Assembly: GCA_049968235.1 (NCBI GenBank)
Contig: JBMFRC010000001.1
Location: forward strand, 1-64,000
DNA length: 64,000 nucleotides
Reading direction: 5' to 3'
Source of the DNA: Candidatus Hydrogenedens sp.
Lineage (GTDB): Bacteria > Hydrogenedentota > Hydrogenedentia > Hydrogenedentales > Hydrogenedentaceae
Shown here: positions 1 through 64,000 of the stretch, one piece after another
Layout: the number at the start of each line of letters is the position of its first letter
Position numbering within the stretch: position 1 is the stretch's first letter
The notes under the pieces: model-generated
Told to the model about the DNA's origin: nothing
Databases searched by the model: none
Seen by the model: the letters and a program-made list of their open reading frames with translations, nothing else
Made by a program: the position numbers and the translations under genes

Positions 1-229
1 ATTTTTGAACATTCGCACCTTGAATGTATAGTAACGCAAGTGTTTCTACATACGATAAATTGGGGCTTGTTATGTAGTATATTTATTCCTGCCCGGGGAT
101 GAGATATATGCCAGAAGATGAACCCATGCATTCCTGCCTGCTTGTAATAAATACATTTTCCCAGGGGCTATCATAAATTTTACCATTCCCCTCAACAGGT
201 AAATACGAATATCATATTTCCCATTTCAG

Positions 230-345
230 AGCAAATGATTATTTGCCTATACAAAGAGAGACATTACCATACAGGCGGGGTTTGGTGCGTTTTAGGAACT
301 GCTTGTCTGGCAGGACTTTCTATCTATTTTTCAGCAGTGGCAGGC
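230..345. repeat. Copy A of a duplicated ~100-150 nt non-coding element; copy B is at 45446-45592
   Basis: agcaaatgattatttgcc...caggcgggg...tgtctggcaggactttc aligns at about 75% identity, with indels, to 45446-45543. Similarity continues more weakly through cagcagtggcaggcaagggagga / caccacggaggacacggagggac. Confidence 0.6.
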
Positions 346-459
346 AAGGGAGGAATTTCGGACATATCGGATTGTTTTGATATGATGGCTGGGGAAGAAT
401 GATGTTTTTATCTTCTTGATTTAAATTTGTCTTATAATAAAGGTAATGATATTAAGGTG

Positions 460-492
460 GATTATAATAGGATTATAATAGGATTATAATAG
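460..492 (+). repeat. 3 x 11-nt perfect tandem repeat gattataatag ending immediately before the ATG at 493
   Basis: Direct reading: gattataatag x3. Each unit contains a TATAAT hexamer. No SD lies between the repeats and the ATG. Confidence 0.9.
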
Positions 493-1083
493 ATGAGTAT
501 TCAGTTTGAAAAAGTAAAGGTTTCTCAATTGCCTCAGAATAGTGAATTGTTATTTATTGAGACTCAGAAATTTGTGCAGTTATGGATATGGGCTCTTTTA
601 ATCATAGTTTTTGGGATACAATTTGTATGGATAGGCATTGCTTTTTATTACCAATTATTCCTCAACCAACCGTTGGGAAATAAACCCATGTCCAATTCAG
701 GTCTTATCTTTACTACTCTCTGGGTTTGTTTTGTGATGTTTTGTATTATTGCTTTATTTCTTTTAACTCGAATTGAAACGCGGGTATATCGAGATGGGAT
801 TTACTTTATTTATTTTCCTTTCCATAGAAAATATCGTAAAGTATCGTGGGAGAAATTGGATGAAATATTGGGGCGAAAATATAAACCGCTTATAGAATTT
901 GGAGGTTGGGGAATTCGCTGGAGTTATAAAAAGTGGGCATATACAGTTAGCGGAAATGAATGTATTGAACTTAGAAAAGGTGATTATAGAATACTTATTG
1001 GTACAAAGAAACTTAATGAATTTTTATCTGCATTGGATAAAGCACAAAATTTATATGTAGTTGAAAGGTATATAAACTCATAA
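493..1083 (+). CDS. Hypothetical small integral membrane protein (about 3 TM segments)
   Basis: ORF with hydrophobic segments (LWIWALLIIVFGIQFVWIGIAFYY; LIFTTLWVCFVMFCIIALFLL). No recognisable family. Confidence 0.45.
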   Translation: MSIQFEKVKVSQLPQNSELLFIETQKFVQLWIWALLIIVFGIQFVWIGIAFYYQLFLNQPLGNKPMSNSGLIFTTLWVCFVMFCIIALFLLTRIETRVYRDGIYFIYFPFHRKYRKVSWEKLDEILGRKYKPLIEFGGWGIRWSYKKWAYTVSGNECIELRKGDYRILIGTKKLNEFLSALDKAQNLYVVERYINS

Positions 1084-1103
1084 TTATTTTTCGGGTAAAG
1101 AGC

Positions 1104-2456
1104 ATGTATCTTCGTTTCGTTAGTTTATTGGGATTAGTATTATTCTTTTTCATTGCTTTTTTATTGAGTGAGAATCGAAAAAATATAAAATGGAATGTTG
1201 TTTTCTGGGGGATTGGACTTCAGTTTTTCTTTGCTTTGTTTTTACTTCGTGCGGATTGGATTGTATGGATACCGAATATGATTATCCATACAATAAACAG
1301 TTTGCTGGGGCATTCTTTGCTTCCCCTTATTTCGCCGAAGATAGGTATTCATTTCTTTGAATGGATAAAAAAGGGATTTGATTTAATTTCCGAATCGAGC
1401 ACTGCGGGAGCAAAATTTTTATTTGGTAATTTGACAGATTTTTTTATTTTAGACCATGCTCTGGTGCAAAACTCAGAGGGACAACTAACACCTATGGAGC
1501 CATTCGTGGTAAGTGCAGTAGTAGCATTTAAGGTGCTTCCCATCATAATTTTTGTGTCTGCCTGTTCAGCCATTTTGCAACACTTAAAAATTATTCAAAA
1601 AGTAGTTAAAGGATTGGCATGGATTATGCAAAAATCTATGAAAACATCAGGGGCGGAGACTTTTACGACAGGCTTGCTTGTCTTTCTGGGGATCGAATCT
1701 ATGAGTGCAGTTCGAGGTTATATTGAAGATATGACGCGTTCTGAATTGTTTACAATTATGACTGCGTTTTTGGCAACTATTGCAGTGAGTGTTATGGTGG
1801 CATATGCAAATTTCGGTGCAGAGCCGGGTCATTTAATCACAGCATCTTTGATGAGTGCTCCTTCCGCTATTGCTTTTGCTAAAATACTCGTTCCTGAAAC
1901 GGGGATACCCCGAACAACGGATATAAAGTCTGTGGATATACCGATTGGAACTCAAAATATTTTCGATGCAGTTTCGCAAGGAGCCAGTTTGGGATTAACG
2001 ATGGCTTTAAATGTTGGTGCATTATTACTTGTATTTGTAGGGCTTATTCACCTTTTTGATACCCTTACAATCACGGTTACAGGAAAAACATTGAGCAGTC
2101 TTTTAAGTTATATATTTCTTCCATTTGCATATTTAATGGGGGTGCAACCTAAGGATGTATATGTATTCTCTGAATTATTAGCCATCAAATCGATTTTCAA
2201 TGAATTTTTGGCATACCAAAAATTCCAGACATTAATTGCAGAACATCAAATAGATAGTCGGTCCCTTACGATTGCAACCTATGCACTTTGCGGTTTTGCA
2301 AATCCGGGAAGTATTGGGATTATGATTGGGGGTATATCTTCTCTGGCTCCAAGCAGGCGAGCAGAAATTGCTATGATGAGTGTTCAAGCCTTCATCGCAG
2401 GCACTTTTGCTTGTTTTTCAACTGCATGTATTGCGGGGATTCTTGTGGTAAATTAA
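1104..2456 (+). CDS. nupC: Concentrative nucleoside transporter, NupC/CNT family
   Basis: C-terminus ALCGFANPGSIGIMIGGISSLAPSRRAEIAMMSVQAFIAGTFACFSTACIAGILV matches the conserved NupC C-terminal signature. Polytopic protein. Confidence 0.8.
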   Translation: MYLRFVSLLGLVLFFFIAFLLSENRKNIKWNVVFWGIGLQFFFALFLLRADWIVWIPNMIIHTINSLLGHSLLPLISPKIGIHFFEWIKKGFDLISESSTAGAKFLFGNLTDFFILDHALVQNSEGQLTPMEPFVVSAVVAFKVLPIIIFVSACSAILQHLKIIQKVVKGLAWIMQKSMKTSGAETFTTGLLVFLGIESMSAVRGYIEDMTRSELFTIMTAFLATIAVSVMVAYANFGAEPGHLITASLMSAPSAIAFAKILVPETGIPRTTDIKSVDIPIGTQNIFDAVSQGASLGLTMALNVGALLLVFVGLIHLFDTLTITVTGKTLSSLLSYIFLPFAYLMGVQPKDVYVFSELLAIKSIFNEFLAYQKFQTLIAEHQIDSRSLTIATYALCGFANPGSIGIMIGGISSLAPSRRAEIAMMSVQAFIAGTFACFSTACIAGILVVN

Positions 2457-2502
2457 AAGGAAGCGTATCTTATTTTTTTTACTTTAAGGAAAGGATTTTG
2501 GA

Positions 2503-3324
2503 ATGGTTGCGATGAGAAAATTACCCAGAGTATTGACCATTGCTGGAAGTGATTCCGGAGGAGGAGCAGGAATTCAAGCGGATATAAAAACGATGTGCGC
2601 TTTAAATTGCTATGGAATGAGTGCAATCACTGCTATTACCGCACAGAATACTCTGGGAGTTTATGCGGTTCATCCTATCCCCCCTGATATTGTCAAAAAA
2701 CAAATTGAGGTTGTATTATCCGATATAGGTGTGGATGCTATTAAAACAGGTATGCTCTGGGGGACAGAAATAATTACCGTGGTGCACGAAGTATTGGAAA
2801 TTTATCCCCAACCTTATCTTGTTATCGACCCGGTTCTTGTTGCTAAAAGTGGAGACCTTTTACTCCACCAAGAAGCCATCTCTTCCCTATTGGAATTACT
2901 TATTCCCCATGCATGGTTAATCACCCCCAATTTGCCTGAATTAAAAGAACTTACCGGTATTGAGCCTGAAGATAAAGATGCTATCACTCAAGCAGGGTAT
3001 ATTCTTCTTGAAAAAGGTGTTAAGTATGTTCTGGTAAAGGGAGGACATGGACAGGGAGAAAAGATAAAAGACTACCTTTTTTCATATAAAAATGAGGAAA
3101 TGTGCTTTGTATCTCCACGGGTTTATTCTCCCCATACTCATGGAACAGGTTGCACGCTCTCTTCTGCTATTGCTTGCTATCTTGCTCGTGGATTGGAAAC
3201 CGAAATAGCCGTAGAAAAAGCCATTCAATTTGTCCATAAGTCCATCGAAACAGCCCCCAATCTAGGGAAAGGGCATGGACCCTTAAATCACTTATGGATG
3301 AATCCAGAAATAAATTGTAAATAA
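2503..3324 (+). CDS. thiD: Hydroxymethylpyrimidine / phosphomethylpyrimidine kinase ThiD
   Basis: N-terminus VLTIAGSDSGGGAGIQADIKT is the classic ThiD/PdxK ribokinase-fold motif. Length 273 aa fits. Confidence 0.85.
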   Translation: MVAMRKLPRVLTIAGSDSGGGAGIQADIKTMCALNCYGMSAITAITAQNTLGVYAVHPIPPDIVKKQIEVVLSDIGVDAIKTGMLWGTEIITVVHEVLEIYPQPYLVIDPVLVAKSGDLLLHQEAISSLLELLIPHAWLITPNLPELKELTGIEPEDKDAITQAGYILLEKGVKYVLVKGGHGQGEKIKDYLFSYKNEEMCFVSPRVYSPHTHGTGCTLSSAIACYLARGLETEIAVEKAIQFVHKSIETAPNLGKGHGPLNHLWMNPEINCK

Positions 3325-3404
3325 AAATATACTTTTTCAAAGTTTTTATTCTCCATAAGCCGGTAGATTATGTTTAACAAAGTTAAATAATTTTAGTAGG
3401 ACCC

Positions 3405-3563
3405 TGTGGATATAGAATTATTAAAAGAAATAGGGGATATAAATGAAAATAATATGGAAATAATCGAGTTTGTTAAAAGATGCATTTATCTTTATGAAGA
3501 AACCATAAAAGCAATGGGACTATATTTATCAGATGATAGTTGGTGTGCTATCGATAATGATTA
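3405..3563 (+). CDS. Possible small ORF (52 aa, GTG start) upstream of lexA
   Basis: Open frame VDIELLKEIGDINENNMEIIEFVKRCIYLYEETIKAMGLYLSDDSWCAIDND. Below the track cut-off and no family signal. Confidence 0.2.
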
Positions 3564-3669
3564 ATTGGAAAAGGTATTCAAATAATGAATTTGTAGTTTG
3601 ATGGAATATCTTTTATAATTATATTAGTGAAAATATATTCAGTATTAAATAAAAGATAGGGCAGAAACT

Positions 3670-4290
3670 ATGTCTAAAAATGAACTTACACATCGGCAGA
3701 AAGAGGTCCTGGAATGTATTCGTGATTTTCAGGAACAATTACATTACTCTCCATCTATTTTAGAGATATGTGAACGACTACGAATTCGTTCTACAAATGG
3801 AGTTGTGGGACATATTCGTGCATTAATTCGCAAAGGATATGTAGAACGGTCATCTAAAGCACGTAGTTTAAAATTAACATCGCGAGCACAATGGATGTTT
3901 CAGTCGTTGGATAATCAAATGGTCCCTTTATTAGGGAGCATTTCTGCGGGCTCTCCTTTTTATGTAGAAGAGAATATTGAACAAATGATACCATTTAATC
4001 CAAATCGTAGAACAGATGGGGTGTTCGCTTTGAGGGTAACCGGTGAGAGTATGATAGAAGCGGGTATTTTCGATGGGGACATTATTTTTGTGGATTCCCA
4101 AAAACGTGCTCATTCGGGAGATATCGTTGTAGCACTAATTAATGATGAAGTTACTGTTAAACATTTTTATCCCAAAGAAAAGTTTGTTGAATTGAAACCT
4201 GCCAATCGTAAAATGAAACCTATTCGGGTTCCGTTAAATCAGGTTACTATCCAAGGTGTGGTTATTGGTCTTCAACGGAATTATGAATAA
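3670..4290 (+). CDS. lexA: LexA repressor (S24 peptidase family)
   Basis: N-terminal wHTH region. C-terminal VTGESMIEAGIFDGDIIFVD...VTVKHF carries the S24 autopeptidase Ser and Lys context. 206 aa. Confidence 0.85.
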   Translation: MSKNELTHRQKEVLECIRDFQEQLHYSPSILEICERLRIRSTNGVVGHIRALIRKGYVERSSKARSLKLTSRAQWMFQSLDNQMVPLLGSISAGSPFYVEENIEQMIPFNPNRRTDGVFALRVTGESMIEAGIFDGDIIFVDSQKRAHSGDIVVALINDEVTVKHFYPKEKFVELKPANRKMKPIRVPLNQVTIQGVVIGLQRNYE

Positions 4291-4521
4291 TCTCATTTTG
4301 ATAATTTAGATATGTTTTGATTAACCTGAATTACATGTATAAACTCTAATAGGTAGAGATTGGGTTAGCATCTAAGGAACTGCAGGGAAGTCCACTTTTT
4401 CTAACAAATAAAATATTTATTATCGTTTCATTCCCTTAAAATAATGAAACTTAAAAGAAGAGTTTTCTGTCCTAATAGAAGATTTCTCTGAATTTTCAAA
4501 CAATGAATTAAAGGGAAGAAA

Positions 4522-6882
4522 ATGGCACAAATTTTTTCCAAAGGTAATATTAAACCTTTTACAATTGTCGGAATATTTATTCTTTTACTCTGGGGTTTTT
4601 ATTCTATTTATGATTGTTGGTCTCCTCCTGTGGTTCCTGTCGATGCCCCATCGGATAAGTTTTCAGCAGAGCGTGCTATAAAAGTTCTGGAATATCCGAC
4701 GACGATGATACATCCCTTTGGTTCTCAGGAAAATGCAAAAGTTCGTGAATATCTTGTTCAGAAACTTCGGTTATTAGGTGTGGAACCGGAGGTATATACG
4801 GGATATGTGAAACGTCCATCAAAACACGGATATAATAGTATGGAACGGGTAGATAGCATTATGGTTGTTTTGCCGGGTTATGCCCCTACCCGCTCTATCC
4901 TACTCATGGGACATTATGACTCTACACCTTATGGGGTAGGTTGTGCTGATGATGGTTCTGCTGTTGCAACAATGTATGAAACCCTACGTGCCTTGCTACA
5001 CAGTGCACCATTAAAAAACGATGTGATTTTCCTTTTTACCGATGGAGAGGAGGCTGGACTTTTAGGACCGCGTGCTTTTTTAAAACATCCTCTTTTTGAA
5101 ACAGTGGGTCTATGTTTAAATTTCGAAGCACGGGGACATTATGGTCCATCTATGATGTTTCAGATGAGTAATAACAATTCCTGGCTTATAAAAGAATTTG
5201 CCAAAGTAGTTCCTTACCCGCGCGCCAGTTCGATGATGTTTGAAGTTGCGGGGAAAATGCCGACAAGTACTGATTATTATGTACTCAAACCTAAAGGAGT
5301 ACCGGGATTCGATTTTGCTTTTGTCGGAGGTATCCGTTATTATCACACCCCTAACGATAACATTGCACACATTTCTCTTCGTTCTTTACAGCATCATGGG
5401 GAATATGCTTTACCTTTGGTAAAACATTTTGGCAATCTTGATTTATCTCATTTAACTATTGGCTATCCTTTTGAAGAACCTATTAATAACAGTACCTATT
5501 TTCCGTTACCCGGTAACCGATTGATAACCTACTCAGAAAAATGGGTATTACCCCTATTATTTTTAGCGATCTTCCTTTATATTGTTATGCTCTTTTCAAT
5601 TCGTTTGTTCTGGGGAATCCACATTCGAGATGTTATTATAAATTTTGTACGAAATGTAGTTCACACGTTGTTAATATTTACTGTGCTTGGTGGTTTGGTA
5701 GGATTAACTTTTCTTATATATAAGCATTACATAGTTTATTATGAACTTACTTACTTCGTTATGGGTCTATTAACTACATCGGGGTTATTTCTTATCTTTC
5801 TACCAATCATTTTTGCTCGGTTTGACCCCCATGTATTTTTTGCATCCGCATTGTTACCGTGGCTCGGTTTGGCTATATATTCCACTATAGAGGCACCTAC
5901 GGCAAGTTATATCCCTGTGTGGATATTGCTTATAGGAAGTACTTGTGGGATTATCTCTTGTATCCCCTACATTCCTCAGAAATGGCAACGAAGTTTTATC
6001 TGGCTCTCTTTCTGGACATTAATACCTACACTTGTAACTATATATTTTGTTACTCCTTTTCTGATTCTGGGGGTCCAAACTCTTACTCCTATATTCATTC
6101 CCATATTGATGATATTTCTTATTCTTATTTTCTATCTACCTGTGGGAATTGTACAAAACTTTGTTCAGAATAAGAAAACCTGCTATCGTTGGGGAATGAT
6201 TTTATTCGTTGCGGGACTTCTTATCTATGCATATCCCATGTTATTTTTCAAATTTACAAAAGAAACGCCTAAAGTGAATCATTTATGTTATGGATTGGAT
6301 TGGGACACAGGTAAGGCATGGTGGATGACAAGAGACTCTGAATTAGATGAATGGACAGAACAGTTTTTCAAGAAGGATGTACAATTAAAAAAACCGGAAC
6401 CGTTTACAGGGGATAATATTATAGTCCGCTTTGCTGAGGCACCTGTTGCAAGTTATCCACAACCTCTTTTATCAATATCGGAAGATAAAACAGAGGGGGA
6501 CATCCGACACATCAAGATTTCTGTAGTTTCATTGAGAAAATCCGCTGAGATGCATCTTACATTAATGGGAAAAATGGAAGTCTTGTCAGCAAAAGTAAAC
6601 GGAAACGACTTTGAGAATTCAGAGGGGAAAATTATTCAGGATTGGCATTTCAATTATCGCGGTTTTCCCGGAGAAAATGGACTTACTGTAGAATGGAGGT
6701 TAAAACCTCAACAACCCTTGTCTCTTCAGGTTATTGAAAAAAGTTATGTAATACCCCCTATCGCAGGAATAGAGATACCCCCACGACCCGATTATATGAT
6801 TGCCGAACCCAATACTGTTGAGTGGTGGAAACCCTTCCGAAGTAATGCCATTTATACTCGAAAAACCTTTAATTTAAACTAA
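4522..6882 (+). CDS. M28-family Zn aminopeptidase domain fused to a large polytopic membrane domain
   Basis: MGHYDSTPYGVGCADDGSAVA...DVIFLFTDGEEAGLLGPRAF gives M28 metal-ligand motifs. At least 8 hydrophobic helices follow (aa about 340-560), then a soluble C-terminal domain. Confidence 0.7.
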   Translation: MAQIFSKGNIKPFTIVGIFILLLWGFYSIYDCWSPPVVPVDAPSDKFSAERAIKVLEYPTTMIHPFGSQENAKVREYLVQKLRLLGVEPEVYTGYVKRPSKHGYNSMERVDSIMVVLPGYAPTRSILLMGHYDSTPYGVGCADDGSAVATMYETLRALLHSAPLKNDVIFLFTDGEEAGLLGPRAFLKHPLFETVGLCLNFEARGHYGPSMMFQMSNNNSWLIKEFAKVVPYPRASSMMFEVAGKMPTSTDYYVLKPKGVPGFDFAFVGGIRYYHTPNDNIAHISLRSLQHHGEYALPLVKHFGNLDLSHLTIGYPFEEPINNSTYFPLPGNRLITYSEKWVLPLLFLAIFLYIVMLFSIRLFWGIHIRDVIINFVRNVVHTLLIFTVLGGLVGLTFLIYKHYIVYYELTYFVMGLLTTSGLFLIFLPIIFARFDPHVFFASALLPWLGLAIYSTIEAPTASYIPVWILLIGSTCGIISCIPYIPQKWQRSFIWLSFWTLIPTLVTIYFVTPFLILGVQTLTPIFIPILMIFLILIFYLPVGIVQNFVQNKKTCYRWGMILFVAGLLIYAYPMLFFKFTKETPKVNHLCYGLDWDTGKAWWMTRDSELDEWTEQFFKKDVQLKKPEPFTGDNIIVRFAEAPVASYPQPLLSISEDKTEGDIRHIKISVVSLRKSAEMHLTLMGKMEVLSAKVNGNDFENSEGKIIQDWHFNYRGFPGENGLTVEWRLKPQQPLSLQVIEKSYVIPPIAGIEIPPRPDYMIAEPNTVEWWKPFRSNAIYTRKTFNLN

Positions 6883-7103
6883 CATAACTTGGCAATTACA
6901 ACATAAGCCACAAATAAAAAGGAAGGGGGAGGTATTATGAAAAGGACACCGATTACCTATGTGAAAAAATATATTAAATTATAAATTATTATTTTCAATA
7001 CTCATTAACTCAATAGAACATTTTCTTAATTTTTCGCACAGGATGTTAACTAAATTTATGTAATGGGAAAGCAAACGGGATTGGATTTGAAGATAAAAAG
7101 AGA

Positions 7104-7160
7104 AGTAGCACAGGGATTTTGCCTATGATATAGGTTTTGGTCCTGTGCTACTTTGTTTTA
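7104..7160. terminator. Bidirectional rho-independent terminator between the M28 gene and the convergent MFS gene
   Basis: Inverted repeat agtagcacagg...cctgtgctact flanked by T-runs on both strands (ttgtttta on top, tctcttttt on bottom). Confidence 0.55.
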
Positions 7161-7172
7161 TAACTTAACTTA

Positions 7173-8390
7173 TTAATTTCCTGCTCCTACGACTGCGGGA
7201 GGATGGAAGAAAAGTAAGAAAGCAATTGCACAAGCAACTGTTAATACACATGGTATCAGGAAAATCGGTCGCCATTTGAAATTTCCATCATCATCTTTGA
7301 AGAAATCCAAAATAATTCCTGTAAACTGTGTGCCTATGAAATTACCCAAACCTAATGTTGCAACTGCAATAAGAGCCTGAGCAGAGGCACGAATATCCGG
7401 TGGGGCTACCTTATCCACGAACATTTGACCTGCAAAGAAGAAGAAGGTATATCCAATTCCATGAAATGATAGAGAAGCAATAACCAGCCATACAGGCTTC
7501 ATCATCGCAAAAATGACATAACGCAGGGGCCAGGCAATTACCCCAATAACCAGAACCCACTGAATCCCTAATTTTGCCATTGCCAGTGGTAGTAATACCG
7601 CCATGCCGAGAATTTCTGCAATCTGGGCTATTGTCATAATGGCAGGCACATTGGAACTACGAACACCGATGTCCTGTAAGAATGGTGCAGTAGGAACATA
7701 ATAGAATTGTAATTCTGTGGTAACGATGAAGGAGATAATTAAGAAAACAAGGAAATAAGGTTCCTTCATCAATTGAAAGGCTTCCAAGAACGCTAAAGGA
7801 TTTCCCGGTTTGTCCGGCGGTGGGGTATGAGGTAAGGTAAAGCAATATAAACCTAAAATAACAGACATAATTCCTGCAATCAACAGGCAGTCAGAATATT
7901 TTTTATTATTCTCCGGATTTCCTACATTTCGCATGACAGTCAATAGCCAGCCCGCAGCAATCCAGCCAATAGTTCCCCAAACACGAATTCGGGGAGCCAC
8001 TGCATCCGGATTGGTAATGTTACTGAACATGAGGGAATTTACCAGTGCTAAAGTAGGTGCATAAAGTAATGAATAGATAAACATTAAAATAAACAAGGGA
8101 ATAAACTTCCGTTGATAGGCGGCATATAACAGGCAGATACCGCCGATAAGATGAACTCCACCCAGGAAATACTCTGTGGCAAGGTAGCGGTCTGCAATCT
8201 GCCCACCTAAAAATGGGGAGATAATACATGCAAGCCACAGAGTTGCATATATCCAGCCCGTTTGTTTGCCAGACAGTTTCAAGTCATTAATCAGGTAGGA
8301 TGCTAACACGGGTGCCCATGCTCCCCAAACGGCAAATTCAAGAAACATCATGGCACTCAATCGCACATATAACAAAGTATCAATTCCCAC
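7173..8390 (-). CDS. Nucleoside:H+ symporter (NupG/XapB family, MFS)
   Basis: FLEFAVWGAW, APRIRVWGTIGWI and DIRASAQAL match E. coli NupG motifs (FLQFCLWGSW, PPIRIWGTIGFI, AIRASAQG). 12-TM-like. Confidence 0.8.
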   Translation of the reverse strand: MGIDTLLYVRLSAMMFLEFAVWGAWAPVLASYLINDLKLSGKQTGWIYATLWLACIISPFLGGQIADRYLATEYFLGGVHLIGGICLLYAAYQRKFIPLFILMFIYSLLYAPTLALVNSLMFSNITNPDAVAPRIRVWGTIGWIAAGWLLTVMRNVGNPENNKKYSDCLLIAGIMSVILGLYCFTLPHTPPPDKPGNPLAFLEAFQLMKEPYFLVFLIISFIVTTELQFYYVPTAPFLQDIGVRSSNVPAIMTIAQIAEILGMAVLLPLAMAKLGIQWVLVIGVIAWPLRYVIFAMMKPVWLVIASLSFHGIGYTFFFFAGQMFVDKVAPPDIRASAQALIAVATLGLGNFIGTQFTGIILDFFKDDDGNFKWRPIFLIPCVLTVACAIAFLLFFHPPAVVGAGN

Positions 8391-8532
8391 GGTTCCATCT
8401 CCTTAATTTAATAGGTTGGATTTATTATTTTATAATTTACTTGAACTTTTACATGTATAATATACACATTTTATTTGGATTATTTAAAATGATTTACATA
8501 AGAATAGAATTTTTCAGAGAAAGAAAAAAGAT

Positions 8533-9258
8533 ATGTTACATCCTTTATTATCCAATTTAATGAAAAAATATTCAATTCCTCGTTTGGTTGCCTGTTCATC
8601 TTCAGGATTTTCAGAGAAAGATAAACAATTAGCGGAAAAACAAAATGTAATGGCTTATGAATTAAGGTTGGACTTGTTCTATGAGAAATACATGGGAAAA
8701 ATGGAAATTACAGTAAATAAAAATATATCTGTCCTTAAAGACAAGAATCTTATTTTCACAGTTCGTTCTGCAAAAGAAGGTGGGAAATTTAGCGGGAAAA
8801 TGAAAGAGAAAGAGAATTTATATCTAAAGTATTTACCTTATACCTTTGCTGTGGATATAGAAATTCGTGAATTATTAAATATGAAAAGTCTTATTCAAGA
8901 AGCAAAATCGCTGAACAAAATTATTATTGCATCCTATCATAACTTTTCAACGGTTCCATCATTGAAATTTTTAGAAGATTTGGTGCAGAAAGGCAAAAAA
9001 TTGGGTGCAGATGTTGTAAAGATAGCCGTTTACACAGACGACCCTCTTCAAATAGTTCCTCTGATGGAACTTCAAAGACGAGAGCAATCTGTTACTTTAT
9101 CATTAATGACGATGGGTAATACCGCATTACTTTCAAGAACGCTATTTGCAGTATGTGGCTCAATATGGACATACGCATCTCTTGGGAAACCTACTGCTCC
9201 CAATCAGCCAACATGTGAACAAATTCTCGAATGTGTCAGGACATATTTTAATTCTTAA
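8533..9258 (+). CDS. aroD: Type I 3-dehydroquinate dehydratase
   Basis: FTVRSAKEGG, SYHNFSTVP, VVKIAV (Schiff-base Lys context) and SLMTMGNTALLSR parallel E. coli AroD (FTFRSAKEGG, SNHDFHKTP, IPKIA, ITMSMAKTGVISR). Confidence 0.8.
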   Translation: MLHPLLSNLMKKYSIPRLVACSSSGFSEKDKQLAEKQNVMAYELRLDLFYEKYMGKMEITVNKNISVLKDKNLIFTVRSAKEGGKFSGKMKEKENLYLKYLPYTFAVDIEIRELLNMKSLIQEAKSLNKIIIASYHNFSTVPSLKFLEDLVQKGKKLGADVVKIAVYTDDPLQIVPLMELQRREQSVTLSLMTMGNTALLSRTLFAVCGSIWTYASLGKPTAPNQPTCEQILECVRTYFNS

Positions 9259-9367
9259 TTTATACACATAGTCTCATTTGCCAGAATTAAATCCATTTTG
9301 ATATTTTATGTATGCTTAAAAGATACATAATAACCAATAAACATAAATTGATTGAGGGCAAAATAAT

Positions 9368-9538
9368 ATGCAAAAAGCAGTGATTATCCAATCAAATGGG
9401 ACAGGAAAAAATGACCTTGAATATCTACTTCGTCAGGGCTGGAAAGTGGTTTCTATTACACCGAATAATGGTCCCAGTTATAACGATTTTTTGATTATTG
9501 TTCAGAAAGATAACGATACAAATTCTTCAGAGACATAG
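9368..9538 (+). CDS. Possible small protein (56 aa)
   Basis: ATG preceded by gaggg. MQKAVIIQSNGTGKNDLEYLLRQGWKVVSITPNNGPSYNDFLIIVQKDNDTNSSET. Sits in an otherwise empty 385-nt intergenic region. Confidence 0.3.
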   Translation: MQKAVIIQSNGTGKNDLEYLLRQGWKVVSITPNNGPSYNDFLIIVQKDNDTNSSET

Positions 9539-9644
9539 TTTAAAATATGTAAACCGTATATATACAACGGGTTAATGAATAGAGTACGGGTGATTTTTTA
9601 AAACACGAAAAATAATGCTTATTCTGATGAATATATCCTGATAA

Positions 9645-11099
9645 ATGCCCCAAATAAAATATATGTTCTTTGGGCGAGGTCTTTTTTGCTATAATTTTTT
9701 AATATTTATAATGAGAAGAAGTTTGAATATGAACCGTAGGGATTTTTTAAAATCGAATGGATTAATGGTTTTATCATTAGCGACATGGGGAATTATGAGA
9801 AAGTGCTATGCAAATACGGAAATTCGAATAGCACCCTTTAAGGCTGATGCAACCCCTCCATTAGGAACGCCATGGTATCCAAGTTATAAACCCTTAGACA
9901 AAATTGAGCATCCCTTACTCGCAAAGGGCATTATTATTGAAGACCATCAAAACCGATATGTTCTTTGTGCAATTGATTGGTGCGAGATAATTAATGATTC
10001 TTATTACAGACTTCGAGAAATGATTGCAAATGCAGTAAAAACAGACCCAAATGCTGTATTTGTGCAGACGGTTCATCAACACACCGCACCGATGAGTAAT
10101 AATAACATATATGAAATTCTTGCAAAGATAGAAAATCCACCTCCTTTCCCCGCGAAAGAAGCCTTTGAACCATCATTTGAAAATATCGTTCAAGCAGTGG
10201 AGAAAGCAATATCTTTATTAGAACCATGCGATACGATGGAGATTGGCTCAGCCAAAGTGGAAAAGGTTGCGTCCAGTCGGCGGATACTTCAGCCGGATGG
10301 TACCTGTCTTACCCGTTTTAGTTCCTGTAAAGACCCAAAGTTAATTGAAGCACCCGAAGGACTAATTGACCCGTATCTACGGACTTTGAGTTTTAAATCA
10401 ACTAAGGGGAAACCCATCGCGAGATTGCACTTTTATGCTACACATCCGCAGAGTTTTTATGGGGATACACGAGCCAGTTATGATTTTCCGGGTATGGCAC
10501 GGGAGAAAATGGAATCAGATGAAGGTGTTCCGCATATTTATTTTACAGGCTGTGCCGGAGATATCGCCGCGGGGAAATATAACGATGGGACACCTCAAGC
10601 ACGGGAGCAATTATATCAACGAATGCTTTCCGCAATGCAAAGTTCTGTCCAGTCATTACAAAAAGACCCTGTACCTAAAATTACATTAAAAACAATACCC
10701 TTAATATTTGGGCATAGAACTGAGGGAGAATATTCGAAGGAGAATCTGGAAAAGAATTTGAATGATACGACAAAAGAGCCGAATTATCGAATTGGTTCTG
10801 CCATGGAAATTGCATGGCAAAGCCGTGCTGATACAATACCTATTCCCATTAGTGCTTTACATATCGGGAATGTGTCTATACTGCATCTGCCGGGGGAACC
10901 TATGATTGAATTTCAACTCTTTGCTCAGAAATGCACACCCAACCGCACTGTACTTGTAGGGGCGTATGGAGATTGTGGACCTTCATATATATGCACGGAA
11001 GAATCTTTCAAACAGGGAGGATATGAACCTTCTGCATCAGGTTCTCCACCATCTACCGAATGGAAACTTAAAGAAACTATTCAACAGGTACTTTCTTAG
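9645..11099 (+). CDS. Tat-exported hydrolase-like protein, paralog 1 (possibly neutral/alkaline ceramidase-like)
   Basis: Twin-arginine signal MNRRDFLKSNGLMVLSLATWG; probable true start near 9729. Motifs ADATPPLGTPWYPSY, GIIIED..RYVLCAIDWCEI, VHQHTAPM. About 60% identical to the downstream paralog. Confidence 0.5.
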   Translation: MPQIKYMFFGRGLFCYNFLIFIMRRSLNMNRRDFLKSNGLMVLSLATWGIMRKCYANTEIRIAPFKADATPPLGTPWYPSYKPLDKIEHPLLAKGIIIEDHQNRYVLCAIDWCEIINDSYYRLREMIANAVKTDPNAVFVQTVHQHTAPMSNNNIYEILAKIENPPPFPAKEAFEPSFENIVQAVEKAISLLEPCDTMEIGSAKVEKVASSRRILQPDGTCLTRFSSCKDPKLIEAPEGLIDPYLRTLSFKSTKGKPIARLHFYATHPQSFYGDTRASYDFPGMAREKMESDEGVPHIYFTGCAGDIAAGKYNDGTPQAREQLYQRMLSAMQSSVQSLQKDPVPKITLKTIPLIFGHRTEGEYSKENLEKNLNDTTKEPNYRIGSAMEIAWQSRADTIPIPISALHIGNVSILHLPGEPMIEFQLFAQKCTPNRTVLVGAYGDCGPSYICTEESFKQGGYEPSASGSPPSTEWKLKETIQQVLS

Positions 11100-11179
11100 G
11101 AACATTTGCGGGGAAAAACATATAGATGAAATTTTAGACATTTTATAAACACACAAAGAACATTTAGAGGAATTATGTC

Positions 11180-12547
11180 ATGAAGCGTCGCAGGTTTCTA
11201 CAAGTACAAACTGCAGGGATGTTATCTTTTCTCTCCGGGACATTGATGAAAAAAGCATCCGCAAATGTTTCTTTACATATTGCCCCGTTCAAATGTGATG
11301 CTACTCTACCATTGGGGACACCGTGGTATCCCAGTTATAAGCCTCTGGATACAATTGAACATCCTTTGCTTGCAAAAGGAATAATTATTGAATCGGAAAA
11401 ACAAAGATATGTATTGTGTGCAATTGATTGGTGTGAAATTACAAATCGTTCATATTATCGTTTATGCGAATTAATTGCAAATACGGTCAAAACAGAACCG
11501 CATGCTGTTTTTATTCACACGGTTCATCAACATACTGCTCCGATGTGTGATGAATCTGCCTTTGATATTATTAGTACAATTCCAAATCCACCACCTTGCC
11601 CTAAAAATGAAGTTTTCGAGGACATTTTTAAAAGAATTCTTCAATCTGTTGAAAACGCCTTGTCACAATTAACTCCATGTAATTCGTTGGAAATGGGTAA
11701 AGCAAAAATAGAAAAAGTCGCATCCAATCGCCGTGTTATCATGCCCGATGGTAAAATAGCCACTCGTTCCAGTTCATGTAAAGACCCAAAACTCATTGAA
11801 GCGGAAGAAGGATTAATAGACCCCTTTTTACGGACTTTAAGTTTTACATCAAAGGGGGGCAAACCTATTGCTCGATTACATTATTACGCTACACATCCAC
11901 AGAGTTTTTATTGGGACCCACGAGCCAGTTATGATTTTCCGGGCATGGCTCGTGAAGAAATGGAACAGACAGAAGGAATCCCTCATATTTACTTTACAGG
12001 CTGTGGTGGTGATGTTGCCTGTGGTAAATATAACGATGGTTCTACGGAAGCACGCCACCATTTATACCAGCGAATGTTAGAAGGTATGCAGAAATCGATA
12101 CAGTCATTACAAAAGGATATTATTACAGAACCAAATCTCCAAGTTACTTCTGTTTTCCTAAAACCTTCTGATGAAAAACATCATAGTAGAGAATATTTGG
12201 AACAATTAATGAATGATGGAGCGCAAAAACCCCATGTTCGGATAGATTCTGCAATGGAGTTAGCATGGAAAAATCGTTCATCACAACCGATACCTATTGC
12301 CTGTCTGCATTTTGGTAATGTGTCAATTTTAAGTTTACCCGGTGAACCCATGGTGGATTTTCAATTATACGCCCAACAATGTGCTGAAAAACATCATGTT
12401 CTTGTGGCAGGTTATGGAGATTGTGGACCGTCCTATATTTGCACAGAGAAATCGTTCAAAGAAGGGGGTTATGAACCCTATGCTTCACATGTCATTCCCC
12501 TATCCGAAAAAACACTAAAATCTGCAATAGAAAGAGTAATTTCTTAA
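11180..12547 (+). CDS. Tat-exported hydrolase-like protein, paralog 2
   Basis: MKRRRFLQVQTAGMLSFLSG is a Tat signal. Colinear with 9645-11099 (IAPFKCDATLPLGTPWYPSYKPLDTIEHPLLAKGIIIE...). Confidence 0.5.
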   Translation: MKRRRFLQVQTAGMLSFLSGTLMKKASANVSLHIAPFKCDATLPLGTPWYPSYKPLDTIEHPLLAKGIIIESEKQRYVLCAIDWCEITNRSYYRLCELIANTVKTEPHAVFIHTVHQHTAPMCDESAFDIISTIPNPPPCPKNEVFEDIFKRILQSVENALSQLTPCNSLEMGKAKIEKVASNRRVIMPDGKIATRSSSCKDPKLIEAEEGLIDPFLRTLSFTSKGGKPIARLHYYATHPQSFYWDPRASYDFPGMAREEMEQTEGIPHIYFTGCGGDVACGKYNDGSTEARHHLYQRMLEGMQKSIQSLQKDIITEPNLQVTSVFLKPSDEKHHSREYLEQLMNDGAQKPHVRIDSAMELAWKNRSSQPIPIACLHFGNVSILSLPGEPMVDFQLYAQQCAEKHHVLVAGYGDCGPSYICTEKSFKEGGYEPYASHVIPLSEKTLKSAIERVIS

Positions 12548-12622
12548 AAAGTATTCGATCAATTTGTATTCAAATTTTTTCTTTTTATATTTCTGTATAA
12601 TCTGTATAATTACAAACAAATT

Positions 12623-13987
12623 TTGAATGAAATAAGTAAGTATATGAATAACCCATTGGTGCGTGTTCTGGTATTAAATTGGAATGGAATGGAACATCTG
12701 GAAGAATGTTTTTCGTCCCTGATAAAGGGGTGTCAACGCGAGGATGTAGAATTTGTCCTTTTAGATAATGCCAGTACGGATGAATCCGTATCTTTTGTGC
12801 AGGAACAGTTCGGTAATGACCCGCGTGTAGTTACGGAATGTCTGGATAAAAACTATGGCTGGGCAGGAGGAAATAATCGGGGAATTATAAAATCTATTGA
12901 GAAGAGGGCAAAATATATTTTTCTACTGAATAATGACACAAAAGTAGAGCAGAATTGTATAGAAAATCTAATTGAAATGTCTGAGGCGAACCCGCATATT
13001 GGTGGGCTGGCTCCCAAAATGCTTCTTTATAGCCAGCCCTGGCTTTTAAACTCGATAGGATTGGAATGTTCTATCATAGGCTCTGCATGGGACCGTGGCT
13101 TGGGTCGCGTAAATAATGAACGATGGGATAATATAGAAGAAGTCATCGGTATTTGTGGTGGTGCAATGTGGTTAAGGTCAGATGTGTTAATACAAACGGG
13201 ATATTTACCTGAGGAATTCTCGATTTACCTTGATGACCTGGATTTGTGTCTACGTATCTGGGATGCGGGCTATCGAATATTGACCTGCCCAAACGCTATT
13301 GTCCGGCATAAGTTCAGTGCTACATGGGAAAGTTCACCCGACAAGGGAAAACATAAGTATTTTTTGAATACTCGAAATCGCTTTTACCTTATGGAACGAA
13401 ATTTTCCTATTAGTAAAATTTTTAGTATATTGTTATGGACAAAATGGGGAGAAATAAAATCTATAGGAAATGCTATTCGAAAAACAGAATTCTGGCGAAT
13501 ACAAAAACATATTCAGTCATGGATTGAAGCAGTTCGATATATCCCTGAAGCAAGGAGATATAGAAAGGCAAAAACAATCAAAACTCAGGAATATAGCAAT
13601 TTGCCTCCTTATTGGCATTTGATACAGAAAAAAATCTTGTTTTGTCCAGAGATTGAACTTCCTGTAAAAGGCTGGTATAAACCCGTTTCTATCTCTGGGG
13701 AAAAATTTTTTCCCATGAGCAAGTATGCAGAACTAAAACATAGAGGAGGGGCTTTTTCTTTTATATGTGGGAATATTACTCCAGAAAAAACTGAGATTCA
13801 AATTGATATAAAGTATAATGGGGAACTCGTAGGCAATATTAGAACAACAGAATTAAAAAAATATTCTTTTGAGTTGCCTGCAGGGATAATAATATTTGAA
13901 GCAAAACATATATTGGAAATGGAACAAACGGGGGAGCCTTATGATATAGGAGGTTGGTTCCAGTTTGAAAATTTACTTCCTTTATAG
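12623..13987 (+). CDS. Family 2 glycosyltransferase
   Basis: VLVLNWNGMEHLEECFSSL...LLDNASTDESV and DDLDLCLR are GT2 (GT-A) motifs with a DxD-like element. Confidence 0.7.
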   Translation: MNEISKYMNNPLVRVLVLNWNGMEHLEECFSSLIKGCQREDVEFVLLDNASTDESVSFVQEQFGNDPRVVTECLDKNYGWAGGNNRGIIKSIEKRAKYIFLLNNDTKVEQNCIENLIEMSEANPHIGGLAPKMLLYSQPWLLNSIGLECSIIGSAWDRGLGRVNNERWDNIEEVIGICGGAMWLRSDVLIQTGYLPEEFSIYLDDLDLCLRIWDAGYRILTCPNAIVRHKFSATWESSPDKGKHKYFLNTRNRFYLMERNFPISKIFSILLWTKWGEIKSIGNAIRKTEFWRIQKHIQSWIEAVRYIPEARRYRKAKTIKTQEYSNLPPYWHLIQKKILFCPEIELPVKGWYKPVSISGEKFFPMSKYAELKHRGGAFSFICGNITPEKTEIQIDIKYNGELVGNIRTTELKKYSFELPAGIIIFEAKHILEMEQTGEPYDIGGWFQFENLLPL

Positions 13988-14036
13988 ATTTTTATAATAT
14001 TACAAGATATATGAAAATGAATAAGGATATAAGGTA

Positions 14037-16400
14037 ATGCTGAAAGAAAATAAAAAATCACAGACTTTGAAAAATCTCTTCTGGCGGAATTTTTTCCTTT
14101 TTTTTATTCTTATCATCGTAATCGGTGTTTCATGGTGGTTTGGTTCAATCGCGGGGAAATATTCGCTCCATGATTTGATAACGAAACCATTACCACCAGT
14201 TCCACCCAAAGAAGCAATGAAAGAAAAAGAGCAAAATAAAGAGGAGACTCCTCCTTTTTTTATATATGTGGGCGGAGAGCCTTGTAGCGAAGTCGCTCAA
14301 AAAGAGTTTATGCATGCAAAGGAAGCAGGAATTGTTAATTATATTATCGATGTTCCATTTCCATGGAGGGGTTCGGATGATTTACCGGAATTGTTTCGTA
14401 TTCTTCAATGTATTAATGATGTTGACCCTCATGGGAAGTATTGGATTTATCTGGACCTGAATCCTCCTAATTTCTGGTTTTCAGGTAAGAAATCCGCCAA
14501 TATGATAGTTAATGGAGAGATTCAACCTTATGCTTGTTTTAATGCTCCATCGTGGAAAAAAGCAATTGAAGAATCTTTTGTTTTGTTAATAAGTAGTCTT
14601 CGCTCTTCCAAAATTGGTGGACAGGTAGGTGGATATATTTTAGGATTTCTAAAGAATCGCTGGTGGATTTCGCCGGGATTGGACGAGTCGGAGTTTTCTC
14701 TAACAAATTTTAATAAGTGGATACAAAATCATTATCCCTCAGCAGAAGAGCGTATTCAATTATTCGGAGCGGATACACTTGAACCTTCACTTATTCTTGA
14801 TGGATTGCACAAAGAAACCGGGACATCCTCCAACTACTTAAATCCTGTGGAACATCGTATTTTAATAAACTACCGTCGTTTTTTCAATGAGAGTCTGGCA
14901 AATAGTATTGGTTTCTGTGCCATGACATTAAGGCAGTTACTTCAGGATACAAAAGCAAAGATTTATATTCCGTATGGGCTGAATATGGAGACAGCAGATA
15001 CAGCAACAGGGCAATTTTCATTAGATTCAATAGTAGAAAGTGATGTAGATGGCTTTATTCTTCCCATATCTTACATAAATCGGGGATTGGGTGAATCGGG
15101 AGGACCCTCAGGGACAATAGAAACTTTATCTCTTCATGGGAAAGATGTCTTACTTTTTGATGATACCCGAACCGGTATTTCCTTTGATGCTTCAACTCGA
15201 CAAATAGTACGGGTAAAAGGAGTGCGGGCAGAAAATATTTTTGCGGTTCAAAAACGAAATATGGGGTTGGCTCTTGTTCATAATGCTGGTTTGATATGGA
15301 CAGACCCGGAAGGGAAGGGGTGGCTTTTGGATGTAGAACAATGGGATTTGTTTGAAAAAATGATACAAATTTCAACTCGAATTCTAACTCAGGAGGGTAA
15401 ATTGCAAAAACTGCGACTTCAACCCCGAAAGATACATGGAGTCCCTAATGAAAATGCAATAACGGAAGACCATATACTACCCCGTTTGCAGGTAGGAAAG
15501 TTCAACACCGAGGAAGTGCAAACAGAATATCCTCCTGTAGTTCCGTCAGAAAATATTCTCTGGGAACCTCTGGCTATGATTATTGATGAGCGGGCAATGC
15601 ACCTGCTTAGCCCAAAAGGGATTGAATTCTACTCGTCAAGTATCGCTAATGTTCGTGACCAACTTTTGAAAGTGGGTTTGCCCATAGAATTTTATCTCAT
15701 GCAAGATTTACTTGATGAACGTATTCCAAAAAAACTGATTTATTTTATTTTCAATCTTTATCCACCAACGGAAAAAGAAATTCAAACTTTACATCGTATT
15801 TTTGAAACAGATAAATCCATAGTAATATGGTATTACCTGCCTACATGGGGAATAGATACCGATAATGCAGAACTTGTTCGCCAGTTAACACAAATTGACG
15901 CAAAACTATTTGACACAGATATATCTGCAGGTTCTGTTTTAGAACTGGAAGGGAGATGGATAAATAAAGGAGACGCTTTTGGTGAACCTATATCTGTTTC
16001 GCCATTATTTTATATCGAAGATGAAAATGCAGATGTAATTGCTCGATACCAATCAAACGGTAAACCCAGTATTGCAGTTAAAACCATAAATGATAAGTGG
16101 GTATCTGTTTTTTATGCAGAACCTACCGTAAATCACCTTGCTATGCGTGAAATTCTTTCTATTTTAGAGGTGCCTACTGCTATTGCAGAAGGAAGTGTTG
16201 CGACACAGGATACACTTCTGGTTGGAACAAATATGCTGGTTCTACATACCAAAGGAATTGGAGACCGTATCTTACAATTCAACCAATTTTTGAACATTGA
16301 AAATTTATTTCAACCTGAACAAAAATGGTTTGAACGGGAAACACTTCTTCTATCTTTGGGTAGTGGAGAAACCGTATTTTTATTTTTCCAACCCCAATAA
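14037..16400 (+). CDS. Hypothetical 787-aa membrane-anchored protein (N-terminal TM, large extracytoplasmic domain)
   Basis: Single N-terminal hydrophobic helix FFLFFILIIVIGVSWWF. No recognisable motif. Sits between the GT2 and the oxidoreductase. Confidence 0.4.
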   Translation: MLKENKKSQTLKNLFWRNFFLFFILIIVIGVSWWFGSIAGKYSLHDLITKPLPPVPPKEAMKEKEQNKEETPPFFIYVGGEPCSEVAQKEFMHAKEAGIVNYIIDVPFPWRGSDDLPELFRILQCINDVDPHGKYWIYLDLNPPNFWFSGKKSANMIVNGEIQPYACFNAPSWKKAIEESFVLLISSLRSSKIGGQVGGYILGFLKNRWWISPGLDESEFSLTNFNKWIQNHYPSAEERIQLFGADTLEPSLILDGLHKETGTSSNYLNPVEHRILINYRRFFNESLANSIGFCAMTLRQLLQDTKAKIYIPYGLNMETADTATGQFSLDSIVESDVDGFILPISYINRGLGESGGPSGTIETLSLHGKDVLLFDDTRTGISFDASTRQIVRVKGVRAENIFAVQKRNMGLALVHNAGLIWTDPEGKGWLLDVEQWDLFEKMIQISTRILTQEGKLQKLRLQPRKIHGVPNENAITEDHILPRLQVGKFNTEEVQTEYPPVVPSENILWEPLAMIIDERAMHLLSPKGIEFYSSSIANVRDQLLKVGLPIEFYLMQDLLDERIPKKLIYFIFNLYPPTEKEIQTLHRIFETDKSIVIWYYLPTWGIDTDNAELVRQLTQIDAKLFDTDISAGSVLELEGRWINKGDAFGEPISVSPLFYIEDENADVIARYQSNGKPSIAVKTINDKWVSVFYAEPTVNHLAMREILSILEVPTAIAEGSVATQDTLLVGTNMLVLHTKGIGDRILQFNQFLNIENLFQPEQKWFERETLLLSLGSGETVFLFFQPQ

Positions 16401-16494
16401 AAACGAAACCAGAACGAATGAAAATGGTCTTTTTTATTTAGTATAATAGATAAACATATTTTTTTTGAACCTAAAATAATAAGGAGATTTTACA

Positions 16495-17802
16495 ATGACA
16501 CATTTATCAAGAAGAAGTTTCTTGAAAAGCACCGCGGTATTAGTTGCAGGAACTATGGCTGCAGGAAAAGTTTTCGGAGCCAATGACCGTATTGGAATTT
16601 GTACTATCGGATTTAATGGACAAGGTGGAAATCATATTAAAGACATTTTAGAAAAATCAAATGAAGCAGAAATAGTAGCTTTATGTGATGTTGATAAACG
16701 AGTACTGGAACGGATGGTTAAGATGGTGGGCTCTAAACAGGGCAAAACTCCGAAGGCTTATGAAGATTTTCGGGAAGCGGTCCAAGACCCGAATGTACAC
16801 GCTATCACCATTGCAACACCCAATCATACACATACATTGATTACAGTTACAGGATGCAAAGCGGGTAAAGATGTATATGTAGAAAAACCGTTATCGCACA
16901 ATATCTGGGAAGGCACACAATTGGTAGAAGCATCTAAAAAATATAATCGCATTGTTCAACATGGGACACAAAGCCGTTCCGATAACACATTAATTCGCGA
17001 CATTGGATTAATCCATAAAGGTTTTATTGGTAAAATCATGCATTCCCGTGGATATGTGTATAAGAATGGAAATCGTTTTGCGATAGGTCATGGTGAGCCA
17101 GGAACACCACCGGACTATCTAAATTGGACATTATGGCAGGGGACATCTCCTGACCATCCCTTTATGAAAAACAAAGACCGAAAAGATAAGCCCGGTTTAT
17201 ATGTGCATTATGATTGGCACTGGTTCTGGGAATATGGAAATGGTGAAATTGGAAATCAGGGTGTGCATGAAATGGATATAGCCTGCTGGGGACATAATCG
17301 AGGATTGCCCGTTAAAGTATATAGCACAGGTGGAAGATACGGCTGGGACGATGATGGACAAACACCTAATACTCAGGCAACATCATTTACTTATGAAGAC
17401 GGTTCTATGATTACATTTGAAGTCCGTAATTTAGGTTCATTCCAGGAAGCCGATGGCGGTGATTGTGGAAATAGTTTCTTCGGGACAGACGGGTACTATG
17501 TTCGTAGAAAAGGTTTCTTTGATTATAAGAATAAGCCCATTCCTGTGAATGACCCGTTACCCGAAGATTTAGATAAATGGGACCGTTTCTTCCGTGCTAT
17601 TCGTTCTCGTAAGGAAGAAGATTTGCCAGTCACTCCGTATGATGCTCATATTTCATGTGTGCATTGTCATCTGGGTAATGTTGCATATCGTGTGGGACGT
17701 TCTTTAGAATTTGACCCGAAAACGCTGACATTTAAAGATGAAGAAGCTAACAAACTGGTTAAACGCGAACATTATAGAGAAGGTTTTGAACCTGTTGCAT
17801 AA
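16495..17802 (+). CDS. Gfo/Idh/MocA-family oxidoreductase with Tat signal
   Basis: MTHLSRRSFLKSTAVLVAGTMAAG is a Tat signal. IGICTIGFNGQGGNHI Rossmann start and EKPLSHN match Gfo/Idh/MocA motifs. Confidence 0.75.
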   Translation: MTHLSRRSFLKSTAVLVAGTMAAGKVFGANDRIGICTIGFNGQGGNHIKDILEKSNEAEIVALCDVDKRVLERMVKMVGSKQGKTPKAYEDFREAVQDPNVHAITIATPNHTHTLITVTGCKAGKDVYVEKPLSHNIWEGTQLVEASKKYNRIVQHGTQSRSDNTLIRDIGLIHKGFIGKIMHSRGYVYKNGNRFAIGHGEPGTPPDYLNWTLWQGTSPDHPFMKNKDRKDKPGLYVHYDWHWFWEYGNGEIGNQGVHEMDIACWGHNRGLPVKVYSTGGRYGWDDDGQTPNTQATSFTYEDGSMITFEVRNLGSFQEADGGDCGNSFFGTDGYYVRRKGFFDYKNKPIPVNDPLPEDLDKWDRFFRAIRSRKEEDLPVTPYDAHISCVHCHLGNVAYRVGRSLEFDPKTLTFKDEEANKLVKREHYREGFEPVA

Positions 17803-17814
17803 TCATTAAATTCC

Positions 17815-17858
17815 TTTTGGGGATATGGTAAAAAAAATAATCATATCCCCCAAAAATG
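17815..17858. terminator. Hairpin terminator after the oxidoreductase gene
   Basis: ttttggggatatgg-taaaaaaaataat-catatccccaaaa gives a 12-13 bp stem flanked by A/T runs. Confidence 0.6.
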
Positions 17859-17860
17859 AC

Positions 17861-17889
17861 TTGACATTAGGTTTTAAATGTGGTAATAT
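17861..17889 (+). promoter_or_regulatory. Near-consensus sigma70-type promoter (TTGACA-N17-TAATAT)
   Basis: ttgaca at 17861-17866, a 17-nt spacer, and taatat at 17884-17889. Strong SD aaggaga 7 nt before the GTG at 17957. Confidence 0.6.
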
Positions 17890-17956
17890 ATTAATAGTTA
17901 AATACGCAGGTATAATTGAATAACAACAAATATCTCTAACAACAAGGAGACAAACA

Positions 17957-18166
17957 GTGAAAAAATTAGTAGCATTAACACTCGTAGTTCTGTTAGCCCT
18001 CTGCAGTATGGTTGCATTTGCCGACGGAACGTCCTCCACACAGCAGACACAGGTGAGGCAGGTAAGAGGTCTTGCTGGTGGTGCTGGTGGCACTGGTGGT
18101 ATTGCAGGACTTAGTGGTGGTGGTTCTGCTGCAGGTGGAGCAGATATTACCGTTGCTCGTTATTAA
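17957..18166 (+). CDS. Small secreted Gly-rich peptide (signal peptide plus about 47-aa mature region)
   Basis: GTG start with strong SD. MKKLVALTLVVLLALCSMVAFA | DGTSSTQQTQVRQVRGLAGGAGGTGGIAGLSGGGSAAGGADITVARY. Confidence 0.55.
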   Translation: MKKLVALTLVVLLALCSMVAFADGTSSTQQTQVRQVRGLAGGAGGTGGIAGLSGGGSAAGGADITVARY

Positions 18167-18246
18167 TCATCGTATTACAGAATACTAAAATAATAAATTT
18201 AATCTGATAAGGGGATAGGGGGGTTTTTTATTTATCAAATAATTAT

Positions 18247-18325
18247 CGGGGTGTAGCTCAGTCCGGTTTAGAGCGCTTGGTTCGGGACCAAGAGGCCGGT
18301 GGTTCAAATCCACTCACCCCGACCA
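18247..18325 (+). tRNA. tRNA-Pro (anticodon CGG), CCA encoded
   Basis: Cloverleaf with acceptor CGGGGTG/CACCCCG, anticodon loop TTCGGGA, T-loop GGTTCAAATCC, then CCA. Confidence 0.85.
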
Positions 18326-18571
18326 TAGGTATTTAGAAAAGATAAAACATTTAAGAAAGGTTATTATATCTCCTTATATATTGTAAAAGAAAAGAATGTT
18401 TAATAGATTTAATTTTGTAATTAATTTCCTTCTCTTTTTATCTCATTTTATCTTATAAATAAAATTGTATCTGTTTCACTTTATTTTTTCTTTCTATAAT
18501 TCATGAATAAAAGATAATCAGGTATTTGTAGAGAAGTAATATACAAAATATAAAAACATAATATTTATATT

Positions 18572-18742
18572 TTAATCAGAACTATTTTTTACCTTATCCA
18601 GGATTTTTACAATCAAGTCAAATAGAGAGCCTAACATTTTAATCCCATTATTCCACACTTCTATTTGTTGTTGTTTTTCAAGTGTTGAATCTGCCTGCTG
18701 AGGGGCAATTTTTAAATGGGTTGTTGTTTGAATATGTTTCAT
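18572..18742 (-). CDS. Possible small protein (56 aa) with amphipathic C-terminal helix, downstream of the porin gene
   Basis: GGAG SD 6 nt before the ATG. MKHIQTTTHLKIAPQQADSTLEKQQQIEVWNNGIKMLGSLFDLIVKILDKVKNSSD. Confidence 0.3.
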   Translation of the reverse strand: MKHIQTTTHLKIAPQQADSTLEKQQQIEVWNNGIKMLGSLFDLIVKILDKVKNSSD

Positions 18743-18770
18743 ATCTTACTCCTTTTTGGTTCTATATAAA

Positions 18771-20237
18771 TTAAAAATCTATCTGGAATCGTGTTTGTAA
18801 AATTCCTAAATTACCATTATAAAGGTCATGCTCAATATTTGCCAGAGTATAATTCAAAAATACCCTCGTATTGGGATTTAAATACCAGTTTAGCCCCAAT
18901 GTCCAATCCTGTTCTTTTCCACCACGAATCATTCCACTATCCAAATCTATCCAAGAATAGCGTAACCCCAATTCCCATGCTCCCCATGAACCTGTTTTTG
19001 GTGAAAAATTATTTTTAGGTTTAATTCTGCTTAGAGTTCCCATTTTATTGTTATATGTTCGATTTTCTCCCGTAAAAAAATAACTTGTGTAAATGTATCC
19101 TCCTTGAAATTCTCTTGTACCTCCGAAGTTTGTATCTACACAGGATAGTGCCTGTTCTGCTTGAATGGAGAAAGGTCCATATATCCATAATAATTCTGAG
19201 CCTATCAAATCAACATCATCTGCCACTGCGTCTGCAATTCGGAAGCCTGCATATCGGTCTGTATCTAAATATGAAAAAGCAAGGGCACATTCAGGATTTG
19301 CTTTATAGCGGAATGGAGCACCATCAGGATTACGGTGGCTATAGGCTAAACCCAGATGTAGAAGTTTTCTCCCTTTATCTTCATACCATGGAATACCGAC
19401 TATACGACCGGTAACTGCATATCCCTGGTCATCATCACTATCATTATCCGAAGGGAAATCATCTGTCTCTTTGAATATGCCTGCCTGCCATATAAGTCTA
19501 TTTTGCAAGTGGGAATTAAATAGCATTATTCCGACATTCCGCTTTGGATTAAAAACATCATTAAAACCTCGTTCCATAAAGGTATTATAATTTGAGCTTG
19601 TCAATCGTTCCATTCCAAAAGGCTCACGGAAATGCCCTACTTGAATATTACCTATATATGGAATATCCGAAAGACCTATATATGTGTTTGTAAACTTGGC
19701 TCGACCTTCCATGTCTTTATCCCCGGCAAAATCAAATTCCATTCGATACAAAACGGAATCGTATATCTTTCCCGAAATATCTATTTTTGCTCTTCGGAAT
19801 TGTGTGCCATCATCTTCTTCTCCAAAAACAGAAACTAAATCCCCATCATTATCAAAAAAAACCCAATCCAATTGAACTCTCCCTCCTACCTGTAATTCAA
19901 AGGAACCATCCTGACTCTTGAAGGATAATCGGTCCTTCCACTGCGGGACTAATTCGGTAGAGGATTTATCTTCTTTTTTAACTTCAGGTTTACTCACAGA
20001 GACATTTTCTTTTGTAGACACATTTTCAGAGGTAGTTGCAGTGGATGTTGTTTGTTCTTTCCCTTTTAATAATACTTCTAATTCTTGAACCTTTTTTTCA
20101 AGAGACTCTATTCTTTGTATTAATTCTGTCTCTCTCTGTGTCCAATTTTCCTTTCCATCATCGGAGAAAACAAAATTTGCAGAGAAAGATAAAATTATAG
20201 GTATCATTACAATTGACAGCGTTTTGTTAAATCCCAT
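18771..20237 (-). CDS. Phosphate-selective porin O/P-family outer-membrane beta-barrel
   Basis: Signal peptide, a coiled-coil segment (ELIQRIESLEKKVQELEVLLKG), then WKDRLSFKSQDGSFELQVGGRVQLDWVFFDND, which is typical of OprO/OprP. C-terminal aromatic residue (..FQIDF). Confidence 0.7.
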   Translation of the reverse strand: MGFNKTLSIVMIPIILSFSANFVFSDDGKENWTQRETELIQRIESLEKKVQELEVLLKGKEQTTSTATTSENVSTKENVSVSKPEVKKEDKSSTELVPQWKDRLSFKSQDGSFELQVGGRVQLDWVFFDNDGDLVSVFGEEDDGTQFRRAKIDISGKIYDSVLYRMEFDFAGDKDMEGRAKFTNTYIGLSDIPYIGNIQVGHFREPFGMERLTSSNYNTFMERGFNDVFNPKRNVGIMLFNSHLQNRLIWQAGIFKETDDFPSDNDSDDDQGYAVTGRIVGIPWYEDKGRKLLHLGLAYSHRNPDGAPFRYKANPECALAFSYLDTDRYAGFRIADAVADDVDLIGSELLWIYGPFSIQAEQALSCVDTNFGGTREFQGGYIYTSYFFTGENRTYNNKMGTLSRIKPKNNFSPKTGSWGAWELGLRYSWIDLDSGMIRGGKEQDWTLGLNWYLNPNTRVFLNYTLANIEHDLYNGNLGILQTRFQIDF

Positions 20238-20567
20238 GTAAATTCTTCTTTCTATATTTAGTTAATCACAAATTGTGCCAAAAGAGAAACCTTATTCAAT
20301 AAGGAATAACTTAAGTTATTATTCTAATGTAATTTATATAGTAAAATAAATATTTTCAATAGACATATTCTCTATTCCCGAAATAATTAGTAATTATATT
20401 TGGTGAAAAAAGGATGTAAAATTATTAAATAACACAATATTTATTTTATCTTTTTTATTATGTGAAAATACTGAAAACTTTTAGTTTCAAATTATATTTT
20501 TTGCATTTCATTTCTTTTCTTTGGGGTTAAAAATTAACACGATGAATCTAAAAAAAATAATAAATGT

Positions 20568-21353
20568 TTAATGCCTTATTGCGAAATGCAATTCTTTTAT
20601 AGAGGGGAAGATGAAGTCGGGTTTTCTTTCTATCTGGTTTAACTGTTCATGTGTTGTTTCACCGGACAAAACAAGAATAGATGTTACTCCTGCACGATAT
20701 GCCATTTCCATATCTGTATATAAACGGTCACCAACCATGGCAGTATATTGGGGCTCCATATTTAAAATTTTCAAAGCCATTTCTATCATCTCAGGGTTGG
20801 GTTTACCAATATAACGGGGTTCTCTCCCTGTGCTTGCATAAAGTAATCTTGCAATGGAACCGCAATCAGGAATAGGGCCGTTTTCTGTTGGACAAACAAG
20901 GTCTGGATTTGTTGCAATATAAGGTAAACCCTGTAAAAGGTAATATGTCGCCTTCCTCAATTTTTCATAGGTCAATGTAATATCAAAAGAAATCAGGACT
21001 GCATCTGGATTATCTTGAACCAGATTAAACCCGGCGAGAGTAAGTTCATTTTCGAATGAAGGGGGGGCTACTGTAAAAAGATTTTTGTAAGAGGTATTCC
21101 TTTTTAAGAATTCAATAGTAGCCATTCCTGAGGTCAAAATATGTTCTGTTGAAACTTGTATTCCCAGTAATTCTAATTTTTTTTGATACTGTTCAGCATC
21201 CTTTGTGGGATTATTTGTAAAGAATAGAAACTTTCTATTGGATGATTTTAAATAGTCAATAAACTCTTTGGCTCCGGGAATTATTCGACTACCAAGATAT
21301 ATGGTTCCATCCATGTCCAAAAGAAAACATCGGATTTCTTCTACTTTTTTCAT
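20568..21353 (-). CDS. HAD-IIA family phosphatase (NagD-like)
   Basis: CFLLDMDGTIYLG is HAD motif I. GDRLYTDM is motif IV. 261 aa. Confidence 0.75.
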   Translation of the reverse strand: MKKVEEIRCFLLDMDGTIYLGSRIIPGAKEFIDYLKSSNRKFLFFTNNPTKDAEQYQKKLELLGIQVSTEHILTSGMATIEFLKRNTSYKNLFTVAPPSFENELTLAGFNLVQDNPDAVLISFDITLTYEKLRKATYYLLQGLPYIATNPDLVCPTENGPIPDCGSIARLLYASTGREPRYIGKPNPEMIEMALKILNMEPQYTAMVGDRLYTDMEMAYRAGVTSILVLSGETTHEQLNQIERKPDFIFPSIKELHFAIRH

Positions 21354-21530
21354 TCTTATATCTCCAATCCCTTTCTAAATTCATTGCGGAATTTTAAATA
21401 TCTTCAAAAATTAACTGTGGAAATTTCCACACTTTTTAGACAAATCATATGTAAATTATATTGAACAAATCTTTGTAAGTGACTTGCTATCAGAATATTA
21501 AAACAAAATAATTCTGCAATGGCATAATAA

Positions 21531-22007
21531 TTGCTAAAAATCATTGTAATTTGGAGTTACAAAATGTATCGACAAAAGATGATATTAAAAAAGAGTAAGA
21601 AAAAACAACAAGGCATGACACTAATAGAACTAATGTTTGCTGCAGGGGTATTAGCGTTTGTGCTAAGTATGATATTTACATCTGTTATAACTGTGGGTAT
21701 GAATCGTGAAATACATACACAACGATTGCAGGCAGAAAGTGTAGTTAATGAGATATTAGACCAAATTAGTCGTTCAGATAGTTCTCAGATATTGAATTTT
21801 CTTCCTGATATACCTAATTTACCGGGGACAAATGCGGTATTACGCGTGGAAGCGATAACAGGTGATGGAACACCCATTACATTACCCAGTCCTAATGCGA
21901 ATATCCATTTACCCAATCCTCTAGAAGTGCGTGTAACATTGACGTGGCAAACAACAGACCGTGGATATACAATAACCAAGAGAGGGTCCACTTATGTATC
22001 CAATTAA
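21531..22007 (+). CDS. Prepilin-type (type IV pilin / T2SS pseudopilin-like) protein
   Basis: Class III signal KKQQG|MTLIELMFAAGVLAFVLSMIF with G-1 and E+5. Probable start at 21564 (SD ggag). Confidence 0.7.
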   Translation: MLKIIVIWSYKMYRQKMILKKSKKKQQGMTLIELMFAAGVLAFVLSMIFTSVITVGMNREIHTQRLQAESVVNEILDQISRSDSSQILNFLPDIPNLPGTNAVLRVEAITGDGTPITLPSPNANIHLPNPLEVRVTLTWQTTDRGYTITKRGSTYVSN

Positions 22008-22620
22008 ACGCAATATACTTGGTATGACATTAATTGAATTAACCATGACAGTAGGTTTGATGGCAATTGTTATGGGAGCGTTATTTACACTTTCGTTGAG
22101 CCTGACCGATACAGTTCAAAATTATAACGCAACTATGACAGCGACAGACGAGGCACGTCGAGCATTACAAATTTTAATCCCTCGTTTATCTCATGCATCC
22201 CGGCAGACTGTAAATTGGAATGAATTACCGGGAACTGTCCTTCGATTTCGTATGCCAACGGATTTGGATGGGAATGGTACATGTGTAGATGTAAGTGGAA
22301 ACCTTGAATTAGGAAATGTTGTAACTGTACAACGGGATACACAGGACGCCAATAATGATGGGATGACAGATAATCAATTGGTCATGATTCAGGGAAATAA
22401 TGTTACTGTTCTGGCAAATCACTTATTTAATCCTCCTGAAGTGGGAAACCCGGATGGCACTTTTAATGATACCAATGGAAATGGGAGGTTAGACCGTGGC
22501 TTCTTTATTACTATAGATAATAACACTATTCAGGTTCATATTGATACGGTAGGTCAATCTCGTCGTGGACATCAGTTTGTAATAAATGTAGAAGAGCGTG
22601 TGGTTCCAAGAAATCCATAA
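21994..22620 (+). CDS. Prepilin-type pseudopilin-like protein 2
   Basis: NILG|MTLIELTMTVGLMAIVMGALF has G-1 and E+5. Overlaps the upstream gene by 14 nt. Confidence 0.7.
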   Translation: MYPIKRNILGMTLIELTMTVGLMAIVMGALFTLSLSLTDTVQNYNATMTATDEARRALQILIPRLSHASRQTVNWNELPGTVLRFRMPTDLDGNGTCVDVSGNLELGNVVTVQRDTQDANNDGMTDNQLVMIQGNNVTVLANHLFNPPEVGNPDGTFNDTNGNGRLDRGFFITIDNNTIQVHIDTVGQSRRGHQFVINVEERVVPRNP

Positions 22621-22635
22621 GAGAGGTGTTTTATT

Positions 22636-24372
22636 ATGATGATCAGACAGAATATATATTTCACTCGTCCTTGCGGAAAAGAAGAGGGTATGGCTATGAT
22701 TATTGCTCTGATTTTTGTAACGGTAGCCATTGCATTGCTCAGCATCCTCTCTGTACAAGTAATTAACCAAAATCTGCAACAAAATAGATATTCCGATTTT
22801 CGGGATGCATTCTGGGGAGTTGTTTCTGCTGTTCAGGAAAGTAAAAGTTCGATAGAAATAGGGGGGAATGGTTTGGTCGGTGTTGAAAACTGGACTCCTT
22901 CGTATAATGCAAATAATGAACCTATTCTTCCTTCCTTTGATAGTCCTTCGGTTACACCTCGCACATTACCCTCTGACCCAACGGTTCAATATTTTGCAAT
23001 AGCAGTCCCCTGGGAGAATGATAATTTTGATAATAATGGAGATGGTCTCGTTGATGATATATCCGAAGTGGATATGGTTACTATATATGCATTGGCGAAA
23101 AAAAATGGGACAATACGCCGATTAGAGGTAATAACGGATAGCACTGATGTAAATGTATGGAGAAATGCTATATTTGCGGGTGACGGACAAACCGGAAATG
23201 TAGTAAATGGAAATGTCAGTATTCATGGTTCAGTTCATGTGTTAGGGAACAATCTTTTACCTGGAAATCCCGCCATAACCGCATTGGACCTGAGTGGAAC
23301 TGCTTTGATACATAACAATTATCAGGGAGTTCCCGGTATTTTGCGACAACGGGTTCCTCCTTTGCCTACGACAGTGTTTGATGGAGAAACTGTAGATACT
23401 TTAAATGCTAAACTTCGTGTAAAACGCGGGATGGTCGGTTTATCCGGTAATTCTGAAATTGGAGAGCCTAATGTTCCAGGTAATAGTTGGAAAGAAACGA
23501 TGGATGGGACTTTTGTTAATGATGGATGGACTGGAAATCAGACTGTACCGGATGGAGGACGGGGAATTCCTAAAAATGTATTTAGTGATAATGGCTGGAA
23601 TGAACTTTATGATTTGGGGAATCGTGTTAGTTTTCCGAGACTTACAGATGATTGGCGAGAACCTGATGGTTCAAAAGTAATGAACCCGAATACGGGTAAT
23701 TGGTATAGTATGGAAGACTATTTTTCACAGGTGCTACTGGCTGACGCTGTTATTCCAAATGATGGTGTATTTAATGGAAATTTAGTATTAAATGCAAAAG
23801 GAAACAAAATCTTCTGGGATGCGACAACCGGAACTTACCTGAATGGGTCATTACCTGCATCACTACCCCCGAATGACCATGATTATATCTGGTTTGACCC
23901 AGCAACCAATGTTTTAAGAATTAATGGACAAATCCGTATAAATGGCAATCTTACATTTACCGGCGGTGGAAATGACCGTACTATTAACTATAGTGGTAGA
24001 GCTGCATTACTTGTTTATGGAGATATTACTATAGATTCAGATCTTGTTACATGTAATAACGGGGTTCCCAATAATTTTCAGAATAGTTTTCCGGTTAATA
24101 ACATTATAGGACTTATGAGTTCTAAAAACATGTACATTGGAAACACTGCACAGTGCGACATTATGGGTGCTTTTTATGCTCAAAATATGATAAAAATTTC
24201 AAAGCAAACGGATGTAATGGGAACCATTGTTTCAAGTTATTTTGACATGGGTTCACAGGTCCCGAATATTTATCAAGTCCCGGCTCTGGCAGATAATCTT
24301 CCTTATGGAATGATTGCTAATTATCCAATCACTACTTTACAGCAAGTTGGTTGGCGTGAATTGGGACTGTAA
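22636..24372 (+). CDS. Large (578 aa) PilX/GspK-like minor pseudopilin
   Basis: KEEG|MAMIIALIFVTVAIALLSIL is a prepilin-like hydrophobic N-terminus without E+5, as in GspK/PilX. A large Asn/Gly-rich globular domain follows. Confidence 0.5.
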   Translation: MMIRQNIYFTRPCGKEEGMAMIIALIFVTVAIALLSILSVQVINQNLQQNRYSDFRDAFWGVVSAVQESKSSIEIGGNGLVGVENWTPSYNANNEPILPSFDSPSVTPRTLPSDPTVQYFAIAVPWENDNFDNNGDGLVDDISEVDMVTIYALAKKNGTIRRLEVITDSTDVNVWRNAIFAGDGQTGNVVNGNVSIHGSVHVLGNNLLPGNPAITALDLSGTALIHNNYQGVPGILRQRVPPLPTTVFDGETVDTLNAKLRVKRGMVGLSGNSEIGEPNVPGNSWKETMDGTFVNDGWTGNQTVPDGGRGIPKNVFSDNGWNELYDLGNRVSFPRLTDDWREPDGSKVMNPNTGNWYSMEDYFSQVLLADAVIPNDGVFNGNLVLNAKGNKIFWDATTGTYLNGSLPASLPPNDHDYIWFDPATNVLRINGQIRINGNLTFTGGGNDRTINYSGRAALLVYGDITIDSDLVTCNNGVPNNFQNSFPVNNIIGLMSSKNMYIGNTAQCDIMGAFYAQNMIKISKQTDVMGTIVSSYFDMGSQVPNIYQVPALADNLPYGMIANYPITTLQQVGWRELGL

Positions 24373-24391
24373 TTTAGAAAGGAACTGTAGA

Positions 24392-24934
24392 ATGAGTAAA
24401 TATACAAAAAACATATCTTTTTTATCGTATTTATTATTCTTTGCTGCTGTTGTATTAGTTGCTTTAGGAATTGTTGGTGTTATTTGGGGTAAGACAGGTA
24501 GTGTGGAGGCAGAAGTTCAGGAAAGTGCAATAAAAACCTTAAATACCACACCGACATTAACAGCGGATATAGAAGAGCAATCTGTCAAAGAACCCCCAAA
24601 AGACTTAAATAATCCTGACCAATTAATTGAATATTATCACTCTCAATTAGAACAAAATCCTCAGGACCCGAATACACCAGCATATTTGTGTGCAATGGGG
24701 AATCTTTATAAAATGAAGAAAATGGATTGTGCCAGTGCTATTCCTTATTATGAAAAAGTTATTATTGATTATCCCGATTGGGAAGGGATTAAATCTATTT
24801 ATCCTGAGTTAGCATCCTGTTATGAAGAAGTAAATGACTATAAGGGGAAAATCTGGATACACGAAGAAATGATGAAAAGGTTTCCGGAGGATTCGCAAGA
24901 ATATCTTTTCGCAAAGAAAGCACTCGGTTTATAA
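24392..24934 (+). CDS. Membrane-anchored TPR-like protein
   Basis: N-terminal TM (FLSYLLFFAAVVLVALGIVGVIWG), then a TPR-like segment (AYLCAMGNLYKMKKMDCASAIPYYEKVIIDYP). Confidence 0.5.
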   Translation: MSKYTKNISFLSYLLFFAAVVLVALGIVGVIWGKTGSVEAEVQESAIKTLNTTPTLTADIEEQSVKEPPKDLNNPDQLIEYYHSQLEQNPQDPNTPAYLCAMGNLYKMKKMDCASAIPYYEKVIIDYPDWEGIKSIYPELASCYEEVNDYKGKIWIHEEMMKRFPEDSQEYLFAKKALGL

Positions 24935-25168
24935 AATTCCTACCTAATATAAAAATCCTTGATCTTATATGTCTCCTTCCAGTGTGAGTTTTGAATCCGA
25001 TTATATTTTTTGCAGGGTAAATGGATTCAAAAGAAGTAAACAAAGAGAAGATTAACAATACGACGGAACAAAAGTAAACATATTATTATAATTGCAATTA
25101 CAAAAAGAACCCATATTTCTTTTTTTGATAATCCCGGTTTCATAAAGAAAAAATCCATGAATACGGAA

Positions 25169-25390
25169 TCAAGATTTTATTACTGCGTGTTTACATTTAC
25201 TCCGTATTTCTTCGGGGCATTGGTCAATATATTTACAACAATGTTCTGATGTATCTCCGGCAATTTCACAGGCTTTTTCGCTTCGTGCCCCCAAGCGAGA
25301 ACGTGCTAATAAATGGATAGAAACCCAGAGAAACCCTAATATTAAAGCAAATGTAATTGCTAATAACATAGTAAAGAATATAGTTTTCAT
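25169..25390 (-). CDS. Small (73 aa) membrane protein with Cys-rich C-terminal tail
   Basis: MKTIFFTMLLAITFALILGFLWVSIHLL, then ..ACEIAGDTSEHCCKYIDQCPEEIRSKCKH. Last gene of the giant-lipoprotein operon. Confidence 0.45.
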   Translation of the reverse strand: MKTIFFTMLLAITFALILGFLWVSIHLLARSRLGARSEKACEIAGDTSEHCCKYIDQCPEEIRSKCKHAVIKS

Positions 25391-25467
25391 TTTTAATCAT
25401 ACCTTTGTATAGGAAAACAAAGAACTACATCATTTTATTTCATAACGTGAAAAACTTATAACGGATT

Positions 25468-28400
25468 TTACTTGCTTACATTAAGAACCAAATTTACGGT
25501 GCCATTCACTGCATTACTTATAATCGGTATGATAGGATTAAAGACATCGATTTGCGTTTTGTTAACTGTAATAGTAACTACATCTTCTGTTCCACCTCCG
25601 GCATAAGGAGCAACAGAACCGGCTAATTTCGAGAAGGTATAACCTGATGCTGGTAACGACGCACGGTCGAAAGACCACGAAAGAGTAGATTGCCCTGTAT
25701 TTCGTATAATAAATGATTGCCCTTCTACTGTATTAGGGGAATTGAAGTTTAGCACAGTCGGAATAACTGTAATTTCAGGGGGTAATATTGTGCAATAGAC
25801 ATAAACGAATCGTTCTATAGGATTATTGAATATGGAATCGAAAGAGAAATGTAGTATGCCTTGGTATGTTCCAGGAAGTAATTCTCCGCGTTCAATGGGT
25901 ATATGTAATTCGTAAGGAATTCCATTCTCGTAGATAATACGGTCTTCCTCATCAGGTTTTACAATATTTCCGAAAAATTCGCCTGTTAAGGCTTCTACAT
26001 CCCAATATAAGCCAACGGATGTTGGACGATGACTACCACCATCGTTGTAGATGTTCACTACTAAATCGTATGTATCATCTGGAAGCGTTATAACATAATT
26101 AGCATCCATAGTAGGTTGCGTTTCTAATCGAGGATATGGATTGGATGGAGCCAGATTGGGTTGTTCTTTCACATCAAATAAATTCGGGTGTGTAAAATAT
26201 TTTGATTCAGCATTTGCCGTTATTTGCGGGAAAACCACATCAAATTGTAATTGGAAGGGCTGGGTTACATTTTCAAAGTGTAAGACACACAGAGAACCAA
26301 ATGCTCCATAATCCAGTGGTTGATTATTCGGGGAAGTAAACTGGAGTATACTGCCCAGCTGATTAAAATTCCAATCAGGAATTAAACCGCCTTCTGCAAA
26401 TGTAGGTTGACGCACAGACATAGTCATGGAGGGGTTTCCACCTACAGAACCCACAGAGAATTGGAGGGAGTTGATGTTGCGTTGAATATAATCTGCATAA
26501 ACAACAATATCAACGGTCTGTGAGTTAGTGTCAATACCATCGGTTCGTAATTTGATTTGTCCCAAACGCACATCATTGGCATATTTTAGTAAGTCAATTT
26601 GTGTATGTCCAAAAGCAGTAGATATAGCTCCCTGGTCGAGTAGACATGGAGATCCATCATCCGACGGAGAATTGAAGGCTAAGTCTATTTTCACAGTAGC
26701 ACCTGACATCTGGTTCAGGGCAACAAACTCAAAAAGCAGTTGGCTTTGAATATCTTTAGCAATTGAGCGGTCACATGGGTCATTGGAATCTGTTTCAAGC
26801 CAATCTGCTAATGTAGAAAATAATGGCTTTGAAATGGGCTTTCCTACATTATCTACAGATTCGGTGATTTTATTCCGTGTAGAATACAAATGGCCTCCTG
26901 TTTCCTCTATCAATTGGACTAATATATTTTTATTTACATTTTCACCCCAGCAGAGGAAGAAAGGTCTTACACGTGAACCTTTTAGAAAATCTACCACAGG
27001 TGATATTTGTCCCGGTGGAGTGGTTAACTTTCCATCGGTTATTACTAACATAATACGGTCATCGGATACATCAAAAGGAATATGGTCCCCATCAGCATCC
27101 AGCATTTCTAAAGCACCGCTGGTTATTGCAGGCAGTAATGCAGTGGCACCATGGTCAATAATGTCCATACTTAACAATCTATTTTTTACAATATCTTTAT
27201 TAAAGGTAAAGATAGGTTCACCATCATTATTTACTAACATACGAACTGAACTGCCAAACCATTCACGTTCATTGAATATCCCGATTCCTATTTGATAATT
27301 ATCGGGAATATCATCAATAAATGCGGGCAATGTTCGGATATATAACTCTCGAATAGGGTCATTGGCTCCTGCGATTTCCTGTTCTTCTAAAGAACTGGCG
27401 GATTGGAACATACTTCCCGAAGCATCCAACAAGATAAGGATAGTGCCTTTGTGTTGAACCAATCGTTCTGATTTTACCATTGGAATGAGGAATCGACTGG
27501 ATTCCTGAATATCTAAAGGCAGGTCATCTTCTGTAATTATGAATTTGTCTGCAAGTGTAGGAAGAAACGCCTCGGGCAGAGATATGGCGCGTTGCTGAAC
27601 ATCACGAAGTGTCATAACATATCTCATTAGCGAGGGTATGCGTAGATTTGGTGGAGCGGTTTCAACTGTGAGTGTAGGAGCAGAAGCAGTTATGGTAATA
27701 AAAATGGGTGTAACTGTTTCATCGATTACTTTTACACCATTTACAGTCTTTCTACCTATTATTTTTATCTGTCCTGAGGAATTTGCTCCATCCAGACCTT
27801 CACGGTCAATAGAAACGGATATTTCCTTCCACTCTTTAATGGGTCCCTCTATACCATAGCTGAGACCTGATTCTGGAAATACCGATATCCATTCTTTATT
27901 GGGTATCAATAGGAAATCCAGTGCAGTCCCCGGATCACCCAAATTTGCGACATCAAAGGTTTTTAATATTTCACCGGGACCGAAATTCAGGGCACCGGGT
28001 TGTGCTCCAATAATTACTTTTTTAGGCACTTGGATTTCAATGATAATTTTTACGACAGGATTTTCAGGGTCGCTTGTTTGTATAAATAATTCATAGACAT
28101 CACCTAAATAAGTTAAAGTATCTCTACTTACAGCCACTTTTATTTTCTGTTCTTTTCCTTTTCCCAAAGCACCTTGAGTAGGATTAATGCTGGTTATCCA
28201 ACCGGGGATATCTGTGGTTACAATTTTCCATTCTAAAGTACCCTTACCGGTATTTTGTATAACGAACTCTTGTTCGTTTTCTTCAATTGCGAAGTTAAGA
28301 ACGGGTATTCCATTATTATCTGTTCCCTCACCCACTATAGTAACTTCAGGTATTTGTGGAACAGACATACTGGTCTGGACAGTAACGGGGGTTAGATTTG

Positions 28401-29982
28401 TTGATGATTGTACAACAGTTCCTTTTACATTGAATGAATATTGATAGGAGGGTCCTTCGGATTCATTTGCCAATGCCCTGTTAACTTTTACTTTCAAGGT
28501 AGCGGTTTGAGAACCACTTACCTGACCGGAGGCAATTCCTTGATTGTTTACGGGTATAATACTTAACCATGATGGGAATTGTGTTGTGTCAATTTCCCAT
28601 GCAATCGTTTCTTCTCCATCGTTCCAGAGAGCCAGTGTCTCTTCCGCACGAGTTTCACCAAAATTAATCTGTGTGGGAAGGACAACCAATTTCGGGGCTC
28701 GAGATGCTTCCATTTGCACATTAATAACAGAAGAACCCCAACTGGAATTTATTGTAATATTCCCCTGGTATTCGCCAGGTTGCAATATTGTTGGATTTGC
28801 TTCAACAGTAATGGTTTGAGTTCCGCCCGCATCAATATTCCCAGTGGTAGGAGTAATTTTCAGCCAATTTGAGGTATCCGGAATATCTGATGTCCACCGC
28901 CATGCAACAGGGGCAGAATTGTTGATTGTAAAGGTCTGCGTTTGTATCTCACGAATCTTTCCAAAATTAATTAAAGCAGGATTTACCGTTAATGCCCGTG
29001 TTCGCATCCGAACGTTTACAGTAATAGCATAATTGGTGGTGGTATCCCGTATTTGAAGGGTACCTGAATAATCATTTGCAGGGAGGTTTGCAGGGTTTAC
29101 GATAACTGGGACATCTATAGATTGGGCAGGAGGAATATTAAATTGTGGATTTTGAACAGATAGCCATAATTGCGCATCCTGGGATACTCCTATTTGTATA
29201 GATACCTGTTGTGTCCCCAAATTGGAAACTTTTATTATCTGTTGTGCTTGCTGTTCGATTAAACCAAACTGCATCTCATTTGGCGTTACTTGTAATGCGG
29301 AAACTTCCATTGATATGGGAAGGGAAATTTCTTGAGAACCCGCAGTTATTCTTACTGTAGTTTGATAAATACCAACGGCTAAACCACTTCGATTTACGCG
29401 AAAATTCAAAGTTACATTTTGACCGGCAGGGACTTCTCCACTTACAGGTGTTACAGACAGCCATCCTGCGTCTGATGGAATTGTTACTCTCCAATTCGTT
29501 TTAATTGTACTTTGGTTTACTATGTTTGCTTCTAACTCTGTAGCAACCGTTCCGAAATTCAGAGAAAGAGGGCTAACGGATATATTGACAGTTCCTGGTT
29601 TGGTAATACTTACAGTTATCTTCTTCGTATCTCCGACACTTTTAATTATCACCTCTCCTAAACTGGTTCCATCAGAAATACTCGAGCGGTCTGCTATTAA
29701 ATCTAATTGTTGGACTTTTCCTCCGGATAAGGTACCTTTTATTTTGCTGGCTGTGGTTACACCTCCATCATTAGATAATTTCAACCAGATGTCTGATGCC
29801 TCTGCTTCCCATGACCAGTTCCCACTCTGGCTAAATACAATGCGAACAGTTTCTCGCACAGAGGTTTCACCAAAGGTTACCGTTTCTGGTTCTACATAAA
29901 AATGAACCCATGGACAACCTGTTAGTGTTAAAACAATTAAAATGGGAGCAATAATTTTTATTATTACCATCTGTTGCCTCAT
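25468..29982 (-). CDS. Giant (1504 aa) surface lipoprotein with multiple Ig-like (DUF1573/ASH-like) repeats and a central vWA (MIDAS) domain
   Basis: Lipobox LTLTGC. Repeated ..L.FG.V..G....F.I.N.G...L.W.. units. vWA with ILLDASGSM (DxSxS). Paralogous to 30027-33863. Confidence 0.7.
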   Translation of the reverse strand: MRQQMVIIKIIAPILIVLTLTGCPWVHFYVEPETVTFGETSVRETVRIVFSQSGNWSWEAEASDIWLKLSNDGGVTTASKIKGTLSGGKVQQLDLIADRSSISDGTSLGEVIIKSVGDTKKITVSITKPGTVNISVSPLSLNFGTVATELEANIVNQSTIKTNWRVTIPSDAGWLSVTPVSGEVPAGQNVTLNFRVNRSGLAVGIYQTTVRITAGSQEISLPISMEVSALQVTPNEMQFGLIEQQAQQIIKVSNLGTQQVSIQIGVSQDAQLWLSVQNPQFNIPPAQSIDVPVIVNPANLPANDYSGTLQIRDTTTNYAITVNVRMRTRALTVNPALINFGKIREIQTQTFTINNSAPVAWRWTSDIPDTSNWLKITPTTGNIDAGGTQTITVEANPTILQPGEYQGNITINSSWGSSVINVQMEASRAPKLVVLPTQINFGETRAEETLALWNDGEETIAWEIDTTQFPSWLSIIPVNNQGIASGQVSGSQTATLKVKVNRALANESEGPSYQYSFNVKGTVVQSSTNLTPVTVQTSMSVPQIPEVTIVGEGTDNNGIPVLNFAIEENEQEFVIQNTGKGTLEWKIVTTDIPGWITSINPTQGALGKGKEQKIKVAVSRDTLTYLGDVYELFIQTSDPENPVVKIIIEIQVPKKVIIGAQPGALNFGPGEILKTFDVANLGDPGTALDFLLIPNKEWISVFPESGLSYGIEGPIKEWKEISVSIDREGLDGANSSGQIKIIGRKTVNGVKVIDETVTPIFITITASAPTLTVETAPPNLRIPSLMRYVMTLRDVQQRAISLPEAFLPTLADKFIITEDDLPLDIQESSRFLIPMVKSERLVQHKGTILILLDASGSMFQSASSLEEQEIAGANDPIRELYIRTLPAFIDDIPDNYQIGIGIFNEREWFGSSVRMLVNNDGEPIFTFNKDIVKNRLLSMDIIDHGATALLPAITSGALEMLDADGDHIPFDVSDDRIMLVITDGKLTTPPGQISPVVDFLKGSRVRPFFLCWGENVNKNILVQLIEETGGHLYSTRNKITESVDNVGKPISKPLFSTLADWLETDSNDPCDRSIAKDIQSQLLFEFVALNQMSGATVKIDLAFNSPSDDGSPCLLDQGAISTAFGHTQIDLLKYANDVRLGQIKLRTDGIDTNSQTVDIVVYADYIQRNINSLQFSVGSVGGNPSMTMSVRQPTFAEGGLIPDWNFNQLGSILQFTSPNNQPLDYGAFGSLCVLHFENVTQPFQLQFDVVFPQITANAESKYFTHPNLFDVKEQPNLAPSNPYPRLETQPTMDANYVITLPDDTYDLVVNIYNDGGSHRPTSVGLYWDVEALTGEFFGNIVKPDEEDRIIYENGIPYELHIPIERGELLPGTYQGILHFSFDSIFNNPIERFVYVYCTILPPEITVIPTVLNFNSPNTVEGQSFIIRNTGQSTLSWSFDRASLPASGYTFSKLAGSVAPYAGGGTEDVVTITVNKTQIDVFNPIIPIISNAVNGTVNLVLNVSK

Positions 29983-30026
29983 GCGAAGGCTCCTGTCTTC
30001 TAATTCTTAATGTTATTGTTTATTTA

Positions 30027-33000
30027 TTAATTTGCCACTGTAATGTCTATCTTTTCGGAAGCAAATATATCTGTATTAATAATTACATTTCCTGAAGTCA
30101 TAGTTCCGGGTATAAGACCTGTTCGGTCTATAAATAAAGTAACTGTTTCCGTTTCTCCCGGAGACAATTCGGAATCGGGAGTATTGGAATTACCGGATAA
30201 TCCGTATTTAATATCTGTAACCCATGAGGGATACGATGTTATTTGCCAATTGAATGTATCCAATCGGTTATTATGAACGATAAATGTAATGGAATTGTTC
30301 CCTACGGGAATGTCCAATCGTGTTGGAACTATAAATTTTCCGGGAATGTTCTTATCGTTTGGAGCAGGGTCCTGGAAATCAGTAATACCATCTTTATCGT
30401 TATCCCAGGCACCTGTACTTTCTGGGTCAAAGGTTAATCCTGCAAGTCCTGCGATTGTTGTAGATGGTCCAGCGACTTTTGCCGATATAGTAATGGGGAG
30501 GAAGCCATCAATATAAGTAGGGCCACCGGGATAAAGGAAATACTTGGTGCGTGAAGATTGCCCTATACTTCCGATGTATACCAGAGATTCGTTATCAACA
30601 CGCATGGCAAGATTTAAGACAGGGTCTGTATCTCCAAAAGATTGCACATACGCATCCAAACCTGTGATTGTAATTTTAAATAGATTCCCGAAGGCACCAT
30701 ATTTGAATGCTTTATCTTCAGAATTTAATAGAAGGTATACACCATCACCTTCATTAATAAATCGCCAACCATCGTTGGTAGTGATAAGCCCATCTCCGGC
30801 TAATTCAACCTTCATATTTATATTGGCAAGGAGTAAGTTCCATTGTTCCGCTGTTACATTGTTCGGTTTTTGTAAGAAATAGCGTGTTCTGAGGAAATAG
30901 ACATCTCTTGGAATGTAATCTGCACGGACAAATACTTCTGCCTGCCAGGTTCTTTGAGTTGAATTGTTGGGGTCATTCCCGTAGAACAAACCCGAAGTAA
31001 CTAAAGATAATTGACCTGCACGGACATCGCCAATATAAGCAAATGCATCTTCTTCAAAAATACCTGTCAGGGAAGGTAAATTATTGCCGGGCTGATATTC
31101 AAATCGGATGGTATACTTAAAATCTTGTTGTTTAGGTGTGATATAGGTTAAAACAAGTTGATTTTTTAATTCCTCCCAGACACGACCTGCTGAGTCTTCT
31201 AATGCTAATGTTATATTTTCCCATGCTCCTGCGGTGGTTACGCCTTGTAATTTTATAATTCCATTTCCATCATTAGAAGTAATTGAAATTTGTTGATTTA
31301 GAACCACACCTGTAGTTGCAAGAGCAGGATTAGTTCTTATTGTAACTTTTGTAGAGCCACTGGCAGATATCGTGCCCTGAACAGGTTCTATATTGGTTAT
31401 CCATGCCGGCAAATTACGGGTATCTGCCTGCCAGCCTAAATTGTCTTTCCCTTCATTATAAATAAAGAAGGTCAAATCATTGGGTTGATTATTCATATCG
31501 GGACGAAGTACACAGGATTTTTGCCCACCTAACAGTTGAAGCAAACCATTTACATCATTGGCAATATATAAATGTCCACCAGTCTCTTTAGCAAGGGGTA
31601 TTAAATCTGCAGTATTCACAGAACCCCCAGAAGCAAATCCCAGAGGATACAAACGAATTAGATTATCGTGTGCTTTTTCTTTGATTTCACTTGCATCAAT
31701 AGTAGATGCATTATCCCATCCGTCTGAAATAAATATAATGGATTTTACATCTGCATCATCAAAAGGTAGTGGGTTCTTCAAATCTTCGGCAATTAGCCTA
31801 TCCACAGCCTCTGAAAGTGCATCATAAATATCCGAAGCACCCATTAAGTTGGGGGGAACATAGAAAGTTTCTAATGATTCTTTTAGTAATTCCTTATCCG
31901 TTGTAAAAGAACGGATTAATCGCCTTGTTTGCTGGCGGTCATTATGGAACATCAACGCAATTTGATAGGAAGCGGGTAGGTCGTAAATAAAATCAACAAC
32001 TGCCTTTTTCACTTTTTCTATTGCTTCTCCGGGCAACATGGGATTATCTTTATTATCCACACCTGCATAATACATACTGCCCGTATAATCTAATAGAATA
32101 ATCATATTCCCTTTGATATTTTCCGGTCCAGTAAGGAAATAATTTGTTTCCCTTAAATCTAAGGGAACGCTGTCTTCGGATATGGTAAGACTAATTTTGG
32201 AACGGTCTACAGGTGTAATTGTTGGGATGGCTCGTGAAGATGAATCACGTAATAAGAATACATATCGCATTACATAAGGCGGTCTACTACGATTCAAGGC
32301 TCCTTCGATTCGCAAGGGTTGTTTTTCGACACGCACTTTTATGGTTTTGGATTCAACACCATTTAATGGAGTTGCTTCATTAGGGAATATAATAGGATTA
32401 CGGTCCATTGCTTCTATTGTTATTGTGCGATATTCTATATCTTCTTGAAGATTATCCCGATTAATGGTAACTAAAATTTGCACACCGTCAATTAATAGAT
32501 TTAATTCGCTGGGATGATAGAAATCTTCAGGATTACCATCTTCACCATTGGCTCCTCCGACAACAGGTCGAACATCGGCAATTACAGGATTGGCTTTTCC
32601 TTCATCTTCATGCGTAATACGGAAATACAATTTTGAATCTCGTGGTCCAACATTAGCAATCCAAAATTCCTTTTGAACATCTTCCTGTCCAAAATCCAAT
32701 ACATCCAAAGGGATTATTTCCGGACGTGCAGTTGTTTCCTGAGGTGGCTCCGAAATGGCTATTTCGGGGAGGCTTATCTGTTCAATTTTAATTGGGATAA
32801 TTAACAAACAACTTCGTGTATCTATAATAATGGAATATTGTCCTGCTCCCAAAGTAATCTCTTTGGGCTTGGTAACAGTTACAGAAATCTCGACTTTGTC
32901 ATTTGGATTTACTATTCCTGCAGAAGGAGTAGCGGAAATACTATTGATAGCGATACCTGTAGGTCCGACTACCTGAAGATTCCATTGGGCTTGTGTGCTA

Positions 33001-33863
33001 CTGCTGTTTGTTAATGTCAGTTTGGACACGGGTAAATTCGTTGTGGTACTGTCGGATGTCAATGATTCTTTTGTTACAGACAGAACCAATTGGGCAGGTT
33101 CTGCAGTAAAACTAGTTTCAGGACATATCTTTGCAAAACGAAATTCAACCAATTGAATACCTAAGGAGGATTCAAAAAACAAACCAAAATCTGTCGACAC
33201 AGTTTCATCCCAACGGACTGTAACAGGGGTACTCCCTCCTGCGGGTAAAGTCCCTAAATTAGGAGATACAGAAATATCTGCGGGAATATTGGTTCGCACG
33301 GAAGAATTATTTAAATCAGGGACATATTTAACTGACCAGTTAAAACTCTCAGTACCTACATTTTGAACGGTTACAGTAGTTTCAGTTACATCTGGACGGA
33401 TAGTAAATACCTGAGGGGTTACAGATAAAGCACTGCTAACTTCCATCGAAACAGTTACAACCTGAGTTTTTCCCGAGACACGAAACTGAAGCCCTACATC
33501 TTTATATTCACCGGAAGATAAACCGTTTCTTGAGACTTTTGCATGAATTAACTGAGATGTAGATGTTTGCCCGGATGTTGGTTCCGCAGTTAACCACGGG
33601 ATATCTTGTTCTACCCATTGTTTTTGACTTGCATTCCAGACGACTTCAGTTAAAGACCATTTTATACCCAAACTACTTAATGACCTTATATACAAGGATT
33701 TTTCGATTGCTTTATCTCCAAAGGACAAAGCCTGTGGAGACACTTCAAATCCTGTTGTAAATGGACAACCACTTGCAAGAACAAGGATGAATATTAGCAA
33801 TCCGAGATGAAGTAAAAAAGTAATAGATGGATATTTCCGTTTATTCATAGGGGCTCCTTCCAA
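30027..33863 (-). CDS. Giant (1278 aa) surface lipoprotein, Ig-like repeats plus central vWA; paralog of 25468-29982
   Basis: Lipobox LVLASGC. vWA MIILLDYTGSMYY (DxTxS). Block ..RDSSSRAIPTITPVDRSKISLTISEDSVPLDLRE.. is colinear with ..RDVQQRAISLPEAF..FIITEDDLPLDIQE.. of the paralog. Confidence 0.7.
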   Translation of the reverse strand: MEGAPMNKRKYPSITFLLHLGLLIFILVLASGCPFTTGFEVSPQALSFGDKAIEKSLYIRSLSSLGIKWSLTEVVWNASQKQWVEQDIPWLTAEPTSGQTSTSQLIHAKVSRNGLSSGEYKDVGLQFRVSGKTQVVTVSMEVSSALSVTPQVFTIRPDVTETTVTVQNVGTESFNWSVKYVPDLNNSSVRTNIPADISVSPNLGTLPAGGSTPVTVRWDETVSTDFGLFFESSLGIQLVEFRFAKICPETSFTAEPAQLVLSVTKESLTSDSTTTNLPVSKLTLTNSSSTQAQWNLQVVGPTGIAINSISATPSAGIVNPNDKVEISVTVTKPKEITLGAGQYSIIIDTRSCLLIIPIKIEQISLPEIAISEPPQETTARPEIIPLDVLDFGQEDVQKEFWIANVGPRDSKLYFRITHEDEGKANPVIADVRPVVGGANGEDGNPEDFYHPSELNLLIDGVQILVTINRDNLQEDIEYRTITIEAMDRNPIIFPNEATPLNGVESKTIKVRVEKQPLRIEGALNRSRPPYVMRYVFLLRDSSSRAIPTITPVDRSKISLTISEDSVPLDLRETNYFLTGPENIKGNMIILLDYTGSMYYAGVDNKDNPMLPGEAIEKVKKAVVDFIYDLPASYQIALMFHNDRQQTRRLIRSFTTDKELLKESLETFYVPPNLMGASDIYDALSEAVDRLIAEDLKNPLPFDDADVKSIIFISDGWDNASTIDASEIKEKAHDNLIRLYPLGFASGGSVNTADLIPLAKETGGHLYIANDVNGLLQLLGGQKSCVLRPDMNNQPNDLTFFIYNEGKDNLGWQADTRNLPAWITNIEPVQGTISASGSTKVTIRTNPALATTGVVLNQQISITSNDGNGIIKLQGVTTAGAWENITLALEDSAGRVWEELKNQLVLTYITPKQQDFKYTIRFEYQPGNNLPSLTGIFEEDAFAYIGDVRAGQLSLVTSGLFYGNDPNNSTQRTWQAEVFVRADYIPRDVYFLRTRYFLQKPNNVTAEQWNLLLANINMKVELAGDGLITTNDGWRFINEGDGVYLLLNSEDKAFKYGAFGNLFKITITGLDAYVQSFGDTDPVLNLAMRVDNESLVYIGSIGQSSRTKYFLYPGGPTYIDGFLPITISAKVAGPSTTIAGLAGLTFDPESTGAWDNDKDGITDFQDPAPNDKNIPGKFIVPTRLDIPVGNNSITFIVHNNRLDTFNWQITSYPSWVTDIKYGLSGNSNTPDSELSPGETETVTLFIDRTGLIPGTMTSGNVIINTDIFASEKIDITVAN

Positions 33864-33912
33864 ATTATTGCCCTTCTATATTCAATTTGATACATATATA
33901 AAACAAATGATT

Positions 33913-34512
33913 TTATTGTTTTGTTTTTTCAGCAAAGACCACATTAACCCCTGCATTTACAAGCGTTTGATAAACTGGTTCAAAATCCTTATAAAAACTA
34001 CCATCATCTTTTACTGTCCATTCAGGACTTAATGTTACGGTATCACCGGGACCCAAACCGCCGGCATTCACATTGGCTATTAATGGTGTCCAATCTCGAA
34101 TATCATTGTCCGGACCGGATATATCCAGATATTCCAGATATTGCATTCCTGCAATAGGTGTTATGTCTGTAATATAATTATTCCCTAAATCCAACCAGAC
34201 CAAATTTTTTAAATCGCGTAAAGGGGAGATGCTTATAATATTATTATCTCTTAAGTCTAATTTAACCAGAGAGGTGCAATACTCAAGCCCTCGTAAATCT
34301 GTAATACCCATACCCCGGGCTGTTAATTCCGTTATAGAATCCAATTCACCCGTACAGAGAATAAAGAAGGGTTTACCGATTGCACTACGAATGGCAGTTT
34401 CCAATGCCCTATCCGGGAACATAATTGATGAGCCCTGTAAGAAACAACACCCCGAAATTGAACTTATCAGGACACAAATACCTATTAAGTTGAATATTAT
34501 TTTCATTCTCAT
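33913..34512 (-). CDS. Lipoprotein with leucine-rich repeats (LRR)
   Basis: Lipobox ISGCC. LRR units LVKLDLRDNNIISISPLRDLKNLVWLDLGNNYITDITPIAGMQYLEYLDISG. Confidence 0.7.
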   Translation of the reverse strand: MRMKIIFNLIGICVLISSISGCCFLQGSSIMFPDRALETAIRSAIGKPFFILCTGELDSITELTARGMGITDLRGLEYCTSLVKLDLRDNNIISISPLRDLKNLVWLDLGNNYITDITPIAGMQYLEYLDISGPDNDIRDWTPLIANVNAGGLGPGDTVTLSPEWTVKDDGSFYKDFEPVYQTLVNAGVNVVFAEKTKQ

Positions 34513-35091
34513 AGTTTAAACCTCTCACATATAAAGGGTTTTTGTAATGTAAAAATGTTTATATTTACATTTAAGTGTTACTACCTGTGTTTGTGGTATT
34601 AATATGGCATTTATCTTCGATAAACAGGAAAAATGGGCTTTCTCCACCCATGAATGTTAAAAGTTTATTAATTAAGAAAGCAATAAAACATAAATCATCT
34701 GACCAACTCGCATACACTGGATGCTTGCTTGAAATCATTCGCACATGTTTCACCGTAGTTTCTCCTTTATTAAATTGTTTCATTATATTAAAATCTTAAT
34801 ATTTAATATACAATCATACATTACAGTTTATCACAAATCACACCATTTGTCAATAATTTCTTGGAAAATTTTACAAAACACAAACTTTTTATAATTCTAC
34901 ATCACTTCATCCCAATAATGTCAAGAATTTTTTGAAAAAAAATAATTATTTTCTAATAATATTACACGGGGATTTCAAAAATTACCACAATATTTATTTC
35001 GAACACTTTTAATCAAAAAATTAAAGAAATAAAAATTGTTATTTTATTTTGATATTGAAATAGATATGATGTTCAAAGAAGGAATCTTTTG

Positions 35092-35679
35092 TTATTTTTC
35101 TTTTCTTTTTATCATTGAGGTTTTTCTACAGCGGTTCATCCGATTTTGCCAATCACCTGTCCAACCTTCCTCGATGGCTTGCTGACATAAAGAGATACAT
35201 TCTTCATATTGTCCCTGTCGTTCTCGGATATCCGACAAGGTATCATATCCCAAATGTGCCGGTAGAGGTATGCCGGGCATTGTTTGTTGGATATGTTCTT
35301 TTACTTCTTTTGACAAATCTATTTGTTTTTTTGAGGTAATTATTAGCAGTGCTGTCTTCGTATCGTTATCTTTTATATCTTCTTCAATATATCTGGATAT
35401 TAATTCTTCCAAAGCATAAAAACAGTCCAGGACATCTTCTACTTCCATTTCTTCGAGGTCTTTTTCCATCTTTTTTAACAATGAGTCTGATTGTTCTAAA
35501 TCAGGACGATATGCCAGTTTACTTTTGTTAACAACGATATCTTCATTTTTCTCTACAGGCTCAATAATTGTTACCATAAAAAGACGCTGGCAGTTAGGGC
35601 ATAAAACTTTTTGCCCTATGATTGATGTCGGTAATAAAACCTCTTTAGAACAATAGGGACAGGTAACGATAAATTTCAT
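35092..35679 (-). CDS. Zinc-ribbon domain protein encoded immediately after addA (4-nt overlap)
   Basis: CPYCSKEVLLP...CPNCQRLF is a CxxC..CxxC ribbon. The remainder is acidic and helical. Unknown family. Confidence 0.5.
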   Translation of the reverse strand: MKFIVTCPYCSKEVLLPTSIIGQKVLCPNCQRLFMVTIIEPVEKNEDIVVNKSKLAYRPDLEQSDSLLKKMEKDLEEMEVEDVLDCFYALEELISRYIEEDIKDNDTKTALLIITSKKQIDLSKEVKEHIQQTMPGIPLPAHLGYDTLSDIRERQGQYEECISLCQQAIEEGWTGDWQNRMNRCRKTSMIKRKEK

Positions 35680-38600
35680 TTCTCATAGCCCTGATTTATC
35701 TTTGTTATATATTTTTCAATGGCATGATGTATTTCTGTCTCTAAAACATCACGGACAGAAACCTCTATATCTTTTATATCATATTTTAATTGGTCAATGT
35801 ATACTATAATTAATTTATTATTGACTTTTATTCCCAGATCTTTCATTGCATAATAATAAATCTCTAATTGTTTCCAGTATCGTTGAGCATGATTATCAGC
35901 ATGGGTTCCTGTCTTATAATCAATAATAGTTCCATCGGCAAGTATTGCATCTACAGTTCCTTGAACAAAATAACCTCCTGTTTTCCAGATAAAAGGGGTT
36001 TCCCGCCAGATAGGCGGATTTGCTTTTAAGATAGGATATATAGGATTGTTTATTATTTTACTAAAACACACATCTTTTTCGTTTTTGATTATATCTTCTA
36101 AAATATCCGGGCTAATTATATTCAGAATATATTTTGATAATTGCTCTATGTTTTCTTCGTAAAAATCCCATAGTTGCAATAACTGATGGTAAAATATACC
36201 GCGTTCGGCATGCTCCATACCTAACGATTGTTCATATATTTCATCATTATCTTCATCATAAATATCATCAAAAAGGAAATTCAGTATTTGTGTTACTGAA
36301 ATAGGTTCTGTTTTAAAATGTTGGGGTGTAATCGATATAGGTGGAACTAAATTATATTGCAAAGACTTTATTTCTCTTTTTAAATCTTTTTTCTTAGGCG
36401 AATAATTACTTTCTTCCCTTTCTATAATATAATACAAACCTGTATCCTTTTTTTTATTAAGGGGAAAGCAACTTGCCAGTAATGATAGGCGGGAATTTAT
36501 TTTTTGTTTTTTATAAAATTCTTCGAGATATTTTTTATTTGAAGATAGGATTAAGTAATCGCGGGCACGAGTTAAAGCCACATAAAATAAACGGATATAT
36601 TCCTGATACTCATCATAGGTATTTTGTAACTTTATAATAGTCTCCACAATATTATTTTTTTCATCTTCTTTTTTCTTTGTTTTAATAATTACGCCCATTT
36701 CTTTATGATAATGAACGGCGGTTGATTTTCTGTGTTGCCTTTCTTCGTAGAGCAAAGGCAAAACAACGATGGGATATTCCAGACCTTTTGCCTGATGTAT
36801 TGTGGTTAGAATAACAGCATCTCCTGCTTCTGTTGCAAGGTCTGCCTCTCCTTCCATTATTTTATCGCGGGAGCGTTCTACAAACCTATGGAACTGGTAT
36901 AAACTTACGGGATTGCTTTCTTGATAAGCACGGGCTAATGCTAAAAATTTTTGGAGGTTAGCAATTCGCTGTTCTCCAAACCAATGCCCTAACAAAATGG
37001 ATTCGTAACCTGTTTGAAGAACAATTTCTTGAATAAGTTCGTGGATGGGAAGATGCGTTTTTTTCCGGAAATATTGATATAAGTAACGAACTCTTACATA
37101 AGCACTGTCTTGTGTCAGAGCATCCGGAATATTATTCGTATTTAATAACATATTTCGAAGAGGTAAGTTCATCTGCCAGCGAGTAATCTGTTCATCGGAA
37201 AGTCCGCAGAAAGGTCCCCGTAAGAAAGAAAGCAGGGCTATATCATGATATGGATTTATTAATACCTGAAGGAAATTTAATATGTCTTTTATTTCTGTAA
37301 TTTCAAAAAATCCCCGACTGCTAACGACAAAACAGGGTATGCCTCTGTCTTTTAACGCCTTTTCATATTTATAAATGTAATTTTTCGTGCAAAATAATAA
37401 AGCGAAATCACCATAACATACAGGGCGTAATTTATGCGTCTTTTCATCTACAATCATTAAAGGGTTTTCGTTATGAACTAAGGATTGAATACGCTCTGCA
37501 ATAATTTTAGCCTCAATATCAACATCATCTTCTTTTAATGTTCTTTTATCATCTTCCGAATGGACAGAAAGTAAAAATTCCACACGAGGTTTAGCATAAG
37601 AACTTCGATGTGCTTGCATGGGGATATATGTTTTTTCAACCGCAGACAGGGAATTTGTTTTCTGGAAAAAGGTATTGACAAAATCTAATACTTCCGGAGC
37701 AGACCTAAAATTGTAGTTCAGTGAAAATAGATTATTATCGACAACTGATTGTCGCTGTTCTTGAAAAACTTTTACTTCTGCATTTCGAAATGCATAAATG
37801 GATTGCTTTGCATCACCTACGAAGAAAAAGGAGAGATTGGGATTTGCCGATAACAACAATTGAATTAATTGCACCTGTGTATGGTCTGTATCCTGAAATT
37901 CGTCAATGAAAATATACTTTATTCCCTCAGCAATTTCTTTACATACTTGTGTATGTCTATTCAATAAATCATAGGTTAAATGTATCAAATCATCAAAGTC
38001 CACCACACCTTGCTGGCGTTTATATTGAACCCATTGACGATAGAACTGGTCAAATAAACGAAGTATTCTATATGTAAAAGTCAACGCTTTTTGTGTGGTT
38101 TCATCTTCCGCTTTTAAGTCAACAATCTCTATTCCTATTGTTTTTTTTATATCCTCACGAATTTTCTTTAATTGTTCCTGCAATTCACCACATATATTTC
38201 TATTCTTTATTATCAATCTTGTTTTATTTCCCAATATTGCTTCTTTAATTTGAATAATATGTTCCCGTTGTTTCGCAGTTTGCAATTTTCTCAATTCTGA
38301 GATATAAAAACTACTGAGAGTCTTCATGTTTTTTTCGTCTTCCGGAATTTCTTTATACAATTCCTCTAATTGTGTTATCCATCCATTTACCGTTGTTGAT
38401 TTCACAAAATTTAACAAATATTGCTCATATTTTTCATTTATTCGTTCAATATTTCTATTGATAGATTCTTCAATAGAACATTGATTTACTTCATCCAGCC
38501 ATGGAAGGATATGTAGGGAATTTTGAAAAAGTATTTCTATAATTTTTTGAAAATTTTGTGGTGAAAGTTCTATAACTAGTTCCGGAACTTCCGTATAATT

Positions 38601-39095
38601 TTCTACCCACAAATTCATCTGACTTTGAATAAACCTATCGAGGAATAGTGGGCTTTGAAGTTCGTCCAGAATACGAAATTCCGGGTCGAAATCTAATTTC
38701 AGGGCATATTGCCGAAGTATACCGGCGCAGAAAGCGTGTATGGTGCATATTCGTGCAGATTCTAATTGTTGTTCGCACCACCTCCATTGGTCTAACTCTT
38801 CCGGTGTTGCATTACGGACATATTCATGGAAAGCATCACGCAGGCGTTGTCTCATTTCTGCAGAAGATTTTTCAGTAAATGTAATTGCTACAATTTCATT
38901 TAAATTGGCTTTTCTCTCTTCTAACAATCGTAATATTCTGGCTATTAAAACACGGGTTTTTCCGGAACCAGCAGAAGCATCAACACCTATTTTTAGTGCA
39001 TCAGAATAGATAGCCTTTTTTTGTTCCGCTGTTAATTCTGTAAAGTAACTATGCTGTTTTAGCTTCGCCACTTTCCTCATCTTCCGATATTCCAC
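35676..39095 (-). CDS. addA: ATP-dependent helicase/nuclease subunit A (AddA; UvrD-like SF1 helicase plus RecB-like nuclease)
   Basis: Walker A GVDASAGSGKTRVLIARI. UvrD-family motifs. C-terminal nuclease motif GTVDAILADGTIIDYKTG. Confidence 0.8.
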   Translation of the reverse strand: MEYRKMRKVAKLKQHSYFTELTAEQKKAIYSDALKIGVDASAGSGKTRVLIARILRLLEERKANLNEIVAITFTEKSSAEMRQRLRDAFHEYVRNATPEELDQWRWCEQQLESARICTIHAFCAGILRQYALKLDFDPEFRILDELQSPLFLDRFIQSQMNLWVENYTEVPELVIELSPQNFQKIIEILFQNSLHILPWLDEVNQCSIEESINRNIERINEKYEQYLLNFVKSTTVNGWITQLEELYKEIPEDEKNMKTLSSFYISELRKLQTAKQREHIIQIKEAILGNKTRLIIKNRNICGELQEQLKKIREDIKKTIGIEIVDLKAEDETTQKALTFTYRILRLFDQFYRQWVQYKRQQGVVDFDDLIHLTYDLLNRHTQVCKEIAEGIKYIFIDEFQDTDHTQVQLIQLLLSANPNLSFFFVGDAKQSIYAFRNAEVKVFQEQRQSVVDNNLFSLNYNFRSAPEVLDFVNTFFQKTNSLSAVEKTYIPMQAHRSSYAKPRVEFLLSVHSEDDKRTLKEDDVDIEAKIIAERIQSLVHNENPLMIVDEKTHKLRPVCYGDFALLFCTKNYIYKYEKALKDRGIPCFVVSSRGFFEITEIKDILNFLQVLINPYHDIALLSFLRGPFCGLSDEQITRWQMNLPLRNMLLNTNNIPDALTQDSAYVRVRYLYQYFRKKTHLPIHELIQEIVLQTGYESILLGHWFGEQRIANLQKFLALARAYQESNPVSLYQFHRFVERSRDKIMEGEADLATEAGDAVILTTIHQAKGLEYPIVVLPLLYEERQHRKSTAVHYHKEMGVIIKTKKKEDEKNNIVETIIKLQNTYDEYQEYIRLFYVALTRARDYLILSSNKKYLEEFYKKQKINSRLSLLASCFPLNKKKDTGLYYIIEREESNYSPKKKDLKREIKSLQYNLVPPISITPQHFKTEPISVTQILNFLFDDIYDEDNDEIYEQSLGMEHAERGIFYHQLLQLWDFYEENIEQLSKYILNIISPDILEDIIKNEKDVCFSKIINNPIYPILKANPPIWRETPFIWKTGGYFVQGTVDAILADGTIIDYKTGTHADNHAQRYWKQLEIYYYAMKDLGIKVNNKLIIVYIDQLKYDIKDIEVSVRDVLETEIHHAIEKYITKINQGYEK

Positions 39096-42000
39096 TTTGT
39101 TCTACTTTCATGTATCGGCATGCAGTCTTGCAGAAGCAATAATCACATGATTGCTTTTTGTAAGGGGCAGGGGTAAATTTTCCTTGATGTATATTCCCAA
39201 TAGTATCTAATATAATTTTTACTGCTATATTCTCTATTTCATTTCGCAAATTTTTATCCACTCCCCAGGGTGTACCTGTTTTTTTCTGTTCTGTTATTGA
39301 TAGAAAATAGGACTCCTCAACGGATAGACCTTCTTTTTGAAATAAATGTCTTTCGACAGCAAGTTCGTAAATAATCAGTTGAAAAGAGCAAAATCTTTCC
39401 TGCACATTATTAAATTTTATGCCCATATCCGTTTTTGTAGGGGTATTCCCCCATTTGTAGTCGATGACTCGTAATAATGGGTTACTTACATGTTTATCAA
39501 TACGGTCAATCCGACCGGAAAACAAAACAGATTTCTTTTGTGTCTCCATACAATAAGGTTTATGTTGACTTCTTTCATCTTCCGATGGATACATGGTTCT
39601 GCCAAAAGCAAGTTCAAAATATGCAGGTTTCCAATCATTATCAATCAAAGAGGCAGATGAGTTGAGAAATTCGGCAAGCACATGGGTAAGCCATTCTATT
39701 GTTAAATCAATCCATTTTTTCGGTAAAACAAACGACTTTCGGTCTTTAGAAACAATCTCTTGTATTATCTGTTGTAGTTTTTCCTTTATTACCTGGCTTT
39801 TATCCCTTAACAGTTCTTCGTAATGGTCTTTTAATAATCGAAAAAGAGTATCATGTGCCCAGGAACCAATCATCAAAGGAGAAGGGTAGATAAGTTCTTC
39901 CTCCCAATCCTGTAAGGCTAATACCCTATGTGTCCAGAAACGGAAAGGGCACTCTATATACTCTTCAATCTGGTCAACACTGTAAACATGGTCATGCCCA
40001 AACTTATTTGTAAGCCATTGTCGTATATCCTCTGCATGTAAATTCCCCGTATATATATTTTCATTCTCCTCTTCTCGTTTTTGTAATGAATACCAGCAGT
40101 TATAAATATCTGCATAGTGGTGTTTTAATACTTGTTCATCTTCCTGAATGTAGAAAAGCAGATTCCGTAATTCAGATGGGGAACAGGGAATAAACGGTTT
40201 TTTTTCTATTTCCTCCTGTTTTTGTGGGCTATTATGCACAATGTATTGACATACCTCCTGACACTCGCGTAATAACAAACTGGAAGAACATTCCCTATGT
40301 GTTTCGGAATATAAAGCGTGGGAAAGGAAGACCCCTTTTCGGGTAGTTTCAAAGATTTGTTGGAAGAACAACCATTCCCTCTGTATTTGTTTTGTAATAT
40401 CATCGATGGGTAGCCCTGATTGTCGCAGTTTCGTAATATCTTTATCGGAATATAAAACATTCTGTGTGGGTGTTAAAGGAATCGTTCCTTCTTCAACTCC
40501 ACCTACAAAAAGATAATCATATTCCATATTTCGTATCATAGGCAGGTCTAAACACATCACACCACAATTATGTCCCATATCAAAAAAAGATGCATCCGAC
40601 GATAAAGAGCGAATAAGCCTTTGAAATTCTTCCAGTGAAAGTTCCTGATTTTTAAGATAATCAGGAAGTTTTTTTATGACTGAAAGGAATTGTAAATAAC
40701 CTTTTTTCTCTTTTTGCAATTTCCTTTTATTGTCCTCATTTAATAAACAATCCTTCAACGCATTTTCCAATGAATGGAAAAGGTCAAGAAGAATAAAAAT
40801 GTAGTTTGATATTTTGTCCTGCCTTTTAAATTTATTCCGCCAGAAAAGCCATCGCTTTAGTTCATCATAGAATTGTTGAATATCTACCTTAGAAATATTT
40901 TTGTTCTCTATCTCACTAGAATATTCAATGAAATGTTCTTTCTCCTCTATTTTTTTATTAACATAGTCAAGAGACATACTCATCGAAAGCCCTACTTGCG
41001 ACAATAGCAAAAAGAATTTTTCACGAATGGATGGAGATATATTCCAGAGCGGGTCATGCAATAGTAAAGTTATCGCAGAGAGAGAATTTTCGTTAAGTTG
41101 TGCAAACCATCGTTCTAAAAATTGACCGACCCATGTTTCTCTTAAACCCTGTGACGATAGTATCCGATAAGGAATACCATAATCCATAAATGTCTTCTCG
41201 ATAAGTGGGCGGACTTTACCTAACTGGCGGTAAACAACGGCTATTTTGTGTAGTGGGACATGTTCCTGAACTAATAATTGTTTTATTTTACGTCCGATAT
41301 TTTTTATCTCCTCTTCCCTATTAATAAATCGTTCTACCTTAATTATTGAATCAGTAGAAGGGGTAAATGTTTTAGGCTCATCGCGACCAAAAAGAGTATC
41401 CGCAATAAATTCAATAGAGGTTTGAGGTATGGGTGTTTCAAAATAAATTGTCTTTGCATCTAATATAGATTGAACCCTTTTTAAGGCATCTTTCGCCAGA
41501 CGATAAATATCCTGTCTGCCGGGTATCGGGTCGAGATTAATGCCGATAATGATGTGTTTGAAGTGGGGAGATAACGCATGGATAAGTCGCAGTTCCGATT
41601 GGGTAAAATCGTCAAAGCCATCAAATATTAAATATTCCTTTCCCGCAATATAATCCGGTTTCCCTTTATGGCATTCCAGTTCTGCCTGCCAAAATAATCC
41701 TGGAACATCATACCCATTACTTTGCATTAGTTTTTCCTGATAGGTTGTATATACCCACGATACCACTTCATCCCAGGGTTCTACGGATAATTTTTTTATT
41801 TGTTCTTGAAATGCCTCTGGCGTAATTCCTGCCTGTTTTAAGTTCCGTATGATACGATGGAAAGAATCGGATAAGTTGTCAGGGGCAAGCAATCCCTGAT
41901 ACTGCTCGAACTTTTTTCGTCCCTCTTCCGATAAAATAATAGACCTTATTAATAGTGTCTGTTCCCATTCTTCAAGCAAATGGATGGGAATATACTGGGC

Positions 42001-42219
42001 TTTGAGTAAATTATAGGCAAATTGAGTAAAGTCGGTAACAATATTTTTTTCTATGGTAGGTTTTGCAATATCATTTAAAAGTTCTATACGCCTTTTCTGA
42101 GCATATTGTCGCGTAGGGACAATGAGTAAAGCAGATATATAATTTTCTCGTAGAATTTTCTGAGTTTGATTCTTACGGTCAGAGCGTTGACTTCCACATA
42201 ATATTAAGTTTCGTGTCAT
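39049..42219 (-). CDS. addB: Helicase/nuclease subunit B (AddB) with C-terminal PD-(D/E)XK nuclease and Fe-S cysteine cluster
   Basis: RIDRIDKH...VIDYKWGN is a nuclease motif. C-terminal CDYCFCKTACRY Cys cluster is typical of the AddB Fe-S staple. Overlaps addA by 47 nt. Confidence 0.75.
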   Translation of the reverse strand: MTRNLILCGSQRSDRKNQTQKILRENYISALLIVPTRQYAQKRRIELLNDIAKPTIEKNIVTDFTQFAYNLLKAQYIPIHLLEEWEQTLLIRSIILSEEGRKKFEQYQGLLAPDNLSDSFHRIIRNLKQAGITPEAFQEQIKKLSVEPWDEVVSWVYTTYQEKLMQSNGYDVPGLFWQAELECHKGKPDYIAGKEYLIFDGFDDFTQSELRLIHALSPHFKHIIIGINLDPIPGRQDIYRLAKDALKRVQSILDAKTIYFETPIPQTSIEFIADTLFGRDEPKTFTPSTDSIIKVERFINREEEIKNIGRKIKQLLVQEHVPLHKIAVVYRQLGKVRPLIEKTFMDYGIPYRILSSQGLRETWVGQFLERWFAQLNENSLSAITLLLHDPLWNISPSIREKFFLLLSQVGLSMSMSLDYVNKKIEEKEHFIEYSSEIENKNISKVDIQQFYDELKRWLFWRNKFKRQDKISNYIFILLDLFHSLENALKDCLLNEDNKRKLQKEKKGYLQFLSVIKKLPDYLKNQELSLEEFQRLIRSLSSDASFFDMGHNCGVMCLDLPMIRNMEYDYLFVGGVEEGTIPLTPTQNVLYSDKDITKLRQSGLPIDDITKQIQREWLFFQQIFETTRKGVFLSHALYSETHRECSSSLLLRECQEVCQYIVHNSPQKQEEIEKKPFIPCSPSELRNLLFYIQEDEQVLKHHYADIYNCWYSLQKREEENENIYTGNLHAEDIRQWLTNKFGHDHVYSVDQIEEYIECPFRFWTHRVLALQDWEEELIYPSPLMIGSWAHDTLFRLLKDHYEELLRDKSQVIKEKLQQIIQEIVSKDRKSFVLPKKWIDLTIEWLTHVLAEFLNSSASLIDNDWKPAYFELAFGRTMYPSEDERSQHKPYCMETQKKSVLFSGRIDRIDKHVSNPLLRVIDYKWGNTPTKTDMGIKFNNVQERFCSFQLIIYELAVERHLFQKEGLSVEESYFLSITEQKKTGTPWGVDKNLRNEIENIAVKIILDTIGNIHQGKFTPAPYKKQSCDYCFCKTACRYMKVEQSGISEDEESGEAKTA

Positions 42220-42245
42220 AATACCCCGTCTCTAATTAATTGGAG

Positions 42246-43190
42246 TTATAGAATCCCTTTAAAGTATTCAATCGTATATTTCAACCCTTCCTTAAGCGGA
42301 ATTTTTGGTTCCCAGTTCAGTTTTTCTTTCGCAAGAGAAATATCTGGTTTTCTTCGACAGGGGTCGTTTTCGGGTAGGGGTTTAAAAATAATTTCCGAAG
42401 ACGAACCTGTCATCTCACAAACTAATTTTGCCAATTCCAGAATAGTAAATTCTCCGGGATTCCCTAAATTTACAGGACCGGTAAACCCTTCACAATCCAT
42501 CATCCGAAGGATACCTTCAATTACATCGCTAATGTAACAAAAAGAGCGTGTTTGAGAACCATCTCCGAAGACAGTTATGGGTTCGTTTCGCAATGCCTGC
42601 ACAATAAAATTACTGACCACCCTTCCATCATTAATCAACATGCGAGGACCGTATGTATTAAAGATTCGTATTACACGAATGTCCACTCCATTTTGACGAT
42701 GATAATCAAAAAACAAAGCCTCCGCCACACGTTTGCCCTCATCATAACAACTACGTTTGCCAATAGGGTTCACATTGCCCCAATAGGTCTCAGGCTGAGG
42801 ATGCACAGTAGGGTCTCCGTAAACTTCTGATGTACTGGCTTGTAAAACGCGCGCCTTCACCCGTTTTGCCATACCCAATACATTTAACGCTCCCATAACA
42901 TTGGTTTTAATCGTTTTTACTGCATTGAATTGATAATGAACTGGTGAAGCCGGACACGCTAAATTAAATATTCGGTCTACTTCAAGAAGGATGGGTTCGG
43001 TTATATCATGGCGAATAATTTCAAATTGTGGATGCCCTATTATGTGCTGAATATTTTGTTTCCTACCTGTAAAAAAATTATCCAGGCAAATAACTTCCTC
43101 CCCGCGTCGCAATAAAGCCTCACACAAATGTGAACCGATAAAACCTGCCCCACCTGTAACTAAATTTACTCGTCTCATATCTTGCTCCAA
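42246..43190 (-). CDS. NAD-dependent UDP-glucuronate decarboxylase / UDP-xylose synthase-like SDR
   Basis: [36 protein letters not shown] closely matches the UXS/ArnA-type extended-SDR N-terminus. 314 aa. Confidence 0.75.
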
Positions 43191-43229
43191 ACAAGTCTGT
43201 TCTTTACTATTATATGATTTTTTCCCCGA

Positions 43230-43739
43230 TTATCCCAATTCCGAATGTATGAATGCTTCCCAATTTATTTTCACCACACCTTTTTTTACCGTTATTGGTT
43301 TGTTATGAAAACAAATTCCTGCACCATGCACCTCCCCGGGAAACAAAACCATAAATTGACCCGGCACATTTTGAATTACATTTATCTTGGATACATCTAC
43401 ATTATAAAACCTAACATCTTTTTTAATATCATACTCGGTTTTCACTTGAGCCATAGATTCAGGAAGCCATCCTATACCTTCTTCCCCTGAAAGTGAGAAT
43501 TGGACATCAATAAATTTCTTATGTGATTCAAAAATCGCTTCCGAAATTTCTTTTGTGGTATAGGACATAACCCGGGCTTTTATATCTTCTTTATAGATAA
43601 ACTCCATATCTGTATCCGGGCTATTTTCTTTTAGTCCCTGAATATAATTCAATACGAAATTTCCTATCTTCCCACGGAAATACCGTTCCCAATTTTCAAA
43701 TCGGTCAACTATCATGATTTTAACACCTCCTCGCAACAA
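43230..43739 (-). CDS. YhcH/YjgK/YiaL (DUF386) family protein
   Basis: FIDVQFSLSGEEGIGW...FMVLFPGEVHGAGICFHNKPITVKKGVVKI parallels E. coli YhcH YLDIQIVLKGQEGMTF...FVVFYPGEVHKP...VRKAVVKM. Probable start MIVDRFENW at 43715. Confidence 0.7.
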   Translation of the reverse strand: MLRGGVKIMIVDRFENWERYFRGKIGNFVLNYIQGLKENSPDTDMEFIYKEDIKARVMSYTTKEISEAIFESHKKFIDVQFSLSGEEGIGWLPESMAQVKTEYDIKKDVRFYNVDVSKINVIQNVPGQFMVLFPGEVHGAGICFHNKPITVKKGVVKINWEAFIHSELG

Positions 43740-44476
43740 GCAGTGCGTATTTTCTTTGCAAAGGACACACCCGGAATATCATAAATTTTTACAGTCCCCC
43801 CTGCAAATTTTATTAAAGCAGAACCACCTGCAATATCCCATAGCATAATTTCATCTTGAATAAAAGCGTCAATCCGACCACAGGCTACATAAGCCAGAGA
43901 TAATGCAGATGTACCTAAAAAACGAACCCTTTTATACTTCTTTAATTCATGGATATATTGCTGAAATTCATTTTCCGTATATGGACGAAACACCGGAAGT
44001 CCTGTGGCAACAATTCCATGCTTCGCCTGATTTATAGGGGAAACCTTGATGGGACTATCATTTAGGAATGCACCATTTTCCTTTGTTCCCGAAAATAATT
44101 CTTGTTTCAGAAAATCATAAACGATACCCAGTAAAAATTCATCATCTTTCATAAGAGCAATTGAGATAGCACACAACGGTATTTTCCTGCTGAAATTCAA
44201 TGTTCCATCCAATGGGTCAATTATCCAGAAAGGCTCATTCATAACATATTCACGAACCCAACCTCGTTCTTCAGATAAAATAGCAAATGGTGTCGATTCC
44301 AGCACATCTATAATTGCAGATTCAGATTCGCGGTCTGCCAGTAACTTTATGTCTCGGTCGTCTTCATAAATAACTTCGCAGGGCTCTCGAAAAAGGTCTG
44401 ATAAAATAATACCTGCTCGATGTACTGCGGTAATACCTAATTCTAAATATTCCTGAACATTCATTATAAACACCAC
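43712..44476 (-). CDS. Inositol monophosphatase family protein (IMPase/CysQ-like)
   Basis: WIIDPLDGTLNF is the IMPase metal-binding motif. 254 aa. Confidence 0.75.
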   Translation of the reverse strand: MVFIMNVQEYLELGITAVHRAGIILSDLFREPCEVIYEDDRDIKLLADRESESAIIDVLESTPFAILSEERGWVREYVMNEPFWIIDPLDGTLNFSRKIPLCAISIALMKDDEFLLGIVYDFLKQELFSGTKENGAFLNDSPIKVSPINQAKHGIVATGLPVFRPYTENEFQQYIHELKKYKRVRFLGTSALSLAYVACGRIDAFIQDEIMLWDIAGGSALIKFAGGTVKIYDIPGVSFAKKIRTACCEEVLKS

Positions 44477-44477
44477 C

Positions 44478-45146
44478 TTAATGGTATAAATTTTTACCCC
44501 GTTTCTGTGCTATAAAAGTACTGATAATATGTGTAATGATACAGAATACATCTTCAACGGGTCCGTATTCATCTTTCGTACTTGCAACAAGAAGTCCATA
44601 ATCACATAACGAAATCATTCTACCTCCGTCACAACCTGCTATACCTATCGTTTTAATTTCATGCTCCTTTGCCCATTCCACTACCTTTATAACATTGGGA
44701 CTATTCCCACTAACAGACATTGCTATTAATAAATCACCTTCCTTAGCAAAAGCACGCAATTGCCCAATAAATATGTTTTCATAACCTTCATCATTTCCTA
44801 ATGCAGTAATTACCGCCTGGTTATCTGATAAATTTATAGCACGAATAGGCGGACAATTTGTAACATAATTTCCTACGACCAAATCATTAACCCAATGAGA
44901 GAGGACTGAAGAACTACCACCGTTACCCGCAAGAAATAGGGTCTTCCCTTCACTGATTTTATTCCACATTACATCGGCTATTTTTGTTAACACATCTTTA
45001 TTTAAATGCGTAAGAATTTGGCACAAACGTTCACAATACCCATTATAGTAATCAGTAAAACTGGGAGATGATTGAAACAAATTTTTCATGAAATACATAT
45101 AAAATACTCCGTAGATTATTGTTAAAAAGATATTTAATTTTAACAT
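44478..45146 (-). CDS. gmhA: SIS-domain phosphoheptose isomerase-like protein (GmhA-like)
   Basis: TLFLAGNGGSSSVLSHWVNDL and LLIAMSVSGNSPNVIKVVEWAKEHEIKTIGIAG parallel E. coli GmhA [20 protein letters not shown] and [32 protein letters not shown]. True start probably the internal MKNLFQ. Confidence 0.7.
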   Translation of the reverse strand: MLKLNIFLTIIYGVFYMYFMKNLFQSSPSFTDYYNGYCERLCQILTHLNKDVLTKIADVMWNKISEGKTLFLAGNGGSSSVLSHWVNDLVVGNYVTNCPPIRAINLSDNQAVITALGNDEGYENIFIGQLRAFAKEGDLLIAMSVSGNSPNVIKVVEWAKEHEIKTIGIAGCDGGRMISLCDYGLLVASTKDEYGPVEDVFCIITHIISTFIAQKRGKNLYH

Positions 45147-45445
45147 GTTAAATCTAAAATACCTACGAATATTGTTATCACATTCCTTAATGCATAAACA
45201 AAAATAAATACAGGAAACAGTATAAGATATGCTAAATACAGGAGCAAATTATCTTTGCCCCGAATATAGCACAAGCATTTATTCCTTCTTTTGCAATTAT
45301 AAGTGGTGCGATTATTTTAATTTATCAGAGTAATACAATTATCCTGCTTTTGATAAATTCAATTTATTAATTAGCACCGGCATTTCTCTCTTTGCTTTTT
45401 ACCACGAATGGTGCGAGATGTAAATAAGCATAAAGTATTTATTAT

Positions 45446-45592
45446 AGCAAATGATTATTCGCCATTACATAGAGATGCACTTGCCATGCAGGCGGGTTTT
45501 TGGAATGTGTTGGTAAAAATCGTTTCTGTCTGGCAGGACTTTCAGCAAGACAATGAGATAATTTTCACCACGGAGGACACGGAGGGACACAT
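45446..45592. repeat. Copy B of the duplicated non-coding element
   Basis: See the feature at 230-345. Reading frames are not conserved between the copies (indels), so it is not protein-coding; ORF 45408-45680 is rejected. Confidence 0.6.
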
Positions 45593-45765
45593 AGATATTT
45601 TTTTCTTATCACAGAAAGCACGGAGAACACAGAGAAGGGAACAGAGAATAGGTATGAGTATGGATATATTTATTCTATGATTTATATTCTCCTTTCCTTT
45701 TTTCTCTGTGTTTCTCTGTATTCTCTGGGGTGGAGTATTTTTTTTCTCACCACAGAGAGCACTAT
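45560..45765. repeat. Degenerate CACGGAG(R)(R)AC / CAGAGAA direct repeats plus an imperfect inverted repeat
   Basis: caccacggaggacacggagggacac at 45567-45591, gcacggagaacacagagaagggaacagagaa at 45625-45650, reverse-complement-like ttttctctgtgtttctctgtattctctg at 45700-45727, and caccacagagagcac at 45749-45763. Confidence 0.5.
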
Positions 45766-45966
45766 CTTTTCTTGTTAATGACTGCATATAATTTGAAGTG
45801 GATATATGAGGAATTAAGGGGGCAAAAGGAGAAGTATGCATAGGTAACCAAAAGATAAAAATACTCACAGAAAATAACAAATAAAATGGGTAAAAGTAGG
45901 GATACAGACTTTTGTATTTTAATTTTTCATCGGGATTTTATCTCATAAAAACATGTATAATTTATA

Positions 45967-46001
45967 CTCTTACCTCTTACCTCTTACCTCTTACCTCTTA
46001 C
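45967..46001. repeat. (CTCTTAC)x5 perfect heptanucleotide tandem repeat next to the cas2 3' end
   Basis: Direct reading: ctcttacctcttacctcttacctcttacctcttac. Confidence 0.9.
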
Positions 46002-46031
46002 AAAAATTGTTCAGAGGTCTCGTGTATTTTT

Positions 46032-46358
46032 TTATACTATAATAAGGTTGGGGTTTGAGATGGGTGTATAGTAGTTTAGTCCGTTTCTGTTGATAATTTT
46101 GATTTTATTTGCATCAGCATGGCAAAGGGGTATGATATGTATAATAAGTTGTCGGTTTTGGTCATTGGGTTGTTCGTTGGAGAGGTAATCACGAATGGTT
46201 TCCTGTAGTTTTTCGATAAGGAGTTCTTTTTCATATTCATCGAGGTCGCCCATGAAAACGGAGAATTGTATGTGCGAAGTTCCTACTTCTTCGAGGAGGT
46301 AGGTTATTTTGTTTCGTAGTTTATCGTTTCCTATGTCGAATAATAGTAGTGTTTGCAT
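46032..46358 (-). CDS. cas2: CRISPR-associated endoribonuclease Cas2 (108 aa, apparently intact ORF)
   Basis: MQTLLLFDIGNDKLRNKITYLLEEVGTSHIQFSVFMGDLDEYEKELLIEKLQETI has the Cas2 N-terminal strand (llv.YDi), helix, vF.c pattern and acidic helix. Sits 13 nt downstream of the cas1 remnant. Confidence 0.6.
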   Translation of the reverse strand: MQTLLLFDIGNDKLRNKITYLLEEVGTSHIQFSVFMGDLDEYEKELLIEKLQETIRDYLSNEQPNDQNRQLIIHIIPLCHADANKIKIINRNGLNYYTPISNPNLIIV

Positions 46359-46371
46359 AGGTTGATTTGTG

Positions 46372-47340
46372 TTATAGGTTGTATTTATTTTGTTGATTTA
46401 GGGTTTGTGTTAGTTTTATGGCTGCGAGCAGGATGTGTTTTTGGTAGTTGGTATTGGGGTCTTTGGGGGTAGGTTCATAGAGGCGTTCTATGTAAAGGGA
46501 GGAGAGTTTTTTTGTGTTTCTTTTTCGAGTAATCCGTTTTTCTGGAGTTGTACATTTATTCCTTGTCGTATGTAAGCGAGTAAGGGTGTATCGATGAGGG
46601 GTTGACGGAAAGGTTCGATAAAGAAGACGAGGGACTGTTTGTTGTTCTGTAGGGTGTGCAGAAACCCTGCATATGGGTCGAGTCCGGCGAGGGTTAAGGC
46701 ACGGAAGCATTCGGAGTAGAGGATGCCGTAACCGTAGTTGAGTGCAGAATTGACGGGGTCTTTCGAATGTCGGTGTGTTCTGTGGGTAAAGTTATAATTG
46801 GCTGGGATAAGTTGTTTGAAATATGACCAGTAGATGGATGAGGCGTGTGCTTCGGTGGACATGATTTGTTGTTTTGCGTGGGATATATTTTCAGTGTTGA
46901 TGGATTTTAATTTTTCGATGAGTGGGTAAATAGTATTGTGAAGTGTATCTTCGATTTGGGCTAAGTATGTTTTGTATCGACACAGGAATTAGAATTGGTT
47001 TTCGATTTTTGTTTGTATGTATTTTTTTGGCAATTTGTATGCCTAAGCCGTTCTGGATGGCTGTGTATTGGTTCCATCGGTTCTGGATATGGGGGTGATT
47101 GTATATAGGCTGGATAAAAGTGATGGAGTTCCCGTAGGGCTTACATACGGTTAAGGCGATGTCTTGCTGGCTTGCGAGTGAAAGTGCTTCAGCGGAGATG
47201 GAAAATCCTTGGGTGAAGATGATGATGTGTGAGAGTTTGCTGGATGGGATTGTTTTAAGGGTTTTGTTTTCGCCGATAATTTTGAACATGTTTTTGTGTC
47301 TACCGACACGGATATTCTTTTCAATAAGGATGAGATGCAT
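46372..47340 (-). pseudogene. cas1: cas1 pseudogene with at least two frameshifts
   Basis: Fragment 47340-46891 (frame 0) is the Cas1 N-terminal domain. Fragment 46862-46488 (frame 2) carries DPVNSALNYGYGILYSECFRALTLAGLDPYAGFLHT...LVFFIEPFRQPLID, the Cas1 catalytic helical core, with the conserved Asp of lv.Dl.EpFR replaced by Phe. The C-terminus returns to frame 0 at 46710-46372. Total is about 323 codons. Confidence 0.7.
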
Positions 47341-47416
47341 GTTAAAGTCCTCCTCTTCATTATTTTTATTACATCTAACCTTAAAAAGTTGTATTATTTG
47401 CTATGTATTTAGTCCC

Positions 47417-48643
47417 AATCAATTTCGAGTTTGAACCAACCCATAGGAAGGGATGCCTTTGTTATTTTTTTTGTGATGTAGTTAATTTATGAGACTTTGG
47501 ATAAGGTATTTGGTCAGAACATCTGTCTCTCTTTGCTTTTCCCCATTTTTTGTCATTTGTATCTCCTTGTGAAAATAGTAATGTTATAGTTTTTGATAAA
47601 GAACCTGTGCCATAACCTAATTGTAAAAATATTTTTTTGCCTCTTTCTATCCTAATATCTTCAGGGATGTCATATTCATTTTTATTTACAGAATTAAAGA
47701 ATTCCAGTTGTTTATCAATTAAAATTTCTGAGTATTTGCGTAAACAATCTTGAAAACTCTGTGTATCGTTAAGAACATTTTTAAGATATTTTATCTATTC
47801 TCCGTTATTATATTTATATTCATCCAACATAAATTTTAATGCTTGTTGGTCTAAATAGAAATCTATAATTATTTCTTTACCTTTAGGAATCAGGCATTCA
47901 GCAAATATATCAAATGGTTTAGTTGAAAATTTGTCTCCATTTTTACTTTTTACTTTTATTTGACATATTCCAAAATTGTCGATAGGAATCTCTTTAGAGT
48001 CTCTGATTACTAAAAATTTAAATAAATCATATTTTGCATCATAATTCGAATTATCTACTTCTAATGTAGTATATTTTTCTATATTTTTATTAAGGAGAAT
48101 ATTATTAATATTATTTGACTCTTTAATTAAACAATTAGTGACTGCATTTCTTATACATCCCTTTATACTTGAACCTGGAATAAAAAATTTCCCAAATGGG
48201 TATTTTATAAAGGAAAGGATTGGAGGAAGAGAAGTAGATTCTTGACATATAGATTTTGACTGAGAATTTTGGGATTGTTTTTTCTCAACTTGTTTCTGTA
48301 TTTTTCTTAGTTCTGGAGGAAGTGCTGTATGTTTAGGCGATATGGACCTTGATTGTTTATTTGTTTTTTCTCCTCTTGTTCCAAAATCAGCATATATAGG
48401 AAGAGAATAGCGAATATATTCAGGGTCGGGACGAAAGGAGGGTTCTTCAATAATCTTTAAATCAGTTTCATAATCTTCGCAATTATCCTGAAAATATTTC
48501 ATGACATCTTTTAGACAGAATAATAGCTGTTTCTCGTCAATGTCAATGTAATATTCAAAATTCTGATATTCTTCGCCATCTGATATATGGATGGGAGTGA
48601 TAGGTGTTAGTTTGAATTTGCCATGTTTCTTTTTATCGTTCAT
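47417..48643 (-). pseudogene. csm5: csm5 (type III-A Cas7-family RAMP) interrupted by an in-frame TAG at 47795-47797
   Basis: N-terminus KFKLTPITPIHISDGEEY and G-rich loop FFIPGSSIKGCIRN are colinear with S. thermophilus Csm5 (TFKLSLLTLAPIHIGNGEKY ... PYIPGSSLKGAIRT), as are LFKFLVIRDSKEIPIDN and LFNAIRVSDSKPFDN. After the TAG the frame continues ...IFLQLGYGTGSLSKTI... (matching Csm5 YLGAGSGAWTKTL) to a stop at 47417, about 409 codons in total. Confidence 0.7.
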
Positions 48644-48656
48644 TGTTTTTCTCCTT

Positions 48657-49595
48657 TTAAGGATGTTTGAAATAGATATTGAATGCGAGACCGGAACGCC
48701 AGATAGGATGAGGTGATGAGTCGTAACTGATGGCGATTACATCCCCCTTAGGCATTTCTTTGATAACAGGGAATTTACTTCCTTCTATACACATACGAAC
48801 AGATTGTTTGGGTTCATCATACCCGGCAATGCCATGTATCCACCCACCTCGCATAGTGCATTCATAAGATGCGATATTGGTGAGAATACCATTTTCAAAT
48901 TCTTCCAAAGTAGGATGATAAAGACTGAGTATTGCGGGACTGAGTATTGCGGTAGCTTTTGGTGGACTTTCCTGCCCACTTATTTTGAGCGTATCATTTT
49001 CTTCAATAATATATTTTGATTCGAAAGGTTCAATTTTTTTATAGTAAAATGTCCGAAACCTAAACTGCGTTCACCACCAATACCCAGTTTACCCAAAGCG
49101 GATAGAAAATTGACAAATGATTCTTTTTTCTCTTCTTCTAATTTAACAAAAAACCACAATCCGACATCTTCTTCGCTATTTATCTCATAAAAATTTTGAG
49201 GGTAGGCTGTAGTTTGATTAGTAACCCGGTCAATGACGGTGGAAATTTTATAATTTTCTTTAACGGTTTTTTTGGAGGGGAAACCTTCTTTATTATTTAT
49301 CAGGTCATTCATTTCTTCATTCAGGAGAAAAGTTGTTCCTGGATTCTCTTCATCACCGTCTAAATAGGGATAATCTTCTTTTTTTTGGGAAAAGTTCTTT
49401 TAATATTTGCTGGGTTTCTTCTGCTTTTTGGAATATTGATGAAGTGGTTAGAAGAATGACATTATCAAAATCACCAATGTTAACAGAAGAAATAATCGGC
49501 CCCTATTGTGTTCCACCGGTGGGTGCTTCATCTACTCTCCCGTAAGGGTCATTTGTTCCTACAAAACTTAACAGTAGAGAAGATTTCCTCCCCAT
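48657..49595 (-). pseudogene. csm4: csm4-like (Cas5-family RAMP) pseudogene with an in-frame TAG (49503-49505) and two homopolymer-associated frameshifts
   Basis: Three frame segments: 49595-49380 (MGRKSSLLLSFVGTNDPYGRVDEAPTGGTQ*GPIISSVNIGDFDNVILLTT...), a shift at the A8/T8 run 49379-49386, then 49378-49060 (...FVNFLSALGKLGIGGERSLGFGHFTI, resembling the Csm4 G-rich loop LQYSGLGGKRSSGFGRFEL), a shift at the T-run 49034-49041, then 49070-48657 (..LEEFENGILTNIASYECTMRGGW...). About 313 codons. Sits directly upstream of csm5, as csm4 does in III-A operons. Confidence 0.5.
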
Positions 49596-49688
49596 ACTAT
49601 TCGGTCCTTTTTTATATTTAACTTTTAACTAATTTTGAATATACAATATAAAGAGTGTTTAAATCAAATTAAAGCAAGTAGGTTATTT

Positions 49689-50069
49689 TTATTTTTCGGG
49701 GAAAGAGGAGGGGTGGGAACCGATGGCGATAATACTGCAAGCGTAGATGGGATTTAAGTTGAGTTGGATTGCCTTTTGCATAAGTTCTTCGTCTTCCGCA
49801 CCGGGGTTGATGTAAAGTTCCTCATGCTTCTTTTTAGCGATTGAGGGTAAAAGTGTTTTGCCGATTTGGGGAGGGACATAGACACTGATACGGTCGATAG
49901 GCTCGGGGACCTCCTCAATAGATTTATAGCAGGGAATTCCTTCAATTTCTGTAAGGTTTGGATTGACGGGATAAACTGTCCATCCTCTGGCAATATATGC
50001 ACGAATAGCTTTGTTGCTATATTTGTTTTTGTCTGCAGATGCACCGATGATTGCAACCGTTTTAGACAT
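49689..50069 (-). CDS. CoA-binding domain protein (YccU/YneT-like)
   Basis: MSKTVAIIGASADKNKYSNKAIRAYIARGWTVYPVNPN..IEGIPCYKSIEEVP is a CoA-binding Rossmann motif. The longer ORF-track start overlaps clpP and is rejected. Confidence 0.7.
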   Translation of the reverse strand: MSKTVAIIGASADKNKYSNKAIRAYIARGWTVYPVNPNLTEIEGIPCYKSIEEVPEPIDRISVYVPPQIGKTLLPSIAKKKHEELYINPGAEDEELMQKAIQLNLNPIYACSIIAIGSHPSSFPEK

Positions 50070-50073
50070 TGTA

Positions 50074-50736
50074 TTATTTCTCTTTTTTGGGTTTTGAGCG
50101 TTGGAGAACTTCGTCGATGAGTCCGTAATTTTTCGCTTCTTCTGCACTGAGGAATAGGTCGCGGTCGGTATCTTTACGGATAACTTCGATGGGTTGACCG
50201 GTATGTCTGGCGAGAATCTGGTCAATGGTTTCGCCGATACGAACAATTTCCTGAGCTTGAATAGCAATATCTGTTGCCTGTCCACGGACACCTCCCATGA
50301 GTTGATGTAGTAAGAAGCGTGAATAAGGGAGGGCGTAACGTTTGCCTGGAGTTCCTGCGGACATAAGCACAGCAGCCATACTTGCTGCCTGTCCAAGACA
50401 GATAGTCGTAATTTCAGGGCGTATAAATTGCATCGTGTCGTAAATAGCAAGACCTGCCGTTACACTTCCTCCCGGACTATTGATGTAAAGGTTGATATCT
50501 TTATCCGGATCTTCTGCCTCTAAATATAATAGTTGAGCAATGATATAGTTTGCGACATAATCGTCAATGGGCATACCCAGAAAGATAATTCGGTCCTCAA
50601 GCAGGCGTGAATAAATATCGTAAGCCCTCTCACCCCGACTCGTTTGCTGGTATATTGTTACCGCCTGTGGATTAATGGGGCTTTCGGAATAAGGATGAAT
50701 TCCGTGTTTAAGTAATTTTTCTATTGCTTCATGCAT
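50074..50736 (-). CDS. clpP: ATP-dependent Clp protease proteolytic subunit
   Basis: [19 protein letters not shown]..., catalytic Ser context [14 protein letters not shown], and HQLMGG. 220 aa. Confidence 0.9.
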
Positions 50737-50750
50737 GGTTTTAAGTTCTC

Positions 50751-52256
50751 TTAATTAGATTCTTTTTCCCATTCTTCGCGGGAAACAGTTTTTGTTTCAA
50801 TTTTTGCATTATCCAGAATAAGTTTCACTACTTTCTTCCGAAGGATAGTATCGGTTACATCATCTCTTCCCTGTTCTTGGATATAATTTCGAATGGTTTC
50901 TATATCAATACCTGTTCTTCCCTGTATGCTTTGTGCTTCATTTTCATAGTCACTATCCGTAATTTTTATTCCTTCTGCTTCGGCTATTTCACTTGCCACA
51001 GTATACCATTTAATTGTTTTCTCTGCTTTTTCTTTTGCATCTTTTTCCAGTTCTTCTCGCTGTTTTTCAATTTCTGACATAGGCATTCGCATCTGTATCA
51101 TTCGCTGGATTTGTTCCTCTACCTGATTTCTCGCTACTTCTTCAATGAGAGATTTGGGAATTTCAAAAGTACTACTTGCAATAACCTGTTCAATAGCGGA
51201 TGTTTCTAATTGATAATCCGTTTCCTCTGATATAGCATTTTCTATTTCTTTCTTGATTTGTTGTTTTAAGTCTTCAAGATTTTCGGCTCCTGCTTGTTTT
51301 GCAAACTCGTCATTTAATTCCGGCAATTCTTTCCTTTTAATGTCTTTTACTTTAATTTCAAAAGTAGCCTTTTTTCCTGCCAGACTTTTATTTGTATAGT
51401 CTTCTGGAAATTCTACCTCACAAGTTTTTGTATCACCGACTTTGGCACCGATAAGAGCCTCTTCAAATTTACCGAAAAATCTCTTTGAGCCAATAATATA
51501 AGGGTAATTGTTAGCACTTCCACCTGGGAAACTTTCCCCATCTATAGTTCCATTAAAATCAATAATCGCCTGGTCACCATTAGATATTTCTGCATCAGGA
51601 ACGGACTGGTAAATTGAGAAACGGTTTCTCAAAAGTTCCAGTCGTTCTTTAATCATACTTTCATCTGGTTCTAGAACTTTGCGTTCTAATTCAAGTCCAC
51701 GATATTTACCCAGTTCACATCTTGGTGCCACTTCAAAAGTAACCTGAAAAGATATATCACTATCTTCCGGTAATTTGTCAAGTTGTTCTAATCCTTCAAA
51801 TTGTGGTGTCGAAAAAGCCCTTAATTTATTGTCTTCCATTAATTTTTTTACAGATTCGGTTATAACCTTATCAAAGGCTTCTTTTCGTGCTATTTTTCCG
51901 AACTTATTTTCGACCAGCCACATGGGGGCTTTCCCTTTACGGAAACCGGGCAATTCTGCATGTTCCTTTACTTCTTCCAGATTTTTATTTATCTGTGATT
52001 TAGTATTTACTGCAGGAATAGTAATTTTTACGGAATATAAACAGTCCCCTTTGTAATCAATTTCATATTCGGGGTCTTTTTCAAATTTAAATTCTTCCTC
52101 CTCTGTATCATGGGCATGGTGATGGTGTTTATGCTCATGTGTTTTCTCTGTTGGAGATTGTTCCGAAGAATTTTCTGTTACGATTTGAGATTCTTCTGTC
52201 GGTTCCAATTCAGAGGTTTTTGTGTTTTCTTCGTTGTTGTTTTTTTGTTCTGTCAT
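50751..52256 (-). CDS. tig: Trigger factor with about 75-aa acidic/His-rich N-terminal extension
   Basis: Ribosome-docking motif [13 protein letters not shown]-type PPIase region ([24 protein letters not shown]). The extension contains [11 protein letters not shown]. Confidence 0.8.
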
Positions 52257-52320
52257 AACTATTAACCTATATTTAAGTTGTTTTATTGTTCATTAAGTAT
52301 CTATTTAAAATCTTACAATG

Positions 52321-52404
52321 TGGGCGAGGCGGGAGTTGAACCCGCACACCTTGCGGTACTGGATCCTAAGTCCAGCGCGTCTGCCAATTCCGCCACTCGC
52401 CCCT
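52321..52404 (-). tRNA. tRNA-Leu (anticodon TAG), long variable arm
   Basis: Reverse complement GGGGCGAGTGGCGGAATTGGCAGACGCGCTGGACTTAGGATCCAG...GCGGGTTCAACTCCCGCCTCGCCCA. Anticodon loop CTTAGGA. Class II variable arm. Confidence 0.8.
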
Positions 52405-52482
52405 CATGCTAATAAACATTGGGGTTTAAAAGATTACCATAAATCCATATTTTTTTACAACTTTTGAAATAAATAGGAATTT

Positions 52483-54411
52483 TCAGGAAATGTTATATGT
52501 CCGGGGTAGATTTGGCACAGGGATATGTTGATTTTGTTCAAAAATTTCTAGGATTTTGTTAGATAATTCGTCAATAGTTAATCCGAACATTTTTAATTGT
52601 TCTTCGCGGGAAGCATGTTCACAAAATAAATCCGGTATGCCAAACCGATATATTTTTTTGTCTTCTATTAACGAATTGTCATTGAAAAATTCAAGGATAG
52701 CACTTCCGAATCCCCCTACCAGTGTGTTTTCCTCAACGGTAAAAATAAGCGGTGTAGAGATGTTCTTTAATATTTGTGTATCAAGGGGTTTAATCCATCG
52801 CATATCAATAACACCGATTGATAAACCTATCTTTTGCAATCTTTCTGATACCTTCAGACAGGTATGGGCTTTGGTTCCGATTGTAACAAAATAGCCATCG
52901 TTTCCGGTTAAAAGGACATCTGCCCCCATGTAATTTCGTTGAGAGGCTGAATGGGTAAGGATGGATTGTGCTTTGGGGTAGCGAATTGCAACAGGTCCTT
53001 CTTGAAGGACCGCTATTTCTAAAAGTTTTTCCAAATCAAAGCCATCGCGAGGTGCACAAATCTTTAATTGTGGTATAAGTCGTAAAAAGGAAAGGTCAAA
53101 AGTCCCCATGTGAGTAGGACCATCTTCACCGACAAGTCCCGCCCGGTCTATCGCGAAAATAACGGGTAGGTTTTGCAGACAAATATCATGAATAATCTGG
53201 TCATAAGCCCGTTGTAAGAAAGTTGAATAGATAGCGACAATAGGGCGAAATCCTTCACAGGCAAGTCCACCTGCAAGAGTTACTGCATGCTGTTCACAAA
53301 TTCCCACATCAAAAAATCGATGAGGAAATCTGTCTGCAAAAGTGGTCAAACCGGTACCTTCGGGCATTGCAGCTGTTATGGCAACAATTCGATTATCTTT
53401 TTCTGCCAGTTTACATATAGCGTCGCTAAAATGTTCGGTAAAACTTTTTCCTATTTCTTCGACAGATTGAGTTACCAGGATTCCATCGCCTTCTTCATCG
53501 GATTTTTGGATTTTCTTAGGTTTAATTCCATGATACTTTTGAGGGTCTTCTTCTGCTTCTTTGAATCCTTTCCCTTTTTCAGTTCGGCAGTGGAATAAAA
53601 CAGGACCTGTGAAGTGCTTTAAATTCTGGAAACATTCAATTAATAGAGGCAAATCATGCCCATCAGCAGGACCTATATAATTAAATCCCAATTCTTGAAA
53701 AAGAGAACCCTTTGTGATAAAACCTTTTACTGATTTTTCCAAATCCTGAATGGTTCGCGTCACACGTTCCCCTACAATTCGTTTCACAAAACTTCCAACA
53801 TCTTCTTTTGCCCTTTTATAAGGGTAAGCCATAATGAGTCGGTTAAAATATCGTGCTAAAGCCCCTGTATTGGGGGCAATAGACATTTCATTATCATTTA
53901 ATATTACAAGCAAATTTGTTCCGAGATGACCCGCATGACTTAATGCTTCTATTGCCATACCCCCTGTCATGGCACCATCTCCTATAACAGCAATAACATG
54001 CTTATCTCCCTTTTCTATATCGCGGGCAATAGCCATCCCTAAGGCGGAAGAAATAGATGTTGAACTATGCCCCGTACCAAAAAAATCGAACGGACTTTCC
54101 TCACGACGAGGATAGCCACTTATTCCACCTTTTCTTCGTAGCGTATAAAAATTATGATTCCTTCCTGTAAGTATCTTATGTGCATAAGACTGATGCCCCA
54201 CATCCCAGATAAGGATATCCTTGCCAATATCAAAAACATAATGCAAAGCAATGGTCAGTTCTACTACTCCAAGTGGAGATGCCAGATGTCCTCCATTAAT
54301 CAAGACTGTAGAAACAATCTTTTCGCGAATTTCTCTCGCTAATTGTTCTAACCGGTCTATAGATAGGTTTTTAATATCCTTAGATGAATTTATATTTTCA
54401 AGAATAGCCAT
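52483..54411 (-). CDS. dxs: 1-deoxy-D-xylulose-5-phosphate synthase
   Basis: GGHLASPLGVVELTIALHYVFD, a TPP-binding GDGAMTGGMAIEAL, and transketolase-like C-terminal domains. 642 aa. Confidence 0.9.
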   Translation of the reverse strand: MAILENINSSKDIKNLSIDRLEQLAREIREKIVSTVLINGGHLASPLGVVELTIALHYVFDIGKDILIWDVGHQSYAHKILTGRNHNFYTLRRKGGISGYPRREESPFDFFGTGHSSTSISSALGMAIARDIEKGDKHVIAVIGDGAMTGGMAIEALSHAGHLGTNLLVILNDNEMSIAPNTGALARYFNRLIMAYPYKRAKEDVGSFVKRIVGERVTRTIQDLEKSVKGFITKGSLFQELGFNYIGPADGHDLPLLIECFQNLKHFTGPVLFHCRTEKGKGFKEAEEDPQKYHGIKPKKIQKSDEEGDGILVTQSVEEIGKSFTEHFSDAICKLAEKDNRIVAITAAMPEGTGLTTFADRFPHRFFDVGICEQHAVTLAGGLACEGFRPIVAIYSTFLQRAYDQIIHDICLQNLPVIFAIDRAGLVGEDGPTHMGTFDLSFLRLIPQLKICAPRDGFDLEKLLEIAVLQEGPVAIRYPKAQSILTHSASQRNYMGADVLLTGNDGYFVTIGTKAHTCLKVSERLQKIGLSIGVIDMRWIKPLDTQILKNISTPLIFTVEENTLVGGFGSAILEFFNDNSLIEDKKIYRFGIPDLFCEHASREEQLKMFGLTIDELSNKILEIFEQNQHIPVPNLPRTYNIS

Positions 54412-54554
54412 ATTGTAAATTTCCAGTAAAAAACTGCTTCATTTCTGGTAATATAATAACACATATATCTCTTAAATGTCCTGCTATAAGAAATTTATAA
54501 GGTTGTGTTATAATAAAACACTGTTTACATCCATTTTAATTCATTATTTAACCG

Positions 54555-55388
54555 ATGAGAAAAAGTAGTATGAAGTCTATAAAATATTGCCCCATTTTTA
54601 TTTTGTTGTTTAGTTTAATATCGATTTCTGTATTCAATATTTTTGCTGATGAGATAGCGGAATTCGGGAGGAAAATTTTCCAACAATATTCCTCTTCGGT
54701 TATTACGGTAAGAGCGAATTTATTAATAACTACATCGGATGGAGAAGAGGAATCAGTTGGTCAATGCACAGCGGTTTTAGTAAAGCCTTCTGGTATGGCA
54801 ATCCTGGCTCTTTCTGCACTTGACCCTTCGATATTAATAGACCAGGAATTACGAAACACAATTAATATTCGTATCGCTTCAATAAAGATGATACTGAAAG
54901 ATGAAAAAGAGATTCCTGCTGAAGTGTTATTACAGGATAAAGAACGCGATGTTATGGTTATTCAAGCAAAAGAGTCTATTCCGGAGGATTTAGTAAAGAT
55001 ATCCTTAGAAAAAGAGGACATTGCAGTTCCACAATTATTAGATCCCTTGTTATTAATTATGCAACATGGGAAAGTGGCTCGTCGCTCTCATAGTGCAACT
55101 CTATTGAGAGTAGAGAGTATTATCGATAAACCTTTTCTTTTTTATACATTGAGCCAGAGCCGTTCTTTTGATATTTTGAGTTCTCCTTTGTTTTCAATGG
55201 ATGGGAAATTTGTAGGTATGGGCACTTTACGTGTAGTGCAGGAATGGAAAGATGAAGTTGAAAATAATTCATTGATTATCATTTTGCCTGCGGGACAAAT
55301 TGCCCCGCTTGTAAAAGAAGCGATAGATTTAAAACAGGGAAATGCAATTAATAAACCTGAACCTGCCGAAACAAAACTCTCTAATTAA
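54555..55388 (+). CDS. Secreted trypsin-fold (DegP/S1C-like) protein, probably catalytically inactive
   Basis: Signal peptide. GQCTAVLVKPSGMAILA and ILSSPLFSMDGKFVGMGT resemble S1C strands, but the His of the triad is not evident and GxSGG is degenerate (LSSPL). Confidence 0.35.
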   Translation: MRKSSMKSIKYCPIFILLFSLISISVFNIFADEIAEFGRKIFQQYSSSVITVRANLLITTSDGEEESVGQCTAVLVKPSGMAILALSALDPSILIDQELRNTINIRIASIKMILKDEKEIPAEVLLQDKERDVMVIQAKESIPEDLVKISLEKEDIAVPQLLDPLLLIMQHGKVARRSHSATLLRVESIIDKPFLFYTLSQSRSFDILSSPLFSMDGKFVGMGTLRVVQEWKDEVENNSLIIILPAGQIAPLVKEAIDLKQGNAINKPEPAETKLSN

Positions 55389-55389
55389 C

Positions 55390-55734
55390 TTATTCTTTTG
55401 TCGAAATATTTTTATTCTGTTCAAATTCATTAATAACACTATTCTTTGATAATGCTACTCCACTTTTGAATGCAGAACGGCTAATACAATGTGCAGCGAC
55501 AGGTGCTGTAATAAGTGTGAATATAATGGGCAACATGGCACGCACTGTAACTTCTGTGTTCCAGAAATAGAGTGATAATGCAATTAGTGCCCCGGAAACA
55601 CCTAAAGTCCCACTTTTTGTCCCTGCATGCATCCGGGTATATACATCCGGAAAACGCAGTATTCCAAAACCTGCCAATAACATAAAAAATCCGCCTATGA
55701 ATAAAAATAGAGAGACCAATATTTCTTTTATCAT
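55390..55734 (-). CDS. mrpG: Mrp antiporter subunit G
   Basis: 114 aa, 3 TM, last gene of a seven-gene mrpA-G operon with overlapping stops and starts. Confidence 0.7.
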   Translation of the reverse strand: MIKEILVSLFLFIGGFFMLLAGFGILRFPDVYTRMHAGTKSGTLGVSGALIALSLYFWNTEVTVRAMLPIIFTLITAPVAAHCISRSAFKSGVALSKNSVINEFEQNKNISTKE

Positions 55735-55997
55735 GGTTTCCCTCCAAGTCCTAAATAATATGCAAAGGTAACTGTACCTAAAAAGGAAAGAATAGTAATT
55801 GTGATTGCGTCAATTAAGTATGTGGGGGTTGATATAGCAATAGAATAAACAGCGATTATTCCGACAATTTGCGTTGTTATTAAGTCCAGCGCTACTACAC
55901 GGTCTGCCAGAGTAGGACCGATAGCAAGTCGTATCAAGGCAAATATTATACCTAAAACAACCATTATTGTAAATATAACTATACTCGAAAAAATCAT
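55731..55997 (-). CDS. mrpF: Mrp antiporter subunit F
   Basis: 88 aa, hydrophobic; position in the operon. Confidence 0.7.
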   Translation of the reverse strand: MIFSSIVIFTIMVVLGIIFALIRLAIGPTLADRVVALDLITTQIVGIIAVYSIAISTPTYLIDAITITILSFLGTVTFAYYLGLGGKP

Positions 55998-56000
55998 GTC

Positions 56001-56474
56001 TTAATTAAAAATCGTGTTTAATGGTTTTTCTATCTGCTTTTCTATATCCTTTTTCAATTTTTCAGGATTGTTGGCAAATAAAGCATGAATATACAGTATC
56101 TTATTGTCCTCGGAAATATCCACGCTAAGTGTTCCAGGTGTTAATGATATAAAATTTGCAAATAAAGTTATTTCTAATGGATTGATAGAATGAAGTGGAT
56201 AAGCAATAATTCCGGGTGCAGATTTTGGATGTATACGAAGTACTTCAATGGCTACTTCAATATTTGATAAAAATAATAATCCGATAAAACGGAATGTGAA
56301 CAAAAAAATACGAATTACTTTTAGAAAATAACCCGTTTCTTTACCATATATGATAAATAAAATAAAATAGCCAATAACAAAACCCAATAATATACTTGAA
56401 AAAGAAAGAGTTCCTGAAATAAAAGCCCAGATTAAACTTAAAAGAATATTTGCTAAAAACAAATTTGCATTCAT
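56001..56474 (-). CDS. mrpE: Mrp antiporter subunit E
   Basis: 157 aa; position and size. Confidence 0.7.
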   Translation of the reverse strand: MNANLFLANILLSLIWAFISGTLSFSSILLGFVIGYFILFIIYGKETGYFLKVIRIFLFTFRFIGLLFLSNIEVAIEVLRIHPKSAPGIIAYPLHSINPLEITLFANFISLTPGTLSVDISEDNKILYIHALFANNPEKLKKDIEKQIEKPLNTIFN

Positions 56475-56475
56475 T

Positions 56476-57966
56476 CTAATACTCCATAACTTTTTCTATA
56501 TAAGTCAACGGTTGAAGTAAACTCTGAGCGGATTTTTCAGATATAACAATAAAAGTTTCTCCGAATACTCCTAAAAAAACTGTCAGCAAAGCAAGTATTA
56601 TTACAGCACTGTAAGCAAAAAATAAATTTTTATCTGTTACGATGGATACTTCTTTTTGGTGATTGGGTAGTCCCCAGAAAGTATATATCCATATTTTTGT
56701 CATTGAGAATAATGTAAGGAAACTCACCACTATAGATATGAAAACAGTAATATAAGTCCGTGCGTTAATTCCCGCTATTACTAAAGCCAATTTGCCAACA
56801 AATCCTGACAGAGGAGGCAAACCTGCCAGAGATAATGCAGAACAGAGAAAACAGGCGGAGAGTATGGGTAGTTCCTTATACAAATTTCCCTGTGATTTAA
56901 GATAATAACTACCCGTTTTTTCGTTAATAATACCACTTATAAAAAATAAATTCGATTTGGCAATAATATTGTGGACAATAAAGTAGATGGCACCGGCGAT
57001 TCCCGCAGTAGTCCATAAAGCAAGCCCCATTAGCATATAGCCAATTTGGGATATGATATGAAAGGAAAGAATACGTCGAATCTCATTCTGAGATACGGCT
57101 CCAAGAACTCCTATTAACATAGTAAGACTGGCAATTATTAAAAGGGTGTTCTGCATATCTGTATCTATTTCTCGATAAAACAAAGTAAAAGTGCGAATAA
57201 TGGAATACATACCTACTTTTGTGAGTAGACCTGAAAACAATGCAGAAATCCCTGGCGGGGGTGTATGATAAGATGCAGGAAGCCAGAAATATAAAGGAAA
57301 TAAACCGGCTTTTATTCCGAAAGCAACAAGTAATAACGAACTAACTATAAGTTTTGGATATTGTTGTTCCATCATGGAAAGTTTTATCGAAAGGTCTGCT
57401 AGGTTCATGGTTCCTACCATACCATATAAAATTCCGGTAGAGGCAAGAAATACCGCCGACGACATAAGATTGAGGATGACATATTTTATGGAACCTTCTA
57501 ATTGCCTTTGTTCTCCTCCAAATGCCATTAACACAAAGGAGGACATAAGCATAACTTCAAACCAGACATATAAATTAAATAAATCGCCAGTAGTAAAGGC
57601 ACCGGATACTCCCATCATAAGGAAAAAGATTAAGGAAAGATAGCCTAATCGGAATTGCTCTCGGGGTATCATTGACAGGGTATATAAGAGGGAACAAAAT
57701 ACAAGTAAGGATGTAATTACAAGCATGATGGAACTGAAAAGGTCGATAACAATCGTTATTCCAAAGGGAGCCTGCCAGTTTCCGACTTGCAAAGAATAAT
57801 AATTTCCATGATAAGTAGTCCAGAGAAATATCAAGGCGATGAGGAAATAAGCCGTGTTCCCAAACCATACAAAAAACCACTGCAAACGGGGCATTTTGTT
57901 ACTAACAAGGCAAATACTTGCAGTAAGTAATGGTATAATTATGGGGAAAATAACCAGTGTTTTCAT
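56476..57966 (-). CDS. mrpD: Mrp antiporter subunit D (NuoN/M-like)
   Basis: 496 aa, NuoM/N-type polytopic protein. Confidence 0.8.
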   Translation of the reverse strand: MKTLVIFPIIIPLLTASICLVSNKMPRLQWFFVWFGNTAYFLIALIFLWTTYHGNYYSLQVGNWQAPFGITIVIDLFSSIMLVITSLLVFCSLLYTLSMIPREQFRLGYLSLIFFLMMGVSGAFTTGDLFNLYVWFEVMLMSSFVLMAFGGEQRQLEGSIKYVILNLMSSAVFLASTGILYGMVGTMNLADLSIKLSMMEQQYPKLIVSSLLLVAFGIKAGLFPLYFWLPASYHTPPPGISALFSGLLTKVGMYSIIRTFTLFYREIDTDMQNTLLIIASLTMLIGVLGAVSQNEIRRILSFHIISQIGYMLMGLALWTTAGIAGAIYFIVHNIIAKSNLFFISGIINEKTGSYYLKSQGNLYKELPILSACFLCSALSLAGLPPLSGFVGKLALVIAGINARTYITVFISIVVSFLTLFSMTKIWIYTFWGLPNHQKEVSIVTDKNLFFAYSAVIILALLTVFLGVFGETFIVISEKSAQSLLQPLTYIEKVMEY

Positions 57967-58310
57967 TGTAAATCAGTCTTTATTAAATCATCCGTATCAT
58001 CTGTGTTTAATGTTTTATGTGTTCGGTGAATTAGGACTAATAGAAAGGCTGTAACACCGAAACTAATTACAATTGCAGTTAATACAAATGCCTGGGGAAG
58101 AGGGTCGGTCATCTGTGATGGAATAGAGGTTGTTCCACTAAATATAGGTGGGATATTTCTTGTAAGGCCACCTGCAGTAAATATTAATAAATTAGCACCA
58201 TGACTAATTAGACACATACCTAATACTAATTTGAACATATTTCTTTGTAACATGAGATACAATCCCGCGGAGTATAAACTACCAACCAAAATAGCAAATA
58301 GCCATTCCAT
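57963..58310 (-). CDS. mrpC: Mrp antiporter subunit C (NuoK-like)
   Basis: 115 aa, 3 TM. Confidence 0.75.
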   Translation of the reverse strand: MEWLFAILVGSLYSAGLYLMLQRNMFKLVLGMCLISHGANLLIFTAGGLTRNIPPIFSGTTSIPSQMTDPLPQAFVLTAIVISFGVTAFLLVLIHRTHKTLNTDDTDDLIKTDLQ

Positions 58311-58319
58311 AATATAACC

Positions 58320-58721
58320 TTAAACCTCTTTGATAAGTTCTAAAATAATTAATAAAGTAGTACCTAAAACTACGCAAAATACACCTGTATCAAACAACAT
58401 GGGTGTTCCTAAGGATAAAGATTTGAAAGATATCCATACCCCCGTCATAAAAGGTTGTCCAAATAATATAGAGATAAACCCACTTCCACATGCTAACAAC
58501 AAACCTACTGCTATGATATATACAGGGGATATTCTTATCCAGTTCTGTGCTCTTTCTACACCGTATGCAAAGGCAAGTAATATAAATGACGCAGAAGCCA
58601 CTAATCCCCCTGAGAACCCCCCACCTGGCTGGTTATGACCTGTTAATAGTAGATAAATCGCAAATAGGAATAATAAGGGAGCAATATATTTGCTGGCGGT
58701 TTTTAATATTAAACTATCCAT
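58320..58721 (-). CDS. mrpB: Mrp antiporter subunit B
   Basis: 133 aa, 4 TM; overlaps mrpA. Confidence 0.75.
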   Translation of the reverse strand: MDSLILKTASKYIAPLLFLFAIYLLLTGHNQPGGGFSGGLVASASFILLAFAYGVERAQNWIRISPVYIIAVGLLLACGSGFISILFGQPFMTGVWISFKSLSLGTPMLFDTGVFCVVLGTTLLIILELIKEV

Positions 58722-61041
58722 GTTTCCTTAACCTCTGATAACGGAGTAATGCATAAGTGCCAATGCCTGCTATAGCCAGGACAGTTATCTCACCCAGGGT
58801 ATCAAAACCCCGAAAATCCACAAGAATAACATTTACAATATTGCCTCCATGGGCTTCATGAAGGCTTTTTGCTGTAAAATATGATGAAATAGAAGGATGT
58901 GTTTGAATACTCGAAGCAGAAAGAGTTAGAAAACCCATAACGATGCCAAAGAGTGTGCAGATAAAGCCATTTTGATATTTTGTAAGATTTCTACGGTGTA
59001 AGTGTTGTTCGGGCAAATGATAGAAAACAAAAACAAATAGAGATACAGTAAGCGTTTCGATTATGAATTGGGTCATGGCTAAATCGGGGGCACTATAAAT
59101 CAGGAATATAACCGCCATCCCATAGCCAATTATTCCGAGACAAATTACTGCCGTTAGTTTCTTTTGAGCAAAAATAACTCCAAAAATTCCTGCGATAATA
59201 ATCAGTATTAAAACAAAATCGTATATCGTAGTTTTGTGTTCAGGATGAAAGATATGTTTTAAAATATTACTTTGAATGACATTCCATTCTGCAATCATGG
59301 CAACCAAAGAAGCAATAAGGACTGCAAATGCGAATGTCTGAAGGTAGGAACGGAGTTTACCATTTTGAAAGAACCGAGTAATGCGGTCTGATTGCAATAA
59401 TAATTGATTAATTATTTGTTGGTATACTTTTGTAGCAAATGCAGTTATTCCATGTCCTCTTGTTTTATTTTTCTGCCACAATGTTATATCAAGTCCGAGG
59501 GCAATACCACCCAACCATGCCATAATACTGGGTAGAAGCATTAGATATGAATTATTTTTATTAACACTTTGAGAATGTGCATGTGTCGCTACATTTGATA
59601 GAAAATTTTCTGAGAGTTTGTGAAAAATATCCATTAAATATGGTGACAGAGGAATAGTTATACTGGCAATAGATAATAATAAAGGAATACTTGCAAGCAA
59701 ATAGGATAAAGTTTTGGGATGGAATTCCTCTTCCCTTTCTTCTTCATCTTTTTTGAATAAGGGTATTAATAAGAATCGTATTGCAAAACCTGTTATTAGA
59801 CTATTCCCAATAATTATCCATAATAAAACTATCGTTGAATATAAGGTACGTAATTGGAAAATGGAATGGATAAGTATTTCCTTTGTATAAAAACTAAAGG
59901 TGTAAGGTAACCCTGCAAGCGAACATAGGAAAGGCAAAGCAATAATCAAAAATAAAGGTTGGTTTCGCCATAGTCCTTTTATTTTTGAAAGGTATTTGTT
60001 ATGAGTTGTAAATTCAATAGTCCCTGCAAACAAGAATAAACCTGCTTTGTATATAGCGTGAGCGAAAAGTATAAGCATGGCACTATAAATAGTTTCAGGG
60101 GTACCTATACCTATCAGACAGGTAAGTAATCCTAAAGTACTTACGGTAGTATATGCTAATGCTTTTTTGATGGAGTCTTCCTTCAAACTACAGAATGCCC
60201 CCCAAAAAAATGTAAAACCTCCGGAAATAACTAATACAATATTCCAGAGAGGGATATTGGAAAAGAGAGGAGATAATCGAAATGCTAAAAAAACACCTGC
60301 TTTGACCATAGTAGCTGAATGCAAATAAGCACTTGCAGGTGCTGGAGCAGTCATCGCGTCAGGTAACCAGAAATGAAATGGATACTGGGCAGATTTTGTC
60401 ATTATCCCTAAAATTATTAAAAAAATAGATATATTTAAAAAGATAGGGTTGGAAGAAAAATTCAATTTACCATGAAGTTCCGGAAGATTTGCTGTTCCTG
60501 AGATTATAAACAATATAATAAATCCAGCAAGCAGACAAAGTCCTCCCCCACCTGTAACAAGCAATGCTTCCCATGCACTTTTTCTTGCCTCTTCCTGTTC
60601 ATGATAATGTCCTATCAGGAAGAAAGAAGCTAAACTGGTTAACTCCCAGAAAAGGAAAAGGAGGAATAAATTTGCAGAAAAAACAATACCTAACATGGAA
60701 CCCATAAAAACAAAGAACCAGAAAAACCAACTGTTCAATGATGTGTCTTTATGTAAATAAATTACTGCAAAAAAATGGATTAATATACCTATGATTAAAA
60801 TAAAAATTCCAAAAAGGAGTTGGAAATAAGAACTTTCCAGGAATAATTGCACCCCTAACGAGGGTAACCAATCCAGTCGAAAGGATAAAACTTCCTCTTT
60901 ATTTAACCAGGTAATTGCAATATAAAGTGCTATTAAAGGTGGGATGATAAGGATTTTGTTCCATAAAGTTTTTTTAAATGGAAAAGGTAGAAAAAGAAGT
61001 AAGGTAGGACTGAAGGCTAATAAAATAATAGCAAGTATCAT
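58714..61041 (-). CDS. mrpA: Mrp antiporter subunit A (NuoL-like domain plus MrpB-like C-terminal extension)
   Basis: 775 aa; NuoL-type core (WLPDAMTAPAPASAYLHSATMVKAGVF). Confidence 0.85.
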   Translation of the reverse strand: MILAIILLAFSPTLLLFLPFPFKKTLWNKILIIPPLIALYIAITWLNKEEVLSFRLDWLPSLGVQLFLESSYFQLLFGIFILIIGILIHFFAVIYLHKDTSLNSWFFWFFVFMGSMLGIVFSANLFLLFLFWELTSLASFFLIGHYHEQEEARKSAWEALLVTGGGGLCLLAGFIILFIISGTANLPELHGKLNFSSNPIFLNISIFLIILGIMTKSAQYPFHFWLPDAMTAPAPASAYLHSATMVKAGVFLAFRLSPLFSNIPLWNIVLVISGGFTFFWGAFCSLKEDSIKKALAYTTVSTLGLLTCLIGIGTPETIYSAMLILFAHAIYKAGLFLFAGTIEFTTHNKYLSKIKGLWRNQPLFLIIALPFLCSLAGLPYTFSFYTKEILIHSIFQLRTLYSTIVLLWIIIGNSLITGFAIRFLLIPLFKKDEEEREEEFHPKTLSYLLASIPLLLSIASITIPLSPYLMDIFHKLSENFLSNVATHAHSQSVNKNNSYLMLLPSIMAWLGGIALGLDITLWQKNKTRGHGITAFATKVYQQIINQLLLQSDRITRFFQNGKLRSYLQTFAFAVLIASLVAMIAEWNVIQSNILKHIFHPEHKTTIYDFVLILIIIAGIFGVIFAQKKLTAVICLGIIGYGMAVIFLIYSAPDLAMTQFIIETLTVSLFVFVFYHLPEQHLHRRNLTKYQNGFICTLFGIVMGFLTLSASSIQTHPSISSYFTAKSLHEAHGGNIVNVILVDFRGFDTLGEITVLAIAGIGTYALLRYQRLRKHG

Positions 61042-61185
61042 TTTTTATTATATTTTCATTCTAAAATTGTATTATACTCTTGTTATAATGTTGTAGTTTG
61101 TAATATTATTTTACGAAGTTTGTATAATAAATGATAGACGAAGAATTATTCAATTATTTTTTGAACACTATAAGGAGGTTTTACA

Positions 61186-61328
61186 TGAAACATACGAAAT
61201 TAATGACACAAAAAGTTTCTACTCTTGAAACAGCATCAGCCTCTACAATTATTTCCATTATTGCTACTGTCCTTACTGCCATTGCAGGTTTATTGTCAGC
61301 ACTTGGTCCAATTATTGCAAAGAGCTAA
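61186..61328 (+). CDS. Possible small hydrophobic protein (47 aa)
   Basis: SD aggagg 6 nt before the ATG at 61186. MKHTKLMTQKVSTLETASASTIISIIATVLTAIAGLLSALGPIIAKS. The track ORF begins earlier, at 61131. Confidence 0.35.
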
Positions 61329-61349
61329 TTTAAAAAGTTGGACAAATTA

Positions 61350-61384
61350 GACAAGTCGGAAATATCGGACTTGTCGGACAAGTC
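61350..61384. terminator. Palindromic hairpin cluster between convergent genes
   Basis: gacaagtc-ggaaatatcg-gacttgtc-g-gacaagtc forms two overlapping 8-bp hairpins. Confidence 0.4.
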
Positions 61385-61404
61385 GTTCATATCTGAGGGA
61401 GGTA

Positions 61405-62589
61405 TTATACCAATTCAAATAATCCACTAATTCCCATTCCGCCACCAATACACATAGTGGCGATGCCTTTTTTTGACTTTCTCCGTTGCATTTCATAGAT
61501 TAGGGTTGTTGTAATTCGCGCACCGGAGCAACCAATAGGATGTCCTAAAGCAATAGCACCTCCATTAACATTTACAATATCCGATTGAATTCCTAACTGT
61601 TGTATGCAAGGTATGGATTGAGCGGAAAAGGCTTCGTTAATTTCCCAGAGGTCAATATCATTTATTGTCAATTTATTTTTATCCAATAATTTTCGTGTAG
61701 CGAATATAGGTCCTAACCCCATACAAGCAGGCTCACAACCCATTGATTGAATATCAATAATGTGTACAGGATTAAAAGCAGGTTTTATTTTAGATATGAT
61801 ATTTTCAGATACAAGAATAAGGGCAGATGCTCCATCGTTAATACCTGATGCATTTCCTGCAGTAACAGTCCCATTAGGCTTAAAAGCCGGTTTCAGTTTA
61901 CTTAACTTTTCTAATGTTGTATCTGGACGAGGATGTTCATCTTTATCCAGGATAATCGTTCCTTTTTTTGTTTCTATAGTAATAGGAACTATTTCTTGCT
62001 GGAATAAGCCTTTTTCAAAGGCATGAGCATATTTCATCTGACTTTCATAAGCGAATTGGTCCTGTGCTTCTCTGGACACTCCAAACTTTTCGGCTACATT
62101 TTCGGCGGTTATTCCCATATGGTATTGATTGAAGACATCCCAAAGTCCATCATAAATCATGCTATCAATCGCAGGGGTATCTCCCATTCGTGAACCGCGT
62201 CGTAAAGTTTTTAATAGATATGGTGCCTGAGACATATTCTCCATACCGCCTGCGATAATAATATCTGCCCGTCCGGTGCGAATTGTTTGCCATGCTAATT
62301 CAATGGCTTTCATCCCAGAGCCACAAACCATATTTACTGTATATGCAGGTGTAGATTGAGGTATTCCGCTATGTATGGAAACCTGACGGGCTGGATTCTG
62401 CCCTAATCCTGCGGTTAATACCTCACCAAAAATAATTTCATCAACCTGTTCAGGAGTAATTTCGGGATGTCGTTGCAATAATTCTTTCACGACATGAGTT
62501 CCCAGTTGTACTGCGGATAGTTCTGCAAAGATACCGTTTAAACTTCCAATAGGCGTTCTCAAAGCATCAATGATGAATACATTTTCCAT
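61405..62589 (-). CDS. Acetyl-CoA C-acetyltransferase (thiolase II)
   Basis: FIIDALRTPIG..., catalytic Cys context NMVCGSGMKA, and C-terminal CIGGGMG. 394 aa. Confidence 0.9.
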   Translation of the reverse strand: MENVFIIDALRTPIGSLNGIFAELSAVQLGTHVVKELLQRHPEITPEQVDEIIFGEVLTAGLGQNPARQVSIHSGIPQSTPAYTVNMVCGSGMKAIELAWQTIRTGRADIIIAGGMENMSQAPYLLKTLRRGSRMGDTPAIDSMIYDGLWDVFNQYHMGITAENVAEKFGVSREAQDQFAYESQMKYAHAFEKGLFQQEIVPITIETKKGTIILDKDEHPRPDTTLEKLSKLKPAFKPNGTVTAGNASGINDGASALILVSENIISKIKPAFNPVHIIDIQSMGCEPACMGLGPIFATRKLLDKNKLTINDIDLWEINEAFSAQSIPCIQQLGIQSDIVNVNGGAIALGHPIGCSGARITTTLIYEMQRRKSKKGIATMCIGGGMGISGLFELV

Positions 62590-62738
62590 TTGCTATTCCT
62601 TTCAATAAATTTCAAATTATTATATTATGGAAATAATGTTAAATTATATCTGTTTTGACTTGACAAATGGAATATTTATTTTTTAATATAAGAATATACT
62701 TAATGGTAAGTATAAACTAAAAATTTAACTTTATAAAA

Positions 62739-63026
62739 ATGAAAGGGTTTATCATGTCAGAAGAATTGAAAGCAAAATTTGAACAGGCTTCTAAAGATGT
62801 AACTCAATTGTCAGAAGCACCCGATGCTCAAACCAAACTAAGATTGTATGCTCTTTATAAACAGGCTTCAGAAGGGGACTGCAAAGGTTCTCGTCCCGGT
62901 ATGATGGATTTTATTGGCAGGGCGAAATATGATGCATGGAAAGCGTTAGAAGGAACATCACAAGAACAAGCCATGCAAATGTATATTGACCTCGTTGAAG
63001 AATTAAAAGCAAAGGATAAAAAATAG
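62739..63026 (+). CDS. Acyl-CoA-binding protein (ACBP)
   Basis: LYALYKQASEGDC...RPGMMDFIGRAKYDAWKALEGTSQEQAMQMYIDLVEELK parallels bovine ACBP almost residue for residue. Likely start at 62754. Confidence 0.9.
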   Translation: MKGFIMSEELKAKFEQASKDVTQLSEAPDAQTKLRLYALYKQASEGDCKGSRPGMMDFIGRAKYDAWKALEGTSQEQAMQMYIDLVEELKAKDKK

Positions 63027-63116
63027 TTTTGTAGTCCGTTTTATTTGTAGTAAAAAGGAAACCGCTTCTAAACAATTAGAAGCGGTTTCTTTATTTATGG
63101 CTCTAAATGAATAATC

Positions 63117-64000
63117 TTATTTTTTGCGAGAGGTTTTCTTCCCCTTGCTTTTTTTACTGGACTTTGCTGATTTTGCTGTTTTGTTACGAGGGCTTTCGAT
63201 TTCTGCCTGTGCTGAGGCAAACCGTGCAATAGGAACACGGTAAGGACTGCAACTTACATAATTTAAGCCGACACGATGACAGAATTTAACAGAAGAAGGT
63301 TCACCACCATGCTCACCGCATATACCACATTTCAGATCGGGTCGTGTGGCTCTTCCTTTTTCTACAGCCATTTGAATAAGTTGTCCAATTCCTTCCTGGT
63401 CTAAAATTTCAAATGGGTCTGCAGGAAGGATTTTATTTTCTAAGTAAACAGGCAAGAAACTACCGATATCATCACGGGAGAAGCCAAAGCCCATTTGCGT
63501 GAGGTCGTTGGTTCCGAAACTGAAGAATTCCGCAGTTTCTGCAATTTTATTTGCAGTTAAAGCGGCGCGTGGAACTTCAATCATGGTGCCGACCATATAA
63601 TTAATTTTTACGCCCATTTCTTTCATGACATCGCTGGCTATTTTATGAATGATAGCAACCTGATTATCTAATTCTTGTTTTGTGCCGACAAGCGGAACCA
63701 TAATTTCAGGAAGGACCTTTATCTTCTGCTTAATCAATGTTCCTGCGGCTTCCAGGATAGCACGGGCTTGCATTTCGGTGATTTCGGGATAGGTAATACC
63801 TAAACGGCAACCCCGATGTCCTAACATGGGATTCATTTCATGCAATTTCTCTACACGTGTTTTTATTTCTTCAATAGTTACATTGCAAACCTTCGCCAGA
63901 TTTTGAAGTTCTTCGGGGTCTTCTAAAAGGCTACCTACGAATTCATGTAATGGTGGGTCAAGTAAACGAACGGTTACCGGTCTACCATTCATGGCTTTGA
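63117..64000 (-). CDS. ppdK: Pyruvate, phosphate dikinase, C-terminal PEP-utilising domain (5' end of the gene lies beyond the window) with Lys/Ser-rich C-terminal tail
   Basis: [16 protein letters not shown]...[44 protein letters not shown] matches the PPDK C-terminus. Extra tail ..[25 protein letters not shown]. Confidence 0.85.

What the first reader, a model, noticed from the sequence alone, without database searches (positions are those of the whole stretch)
25169..34512. Operon of LRR lipoprotein, two paralogous giant Ig-repeat/vWA lipoproteins and a small Cys-rich membrane protein
Four co-directional minus-strand genes with 40-50 nt gaps. All three large products have lipoboxes (ISGC, ASGC, LTGC). 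The two giants (1278 and 1504 aa) share architecture: N-terminal DUF1573/ASH-like Ig repeats (L.FG....T..F.I.N.G...L.W), a central vWA with MIDAS (DASGS / DYTGS), and a C-terminal beta-rich region ending in more Ig repeats. The operon ends in a 73-aa TM protein with tail CEIAGDTSEHCCKYIDQCPEEIRSKCKH. This is an uncharacterised surface adhesion or ligand-binding module and sits convergent to a minor-pseudopilin cluster. The vWA-plus-pilin combination recalls PilY1/minor-pilin tip complexes, but the domain organisation differs.
Basis: partly seen in the sequence, partly recalled or inferred. Interest (0 to 1): 0.6.

Follow-up and report, generated by a model that had tools for sequence, protein, structure and literature searches.

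The report
Hydrogenedentota signature giant vWA lipoprotein operon
This is a real operon, found in nearly every genome of the uncultured phylum Hydrogenedentota examined, that encodes a leucine-rich-repeat lipoprotein and two giant paralogous lipoproteins with metal-dependent binding heads. It is probably a lipid-anchored envelope binding complex of unknown ligand, and it is not linked to pili.

Summary
The four minus-strand genes exist, with three lipoboxes, ASH/BACON-type Ig repeats, a central vWA domain with MIDAS residues in both giants, and a small TM/Cys-rich protein.

The window comes from a Candidatus Hydrogenedens MAG.

The order up-LRR-giantA-giantB holds across 77 loci from species-representative genomes, nearly all titled Hydrogenedentota. 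LRR is present in 60/62, up in 56/59 and the second giant in 57/57. The small Cys-rich protein is accessory (18/46). The pseudopilin neighbourhood is not conserved (5/81), so the PilY1/minor-pilin analogy fails.

The MIDAS motif differs by paralog: D[YF]TGS in A and DxSGS in B.

The best reading is a phylum-specific lipid-anchored A/B/LRR envelope binding complex. The anatomy is shown; the function and ligand are inferred. It is a new variant of a known kind, of moderate interest.

The parts
34825..34853 (-). Sigma-70-like promoter candidate (TTGACA-17-TAAACT with a TG extension) upstream of the first gene
   Evidence: Consensus scan, 10/12 matches with TG; sequence read. This is a consensus match only, and the number of such sites in the region is not above the shuffled expectation.
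34571..34753 (-). 'up': 60-aa protein (GTG start, AAGGAG ribosome-binding site 7 nt upstream). Consensus MKHxxxISxxxPxxAxxWQDxxCx(13)GGxxPx(7)KCxIPxPN. Invariant residues are M1, H3, C22, P40, K48 and C49. No signal peptide or TM segment is evident. Not in the original finding.
   Evidence: tblastn finds it directly upstream of the LRR gene in all seven first loci and in 56/59 GTDB loci. Alignments. No Pfam hit. A profile search finds 25 clusters of 56-80 aa; the only organism names given are Hydrogenedentes-type. RBS and start.
33913..34512 (-). LRR lipoprotein, 199 aa, lipobox ISG|C, internalin-type leucine-rich repeats at about residues 29-148
   Evidence: LRR_4 6.8e-15 and LRR_8 6.2e-8. 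NCBIfam internalin models hit at 1e-18, far below their cut-offs. Directly upstream of the first giant in 60/62 loci. A lipobox-like motif is present in 61/71 orthologues.
30027..33848 (-). Giant A, 1273 aa from ATG 33848 (listed as 1278 aa from TTG 33863). Lipobox ASG|C-P.
   Evidence: More than 120 homologue clusters, mostly 1250-1290 aa, at 38-87% identity.
32397..33746 (-). Giant A stalk: four ASH/BACON-type Ig domains (residues 40-133, 147-226, 264-352, 383-489)
   Evidence: Pfam; iterated HMM; domain map.
32118..32321 (-). Giant A small beta-sandwich preceding the vWA domain (residues 515-582)
   Evidence: AF2 model m0f2e0e2d9462, strands E18-E78. Most conserved segment (column conservation 0.66).
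31518..32111 (-). Giant A vWA domain (residues 585-782) with MIDAS variant D592-x-T594-x-S596, S677, D714
31263..31505 (-). Giant A Ig domain between the vWA and the cohesin-like module (residues 787-867)
   Evidence: Absent in the short-giant sub-lineage.
30564..31202 (-). Giant A cohesin-like beta jelly-roll module (residues 888-1100; motifs GDVRAGQ 945-951 and ADYIPR 981-986)
30369..30407 (-). Giant A EF-hand/TSP3/dockerin-type calcium-loop motif WDNDKDGITDFQD (residues 1153-1165)
   Evidence: The aspartates are invariant in alignments A4 and A5. By strict regex the motif is in 27/38 A-type and 1/42 B-type proteins, and it is unique in the window. Calcium binding is inferred from the motif only.
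30069..30332 (-). Giant A C-terminal Ig domain (residues 1178-1265)
25468..29982 (-). Giant B, 1504 aa, lipobox LTG|C-P, paralogue of A
   Evidence: 100% identical to an NCBI protein named 'MAG: BACON domain-containing protein [Candidatus Hydrogenedens sp.]'. A second giant follows the first in 57/57 loci.
27745..29898 (-). Giant B stalk: seven ASH/BACON-type Ig domains (residues 29-746)
   Evidence: BACON_2 in 5 stretches at 1.7e-37; iterated HMM.
27478..27678 (-). Giant B pre-vWA beta-sandwich (residues 769-835)
   Evidence: HMM built from the giant-A family matches here. Aligned to A in BLASTP.
26848..27447 (-). Giant B vWA domain (residues 846-1045) with canonical MIDAS D853-x-S855-x-S857, T947, D983
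   Evidence: Pfam VWA 1.4e-4, just below the cut-off. A DxSxS motif is in 53/65 second giants. Positions. HMM.
26230..26772 (-). Giant B cohesin-like module (residues 1071-1251; motifs DVRLGQ 1137-1142 and ADYIQR 1163-1168)
   Evidence: The giant-A module HMM matches here. Proteins of B-type length and module position match module profile positions of about 8-185.
25771..26229 (-). Giant B-specific region of about 150 aa with no assigned fold (residues 1252-1404)
   Evidence: No HMM or Pfam coverage. Not modelled.
25504..25770 (-). Giant B C-terminal Ig domain (residues 1405-1493)
25169..25390 (-). 'down': 73-aa accessory protein with an N-terminal TM helix, a basic HLLARxRxGxR segment and a Cys-rich tail (C-x10-CC-x5-C-x8-C). 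The tail is probably cytoplasmic by the positive-inside rule.
   Evidence: Orthologues follow giant B in 18/46 loci. No Pfam, NCBIfam or PADLOC hit.

Best explanation
This is a vertically inherited signature operon of the phylum Hydrogenedentota, with the order up - LRR - giant A - giant B and sometimes 'down'. It most likely builds a lipid-anchored multi-subunit binding complex in the cell envelope.

Shown: three products carry conserved lipoboxes, so they are made as membrane-anchored lipoproteins. A and B are ancient paralogues with the same plan. Each has a stalk of ASH/BACON-type Ig domains (3-4 in A, 6-7 in B). The stalk carries a conserved head made of a small beta-sandwich, a vWA domain with metal-ligating MIDAS residues, and a cohesin-like jelly roll found in no other protein family detected. 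A alone adds a DxDxDG calcium-loop motif.

Inferred: A and B work as a pair, because they are always adjacent and each keeps its own MIDAS variant. The Ig stalks act as spacers that hold the heads away from the membrane. The MIDAS sites bind an acidic residue of a ligand or partner through a divalent cation, as in integrin I domains and bacterial vWA adhesins. The LRR lipoprotein is a third subunit that clamps a protein partner, possibly a vWA head as GPIb-alpha clamps vWF-A1. The cohesin-like module and the calcium loop mediate protein-protein assembly.

The ligand, the membrane face (surface or periplasm) and the roles of the two tiny proteins are unknown.
For: - Genes, lipoboxes and paralogy.
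- Source and distribution: the window matches a Candidatus Hydrogenedens MAG protein at 100%. More than 120 giant-A clusters were found, and every organism name given is Hydrogenedentes-type. 77 loci from species-representative genomes are nearly all titled Hydrogenedentota, and no assembly contributes a second locus.
- Synteny: LRR 60/62, up 56/59, second giant 57/57. The surrounding genes differ between loci, and no other universal neighbour exists.
- MIDAS residues are retained and paralogue-specific across 65 loci.
- The head is the most conserved part. It is kept in lineages with shorter stalks.
- The module is restricted to 145 of 1.84e9 representatives.
- Precedent from established knowledge: the MIDAS mechanism of integrin I domains; the GPIb-alpha LRR-vWF A1 complex; and the vWA outer-membrane lipoprotein adhesin CglB (PMC9946355 abstract).
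Against: - No experiment or expression data exist. The organism is uncultured.
- Pairing of A with B, and binding of LRR to either, is inferred from synteny only. No multimer prediction could be run.
- Fixed length, fixed repeat number and one locus per genome are unusual for ligand-facing adhesins, which normally vary.
- Pfam VWA is below its cut-off in B and absent in A for the window's own proteins.
- The MIDAS of A is a variant (DxTxS with Ser in place of Thr) whose metal binding is untested.
- Surface exposure cannot be judged from sequence in this phylum.
Confidence: 0.5

Rival explanations
1. Structural envelope scaffold rather than an adhesin. The lipoproteins face the periplasm, or form a fixed surface lattice, and act as spacers or tethers that organise the envelope of this phylum. 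Their vWA, cohesin-like and LRR contacts would be made only with endogenous partners.
For: The operon is found across the phylum with one locus per assembly. Giant A length is tightly conserved at 1250-1290 aa over 38-87% identity. Conservation is uniform, including the stalk Ig domains at 0.40-0.59. The Ig number is fixed within lineages and A is consistently 3-4 Ig shorter than B. The first Ig strand begins only about 3-8 residues after the lipidated Cys.
Against: No peptidoglycan-binding, OmpA-like or membrane-spanning partner is encoded in the operon. MIDAS-vWA, LRR and BACON-type Ig domains are typical of extracellular binding proteins. Localisation is untestable here.
Confidence: 0.25
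2. PilY1-like or minor-pilin-associated tip adhesin. The vWA giants would be displayed by the neighbouring pseudopilin system.
Confidence: 0.04
3. Cellulosome-like docking scaffold. The cohesin-like modules would capture secreted enzymes carrying dockerin-type calcium loops, tethering hydrolases to the cell.
Confidence: 0.08
4. Bat-like or MoxR-associated vWA system (BatA/BatB aerotolerance-type operon), or a vWA-based defence system.
Against: No MoxR ATPase, DUF58 or TPR BatC/D genes occur in any locus. The giants are lipoproteins with long Ig stalks, not TM-anchored proteins of about 330 aa. There are no PADLOC hits.
Confidence: 0.03

Closest known systems
CglB, the vWA outer-membrane lipoprotein adhesin of the Myxococcus xanthus gliding machinery (PMC9946355)
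   Same: Both are lipoproteins with a vWA domain and are proposed to bind through it at the cell envelope. Both depend on partner proteins.
   Different: As recalled from the literature, CglB is a small, essentially single-domain protein held by the Glt outer-membrane complex. Here there are two 1273-aa and 1504-aa paralogues with Ig stalks, a cohesin-like module and an LRR partner. No gliding-type genes were seen in the annotated neighbourhoods.
vWA-containing pilus tip adhesins (P. gingivalis Mfa5; Gram-positive SpaC, PitA and RrgA; PilY1)
   Different: There is no pilus context (5/81 loci). There is no sortase motif, no type V pilin genes and no PilY1 domain. The anchor is a lipobox.
Integrin I/I-like domains on Ig-like legs
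   Same: Two paralogous chains each place a MIDAS-vWA head on a stalk of Ig-like domains. Ligand binding through a metal-coordinated acidic residue is the natural model.
   Different: There is no beta-propeller, no TM/cytoplasmic tail and no demonstrated heterodimer. The resemblance is architectural only.
Cohesin modules of cellulosomal scaffoldins
   Different: There is no sequence-family membership and no dockerin partner identified. The module is larger, at about 200 residues with inserted helices, and exists only in these two paralogue families.
TIGR03436 'acidobact_VWFA' proteins and BatA/BatB
   Same: TIGR03436 is the best sequence-level model for giant A's vWA region (2.3e-8). From my own recollection of that family, it also has a beta segment before the vWA domain.
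   Different: The score is far below the family cut-off (33.9 against 81.25 bits). Those are proteins of about 320 aa without Ig stalks, a cohesin-like module or lipoprotein partners.
GPIb-alpha (LRR) - von Willebrand factor A1 complex
   Same: It is a precedent for an LRR protein clamping a vWA domain. Here an LRR lipoprotein is invariably encoded next to two vWA proteins.
   Different: This is purely an analogy from established structural knowledge. No interaction was tested here.

Membership tests
vWA domain (Pfam PF00092 / MIDAS-type) | Rossmann-like alpha/beta vWA fold | tested here: met
vWA domain (Pfam PF00092 / MIDAS-type) | MIDAS residues DxSxS ... T ... D | tested here: met
   B has D853-S855-S857, T947 and D983, which is canonical. 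A has D592-T594-S596, S677 and D714, a hydroxyl-conserving variant. Both are conserved across 65 loci. Metal binding itself was not tested.
vWA domain (Pfam PF00092 / MIDAS-type) | Score above Pfam gathering threshold | tested here: not met
   B scores 22.6 bits against a cut-off of 23.8. A has no hit at E<=0.01. Some orthologues carry a precomputed Pfam VWA hit at E<=1e-5.
Bacterial lipoproteins | Signal peptide ending in a lipobox [LVI][ASTG][GAS]C | tested here: met
   ISGC, ASGC and LTGC follow basic and hydrophobic N-termini. Conserved in 90/99 A, 11/11 B and 61/71 LRR orthologues. Acylation and final membrane are not testable here.
PilY1 / minor-pilin tip complex | PilY1 C-terminal beta-propeller domain | tested here: not met
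   No PilY1 Pfam hit. The modelled C-terminal region consists of beta-sandwich and jelly-roll domains.
PilY1 / minor-pilin tip complex | Conserved genomic linkage to minor pilin genes | tested here: not met
   Prepilin-motif ORFs lie in the flanks of 5/81 loci. Contexts are unrelated in L001, L002 and L005-L007.
Cohesin (Pfam PF00963) | Nine-stranded beta jelly-roll cohesin fold | tested here: met
Cohesin (Pfam PF00963) | Sequence-family membership and a dockerin partner | tested here: not met
   No Pfam Cohesin hit at E<=0.01. No other ORF in the window has the dockerin-like loop motif. A whole-genome dockerin search was not possible.
BatA/BatB (Bacteroides aerotolerance) operon | TM-anchored vWA proteins of about 330 aa with MoxR ATPase, DUF58 and TPR partners | tested here: not met
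   None of these families occurs in the window neighbourhood or in six annotated loci. The NCBIfam BatA hit is 17 bits against a cut-off of 380.
Internalin-type LRR proteins | Tandem 22-residue LRRs of the internalin class | tested here: met
   LRR_4 6.8e-15 and LRR_8 6.2e-8. The best NCBIfam models are internalins, at 1.2e-18 over residues 29-148. Scores are far below the internalin equivalog cut-offs, so this shows the repeat type only, not an internalin.
CglB-type gliding adhesin | Association with Glt/Agl gliding machinery genes | not tested
   No such genes were seen in the annotated flanks. Genome-wide presence was not examined.
Anti-phage defence systems (PADLOC) | Match to any PADLOC model | tested here: not met
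   No hits for the five operon proteins.

The most novel reading that the evidence does not exclude
The operon encodes a previously unrecognised, phylum-defining envelope machine. It would be an integrin-like heterodimer of two lipid-anchored stalked vWA proteins whose heads pair through a lineage-specific cohesin-like module and a calcium loop. An LRR lipoprotein and a 60-aa His/Cys protein would cap or regulate it. The machine would be essential for how Hydrogenedentota contact substrates, prey or their own outer envelope.
Probability: 0.2. Interest if true: 0.7.

Novelty: new variant of a known kind. Interest (0 to 1): 0.45.

Why it matters
Hydrogenedentota are a globally distributed phylum known from metagenome-assembled genomes, and their cell biology is essentially unknown.

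An operon that is present in nearly every genome examined, found in no other clearly identified lineage, and that spends about 9 kb on lipid-anchored stalked binding proteins is a strong candidate for a lineage-defining envelope structure. It gives a concrete handle for metaproteomics, cryo-ET and recombinant work: antibody targets, a phylum marker, and heads that can be expressed.

It also adds a new domain combination: beta-sandwich, MIDAS-vWA, then a cohesin-like jelly roll confined to two paralogue families. Two tiny protein families without any annotation come with it.

The function is still inferred, and the building blocks (vWA, Ig, LRR) are familiar. The surprise to a specialist is therefore moderate.

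Tried and rejected
1. Pilin or PilY1 linkage: rejected by synteny.

2. Sigma-54 control. Enhancer-binding-protein genes lie upstream in L001 and L006 and in 20/81 loci. But a -24/-12 scan of the 400 nt upstream of 'up' found a good match in only 1/66 loci, and the window has a sigma-70-like site instead. This is treated as clade-level synteny.

3. RiPP or precursor-peptide reading of the small proteins. A radical SAM gene and an S8 peptidase follow giant B in L001. They are absent from the other loci annotated, and flank clustering found no such recurrent neighbour.

4. 'up' as a signal peptide. Its central hydrophobic stretch contains K, D or N in many orthologues, so it looks more like an amphipathic helix.

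5. Sequence search of PDB with the full giants: nothing useful.

7. afdb50 fold search: the library was unavailable.

8. Defence-system models: no hits.

9. Literature. Two Hydrogenedentota genome papers do not mention vWA, adhesion or lipoproteins. Keyword searches found nothing describing this operon.

10. The exact giant-B protein was not found by the look-up of encoding contigs, although the same sequence is in the protein collection.

11. The 195-aa zinc-ribbon/TPR-like gene at 35092-35679 was considered as an operon member. It was rejected because it overlaps the AddA-like gene by 4 nt and is syntenic only in close relatives.
Full report
**Observation**

The four minus-strand ORFs exist exactly where stated. 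They are 73 aa (25169-25390), 1504 aa (25468-29982), 1278 aa from a TTG (30027-33863) and 199 aa (33913-34512). Their translations show the lipoboxes ISG|C, ASG|C and LTG|C and the quoted Cys-rich tail.

The first giant most likely starts at ATG 33848. That codon is preceded by GGAGG, and the orthologues begin MNKRKYPS, which gives 1273 aa. The intergenic gaps are then 58, 64, 44 and 77 nt.

Pfam finds LRR_4 (6.8e-15) in the 199-aa protein. In both giants it finds ASH/PapD-type Ig families: BACON_2 at 1.7e-37 in five stretches, HYDIN/VesB-Ig, Cep192 and OCRL-ASH. It also gives a sub-threshold VWA hit in giant B (1.4e-4, 22.6 bits against 23.8). NCBIfam gives TIGR03436 'acidobact_VWFA' at 2.3e-8 for giant A. 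The giants are paralogues (BLASTP 2e-26, 24% identity over 784 aa including the vWA region).

**Where it comes from and how widespread it is**

Giant B is 100% identical to an NCBI protein named 'MAG: BACON domain-containing protein [Candidatus Hydrogenedens sp.]'.

A search with the C-terminal 778 aa of giant A returned more than 120 clusters at 38-87% identity. Most are 1250-1290 aa long, and every organism name given was Hydrogenedentes, Hydrogenedentota or Hydrogenedens.

A scan of one genome per GTDB species found 101 relatives and 77 distinct loci. Practically all are titled Hydrogenedentota. Several MAGs are titled 'uncultured Nitrospirales/Nitrospiraceae', one 'Nitrospiraceae bacterium' and one 'Bathyarchaeia'; I could not verify these labels. 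Two of the loci (L057, L063) are contig ends from the same assembly, with complementary truncated copies of giant A; no other assembly contributed more than one locus.

For scale, a recent catalogue of the phylum counts 179 genomes, 100 of them non-redundant (PMC11406978). Neither that paper nor PMC10866078 mentions vWA, adhesins or lipoproteins.

**Operon structure**

Gene contexts from six independent contigs differ completely outside the cluster. All of them keep the order LRR (about 200 aa), giant A, giant B.

It is a small ORF directly upstream of the LRR gene.
- In the window it runs from GTG 34753, with an AAGGAG ribosome-binding site 7 nt upstream, to 34571, giving 60 aa.
- tblastn finds it in all seven first loci, including one where it was not called.
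- The alignment shows invariant M1, H3, C22, P40, K48 and C49 and a near-invariant GG.
- It has no Pfam match.
- A profile search finds only 25 clusters of 56-80 aa. The few that carry a name are called hypothetical proteins, from Hydrogenedentes-type MAGs.

Counts over the 77 GTDB loci, taking only loci with enough flanking sequence:

| Gene | Present / assessable |
|---|---|
| LRR | 60/62 |
| 'up' | 56/59 |
| Second giant | 57/57 |
| 'down' (small TM/Cys-rich protein) | 18/46 |

Clustering of all flanking ORFs finds no further universal neighbour. The core operon is therefore up-LRR-A-B, and 'down' is accessory.

A sigma-70-like site (TTGACA-17-TG-TAAACT) lies at 34853-34825. No conserved sigma-54 promoter was found.

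**The pilin question**

The convergent pseudopilin genes are real in the window (N_methyl hits) and in close relative L003. However, prepilin-motif ORFs lie within the flanks of only 5 of 81 loci. No PilY1 domain was detected. The PilY1/minor-pilin analogy is therefore not supported.

**Structure**

An AF2 model of giant A residues 501-1278, built with a 115-sequence alignment, is very confident (pLDDT 94.7, pTM 0.87). In order, it shows:
- a small beta-sandwich;
- a vWA domain;
- an Ig domain;
- a large beta module with short helices;
- a well-ordered loop region;
- a terminal Ig domain.

MIDAS positions are D592-T594-S596/S677/D714 in A and D853-S855-S857/T947/D983 in B. Across 65 loci the first giant carries a DxTxS motif (57/65, of which 53 are D[YF]TGS) and the second a DxSxS motif (53/65). 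Both sites are thus kept under selection but diverged early.

A profile of this module, searched against 1.84 billion representative proteins, hits only 145. About 55 match nearly the whole module and include known giant-A homologues. About 90 are proteins of 1350-1620 aa that match roughly the first two thirds of the profile at about residue 1050-1300, as giant B does. By length and module position the module appears confined to these two paralogue families.

Downstream of the module, giant A alone carries WDNDKDGITDFQD, an EF-hand/TSP3/dockerin-type DxDxDGxxDxxD loop with invariant aspartates. It occurs in 27/38 A-type and 1/42 B-type proteins and in no other ORF of the window.

**Comparative anatomy**

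HMM mapping in divergent lineages gives these plans:
- A-type: Ig x3-4, beta-sandwich, vWA, (Ig), cohesin-like, (Ig).
- B-type: Ig x6-7, beta-sandwich, vWA, cohesin-like, about 150 aa B-specific, Ig x1-2.

A sub-lineage has giants of about 850 and 1350 aa that keep the head but lose Ig domains. Conservation is highest in Ig4, the beta-sandwich, the vWA and the cohesin-like module of A (0.59-0.66). It is lower but still substantial in the stalk (0.40-0.52).

**Interpretation**

*Shown.* This is a vertically inherited operon, specific to the phylum as far as the record titles allow. It encodes three lipobox proteins and one or two tiny proteins. The two giants share a stalk-plus-head plan with MIDAS-competent vWA domains and a lineage-specific cohesin-like module.

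*Inferred.* The products form a lipid-anchored complex. A and B would act as a pair. Their Ig stalks would act as spacers. Their MIDAS sites would bind an acidic residue of a ligand or partner through a divalent cation, as in integrin I domains and bacterial vWA adhesins (established knowledge). The LRR lipoprotein would be a protein-binding third subunit; the GPIb-alpha LRR-vWF A1 complex is a structural precedent. The cohesin-like module and calcium loop would mediate assembly.

Whether the complex faces outward (adhesin or receptor) or is a fixed envelope scaffold cannot be decided. The fixed length, fixed repeat number and single locus argue for a built-in structure. The domain types argue for extracellular binding.

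The tail of 'down' is probably cytoplasmic by the positive-inside rule. 'up' has an invariant His3 and two invariant Cys, which hints at metal binding. Both points are unexplained.

**Comparison with known systems**

The closest functional analogues are vWA lipoprotein or pilus-tip adhesins (CglB, PMC9946355; Mfa5; SpaC and PitA) and integrins. The system is not a member of the PilY1, Bat, cohesin-dockerin or defence families. For each of these, at least one defining feature was tested and not met.

**Verdict**

The pilin analogy fails and the operon boundaries needed correction. The system is an undescribed variant of the stalked vWA adhesin-like theme and a signature of an uncultured phylum. 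The function is inferred, not shown. Interest is 0.45.

Noticed in passing
window 34571-34753 (-): A conserved 60-aa protein upstream of the LRR gene. M1, H3, C22, P40, K48 and C49 are invariant. The N-terminus M-K-H would be an ATCUN-type (X-X-His) motif if the Met is retained, and together with the two Cys this hints at metal binding. It has no family in Pfam.
   Followed up: partly
window 21531-24934 (+): A convergent four-gene cluster. It holds two prepilin-type proteins (N_methyl; one has a weak hit to 'Verru_Chthon cassette protein C'), a 578-aa protein with no Pfam hit, and a 206-aa protein with weak YbgF/TPR-like similarity. It is shared only with close relative L003.
   Followed up: partly
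window 35092-42219 (-): An AddA/AddB-like helicase-nuclease pair (1139 and 1056 aa). It is followed by a 195-aa protein with weak zinc-ribbon and TPR hits whose start overlaps the AddA-like stop by 4 nt, so the two may be translationally coupled. The arrangement is conserved in L003.
   Followed up: no
window 9645-12547 (+): Two adjacent paralogous proteins (484 and 455 aa) with weak neutral/alkaline ceramidase N-terminal domain hits. A GT2 glycosyltransferase and a 787-aa protein without any Pfam hit follow.
   Followed up: no
L001 14801-18623: In this high-GC relative, giant B is followed by a radical SAM protein (458 aa) and an S8 peptidase with a P-domain instead of the small Cys-rich protein. 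This was not seen in the other annotated loci.
   Followed up: partly
L001 1-557; L006 7019-8566; 20 of 81 loci: Sigma-54 enhancer-binding-protein genes recur upstream of the operon in a subset of loci, mostly on the same strand. No conserved -24/-12 promoter was found upstream of 'up'.
   Followed up: partly
L064-L084 (e.g. L072 6975-13677): A sub-lineage has much shorter giants (about 850 and 1350 aa). They keep the beta-sandwich-vWA-cohesin-like head but have fewer Ig domains. Another group (L007, L053, L056, L059) has a giant A of about 1080 aa that lacks the terminal Ig.
   Followed up: partly
L012, L014, L016, L019, L053, L054, L056 and others: Several loci carrying the operon come from MAGs titled 'uncultured Nitrospirales/Nitrospiraceae bacterium', 'Nitrospiraceae bacterium' or 'Candidatus Bathyarchaeia archaeon'. 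These are probably naming or binning artefacts rather than true occurrences outside Hydrogenedentota, but I could not verify this.
   Followed up: no
P0151 (3244 aa), P0152 (2221 aa), L037, L042: Some database proteins and stop-to-stop ORFs carrying the module are two to three times the normal length, with 2-3 matched stretches. They may be A-B fusions or assembly or frameshift artefacts.
   Followed up: no
window 25169-25390 (-) and 21 orthologues: The accessory 'down' protein family has a strongly conserved juxtamembrane motif (W-x-x-[VI]-H-L-L-A-R-x-R-x-G-x-R) followed by G-C-x-G-P ... C-C ... C. It has no match in Pfam, NCBIfam or PADLOC.
   Followed up: partly

What the first reader, a model, noticed from the sequence alone, without database searches (positions are those of the whole stretch)
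45147..49688. Decayed, array-less type III-A CRISPR-Cas island (csm4-psi, csm5-psi, cas1-psi, cas2) inserted between gmhA-like and clpP-tig housekeeping genes
Translating the minus strand gives unmistakable Csm5 (N-terminal KFKLTPITPIHISDGE, G-rich loop IPGSSIKGCIRN, C-terminal LQLGYGTGSLSKT), a Csm4-like Cas5 RAMP (G-rich loop LGKLGIGGERSLGFGHF), Cas1 (DPVNSALNYGYGILY...EPFRQ) and Cas2. Every gene except cas2 is broken: csm5 by one in-frame TAG, csm4 by a TAG plus two frameshifts at A8/T8 homopolymers, cas1 by two compensating frameshifts with loss of a catalytic Asp. cas10, csm2, csm3, cas6 and csm6 are absent, and I cannot find a repeat-spacer array. The large flanking ORFs (up to 1504 aa) are intact, which argues against generic sequencing error. 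This looks like a snapshot of CRISPR-Cas loss, or possibly a repurposed adaptation module.
Basis: partly seen in the sequence, partly recalled or inferred. Interest (0 to 1): 0.7.

Follow-up and report, generated by a model that had tools for sequence, protein, structure and literature searches.

The report
Decayed type III-A CRISPR-Cas remnant
This stretch of a Candidatus Hydrogenedens genome is the dead remnant of a type III-A CRISPR-Cas immune system, gutted by a 6-kb deletion and at least eight smaller mutations, which is a clear but ordinary example of a bacterium losing CRISPR immunity.

Summary
Profile HMMs find Csm4 (C-terminal two-thirds only), Csm5, Cas1 and Cas2 on the minus strand of 46032-49380. 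The 64-kb window has no CRISPR array.

A related Hydrogenedens contig (L001) carries the intact locus at the same place: tig-clpP-CoA_binding-rtcR-like-cas10-csm2-csm3-csm4-csm5-cas1-cas2, and L002 shows the array.

Against that reference the window has:
- a ~6-kb deletion from rtcR codon ~72 to csm4 codon ~140, at a 9-bp direct repeat (AAAAAGAAG);
- three nonsense codons, four frameshifts and a 3-nt deletion of a conserved Cas1 Asp.

One degenerate solo repeat survives at 45522-45563.

A second, independent assembly is 99.96% identical with no gaps, so these are not sequencing errors.

- the "csm4 N-terminus" with its TAG is the 5' stub of a CARF/sigma-54 regulator gene;
- the A8 "frameshift" at 49379-49386 is the deletion junction;
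- csm5 has an extra 3' frameshift, and cas1 an extra TAA.

An intact cas2 is expected by chance (P about 0.4), so no repurposing is indicated.

This is known biology. Interest is low, apart from the regulator and sigma-54 promoter arrangement seen in the intact relatives.

The parts
49380..49595 (-). 5' stub (codons 1-72 of about 506) of an RtcR-like CARF/sigma-54 enhancer-binding regulator gene. It carries a TAT>TAG nonsense codon at 49503-49505.
   Evidence: tblastn with L001 and L004 RtcR-like proteins gives 56-65% identity over 72 aa. The intact homologue has RtcR, Sigma54_activat, AAA_lid_14 and HTH_8 domains.
49375..49386 (-). Junction of a ~6-kb deletion (5,984 bp in L001 coordinates). 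The deletion removed the rest of rtcR, the sigma-54 promoter, cas10, csm2, csm3 and csm4 codons 1 to about 139. One copy of the microhomology AAAAAGAAG remains.
   Evidence: blastn of window 51254-49375 matches L001 2-1891, and window 49279-48361 matches L001 7944-8852. AAAAAGAAG is present at L001 1883 (rtcR codon 71) and 7867 (csm4 codon 139).
48657..49380 (-). csm4 pseudogene covering only codons ~140-377. It has a -1 frameshift at about 49020-49045 and an in-frame 15-bp tandem duplication at 48923-48952.
   Evidence: TIGR01903 E=1.5e-27 over profile positions 102-302 of 304. tblastn shows two frames. The duplication is seen.
47412..48643 (-). csm5 pseudogene. It has an in-frame TAG at 47795-47797. 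A frameshift at the A8 run 47465-47472 displaces the conserved C-terminal LPMGWFKLE motif (47415-47477) into another frame.
   Evidence: TIGR01899 E=7.5e-23. tblastn and alignments are.
46372..47340 (-). cas1 pseudogene with four lesions: a +1 insertion at about 47029, CAA>TAA at 46989-46991, a 3-nt deletion of the conserved Asp codon at about 46623, and a -1 deletion in the A7 run 46507-46513.
   Evidence: TIGR00287 E=1e-53 after frame repair. Intact homologues P0001-P0004 are 67-76% identical. The Asp aligns with the D of 'IDLME' in A. fulgidus Cas1 4N06.
46032..46358 (-). cas2, an intact 108-aa ORF.
   Evidence: PF09827 E=5.5e-10 and TIGR01573 E=6.9e-9. It is 71% identical to the 108-aa Cas2 of L001 and L004. 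dN/dS is 0.12-0.13.
45564..46031 (-). Former leader region. It has no detectable similarity to the relatives' leader. It contains a CTCTTAC x5 microsatellite at 45967-46001 and short CTCCGTG/TCTCTGTG-type repeats.
45522..45563 (-). Solo degenerate CRISPR repeat relic. TTATCTCATTGTCTTGCTGAAA matches the relatives' repeat at 20 of 22 positions. It is followed by ACAGAAAC, against ATAGAAAC at the repeat's 3' end.
   Evidence: This is the only hit in 64 kb, and 0 of 100 shuffles give any hit. It matches all three repeats of the L002 array. It lies on the same strand, about 470 nt after cas2, against about 560 nt in L002.
45147..45521 (.). Synteny breakpoint between the ex-array and gmhA. Colinearity with other Hydrogenedens genomes runs from 34408 to 45160 and stops there.

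Best explanation
The region is a recently pseudogenised type III-A (Csm) CRISPR-Cas locus in a Candidatus Hydrogenedens MAG.

Ancestral state (shown in relatives): tig-clpP-CoA_binding | rtcR-like CARF/sigma-54 activator - sigma-54 promoter - cas10-csm2-csm3-csm4-csm5 - cas1-cas2 - leader - CRISPR array.

Inferred course of decay:
1. A 6-kb deletion between two 9-bp direct repeats (AAAAAGAAG), by replication slippage or microhomology-mediated recombination. This removed the activator, the operon promoter, cas10, csm2, csm3 and the 5' 40% of csm4, and abolished interference.
2. Loss of the array down to one repeat, together with a rearrangement that brought gmhA next to it.
3. Neutral accumulation in the remaining genes of three nonsense codons, four 1-nt indels (mostly at A7-A8 runs) and a 3-nt deletion of a conserved Cas1 Asp.

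Nothing in the remnant can carry out adaptation, crRNA-guided interference or cOA signalling. cas2 is still open only because it is short.

What is shown: gene identities, lesions, the intact orthologous locus, and reproducibility in a second assembly. What is inferred: the order of events and the slippage mechanism.
For: - HMM identities.
- Source organism: Ca. Hydrogenedens sp..
- Intact syntenic locus L001 and array-bearing L002. A second intact cassette, L004, sits in another genomic context.
- Deletion end points and 9-bp microhomology.
- Lesion maps.
- Independent assembly L003 (GCA_049971155.1) is identical apart from 2 SNPs, with 0 gaps over window 46637-51450.
- Outside the island, 7 A8/T8 runs and about 38 A7/T7 runs lie inside intact ORFs of up to 1139 aa. 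The island is the only stretch without long ORFs.
- TAG is an ordinary stop in 5 of 40 genes.
- dN/dS of the window genes against relatives (cas1 0.04, cas2 0.12, csm5 0.2-0.3) equals that between intact relatives, so the decay is recent.
- Solo repeat relic at the expected place and on the expected strand.
- The lesion spectrum (single-A deletions, nonsense mutations, deletions) is the one seen experimentally in S. epidermidis III-A escape mutants (PMC3784566).
Against: - No reads were available, so lesions are verified only by agreement of two assemblies. Both are Ca. Hydrogenedens MAGs in NCBI, possibly from the same study and sequencing platform.
- L003 does not cover cas2, the relic repeat, or the last 265 nt of cas1 (46372-46636), which include the -1 deletion at 46507-46513 and the Asp codon deletion at about 46623.
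- L001 is a 70-80% identical relative, not the ancestor. The microhomology in the ancestor is therefore inferred, and L004 has AAAAGGAAAG at the csm4 site.
- The rest of the genome was not examined. Another CRISPR-Cas locus could exist.
- The order of events cannot be determined from one snapshot.
Confidence: 0.9

Rival explanations
1. The locus is intact. The stops and frameshifts are sequencing or assembly errors, for example homopolymer miscalls or a collapsed assembly.
For: Four of the indels lie at or next to A7-A8 runs. The source is a MAG.
Against: - An independent assembly has exactly the same indels, stops and deletion junction, with 0 gaps in 4814 nt.
- About 45 comparable homopolymers sit in intact ORFs elsewhere in the window.
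- Three lesions are base substitutions to stop codons, one is a 3-nt deletion and one is a 6-kb deletion. None of these is a homopolymer artefact.
Confidence: 0.03
2. This is a repurposed or minimal module. cas2, perhaps with the Csm5 N-terminal fragment, is retained by selection for a new role such as a standalone nuclease or toxin-like function, or adaptation for another CRISPR locus in trans.
For: cas2 is the only intact gene. It keeps the N-terminal Asp and has dN/dS of 0.12-0.13.
Against: - Its partner Cas1 is destroyed by two frameshifts, a TAA and loss of a conserved Asp.
- At 8 disabling lesions in about 3.1 kb, a 327-nt gene escapes by chance with P about 0.43.
- The low dN/dS mostly reflects divergence accrued before decay, because synonymous sites are saturated (dS > 1).
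- The operon promoter region was deleted.
Confidence: 0.05
3. This is a phase-variable or recoded locus. The A-tract frameshifts are reversible contingency switches or programmed slippage sites, and TAG is read through.
For: Frameshifts sit at A7-A8 tracts. Two of the three nonsense codons are TAG.
Against: - cas10, csm2 and csm3 are physically absent, and there is no array.
- cas1 also has a TAA and a codon deletion.
- TAG terminates 5 of 40 intact genes in the window.
- Intact relatives have no frameshift at these sites.
Confidence: 0.02

Closest known systems
Type III-A (Csm) CRISPR-Cas loci, e.g. Staphylococcus epidermidis RP62a, and their spontaneous loss-of-function escapers (Jiang et al. 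2013, PMC3784566)
   Same: - Csm4 and Csm5 match the III-A equivalog models, followed by Cas1 and Cas2.
- The inactivation spectrum is the same: single-A deletions in runs, nonsense mutations, partial locus deletions and spacer/array loss by repeat recombination.
   Different: - This is a natural population remnant, not a laboratory escaper.
- The signature genes cas10 and csm2 are absent.
- No cas6 or csm6 is seen, even in the intact relatives.
- The deletion is mediated by microhomology, not by IS elements.
Intact Hydrogenedens type III-A cassettes found here (L001 = ENA ERZ6864144 c_000000405616; L004 = Logan SRR31359996_403040; L063-L065)
   Same: - Orthologous genes: Cas1 76%, Cas2 71%, Csm4 55-64% and Csm5 41-48% identity.
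- Same flank (tig-clpP-CoA_binding) in L001.
- Same unusual C-rich, G-poor cas1-cas2 composition.
   Different: The window lacks rtcR (apart from 72 codons), the sigma-54 promoter, cas10, csm2, csm3, the 5' part of csm4, the leader and the array. Every remaining gene except cas2 is broken.
RtcR-like CARF/sigma-54 activators at the head of defence operons (type I R-M and CoCoNuT superoperons; Makarova 2014 PMC4012209; Bell et al. 2024 PMC11090510)
   Same: The deleted regulator has the same CARF-AAA+(sigma-54)-HTH architecture. It sits at the 5' end of a co-directional defence operon with a TGGCAY-N5-TTGY element in front of the first gene. Relatives at 36-38% identity head type I R-M loci.
   Different: In this lineage it heads a type III-A operon. 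The papers I could read do not report that association, and Makarova 2014 lists the RtcR-like family as not typically cas-linked. In the window only a dead stub remains.
Orphan or degenerate CRISPR-Cas loci reported in many bacteria (e.g. Aggregatibacter, PMC3484387; Mycoplasma gallisepticum, bioRxiv 10.1101/2023.03.14.532377)
   Same: cas pseudogenes and array loss as a route of CRISPR-Cas loss.
   Different: Different phylum (Hydrogenedentota) and subtype. Here the deletion junction and a solo repeat relic can be pinpointed.

Membership tests
Type III-A (Csm) CRISPR-Cas system, functional | Signature gene cas10/csm1 plus small subunit csm2 | tested here: not met
   tblastn with Cas10 and Csm2 of L001 and L004 finds nothing in the 64-kb window. 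The syntenic relative has both.
Type III-A (Csm) CRISPR-Cas system, functional | Csm3, Csm4 and Csm5 RAMP subunits as intact ORFs | tested here: not met
   csm3 is absent. csm4 lacks about 140 codons and is frameshifted. csm5 has a TAG and a 3' frameshift.
Type III-A (Csm) CRISPR-Cas system, by descent (remnant) | Csm4 and Csm5 sequences score above the curated cutoffs of the III-A equivalog models | tested here: met
   TIGR01903 scores 96.7 bits against a cutoff of 55. TIGR01899 scores 81.6 bits against a cutoff of 38.3.
Type III-A (Csm) CRISPR-Cas system, by descent (remnant) | An orthologous intact III-A locus at the syntenic position in a relative | tested here: met
   L001 carries tig-clpP-CoA_binding-rtcR-cas10-csm2-csm3-csm4-csm5-cas1-cas2. 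The flank is 80% identical at nucleotide level.
CRISPR array | At least two or three direct repeats of 24-48 nt separated by unique spacers | tested here: not met
   No array was found by repeat finders, TRF, a k-mer chain scan or Rfam. Only one degenerate repeat relic is present, at 45522-45563.
Cas1 integrase | Full-length match to the Cas1 profile | tested here: met
   TIGR00287 E=1e-53 over profile positions 5-325 of 327, but only after conceptual repair of two frameshifts.
Cas1 integrase | Uninterrupted ORF with the conserved His ... Asp-x-x-Glu acidic cluster | tested here: not met
   The gene has a +1, a TAA and a -1. The Asp codon of LVF[D]FIE is deleted. This column is invariant in six homologues and aligns with IDLME of PDB 4N06.
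Cas2 | Intact ORF matching the Cas2 profile with the N-terminal Asp | tested here: met
   PF09827 E=5.5e-10. The ORF is 108 aa, the same length as in relatives, and the FDIGND motif is retained. Activity was not tested.
Pseudogene cluster (genuine decay, not artefact) | Multiple independent disabling lesions that are reproducible in an independent assembly, while neighbouring genes are intact | tested here: met
   Eight point lesions plus a 6-kb deletion are present. L003 is identical with 0 gaps. Flanking ORFs with similar homopolymers are intact.
Pseudogene cluster (genuine decay, not artefact) | Read-level support for each lesion | not testable with these tools
   No reads are available.
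RtcR-like CARF/sigma-54 enhancer-binding regulator | CARF (RtcR) + Sigma54_activat AAA+ + HTH domains in one ORF | tested here: not met
   Only codons 1-72 remain, with a TAG, and Pfam gives no hit on the stub. The intact homologue in L001 has all the domains.

The most novel reading that the evidence does not exclude
The remnant descends from a type III-A arrangement that I did not find described. In it the cas10-csm operon is transcribed from a sigma-54 promoter under an RtcR-like CARF enhancer-binding protein encoded immediately upstream. [quoted passage not shown] The first step of decay in this genome removed exactly that regulator-promoter-cas10 block. The gene linkage and the TGGCAY-N5-TTGY element about 35-45 nt upstream of cas10 are seen in three divergent Hydrogenedens loci (L001, L004, L063/L064). 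The regulatory function itself is inferred.
Probability: 0.45. Interest if true: 0.55.

Novelty: new member of a known kind. Interest (0 to 1): 0.27.

Why it matters
It is a clean natural snapshot of CRISPR-Cas loss in an uncultured phylum (Hydrogenedentota). The deletion junction, its microhomology, the solo repeat relic and each point lesion can all be read against an intact orthologous locus. It shows the same mutational routes in nature that laboratory escape experiments found for type III-A. This adds an example, not a principle.

The more useful by-product is the intact relatives' layout: a CARF/sigma-54 activator plus a sigma-54 promoter in front of cas10. That suggests a testable mode of transcriptional control of type III systems.

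Tried and rejected
1. Strand-asymmetric hypermutation as the cause of the extreme GC skew over cas1-cas2 (+0.49 on the plus strand, about 4 SD). Rejected because intact relatives show the same skew, strongest at third codon positions.
2. Exact-sequence look-ups of cas2 and gmhA found nothing on record. ClpP did work.
3. Searching the full 37-nt relative repeat with up to 3 mismatches found nothing. Only a more sensitive blastn and the 22-nt 5' half revealed the relic.
4. The ORFs in 45147-46031 (90 aa on the plus strand, 112 aa on the minus strand) have no significant Pfam match, only a marginal DUF4870 hit at E=0.12, far below cutoff. They overlap the relic repeat and low-complexity repeats, and are treated as spurious.
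5. Relaxed-selection tests were uninformative. The Cas1 singleton count (19) is similar to that of other long branches (23-24). dN/dS equals that of intact pairs, with saturated dS. This says only that the decay is recent.
6. TAG recoding was rejected.
7. The 90-aa ORF between cas1 and cas2 in L001/L002 has no Pfam family and is absent from intact L004. Its absence in the window is therefore not counted as a lesion.
8. The search for an 'empty site' was unsuccessful. Relatives syntenic on the gmhA side carry unrelated genes upstream, so a simple insertion model could not be tested.

Full report
**1. What is there**

On the minus strand between the gmhA-like gene (44478-45146) and the CoA-binding/clpP/tig genes (49689-52256) there is no long ORF, only fragments. 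Conceptual translations were scored with profile HMMs:
- Csm4: TIGR01903 E=1.5e-27, profile positions 102-302 of 304; Csm4_C PF17953 E=1.5e-10.
- Csm5: TIGR01899 E=7.5e-23.
- Cas1: TIGR00287 E=1e-53, full length after frame repair.
- Cas2: PF09827 E=5.5e-10.

No repeat-spacer array exists in the 64-kb window. This was checked with a repeat finder, TRF, my own k-mer chain scan and Rfam.

**2. Source and intact reference**

The window's ClpP and trigger factor are exact matches to proteins of a MAG named Candidatus Hydrogenedens sp., on a 421-kb contig.

The repaired Cas1 has four close, intact homologues (67-76% identity, 324-326 aa), then nothing above 34%.

- L001 carries one of these homologues. 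Its gene order is tig - clpP - CoA_binding - RtcR-like (CARF + Sigma54_activat + HTH, 506 aa) - cas10 (916 aa) - csm2 - csm3 - csm4 (377 aa) - csm5 (439 aa) - cas1 - orf90 - cas2. This is an intact III-A locus at the same place as the window's remnant. The tig-clpP-CoA flank is 80% identical at nucleotide level.
- L002 shows the same 3' end followed, about 560 nt after cas2, by a CRISPR array with the 37-nt repeat GTTTATCTCATTGCCCTGCTGAAAAAGGGATAGAAAC.
- L004 carries the same cassette, without orf90, in a different genomic context.

**3. Lesion map**

Coordinates are window coordinates on the minus strand.

(a) Positions 49595-49380 are codons 1-72 of the rtcR-like gene, not csm4. This stub contains TAT>TAG at 49503-49505.

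(b) At 49375-49386 the rtcR stub is joined directly to csm4 codon ~140.
- In L001 the 9-mer AAAAAGAAG occurs at both end points: position 1883 (rtcR codon 71) and position 7867 (csm4 codon 139).
- The two copies are 5,984 bp apart, and the window keeps one copy.
- This is the signature of a deletion between short direct repeats.
- The deletion removed the regulator, the intergenic promoter, cas10, csm2, csm3 and the 5' 40% of csm4.

(c) csm4 has a -1 frameshift at about 49020-49045 and an in-frame 15-bp tandem duplication at 48923-48952.

(d) csm5 has a TAG at 47795-47797 and a frameshift at the A8 run 47465-47472. The frameshift leaves the conserved C-terminal ...LPMGWFKLE(I/L/V)D... motif out of frame (47415-47477).

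(e) cas1 has four lesions:
- a +1 at about 47029;
- CAA>TAA at 46989-46991;
- a 3-nt deletion of the Asp codon in LVF[D]FIEPFRQ at about 46623. This column is invariant in six homologues and aligns with IDLME of A. fulgidus Cas1 4N06;
- a -1 in the A7 run at 46507-46513.

(f) cas2 (46032-46358) is intact at 108 aa.

**4. The array side**

A sensitive comparison of the 940 nt downstream of cas2 with the L002 array found one segment that matches all three repeats.
- TTATCTCATTGTCTTGCTGAAA at 45540-45561 agrees with the repeat at 20 of 22 positions.
- It is followed 10 nt later by ACAGAAAC, against ATAGAAAC at the repeat's 3' end.
- It is the only such hit in 64 kb, and none occurred in 100 shuffles.
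- It lies on the cas strand, about 470 nt after cas2.

The array has therefore been reduced to a single degenerate repeat.

Just beyond it, at about 45160, colinearity with other Hydrogenedens genomes begins (window 34408-45160 against Ca. H. terephthalaticus, 83% identity). Five relatives share a conserved pair of oxidoreductase genes upstream of gmhA. These are not in the window, apart from a 26-29% paralogue at 16.5 kb. None of the five has cas or clpP there. The gmhA side is therefore a rearrangement breakpoint coinciding with the ex-array, and not the second edge of a simple insertion.

**5. Real or artefact?**

- A second assembly (L003, GCA_049971155.1, contig JBMFLO010000231.1) covers window 46637-51450. 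It has 2 substitutions and no gaps, so every stop, indel and the deletion junction in that span is reproduced. Both SNPs fall in pseudogene sequence. L003 stops short of the last 265 nt of cas1, so the Asp codon deletion and the -1 at 46507-46513 rest on the window assembly alone.
- Elsewhere in the window, 7 A8/T8 runs and about 38 A7/T7 runs lie within intact ORFs of up to 1139 aa, and coding density is 86%. The island is the only ORF-poor stretch.
- TAG ends 5 of 40 intact genes, so it is not recoded.

Sequencing error, phase variation and recoding are therefore poor explanations.

**6. Timing and cas2**

dN/dS between the window's repaired genes and the relatives equals that between the two intact relatives: cas1 0.04 against 0.05, cas2 0.12-0.13 against 0.08, csm5 0.22-0.30 against 0.24. 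Synonymous sites are saturated. Almost all divergence therefore predates inactivation, and the decay is recent on that scale.

There are eight disabling point lesions in about 3.1 kb of pseudogene sequence. A 327-nt gene is then expected to carry 0.83 lesions, and P(0) is about 0.43. The intact cas2 needs no special explanation.

**7. Mechanism**

Shown: identities, lesions, the ancestral architecture in relatives, and reproducibility.

Inferred:
- A slippage or microhomology deletion knocked out interference and the operon promoter.
- The array collapsed to one repeat during or before a rearrangement.
- The orphaned genes then drifted.

The lesion types mirror those recovered experimentally when S. 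epidermidis III-A immunity is selected against: single-adenine deletions, nonsense mutations, partial or complete deletions and repeat-mediated spacer loss (PMC3784566). Why the loss was tolerated or favoured cannot be told from this window. Possible reasons are self-targeting, cost, or a beneficial mobile element.

**8. Side observations**

The regulator:
- The RtcR-like gene sits directly upstream of cas10 in three divergent Hydrogenedens loci in three genomic contexts: L001, L004 and L063-L065.
- In each, a sigma-54-type -24/-12 element lies about 35-45 nt before the cas10 start. It reads TGGCACTCTTTTTGC in L004, TGGCATTCTCCTTGC in L063 and TGGCATCTTTCTTGT in L001.
- More distant homologues (36-38% identity) head type I R-M loci. 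This fits published descriptions of RtcR-like CARF activators at the head of defence operons (PMC4012209, PMC11090510).
- Makarova et al. 2014 list this family as not typically cas-linked. I found no paper describing a III-A linkage.

Composition:
- The cas1-cas2 module, and the leader in relatives, has a strikingly C-rich, G-poor coding strand. GC skew is -0.4 to -0.5 overall and -0.6 to -0.8 at third codon positions. The csm genes are near zero.
- This is shared by intact relatives, so it is not a decay signature.
- Its cause is unexplained.

**9. Verdict**

The 'repurposed adaptation module' alternative is not supported. This is a well-resolved but ordinary case, a new example of a known phenomenon. 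Interest is low. The regulator and sigma-54 arrangement in the intact relatives is the part worth following up.

Noticed in passing
L001:1672-3351; L004:1630-3309; L063:9001-10688 (window stub 49380-49595): In intact relatives an RtcR-like CARF/sigma-54 enhancer-binding gene lies directly upstream of cas10. A TGGCAY-N5-TTGY (sigma-54 -24/-12) element lies about 35-45 nt before the cas10 ATG in three divergent loci. More distant homologues head type I R-M operons. A III-A linkage was not found in the literature I could search.
   Followed up: partly
window 46032-47340 (also L001:10001-11846, L004:10001-11403): The cas1-cas2 coding strand is extremely G-poor and C-rich. It gives the strongest skew in the window, about 4 SD, with third-position GC skew of -0.6 to -0.8. 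The adjacent csm genes are unskewed. Intact relatives share the skew, and in L001 it extends into the leader. The cause is unknown; distinct origin of the adaptation module, or codon usage, are possibilities.
   Followed up: partly
window 45147-45521: Synteny breakpoint. Colinearity with five other Hydrogenedens genomes stops at about 45160. Those genomes share a conserved pair of TAT-signal Gfo/Idh/MocA-like oxidoreductase genes upstream of gmhA, which are missing here.
   Followed up: partly
window 45967-46001: A perfect heptanucleotide microsatellite, CTCTTAC x5 (GTAAGAG on the cas strand), lies immediately downstream of the cas2 stop. It is absent from the relatives' leader.
   Followed up: no
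window 45569-45590 and 45700-45762: Short imperfect repeats (CACGGAGGGA-like, TTTTCTCTG-like and a 24-nt pair 141 nt apart) lie in the former leader. They generate spurious ORFs with 'TEDTEGH / SVSSVV'-type low-complexity translations.
   Followed up: no
L001:11000-11272; L002:2252-2524: A 90-aa ORF with no Pfam family lies between cas1 and cas2 in L001 and L002. It is absent from L004 and from the window.
   Followed up: partly
window 47753 and 46805: The only two differences between the window and the independent assembly L003 over 4.8 kb both lie in pseudogene sequence (the csm5 3' part and cas1). None lies in tig, clpP or the CoA_binding gene.
   Followed up: no
L004:1252-1630 vs window 49600-50012: In L004 the region upstream of rtcR is 65% identical to the window's CoA_binding gene region, although no gene is called there and the wider context differs. 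Part of the CoA_binding gene may travel with the cassette.
   Followed up: no
window 49689-50450: The mechanical 253-aa ORF is an over-extension. The real CoA_binding gene is 126 aa (49689-50069), as in L001 and L003, and the upstream part overlaps clpP.
   Followed up: yes
window 21520-21535 (+): This is the only TGGCAY-N5-TTGY sigma-54-like motif in the window (TGGCATAATAATTGCT). It lies just upstream of the ORF starting at 21531.
   Followed up: no

What the first reader, a model, noticed from the sequence alone, without database searches (positions are those of the whole stretch)
45446..45592. A 100-150 nt non-coding element present twice in the window, once at the cas-island edge (second copy at 230-345)
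230-320 (agcaaatgattatttgcctatacaaagagagacattaccatacaggcggggtttggtgcgttttaggaactgcttgtctggcaggactttc) and 45446-45543 (agcaaatgattattcgccattacatagagatgcacttgccatgcaggcgggtttttggaatgtgttggtaaaaatcgtttctgtctggcaggactttc) align at about 75% identity with several indels. A weaker purine-rich similarity follows (cagcagtggcaggcaagggagga vs caccacggaggacacggagggac). The indels destroy any common reading frame, so this is RNA- or DNA-level conservation. Copy B lies where a CRISPR leader or array would be expected downstream of cas2. Copy A lies about 150 nt upstream of a membrane-protein gene at the window start, and more of it or an array could lie beyond position 1. Candidates are a leader-like sequence, a small RNA gene family, or a shared regulatory 5' region.
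Basis: seen in the sequence. Interest (0 to 1): 0.6.

Follow-up and report, generated by a model that had tools for sequence, protein, structure and literature searches.

The report
Two-copy species-specific non-coding repeat
A roughly 125-base stretch of non-coding DNA really does occur twice in this Candidatus Hydrogenedens genome piece, but it is found only in this species, shows no sign of being a CRISPR leader or a shared gene switch, and is most likely a leftover of duplicated or inserted DNA.

Summary
The repeat is real. Window 199-320 and 45420-45543 (both + strand) align at 73-75% identity with many frame-breaking indels (E about 1e-11), and it is the only non-coding repeat in the 64 kb. 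The organism is Candidatus Hydrogenedens sp.

- **CRISPR leader:** no array adjoins either copy. The "cas island" is a decayed type III-A remnant. A strain of the same species carries copy B and its whole intergenic region next to NAD kinase instead of cas2.
- **Shared 5' regulatory region:** the copies face their nearest gene starts in opposite orientations. Sister species keep only the 60-100 nt nearest each gene and lack the element.
- **Small RNA:** no Rfam match, no shared promoter or terminator, weak folding z-scores and no compensatory changes. It is not excluded.

No further copy was found in GTDB genomes, JGI metagenomes, IMG/VR, phages or plasmids. Both copies sit in enlarged, species-specific intergenic DNA at synteny breakpoints. 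Contigs of another assembly end exactly at their outer edges.

Best reading: a species-restricted, low-copy repeat left by duplication or insertion. Interest is low.

The parts
199..320 (+). Copy A, core of the repeat (122 nt)
   Evidence: BLASTN to 45420-45543 gives 72.9% over 129 columns, E 1.9e-11. nhmmer finds only this copy and copy B in the window. It lies 172 nt upstream of the DUF6141-like gene start at 493.
45420..45543 (+). Copy B, core of the repeat (124 nt)
   Evidence: Alignments. It lies 321 nt upstream of the true SIS start (45098; 206-aa protein P0001). It lies 488 nt beyond the cas2 stop at 46032.
231..246 (.). Palindrome GCAAAT-GATT-ATTTGC in copy A (6-bp hairpin or possible dimer-binding site)
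   Evidence: Read from the sequence and predicted as a stem. In copy B (45447-45462) one arm reads ATTCGC. That gives an A.C mismatch on the + strand RNA and a G.U pair on the - strand RNA.
45447..45462 (.). The same palindrome in copy B, with one arm mutated
268..316 (+). Candidate hairpin 2 in copy A: CC-AUA-CAGGCGGG ... CUUGUCUG-GCA-GG with a variable loop
   Evidence: RNAalifold consensus gives 10 pairs. Three are G.U pairs, so the stem can form only on the + strand. Two pairs change on one side only (G-C to G.U) and none is compensatory.
45485..45539 (+). Candidate hairpin 2 in copy B (loop 8 nt longer and different in sequence)
   Evidence: The single-sequence minimum-energy fold of copy B does not use this stem.
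304..320 (+). Identical 17-mer TGTCTGGCAGGACTTTC, copy A
   Evidence: 2 matches in the window, 0.10 expected.
45527..45543 (+). Identical 17-mer TGTCTGGCAGGACTTTC, copy B
321..353 (+). Purine-rich tail after copy A (doubtful part of the repeat)
   Evidence: It aligns weakly to 45555-45585, but the right flanks tested alone score 36 against 34 +/- 5 for shuffles.
45544..45585 (+). 11-nt insertion plus purine-rich CACGGAGGACACGGAGGGAC tail after copy B (doubtful part)
235..402 (+). 55-aa ORF over copy A, annotated by NCBI as hypothetical protein ACP5UA_00005; probably spurious
   Evidence: Its frame is not shared with copy B.
45408..45680 (+). 90-aa ORF over copy B, annotated as hypothetical protein ACP5UA_00180; probably spurious
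   Evidence: No Pfam hit. A full HMMER search of 1.84 billion representative proteins returned only itself and one repetitive junk sequence at E 2.6e-4.

Best explanation
The two copies are diverged members of a low-copy, species-restricted, non-coding repeat. It is a relic of duplicated or inserted DNA and is not a working part of the CRISPR locus or of the neighbouring operons.

Inferred history: after this Hydrogenedens species split from its nearest sampled relatives, extra DNA was gained at two rearrangement junctions. One junction lies upstream of the DUF6141-nupC-thiD operon and the other upstream of the SIS-domain sugar-phosphate operon. Both pieces of extra DNA contained the same roughly 125-nt segment. 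The two segments have since drifted to about 74% identity with many small indels.

Their present effect, if any, is passive. They provide short stretches of identity (17 and 14 nt) and mark places where the chromosome differs between strains.

Shown: the repeat exists, is non-coding, is absent from sister species at both loci, sits at synteny breakpoints, and is independent of the cas genes. Inferred: that it has no function, and how it arose.
For: 1. **Absent from sister species at both orthologous loci.**
   - Relatives with 80-88% identical SIS protein have a 130-245 nt intergenic region and a Gfo/Idh/MocA neighbour. They share only about 60 nt with the window.
   - Relatives with 80-85% identical DUF6141 protein have 114-231 nt intergenic regions and other neighbours. 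One of them shares only window 395-470.
2. **No match in public collections.** Only chance-level matches to the conserved blocks were found in 185,579 GTDB species genomes, JGI metagenomes, IMG/VR, phages and plasmids.
3. **Independent of cas.** L214, from the same species (99.6% identical), carries the whole intergenic region 45099-46030 including copy B. It then continues with NAD kinase and PilZ, not cas2.
4. **No gene-like features.**
   - No coding signal, and the overlapping ORF is an orphan.
   - No Rfam family.
   - Folding z-scores of only -0.95 to -1.97.
   - No compensatory pairs on the + strand.
   - No sigma-70-like promoter or terminator called at equivalent positions in both copies.
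5. **Opposite orientation** relative to the nearest gene start.
6. **Contig ends at the repeat edges.** In a conspecific short-read MAG, contigs end at window 196 and 45553, the outer edges of the two copies. The source contig itself seems to start just upstream of copy A, because the ORF over copy A is locus tag _00005. This is as expected for junctions of structural variation or repeated DNA.
Against: - **Uneven identity.** Runs of 17 and 14 identical bases occur together in only 1.6% of column shuffles, and the top three runs have p = 0.06. This hints at constraint or gene conversion.
- **Hairpin-like pattern.** The arms of a + strand hairpin are conserved while its loop differs in sequence and length. 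Two changes in the stem keep pairing (G-C to G.U). A structured RNA would look like this.
- **Copy number unknown.** The rest of the genome could not be searched, so the true copy number is not known.
- **Source not identified.** No mobile-element hallmarks (terminal inverted repeats, target duplications, a transposase or an integrase) were found, so where the DNA came from is not established.
Confidence: 0.45

Rival explanations
1. The copies are paralogous small RNA genes on the + strand, about 95-125 nt long. The RNA would have a 5' hairpin (GCAAAU-GAUU-AUUUGC), a single-stranded A/G-rich stretch, a 3' hairpin (CAGGCGGG...UGUCUG) and a conserved tail GGCAGGACUUUC. In copy B transcription could run on to the strong hairpin plus U8 at 45603-45745.
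For: - Stem arms are conserved while the loop varies, and there are one-sided G-C to G.U changes.
- The three G.U pairs make hairpin 2 specific to the + strand.
- Identities cluster into blocks.
- About 30 nt upstream of the putative start are also conserved (199-229), as a promoter would be.
- A very stable hairpin followed by a T-run lies downstream of copy B (-48.5 kcal/mol, z = -5.0).
- Both copies lie in long intergenic regions.
Against: - No Rfam match.
- Weak z-scores of -1.9 and -2.0, and the minimum-energy fold of copy B does not use hairpin 2.
- No compensatory pair on the + strand.
- The single change in hairpin 1 favours the opposite strand.
- No sigma-70-like promoter was called upstream of either copy, and the terminator-like calls sit at different positions in the two copies.
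- No homologue in any other sampled Hydrogenedens genome or metagenome.
- No complementary target for the 17-mer within the window.
Confidence: 0.2
2. The copies are CRISPR leaders, or relics of them. Copy B would be the leader of an array that was lost when the adjacent type III-A locus decayed. Copy A would be the leader of a second array lying beyond the start of the contig.
For: - Copy B lies 488 nt past the cas2 stop, where an array is expected.
- Leaders of arrays in one genome are typically similar to each other, and CRISPR leaders are about 100-500 bp (PMC4330368).
- Two assemblies break just upstream of copy A, and arrays often break assemblies.
- Short degenerate direct repeats (TTTTC..ACCACRGAGRRCAC) follow copy B, and a weak counterpart follows copy A.
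Against: - No CRISPR array or spaced repeat exists anywhere in the window, including the 198 nt left of copy A and the 488 nt between copy B and cas2.
- The degenerate repeats are spaced 39 and 141 nt apart and are low-complexity. The tail similarity between the copies is not significant.
- A conspecific strain keeps copy B with no cas genes beside it.
- The core is not AT-rich relative to the genome (40% and 37% against 36.6% GC).
- No promoter was called.
Confidence: 0.1
3. The copies are recombination sites, or repeat ends, that bound a 45-kb chromosomal block (196-45553). Strains would differ in what is joined to the outside of each copy.
For: - Contig ends of GCA_049969095.1 fall at 196 and 45553, within 3 and 10 nt of the outer edges of the homology. 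By my rough estimate this is unlikely by chance, at about 1e-3 for contigs of about 6 kb.
- The source contig also starts near copy A.
- Strains differ to the right of copy B.
- The copies are in direct orientation.
- Both loci are synteny breakpoints relative to sister species.
Against: - No integrase, transposase or recombinase gene is in the window.
- The 45 kb between the copies consists of housekeeping genes whose local order is conserved in sister species.
- Crossover within 74%-identical repeats would place junctions inside the copies, not at their outer edges.
- The known strain difference on the right begins at about 45899-46030, not at 45553.
- The MAG is very fragmented, so its contig ends are frequent.
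Confidence: 0.1
4. The copies are a shared cis-regulatory region, such as a riboswitch-like 5' leader, an operator or an enhancer, that controls the adjacent operons.
For: - Both copies lie upstream of operon starts (172 nt and 321 nt).
- They contain a 6+6 palindrome.
- The conserved 17-mer contains CTGGCAGG, which resembles a sigma-54 -24 box (read from the sequence).
Against: - The orientation relative to the gene is opposite in the two copies, which excludes a shared 5' UTR RNA.
- The two operons are functionally unrelated: nucleoside transport with thiD, against SIS, inositol monophosphatase and epimerase.
- Sister species keep the genes and the gene-proximal promoter region but not the element.
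- The sigma-54 -12 GC is absent in copy A and mis-spaced in copy B (read from the sequence).
- No Rfam cis-regulatory family matches.
Confidence: 0.05

Closest known systems
Species-specific dispersed intergenic repeats of bacteria (the general class that includes REP/BIME, ERIC, BOX/RUP and Correia-type elements; from my own knowledge)
   Same: The element is short (about 125 nt), non-coding and intergenic, and contains small palindromes. It has sharp homology boundaries and is restricted to one species. The copies have diverged by substitutions and small indels. It lies at sites of rearrangement, and short-read contigs end at its edges.
   Different: Only two copies have been seen. There are no terminal inverted repeats, no target-site duplication and no cognate transposase. 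There is no sequence similarity to any named family, and the genome-wide copy number is unknown.
CRISPR leader
   Same: It lies downstream of cas2. Its size falls within the leader range of about 100-500 bp (PMC4330368). A second similar copy exists elsewhere in the genome.
   Different: No CRISPR repeat adjoins either copy. A conspecific strain has the element without cas genes. It is not AT-rich relative to the genome. The cas locus is a pseudogenised remnant.
Sibling (paralogous) small regulatory RNAs
   Same: There are two similar copies of about 100 nt in long intergenic regions. Blocks are conserved and a variable loop lies between conserved stem arms.
   Different: No shared promoter or terminator signal was found. 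There is no covariation and no expression data. There are no homologues in related species.
attL/attR direct repeats of integrated elements
   Same: The copies are direct repeats with an identical 17-nt core, 45 kb apart.
   Different: The intervening DNA consists of conserved housekeeping genes with no integrase. The variable DNA lies outside the repeats, not between them.

Membership tests
CRISPR leader | Directly adjoins the first repeat of a CRISPR array | tested here: not met
   No spaced direct repeats were found in 1-500, in 45147-46031 or anywhere else in the window. Sequence to the left of window position 1 is unavailable.
CRISPR leader | Linked to the adaptation genes cas1-cas2 | tested here: inconclusive
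   Copy B lies 488 nt from cas2, but cas1 is split and the locus is decayed. A conspecific MAG has copy B beside NAD kinase instead. Copy A has no cas gene on its downstream side.
CRISPR leader | AT-rich and carries the array promoter | tested here: not met
   Core GC is 40% and 37% against 36.6% for the window. No sigma-70-like site was called in either copy. Promoter rules for this phylum are unknown.
MITE / transposon-derived dispersed repeat | Terminal inverted repeats and target-site duplication | tested here: not met
   The ends GTAAATA... and ...GGACTTTC are not complementary. The flanks are AACAG|...|TATCT for copy A and GAGAT|...|AGCAA for copy B, with no duplication.
MITE / transposon-derived dispersed repeat | Many copies per genome | not testable with these tools
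   Two copies in 64 kb. The remaining roughly 357 kb of the source contig and the other contigs could not be scanned. The genome was not hit in the GTDB or JGI scans.
MITE / transposon-derived dispersed repeat | Absent from the orthologous site in relatives (empty site) | tested here: inconclusive
   Relatives lack it at both loci. However, the surrounding intergenic DNA and the neighbouring genes also differ, so no clean empty site is seen.
Trans-acting small RNA gene | Own promoter and intrinsic terminator at equivalent positions | tested here: not met
   No promoter-like call lies upstream of either copy. Terminator-like calls are at 299-313 in copy A and 45480-45492 in copy B, which are not equivalent positions.
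Trans-acting small RNA gene | Conserved secondary structure supported by covariation | tested here: inconclusive
   Only two sequences are available. The + strand has 15 consensus pairs, none compensatory and 4 one-sided. The - strand has 2 nominal compensatory pairs in a 3-bp long-range helix. z-scores range from -0.95 to -1.97.
Trans-acting small RNA gene | Expressed as a discrete transcript | not testable with these tools
   No transcriptome data are available.
Riboswitch / cis-acting 5' leader | Same orientation upstream of the regulated genes, and conserved with them | tested here: not met
   The orientations are opposite. The element is absent upstream of the orthologous genes in sister species. 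No Rfam hit.
att sites of an integrative element | Direct repeats flank a mobile island that encodes an integrase | tested here: not met
   The 45-kb interval encodes housekeeping genes. There is no integrase or transposase. Local gene order is conserved in relatives.

The most novel reading that the evidence does not exclude
The element is a functional, lineage-specific module. One possibility is a new sibling small RNA, with conserved stem arms, a variable loop and an invariant 17-nt tail. Another is a recombination or leader-type site that marks the boundaries of a 45-kb chromosomal block. In the second case one copy would be an orphaned leader that survived the decay of a type III-A CRISPR locus, and the other would sit next to an unassembled array or variable region at the contig start.
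Probability: 0.12. Interest if true: 0.45.

Novelty: new member of a known kind. Interest (0 to 1): 0.2.

Why it matters
It matters little by itself. It shows that proximity to cas2 is not enough to call a CRISPR leader: here the cas genes are a decaying remnant, and the same intergenic DNA occurs in a strain that has no cas genes at that position.

It also flags two annotated "hypothetical proteins" (ACP5UA_00005 and ACP5UA_00180) as probable artefacts laid over a non-coding repeat. And it marks two positions where Candidatus Hydrogenedens genomes are rearranged and where assemblies break.

If the repeat turned out to be expressed, or to be a recombination site, it would be a first handle on non-coding elements in an uncultivated phylum. 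Nothing found here requires that.

Tried and rejected
- **Known RNA family.** Rfam at gathering thresholds over the whole window, and at lenient E-values around both copies, gave only two tRNAs and noise.
- **Protein-coding or pseudogene origin.**
  - Translations of the two copies look locally alike (ANDY.P, QAGF, VWQDF). But substitutions are spread 12/12/8 over codon positions and the indels shift the frame.
  - The 90-aa ORF has no homologue among 1.84 billion representative proteins and no Pfam hit.
  - No remnants of the genes that flank these loci in sister species are present.
- **More copies elsewhere.**
  - Exact-block scans of GTDB genomes (17-mer), JGI metagenomes (two-block pattern) and IMG/VR (three patterns) gave only chance matches. 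None extended into the rest of the element.
  - BLASTN against phages and plasmids found nothing.
  - An nhmmer profile of the pair found nothing in the window or in about 110 kb of sister-species DNA.
- **Six-frame trick.** I searched a concatenated six-frame translation of both copies against the protein database, to catch spurious ORFs laid over other copies. Nothing was returned, not even the known 90-aa ORF, so the attempt was uninformative.
- **Sequence upstream of window position 1.** All look-ups returned contigs that start inside the window. The source contig appears to begin at or near position 1.
- **cas2 look-up.** A search for other cas2-adjacent arrays found no record.
- **Sigma-54 promoter.** The 17-mer contains CTGGCAGG, but the -12 GC is missing in copy A and mis-spaced in copy B. 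Rejected by inspection.
- **dif/Xer-like site.** GGTGCG...ATGTAAAT lies upstream of copy B, but that part is not shared with copy A. Rejected.
- **Single circle or tandem junction 45553|196** as the cause of both contig ends. The shared CAA at both junctions predicts a contig start at 193, not 196. Weakly rejected.

Full report
**1. The observation**

The two regions were read directly and aligned.
- BLASTN gives 75.5% identity over 98 nt for 230-320 vs 45446-45543 (E 5.6e-11).
- A longer alignment gives 72.9% over 129 columns for 199-320 vs 45420-45543 (E 1.9e-11).
- A local alignment scores 138 against 55 +/- 7 for shuffled sequence.

Three blocks are identical: AGCAAATGATTATT, CAGGCGGG and TGTCTGGCAGGACTTTC. 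The 17-mer occurs twice in the window against 0.10 expected.

It ends at ...GGACTTTC (320 / 45543).

There is no third copy in the window. A self-comparison of the whole window finds only this pair and two adjacent paralogous genes.

**2. It is not coding**

ORFs cover both copies (235-402, 55 aa; 45408-45680, 90 aa). NCBI annotates them as hypothetical proteins ACP5UA_00005 and ACP5UA_00180.
- The two copies use different frames.
- The core gaps are 3, 2, 1, 1, 2, 1 and 2 nt long.
- Substitutions fall 12/12/8 on codon positions 1/2/3 of the 90-aa ORF.
- That ORF has no Pfam hit.
- A full HMMER search of 1.84 billion representative proteins found only itself and one repetitive junk sequence.

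**3. Organism and gene context**

Flanking proteins are named Candidatus Hydrogenedens sp. by NCBI and sit on a 421,442-bp contig. The ORF over copy A carries locus tag _00005. The window therefore starts at or very near the start of that contig (inference).

Copy A:
- It lies 172 nt upstream of a DUF6141-like membrane protein gene at 493-1083.
- That gene is followed by a NupC-type nucleoside transporter, ThiD and LexA, all on the + strand.

Copy B lies in a 933-nt intergenic region.
- To its left, 321 nt away, is the start of a minus-strand operon encoding a SIS-domain protein (true start 45098; 206 aa), an inositol monophosphatase, a DUF386 protein, an epimerase and AddB/AddA.
- To its right, 488 nt away, is the stop codon of cas2.

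The 3' end of copy A therefore faces its nearest gene start, while the 5' end of copy B faces its nearest gene start. No integrase, transposase or recombinase is encoded anywhere in the window.

**4. The "cas island"**

The cas genes occupy only 46032-49312 and are decayed.
- cas2 matches the Cas2 model only over its first 58 residues.
- cas1 is split into an N-terminal ORF (46891-47340) and a C-terminal ORF in another frame (46488-46862).
- A partial csm5 lies at 47795-48643.
- Two csm4 fragments lie at 48657-48908 and 48980-49312.
- There is no cas10, csm2, csm3 or cas6.

Housekeeping genes follow directly: a CoA-binding protein, ClpP, trigger factor, tRNA-Leu and Dxs. No CRISPR array exists in the window.

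**5. Strains of the same species**

Contig JBMFLO010000278.1 of GCA_049971155.1 (L214) is 99.6% identical to window 42933-45980.
- It has one SNP and one T-run indel up to position 45898.
- Identity then falls to about 85% from 45899 to about 46030.
- Beyond that point it is unrelated: it continues with NAD kinase and a PilZ protein instead of cas2.

Copy B and its whole intergenic region therefore exist without adjacent cas genes. The NAD kinase gene is not in the window.

In the other MAG, GCA_049969095.1:
- contig JBMFPN010000135.1 starts at window 196, 3 nt before the homology begins;
- contig JBMFPN010000150.1 ends at window 45553, 10 nt after the core homology ends.

For contigs of about 6 kb, two ends landing within 10 nt of the four repeat edges is unlikely by chance. 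My rough estimate is about 1e-3. I cannot say whether this reflects extra copies, strain-level structural variation at the repeat edges, or something about the flanking sequence. It is recorded as unexplained.

**6. Sister species**

SIS locus. Species whose SIS protein is 88%, 81% and 80% identical keep the SIS-to-AddB gene order. Upstream they have only 130-245 nt and then a divergent Gfo/Idh/MocA oxidoreductase. They share only the roughly 60 nt next to the SIS start with the window.

DUF6141 locus. Species whose DUF6141 protein is 85% and 80% identical keep the order DUF6141-nupC-thiD-lexA-M28-MFS. Upstream they have 231 or 114 nt and different neighbours. Only window 395-470 is recognisable, in the closer species.

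An nhmmer profile of the pair finds nothing in these loci. No remnants of the sister-species neighbour genes are present in the two intergenic regions. Both copies thus sit in enlarged, species-specific intergenic DNA at synteny breakpoints.

**7. Wider searches**

| Search | Collection | Result |
|---|---|---|
| 17-mer | 185,579 GTDB species genomes | 99 hits (about 70 expected by chance, my estimate); none extends into the rest of the element |
| Two-block pattern | JGI metagenomes | 113 hits, all chance |
| Three patterns | IMG/VR | nothing real |
| BLASTN of the element | phages and plasmids | nothing |

The family, at least with these blocks intact, is not present in other sampled Hydrogenedentota. 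The rest of this genome could not be scanned with the tools available. One of the homologue searches, a six-frame trick, was uninformative.

**8. Structure and signals**

Single-sequence folds are unremarkable: z = -1.86 and -1.97 on the + strand, and -0.95 and -1.49 on the - strand.

The + strand consensus has a 10-pair hairpin, CC-AUA-CAGGCGGG / CUUGUCUG-GCA-GG.
- The arms are conserved.
- The loop differs in sequence and is 8 nt longer in copy B.
- Three G.U pairs make the stem specific to the + strand.
- Two positions switch between G-C and G.U.
- No pair is compensatory.
- The minimum-energy fold of copy B does not use this stem.

The 5' palindrome GCAAAT-N4-ATTTGC is perfect in copy A. 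In copy B one change gives an A.C mismatch on the + strand and a G.U pair on the - strand, which conflicts with the strand implied by hairpin 2.

No sigma-70-like promoter is called upstream of either copy. The terminator-like calls are at non-equivalent positions.

Identities are somewhat clustered. Runs of 17 and 14 occur together in 1.6% of column shuffles, and the three longest runs give p = 0.06. This is suggestive of constraint or gene conversion but not decisive. The transition to transversion ratio is 11:11.

**9. Interpretation**

CRISPR leader. This reading rests only on position. It fails the defining test of adjoining a repeat, and it is weakened by the cas-free strain.

Shared 5' regulatory region. 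This is excluded by the opposite orientations, by the unrelated operons, and by absence of the element upstream of the same genes in sister species.

att sites. This fails because the 45 kb between the copies is conserved housekeeping DNA with no integrase.

Small RNA. This is not excluded, but it has no positive support beyond a plausible hairpin and block-wise conservation.

The reading I commit to (confidence about 0.45) is a species-restricted, low-copy, non-coding repeat. It was carried into two rearrangement junctions by duplication or insertion after the split from the sampled sister species. It has since drifted and has no demonstrated function.

Rival readings:
- sibling small RNAs (about 0.2)
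- leader relics (about 0.1)
- recombination or boundary sites (about 0.1)
- cis-regulatory module (about 0.05)

**10. Comparison with known classes**

The element behaves like the broad class of species-specific dispersed intergenic repeats. It is short, contains palindromes, has sharp edges, sits at rearrangement junctions and breaks assemblies. It lacks terminal inverted repeats and target duplications. It matches no named family and is known in only two copies. I therefore file it as a new, minor member of a known kind rather than as anything categorically new. Interest is low (0.2). The most novel reading still open, a functional small RNA or boundary site, has a probability of about 0.12.

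Noticed in passing
window 46032-49312 (- strand): Decayed type III-A CRISPR-Cas remnant. It comprises cas2, cas1 split into two ORFs in different frames, a partial csm5 and two csm4 fragments. There is no cas10, csm2, csm3 or cas6 and no array. ClpP and trigger factor follow directly.
   Followed up: partly
window 45598-45762: A very stable, imperfect 130-nt hairpin lies at 45603-45735 (-48.5 kcal/mol, z = -5.0 on +; z = -6.6 on -). It is built from CACRGAGRRCAC-type low-complexity arms and is followed by T8. A 24-nt direct repeat, TTTTTTTCTYAYCACAGARAGCAC, sits at 45598-45621 and 45739-45762. The motif occurs nowhere else in the window or in sister-species loci. It could be a MITE-like insert or a + strand terminator.
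   Followed up: partly
window 45899-46031; L214 2940-3080: Junction between strains. Identity between the window and the conspecific MAG L214 drops from about 100% to about 85% at 45899 and ends at about 46030. Beyond that point L214 has NAD kinase and PilZ where the window has cas2. The (CTCTTAC)5 microsatellite at 45967-46001 is contracted in L214.
   Followed up: partly
window 196 and 45553 (L001 start; L243 end): Contig ends of GCA_049969095.1 coincide with the outer edges of copy A and copy B. The 421-kb source contig also seems to begin just upstream of copy A, because the ORF over it is locus tag _00005. The cause is unknown.
   Followed up: partly
window 235-402 and 45408-45680: NCBI-annotated hypothetical proteins ACP5UA_00005 (55 aa) and ACP5UA_00180 (90 aa) are laid over the two repeat copies. 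They have no homologues and are probably annotation artefacts.
   Followed up: yes
window 459-492: A perfect tandem GGATTATAATA x3 ends exactly at the ATG of the DUF6141-like gene. It is absent from the 85%-identical sister-species locus L224.
   Followed up: no
window 9645-11099 and 11180-12547: Adjacent paralogous genes with a weak neutral/alkaline ceramidase N-terminal domain match. They are 69% identical at the DNA level over 1.2 kb.
   Followed up: no
window 25468-33863 (- strand): Two giant tandem genes (1504 and 1278 aa) made of BACON and Ig-like (HYDIN/Cep192-type) domains, followed by a small leucine-rich-repeat protein at 33913-34512.
   Followed up: no
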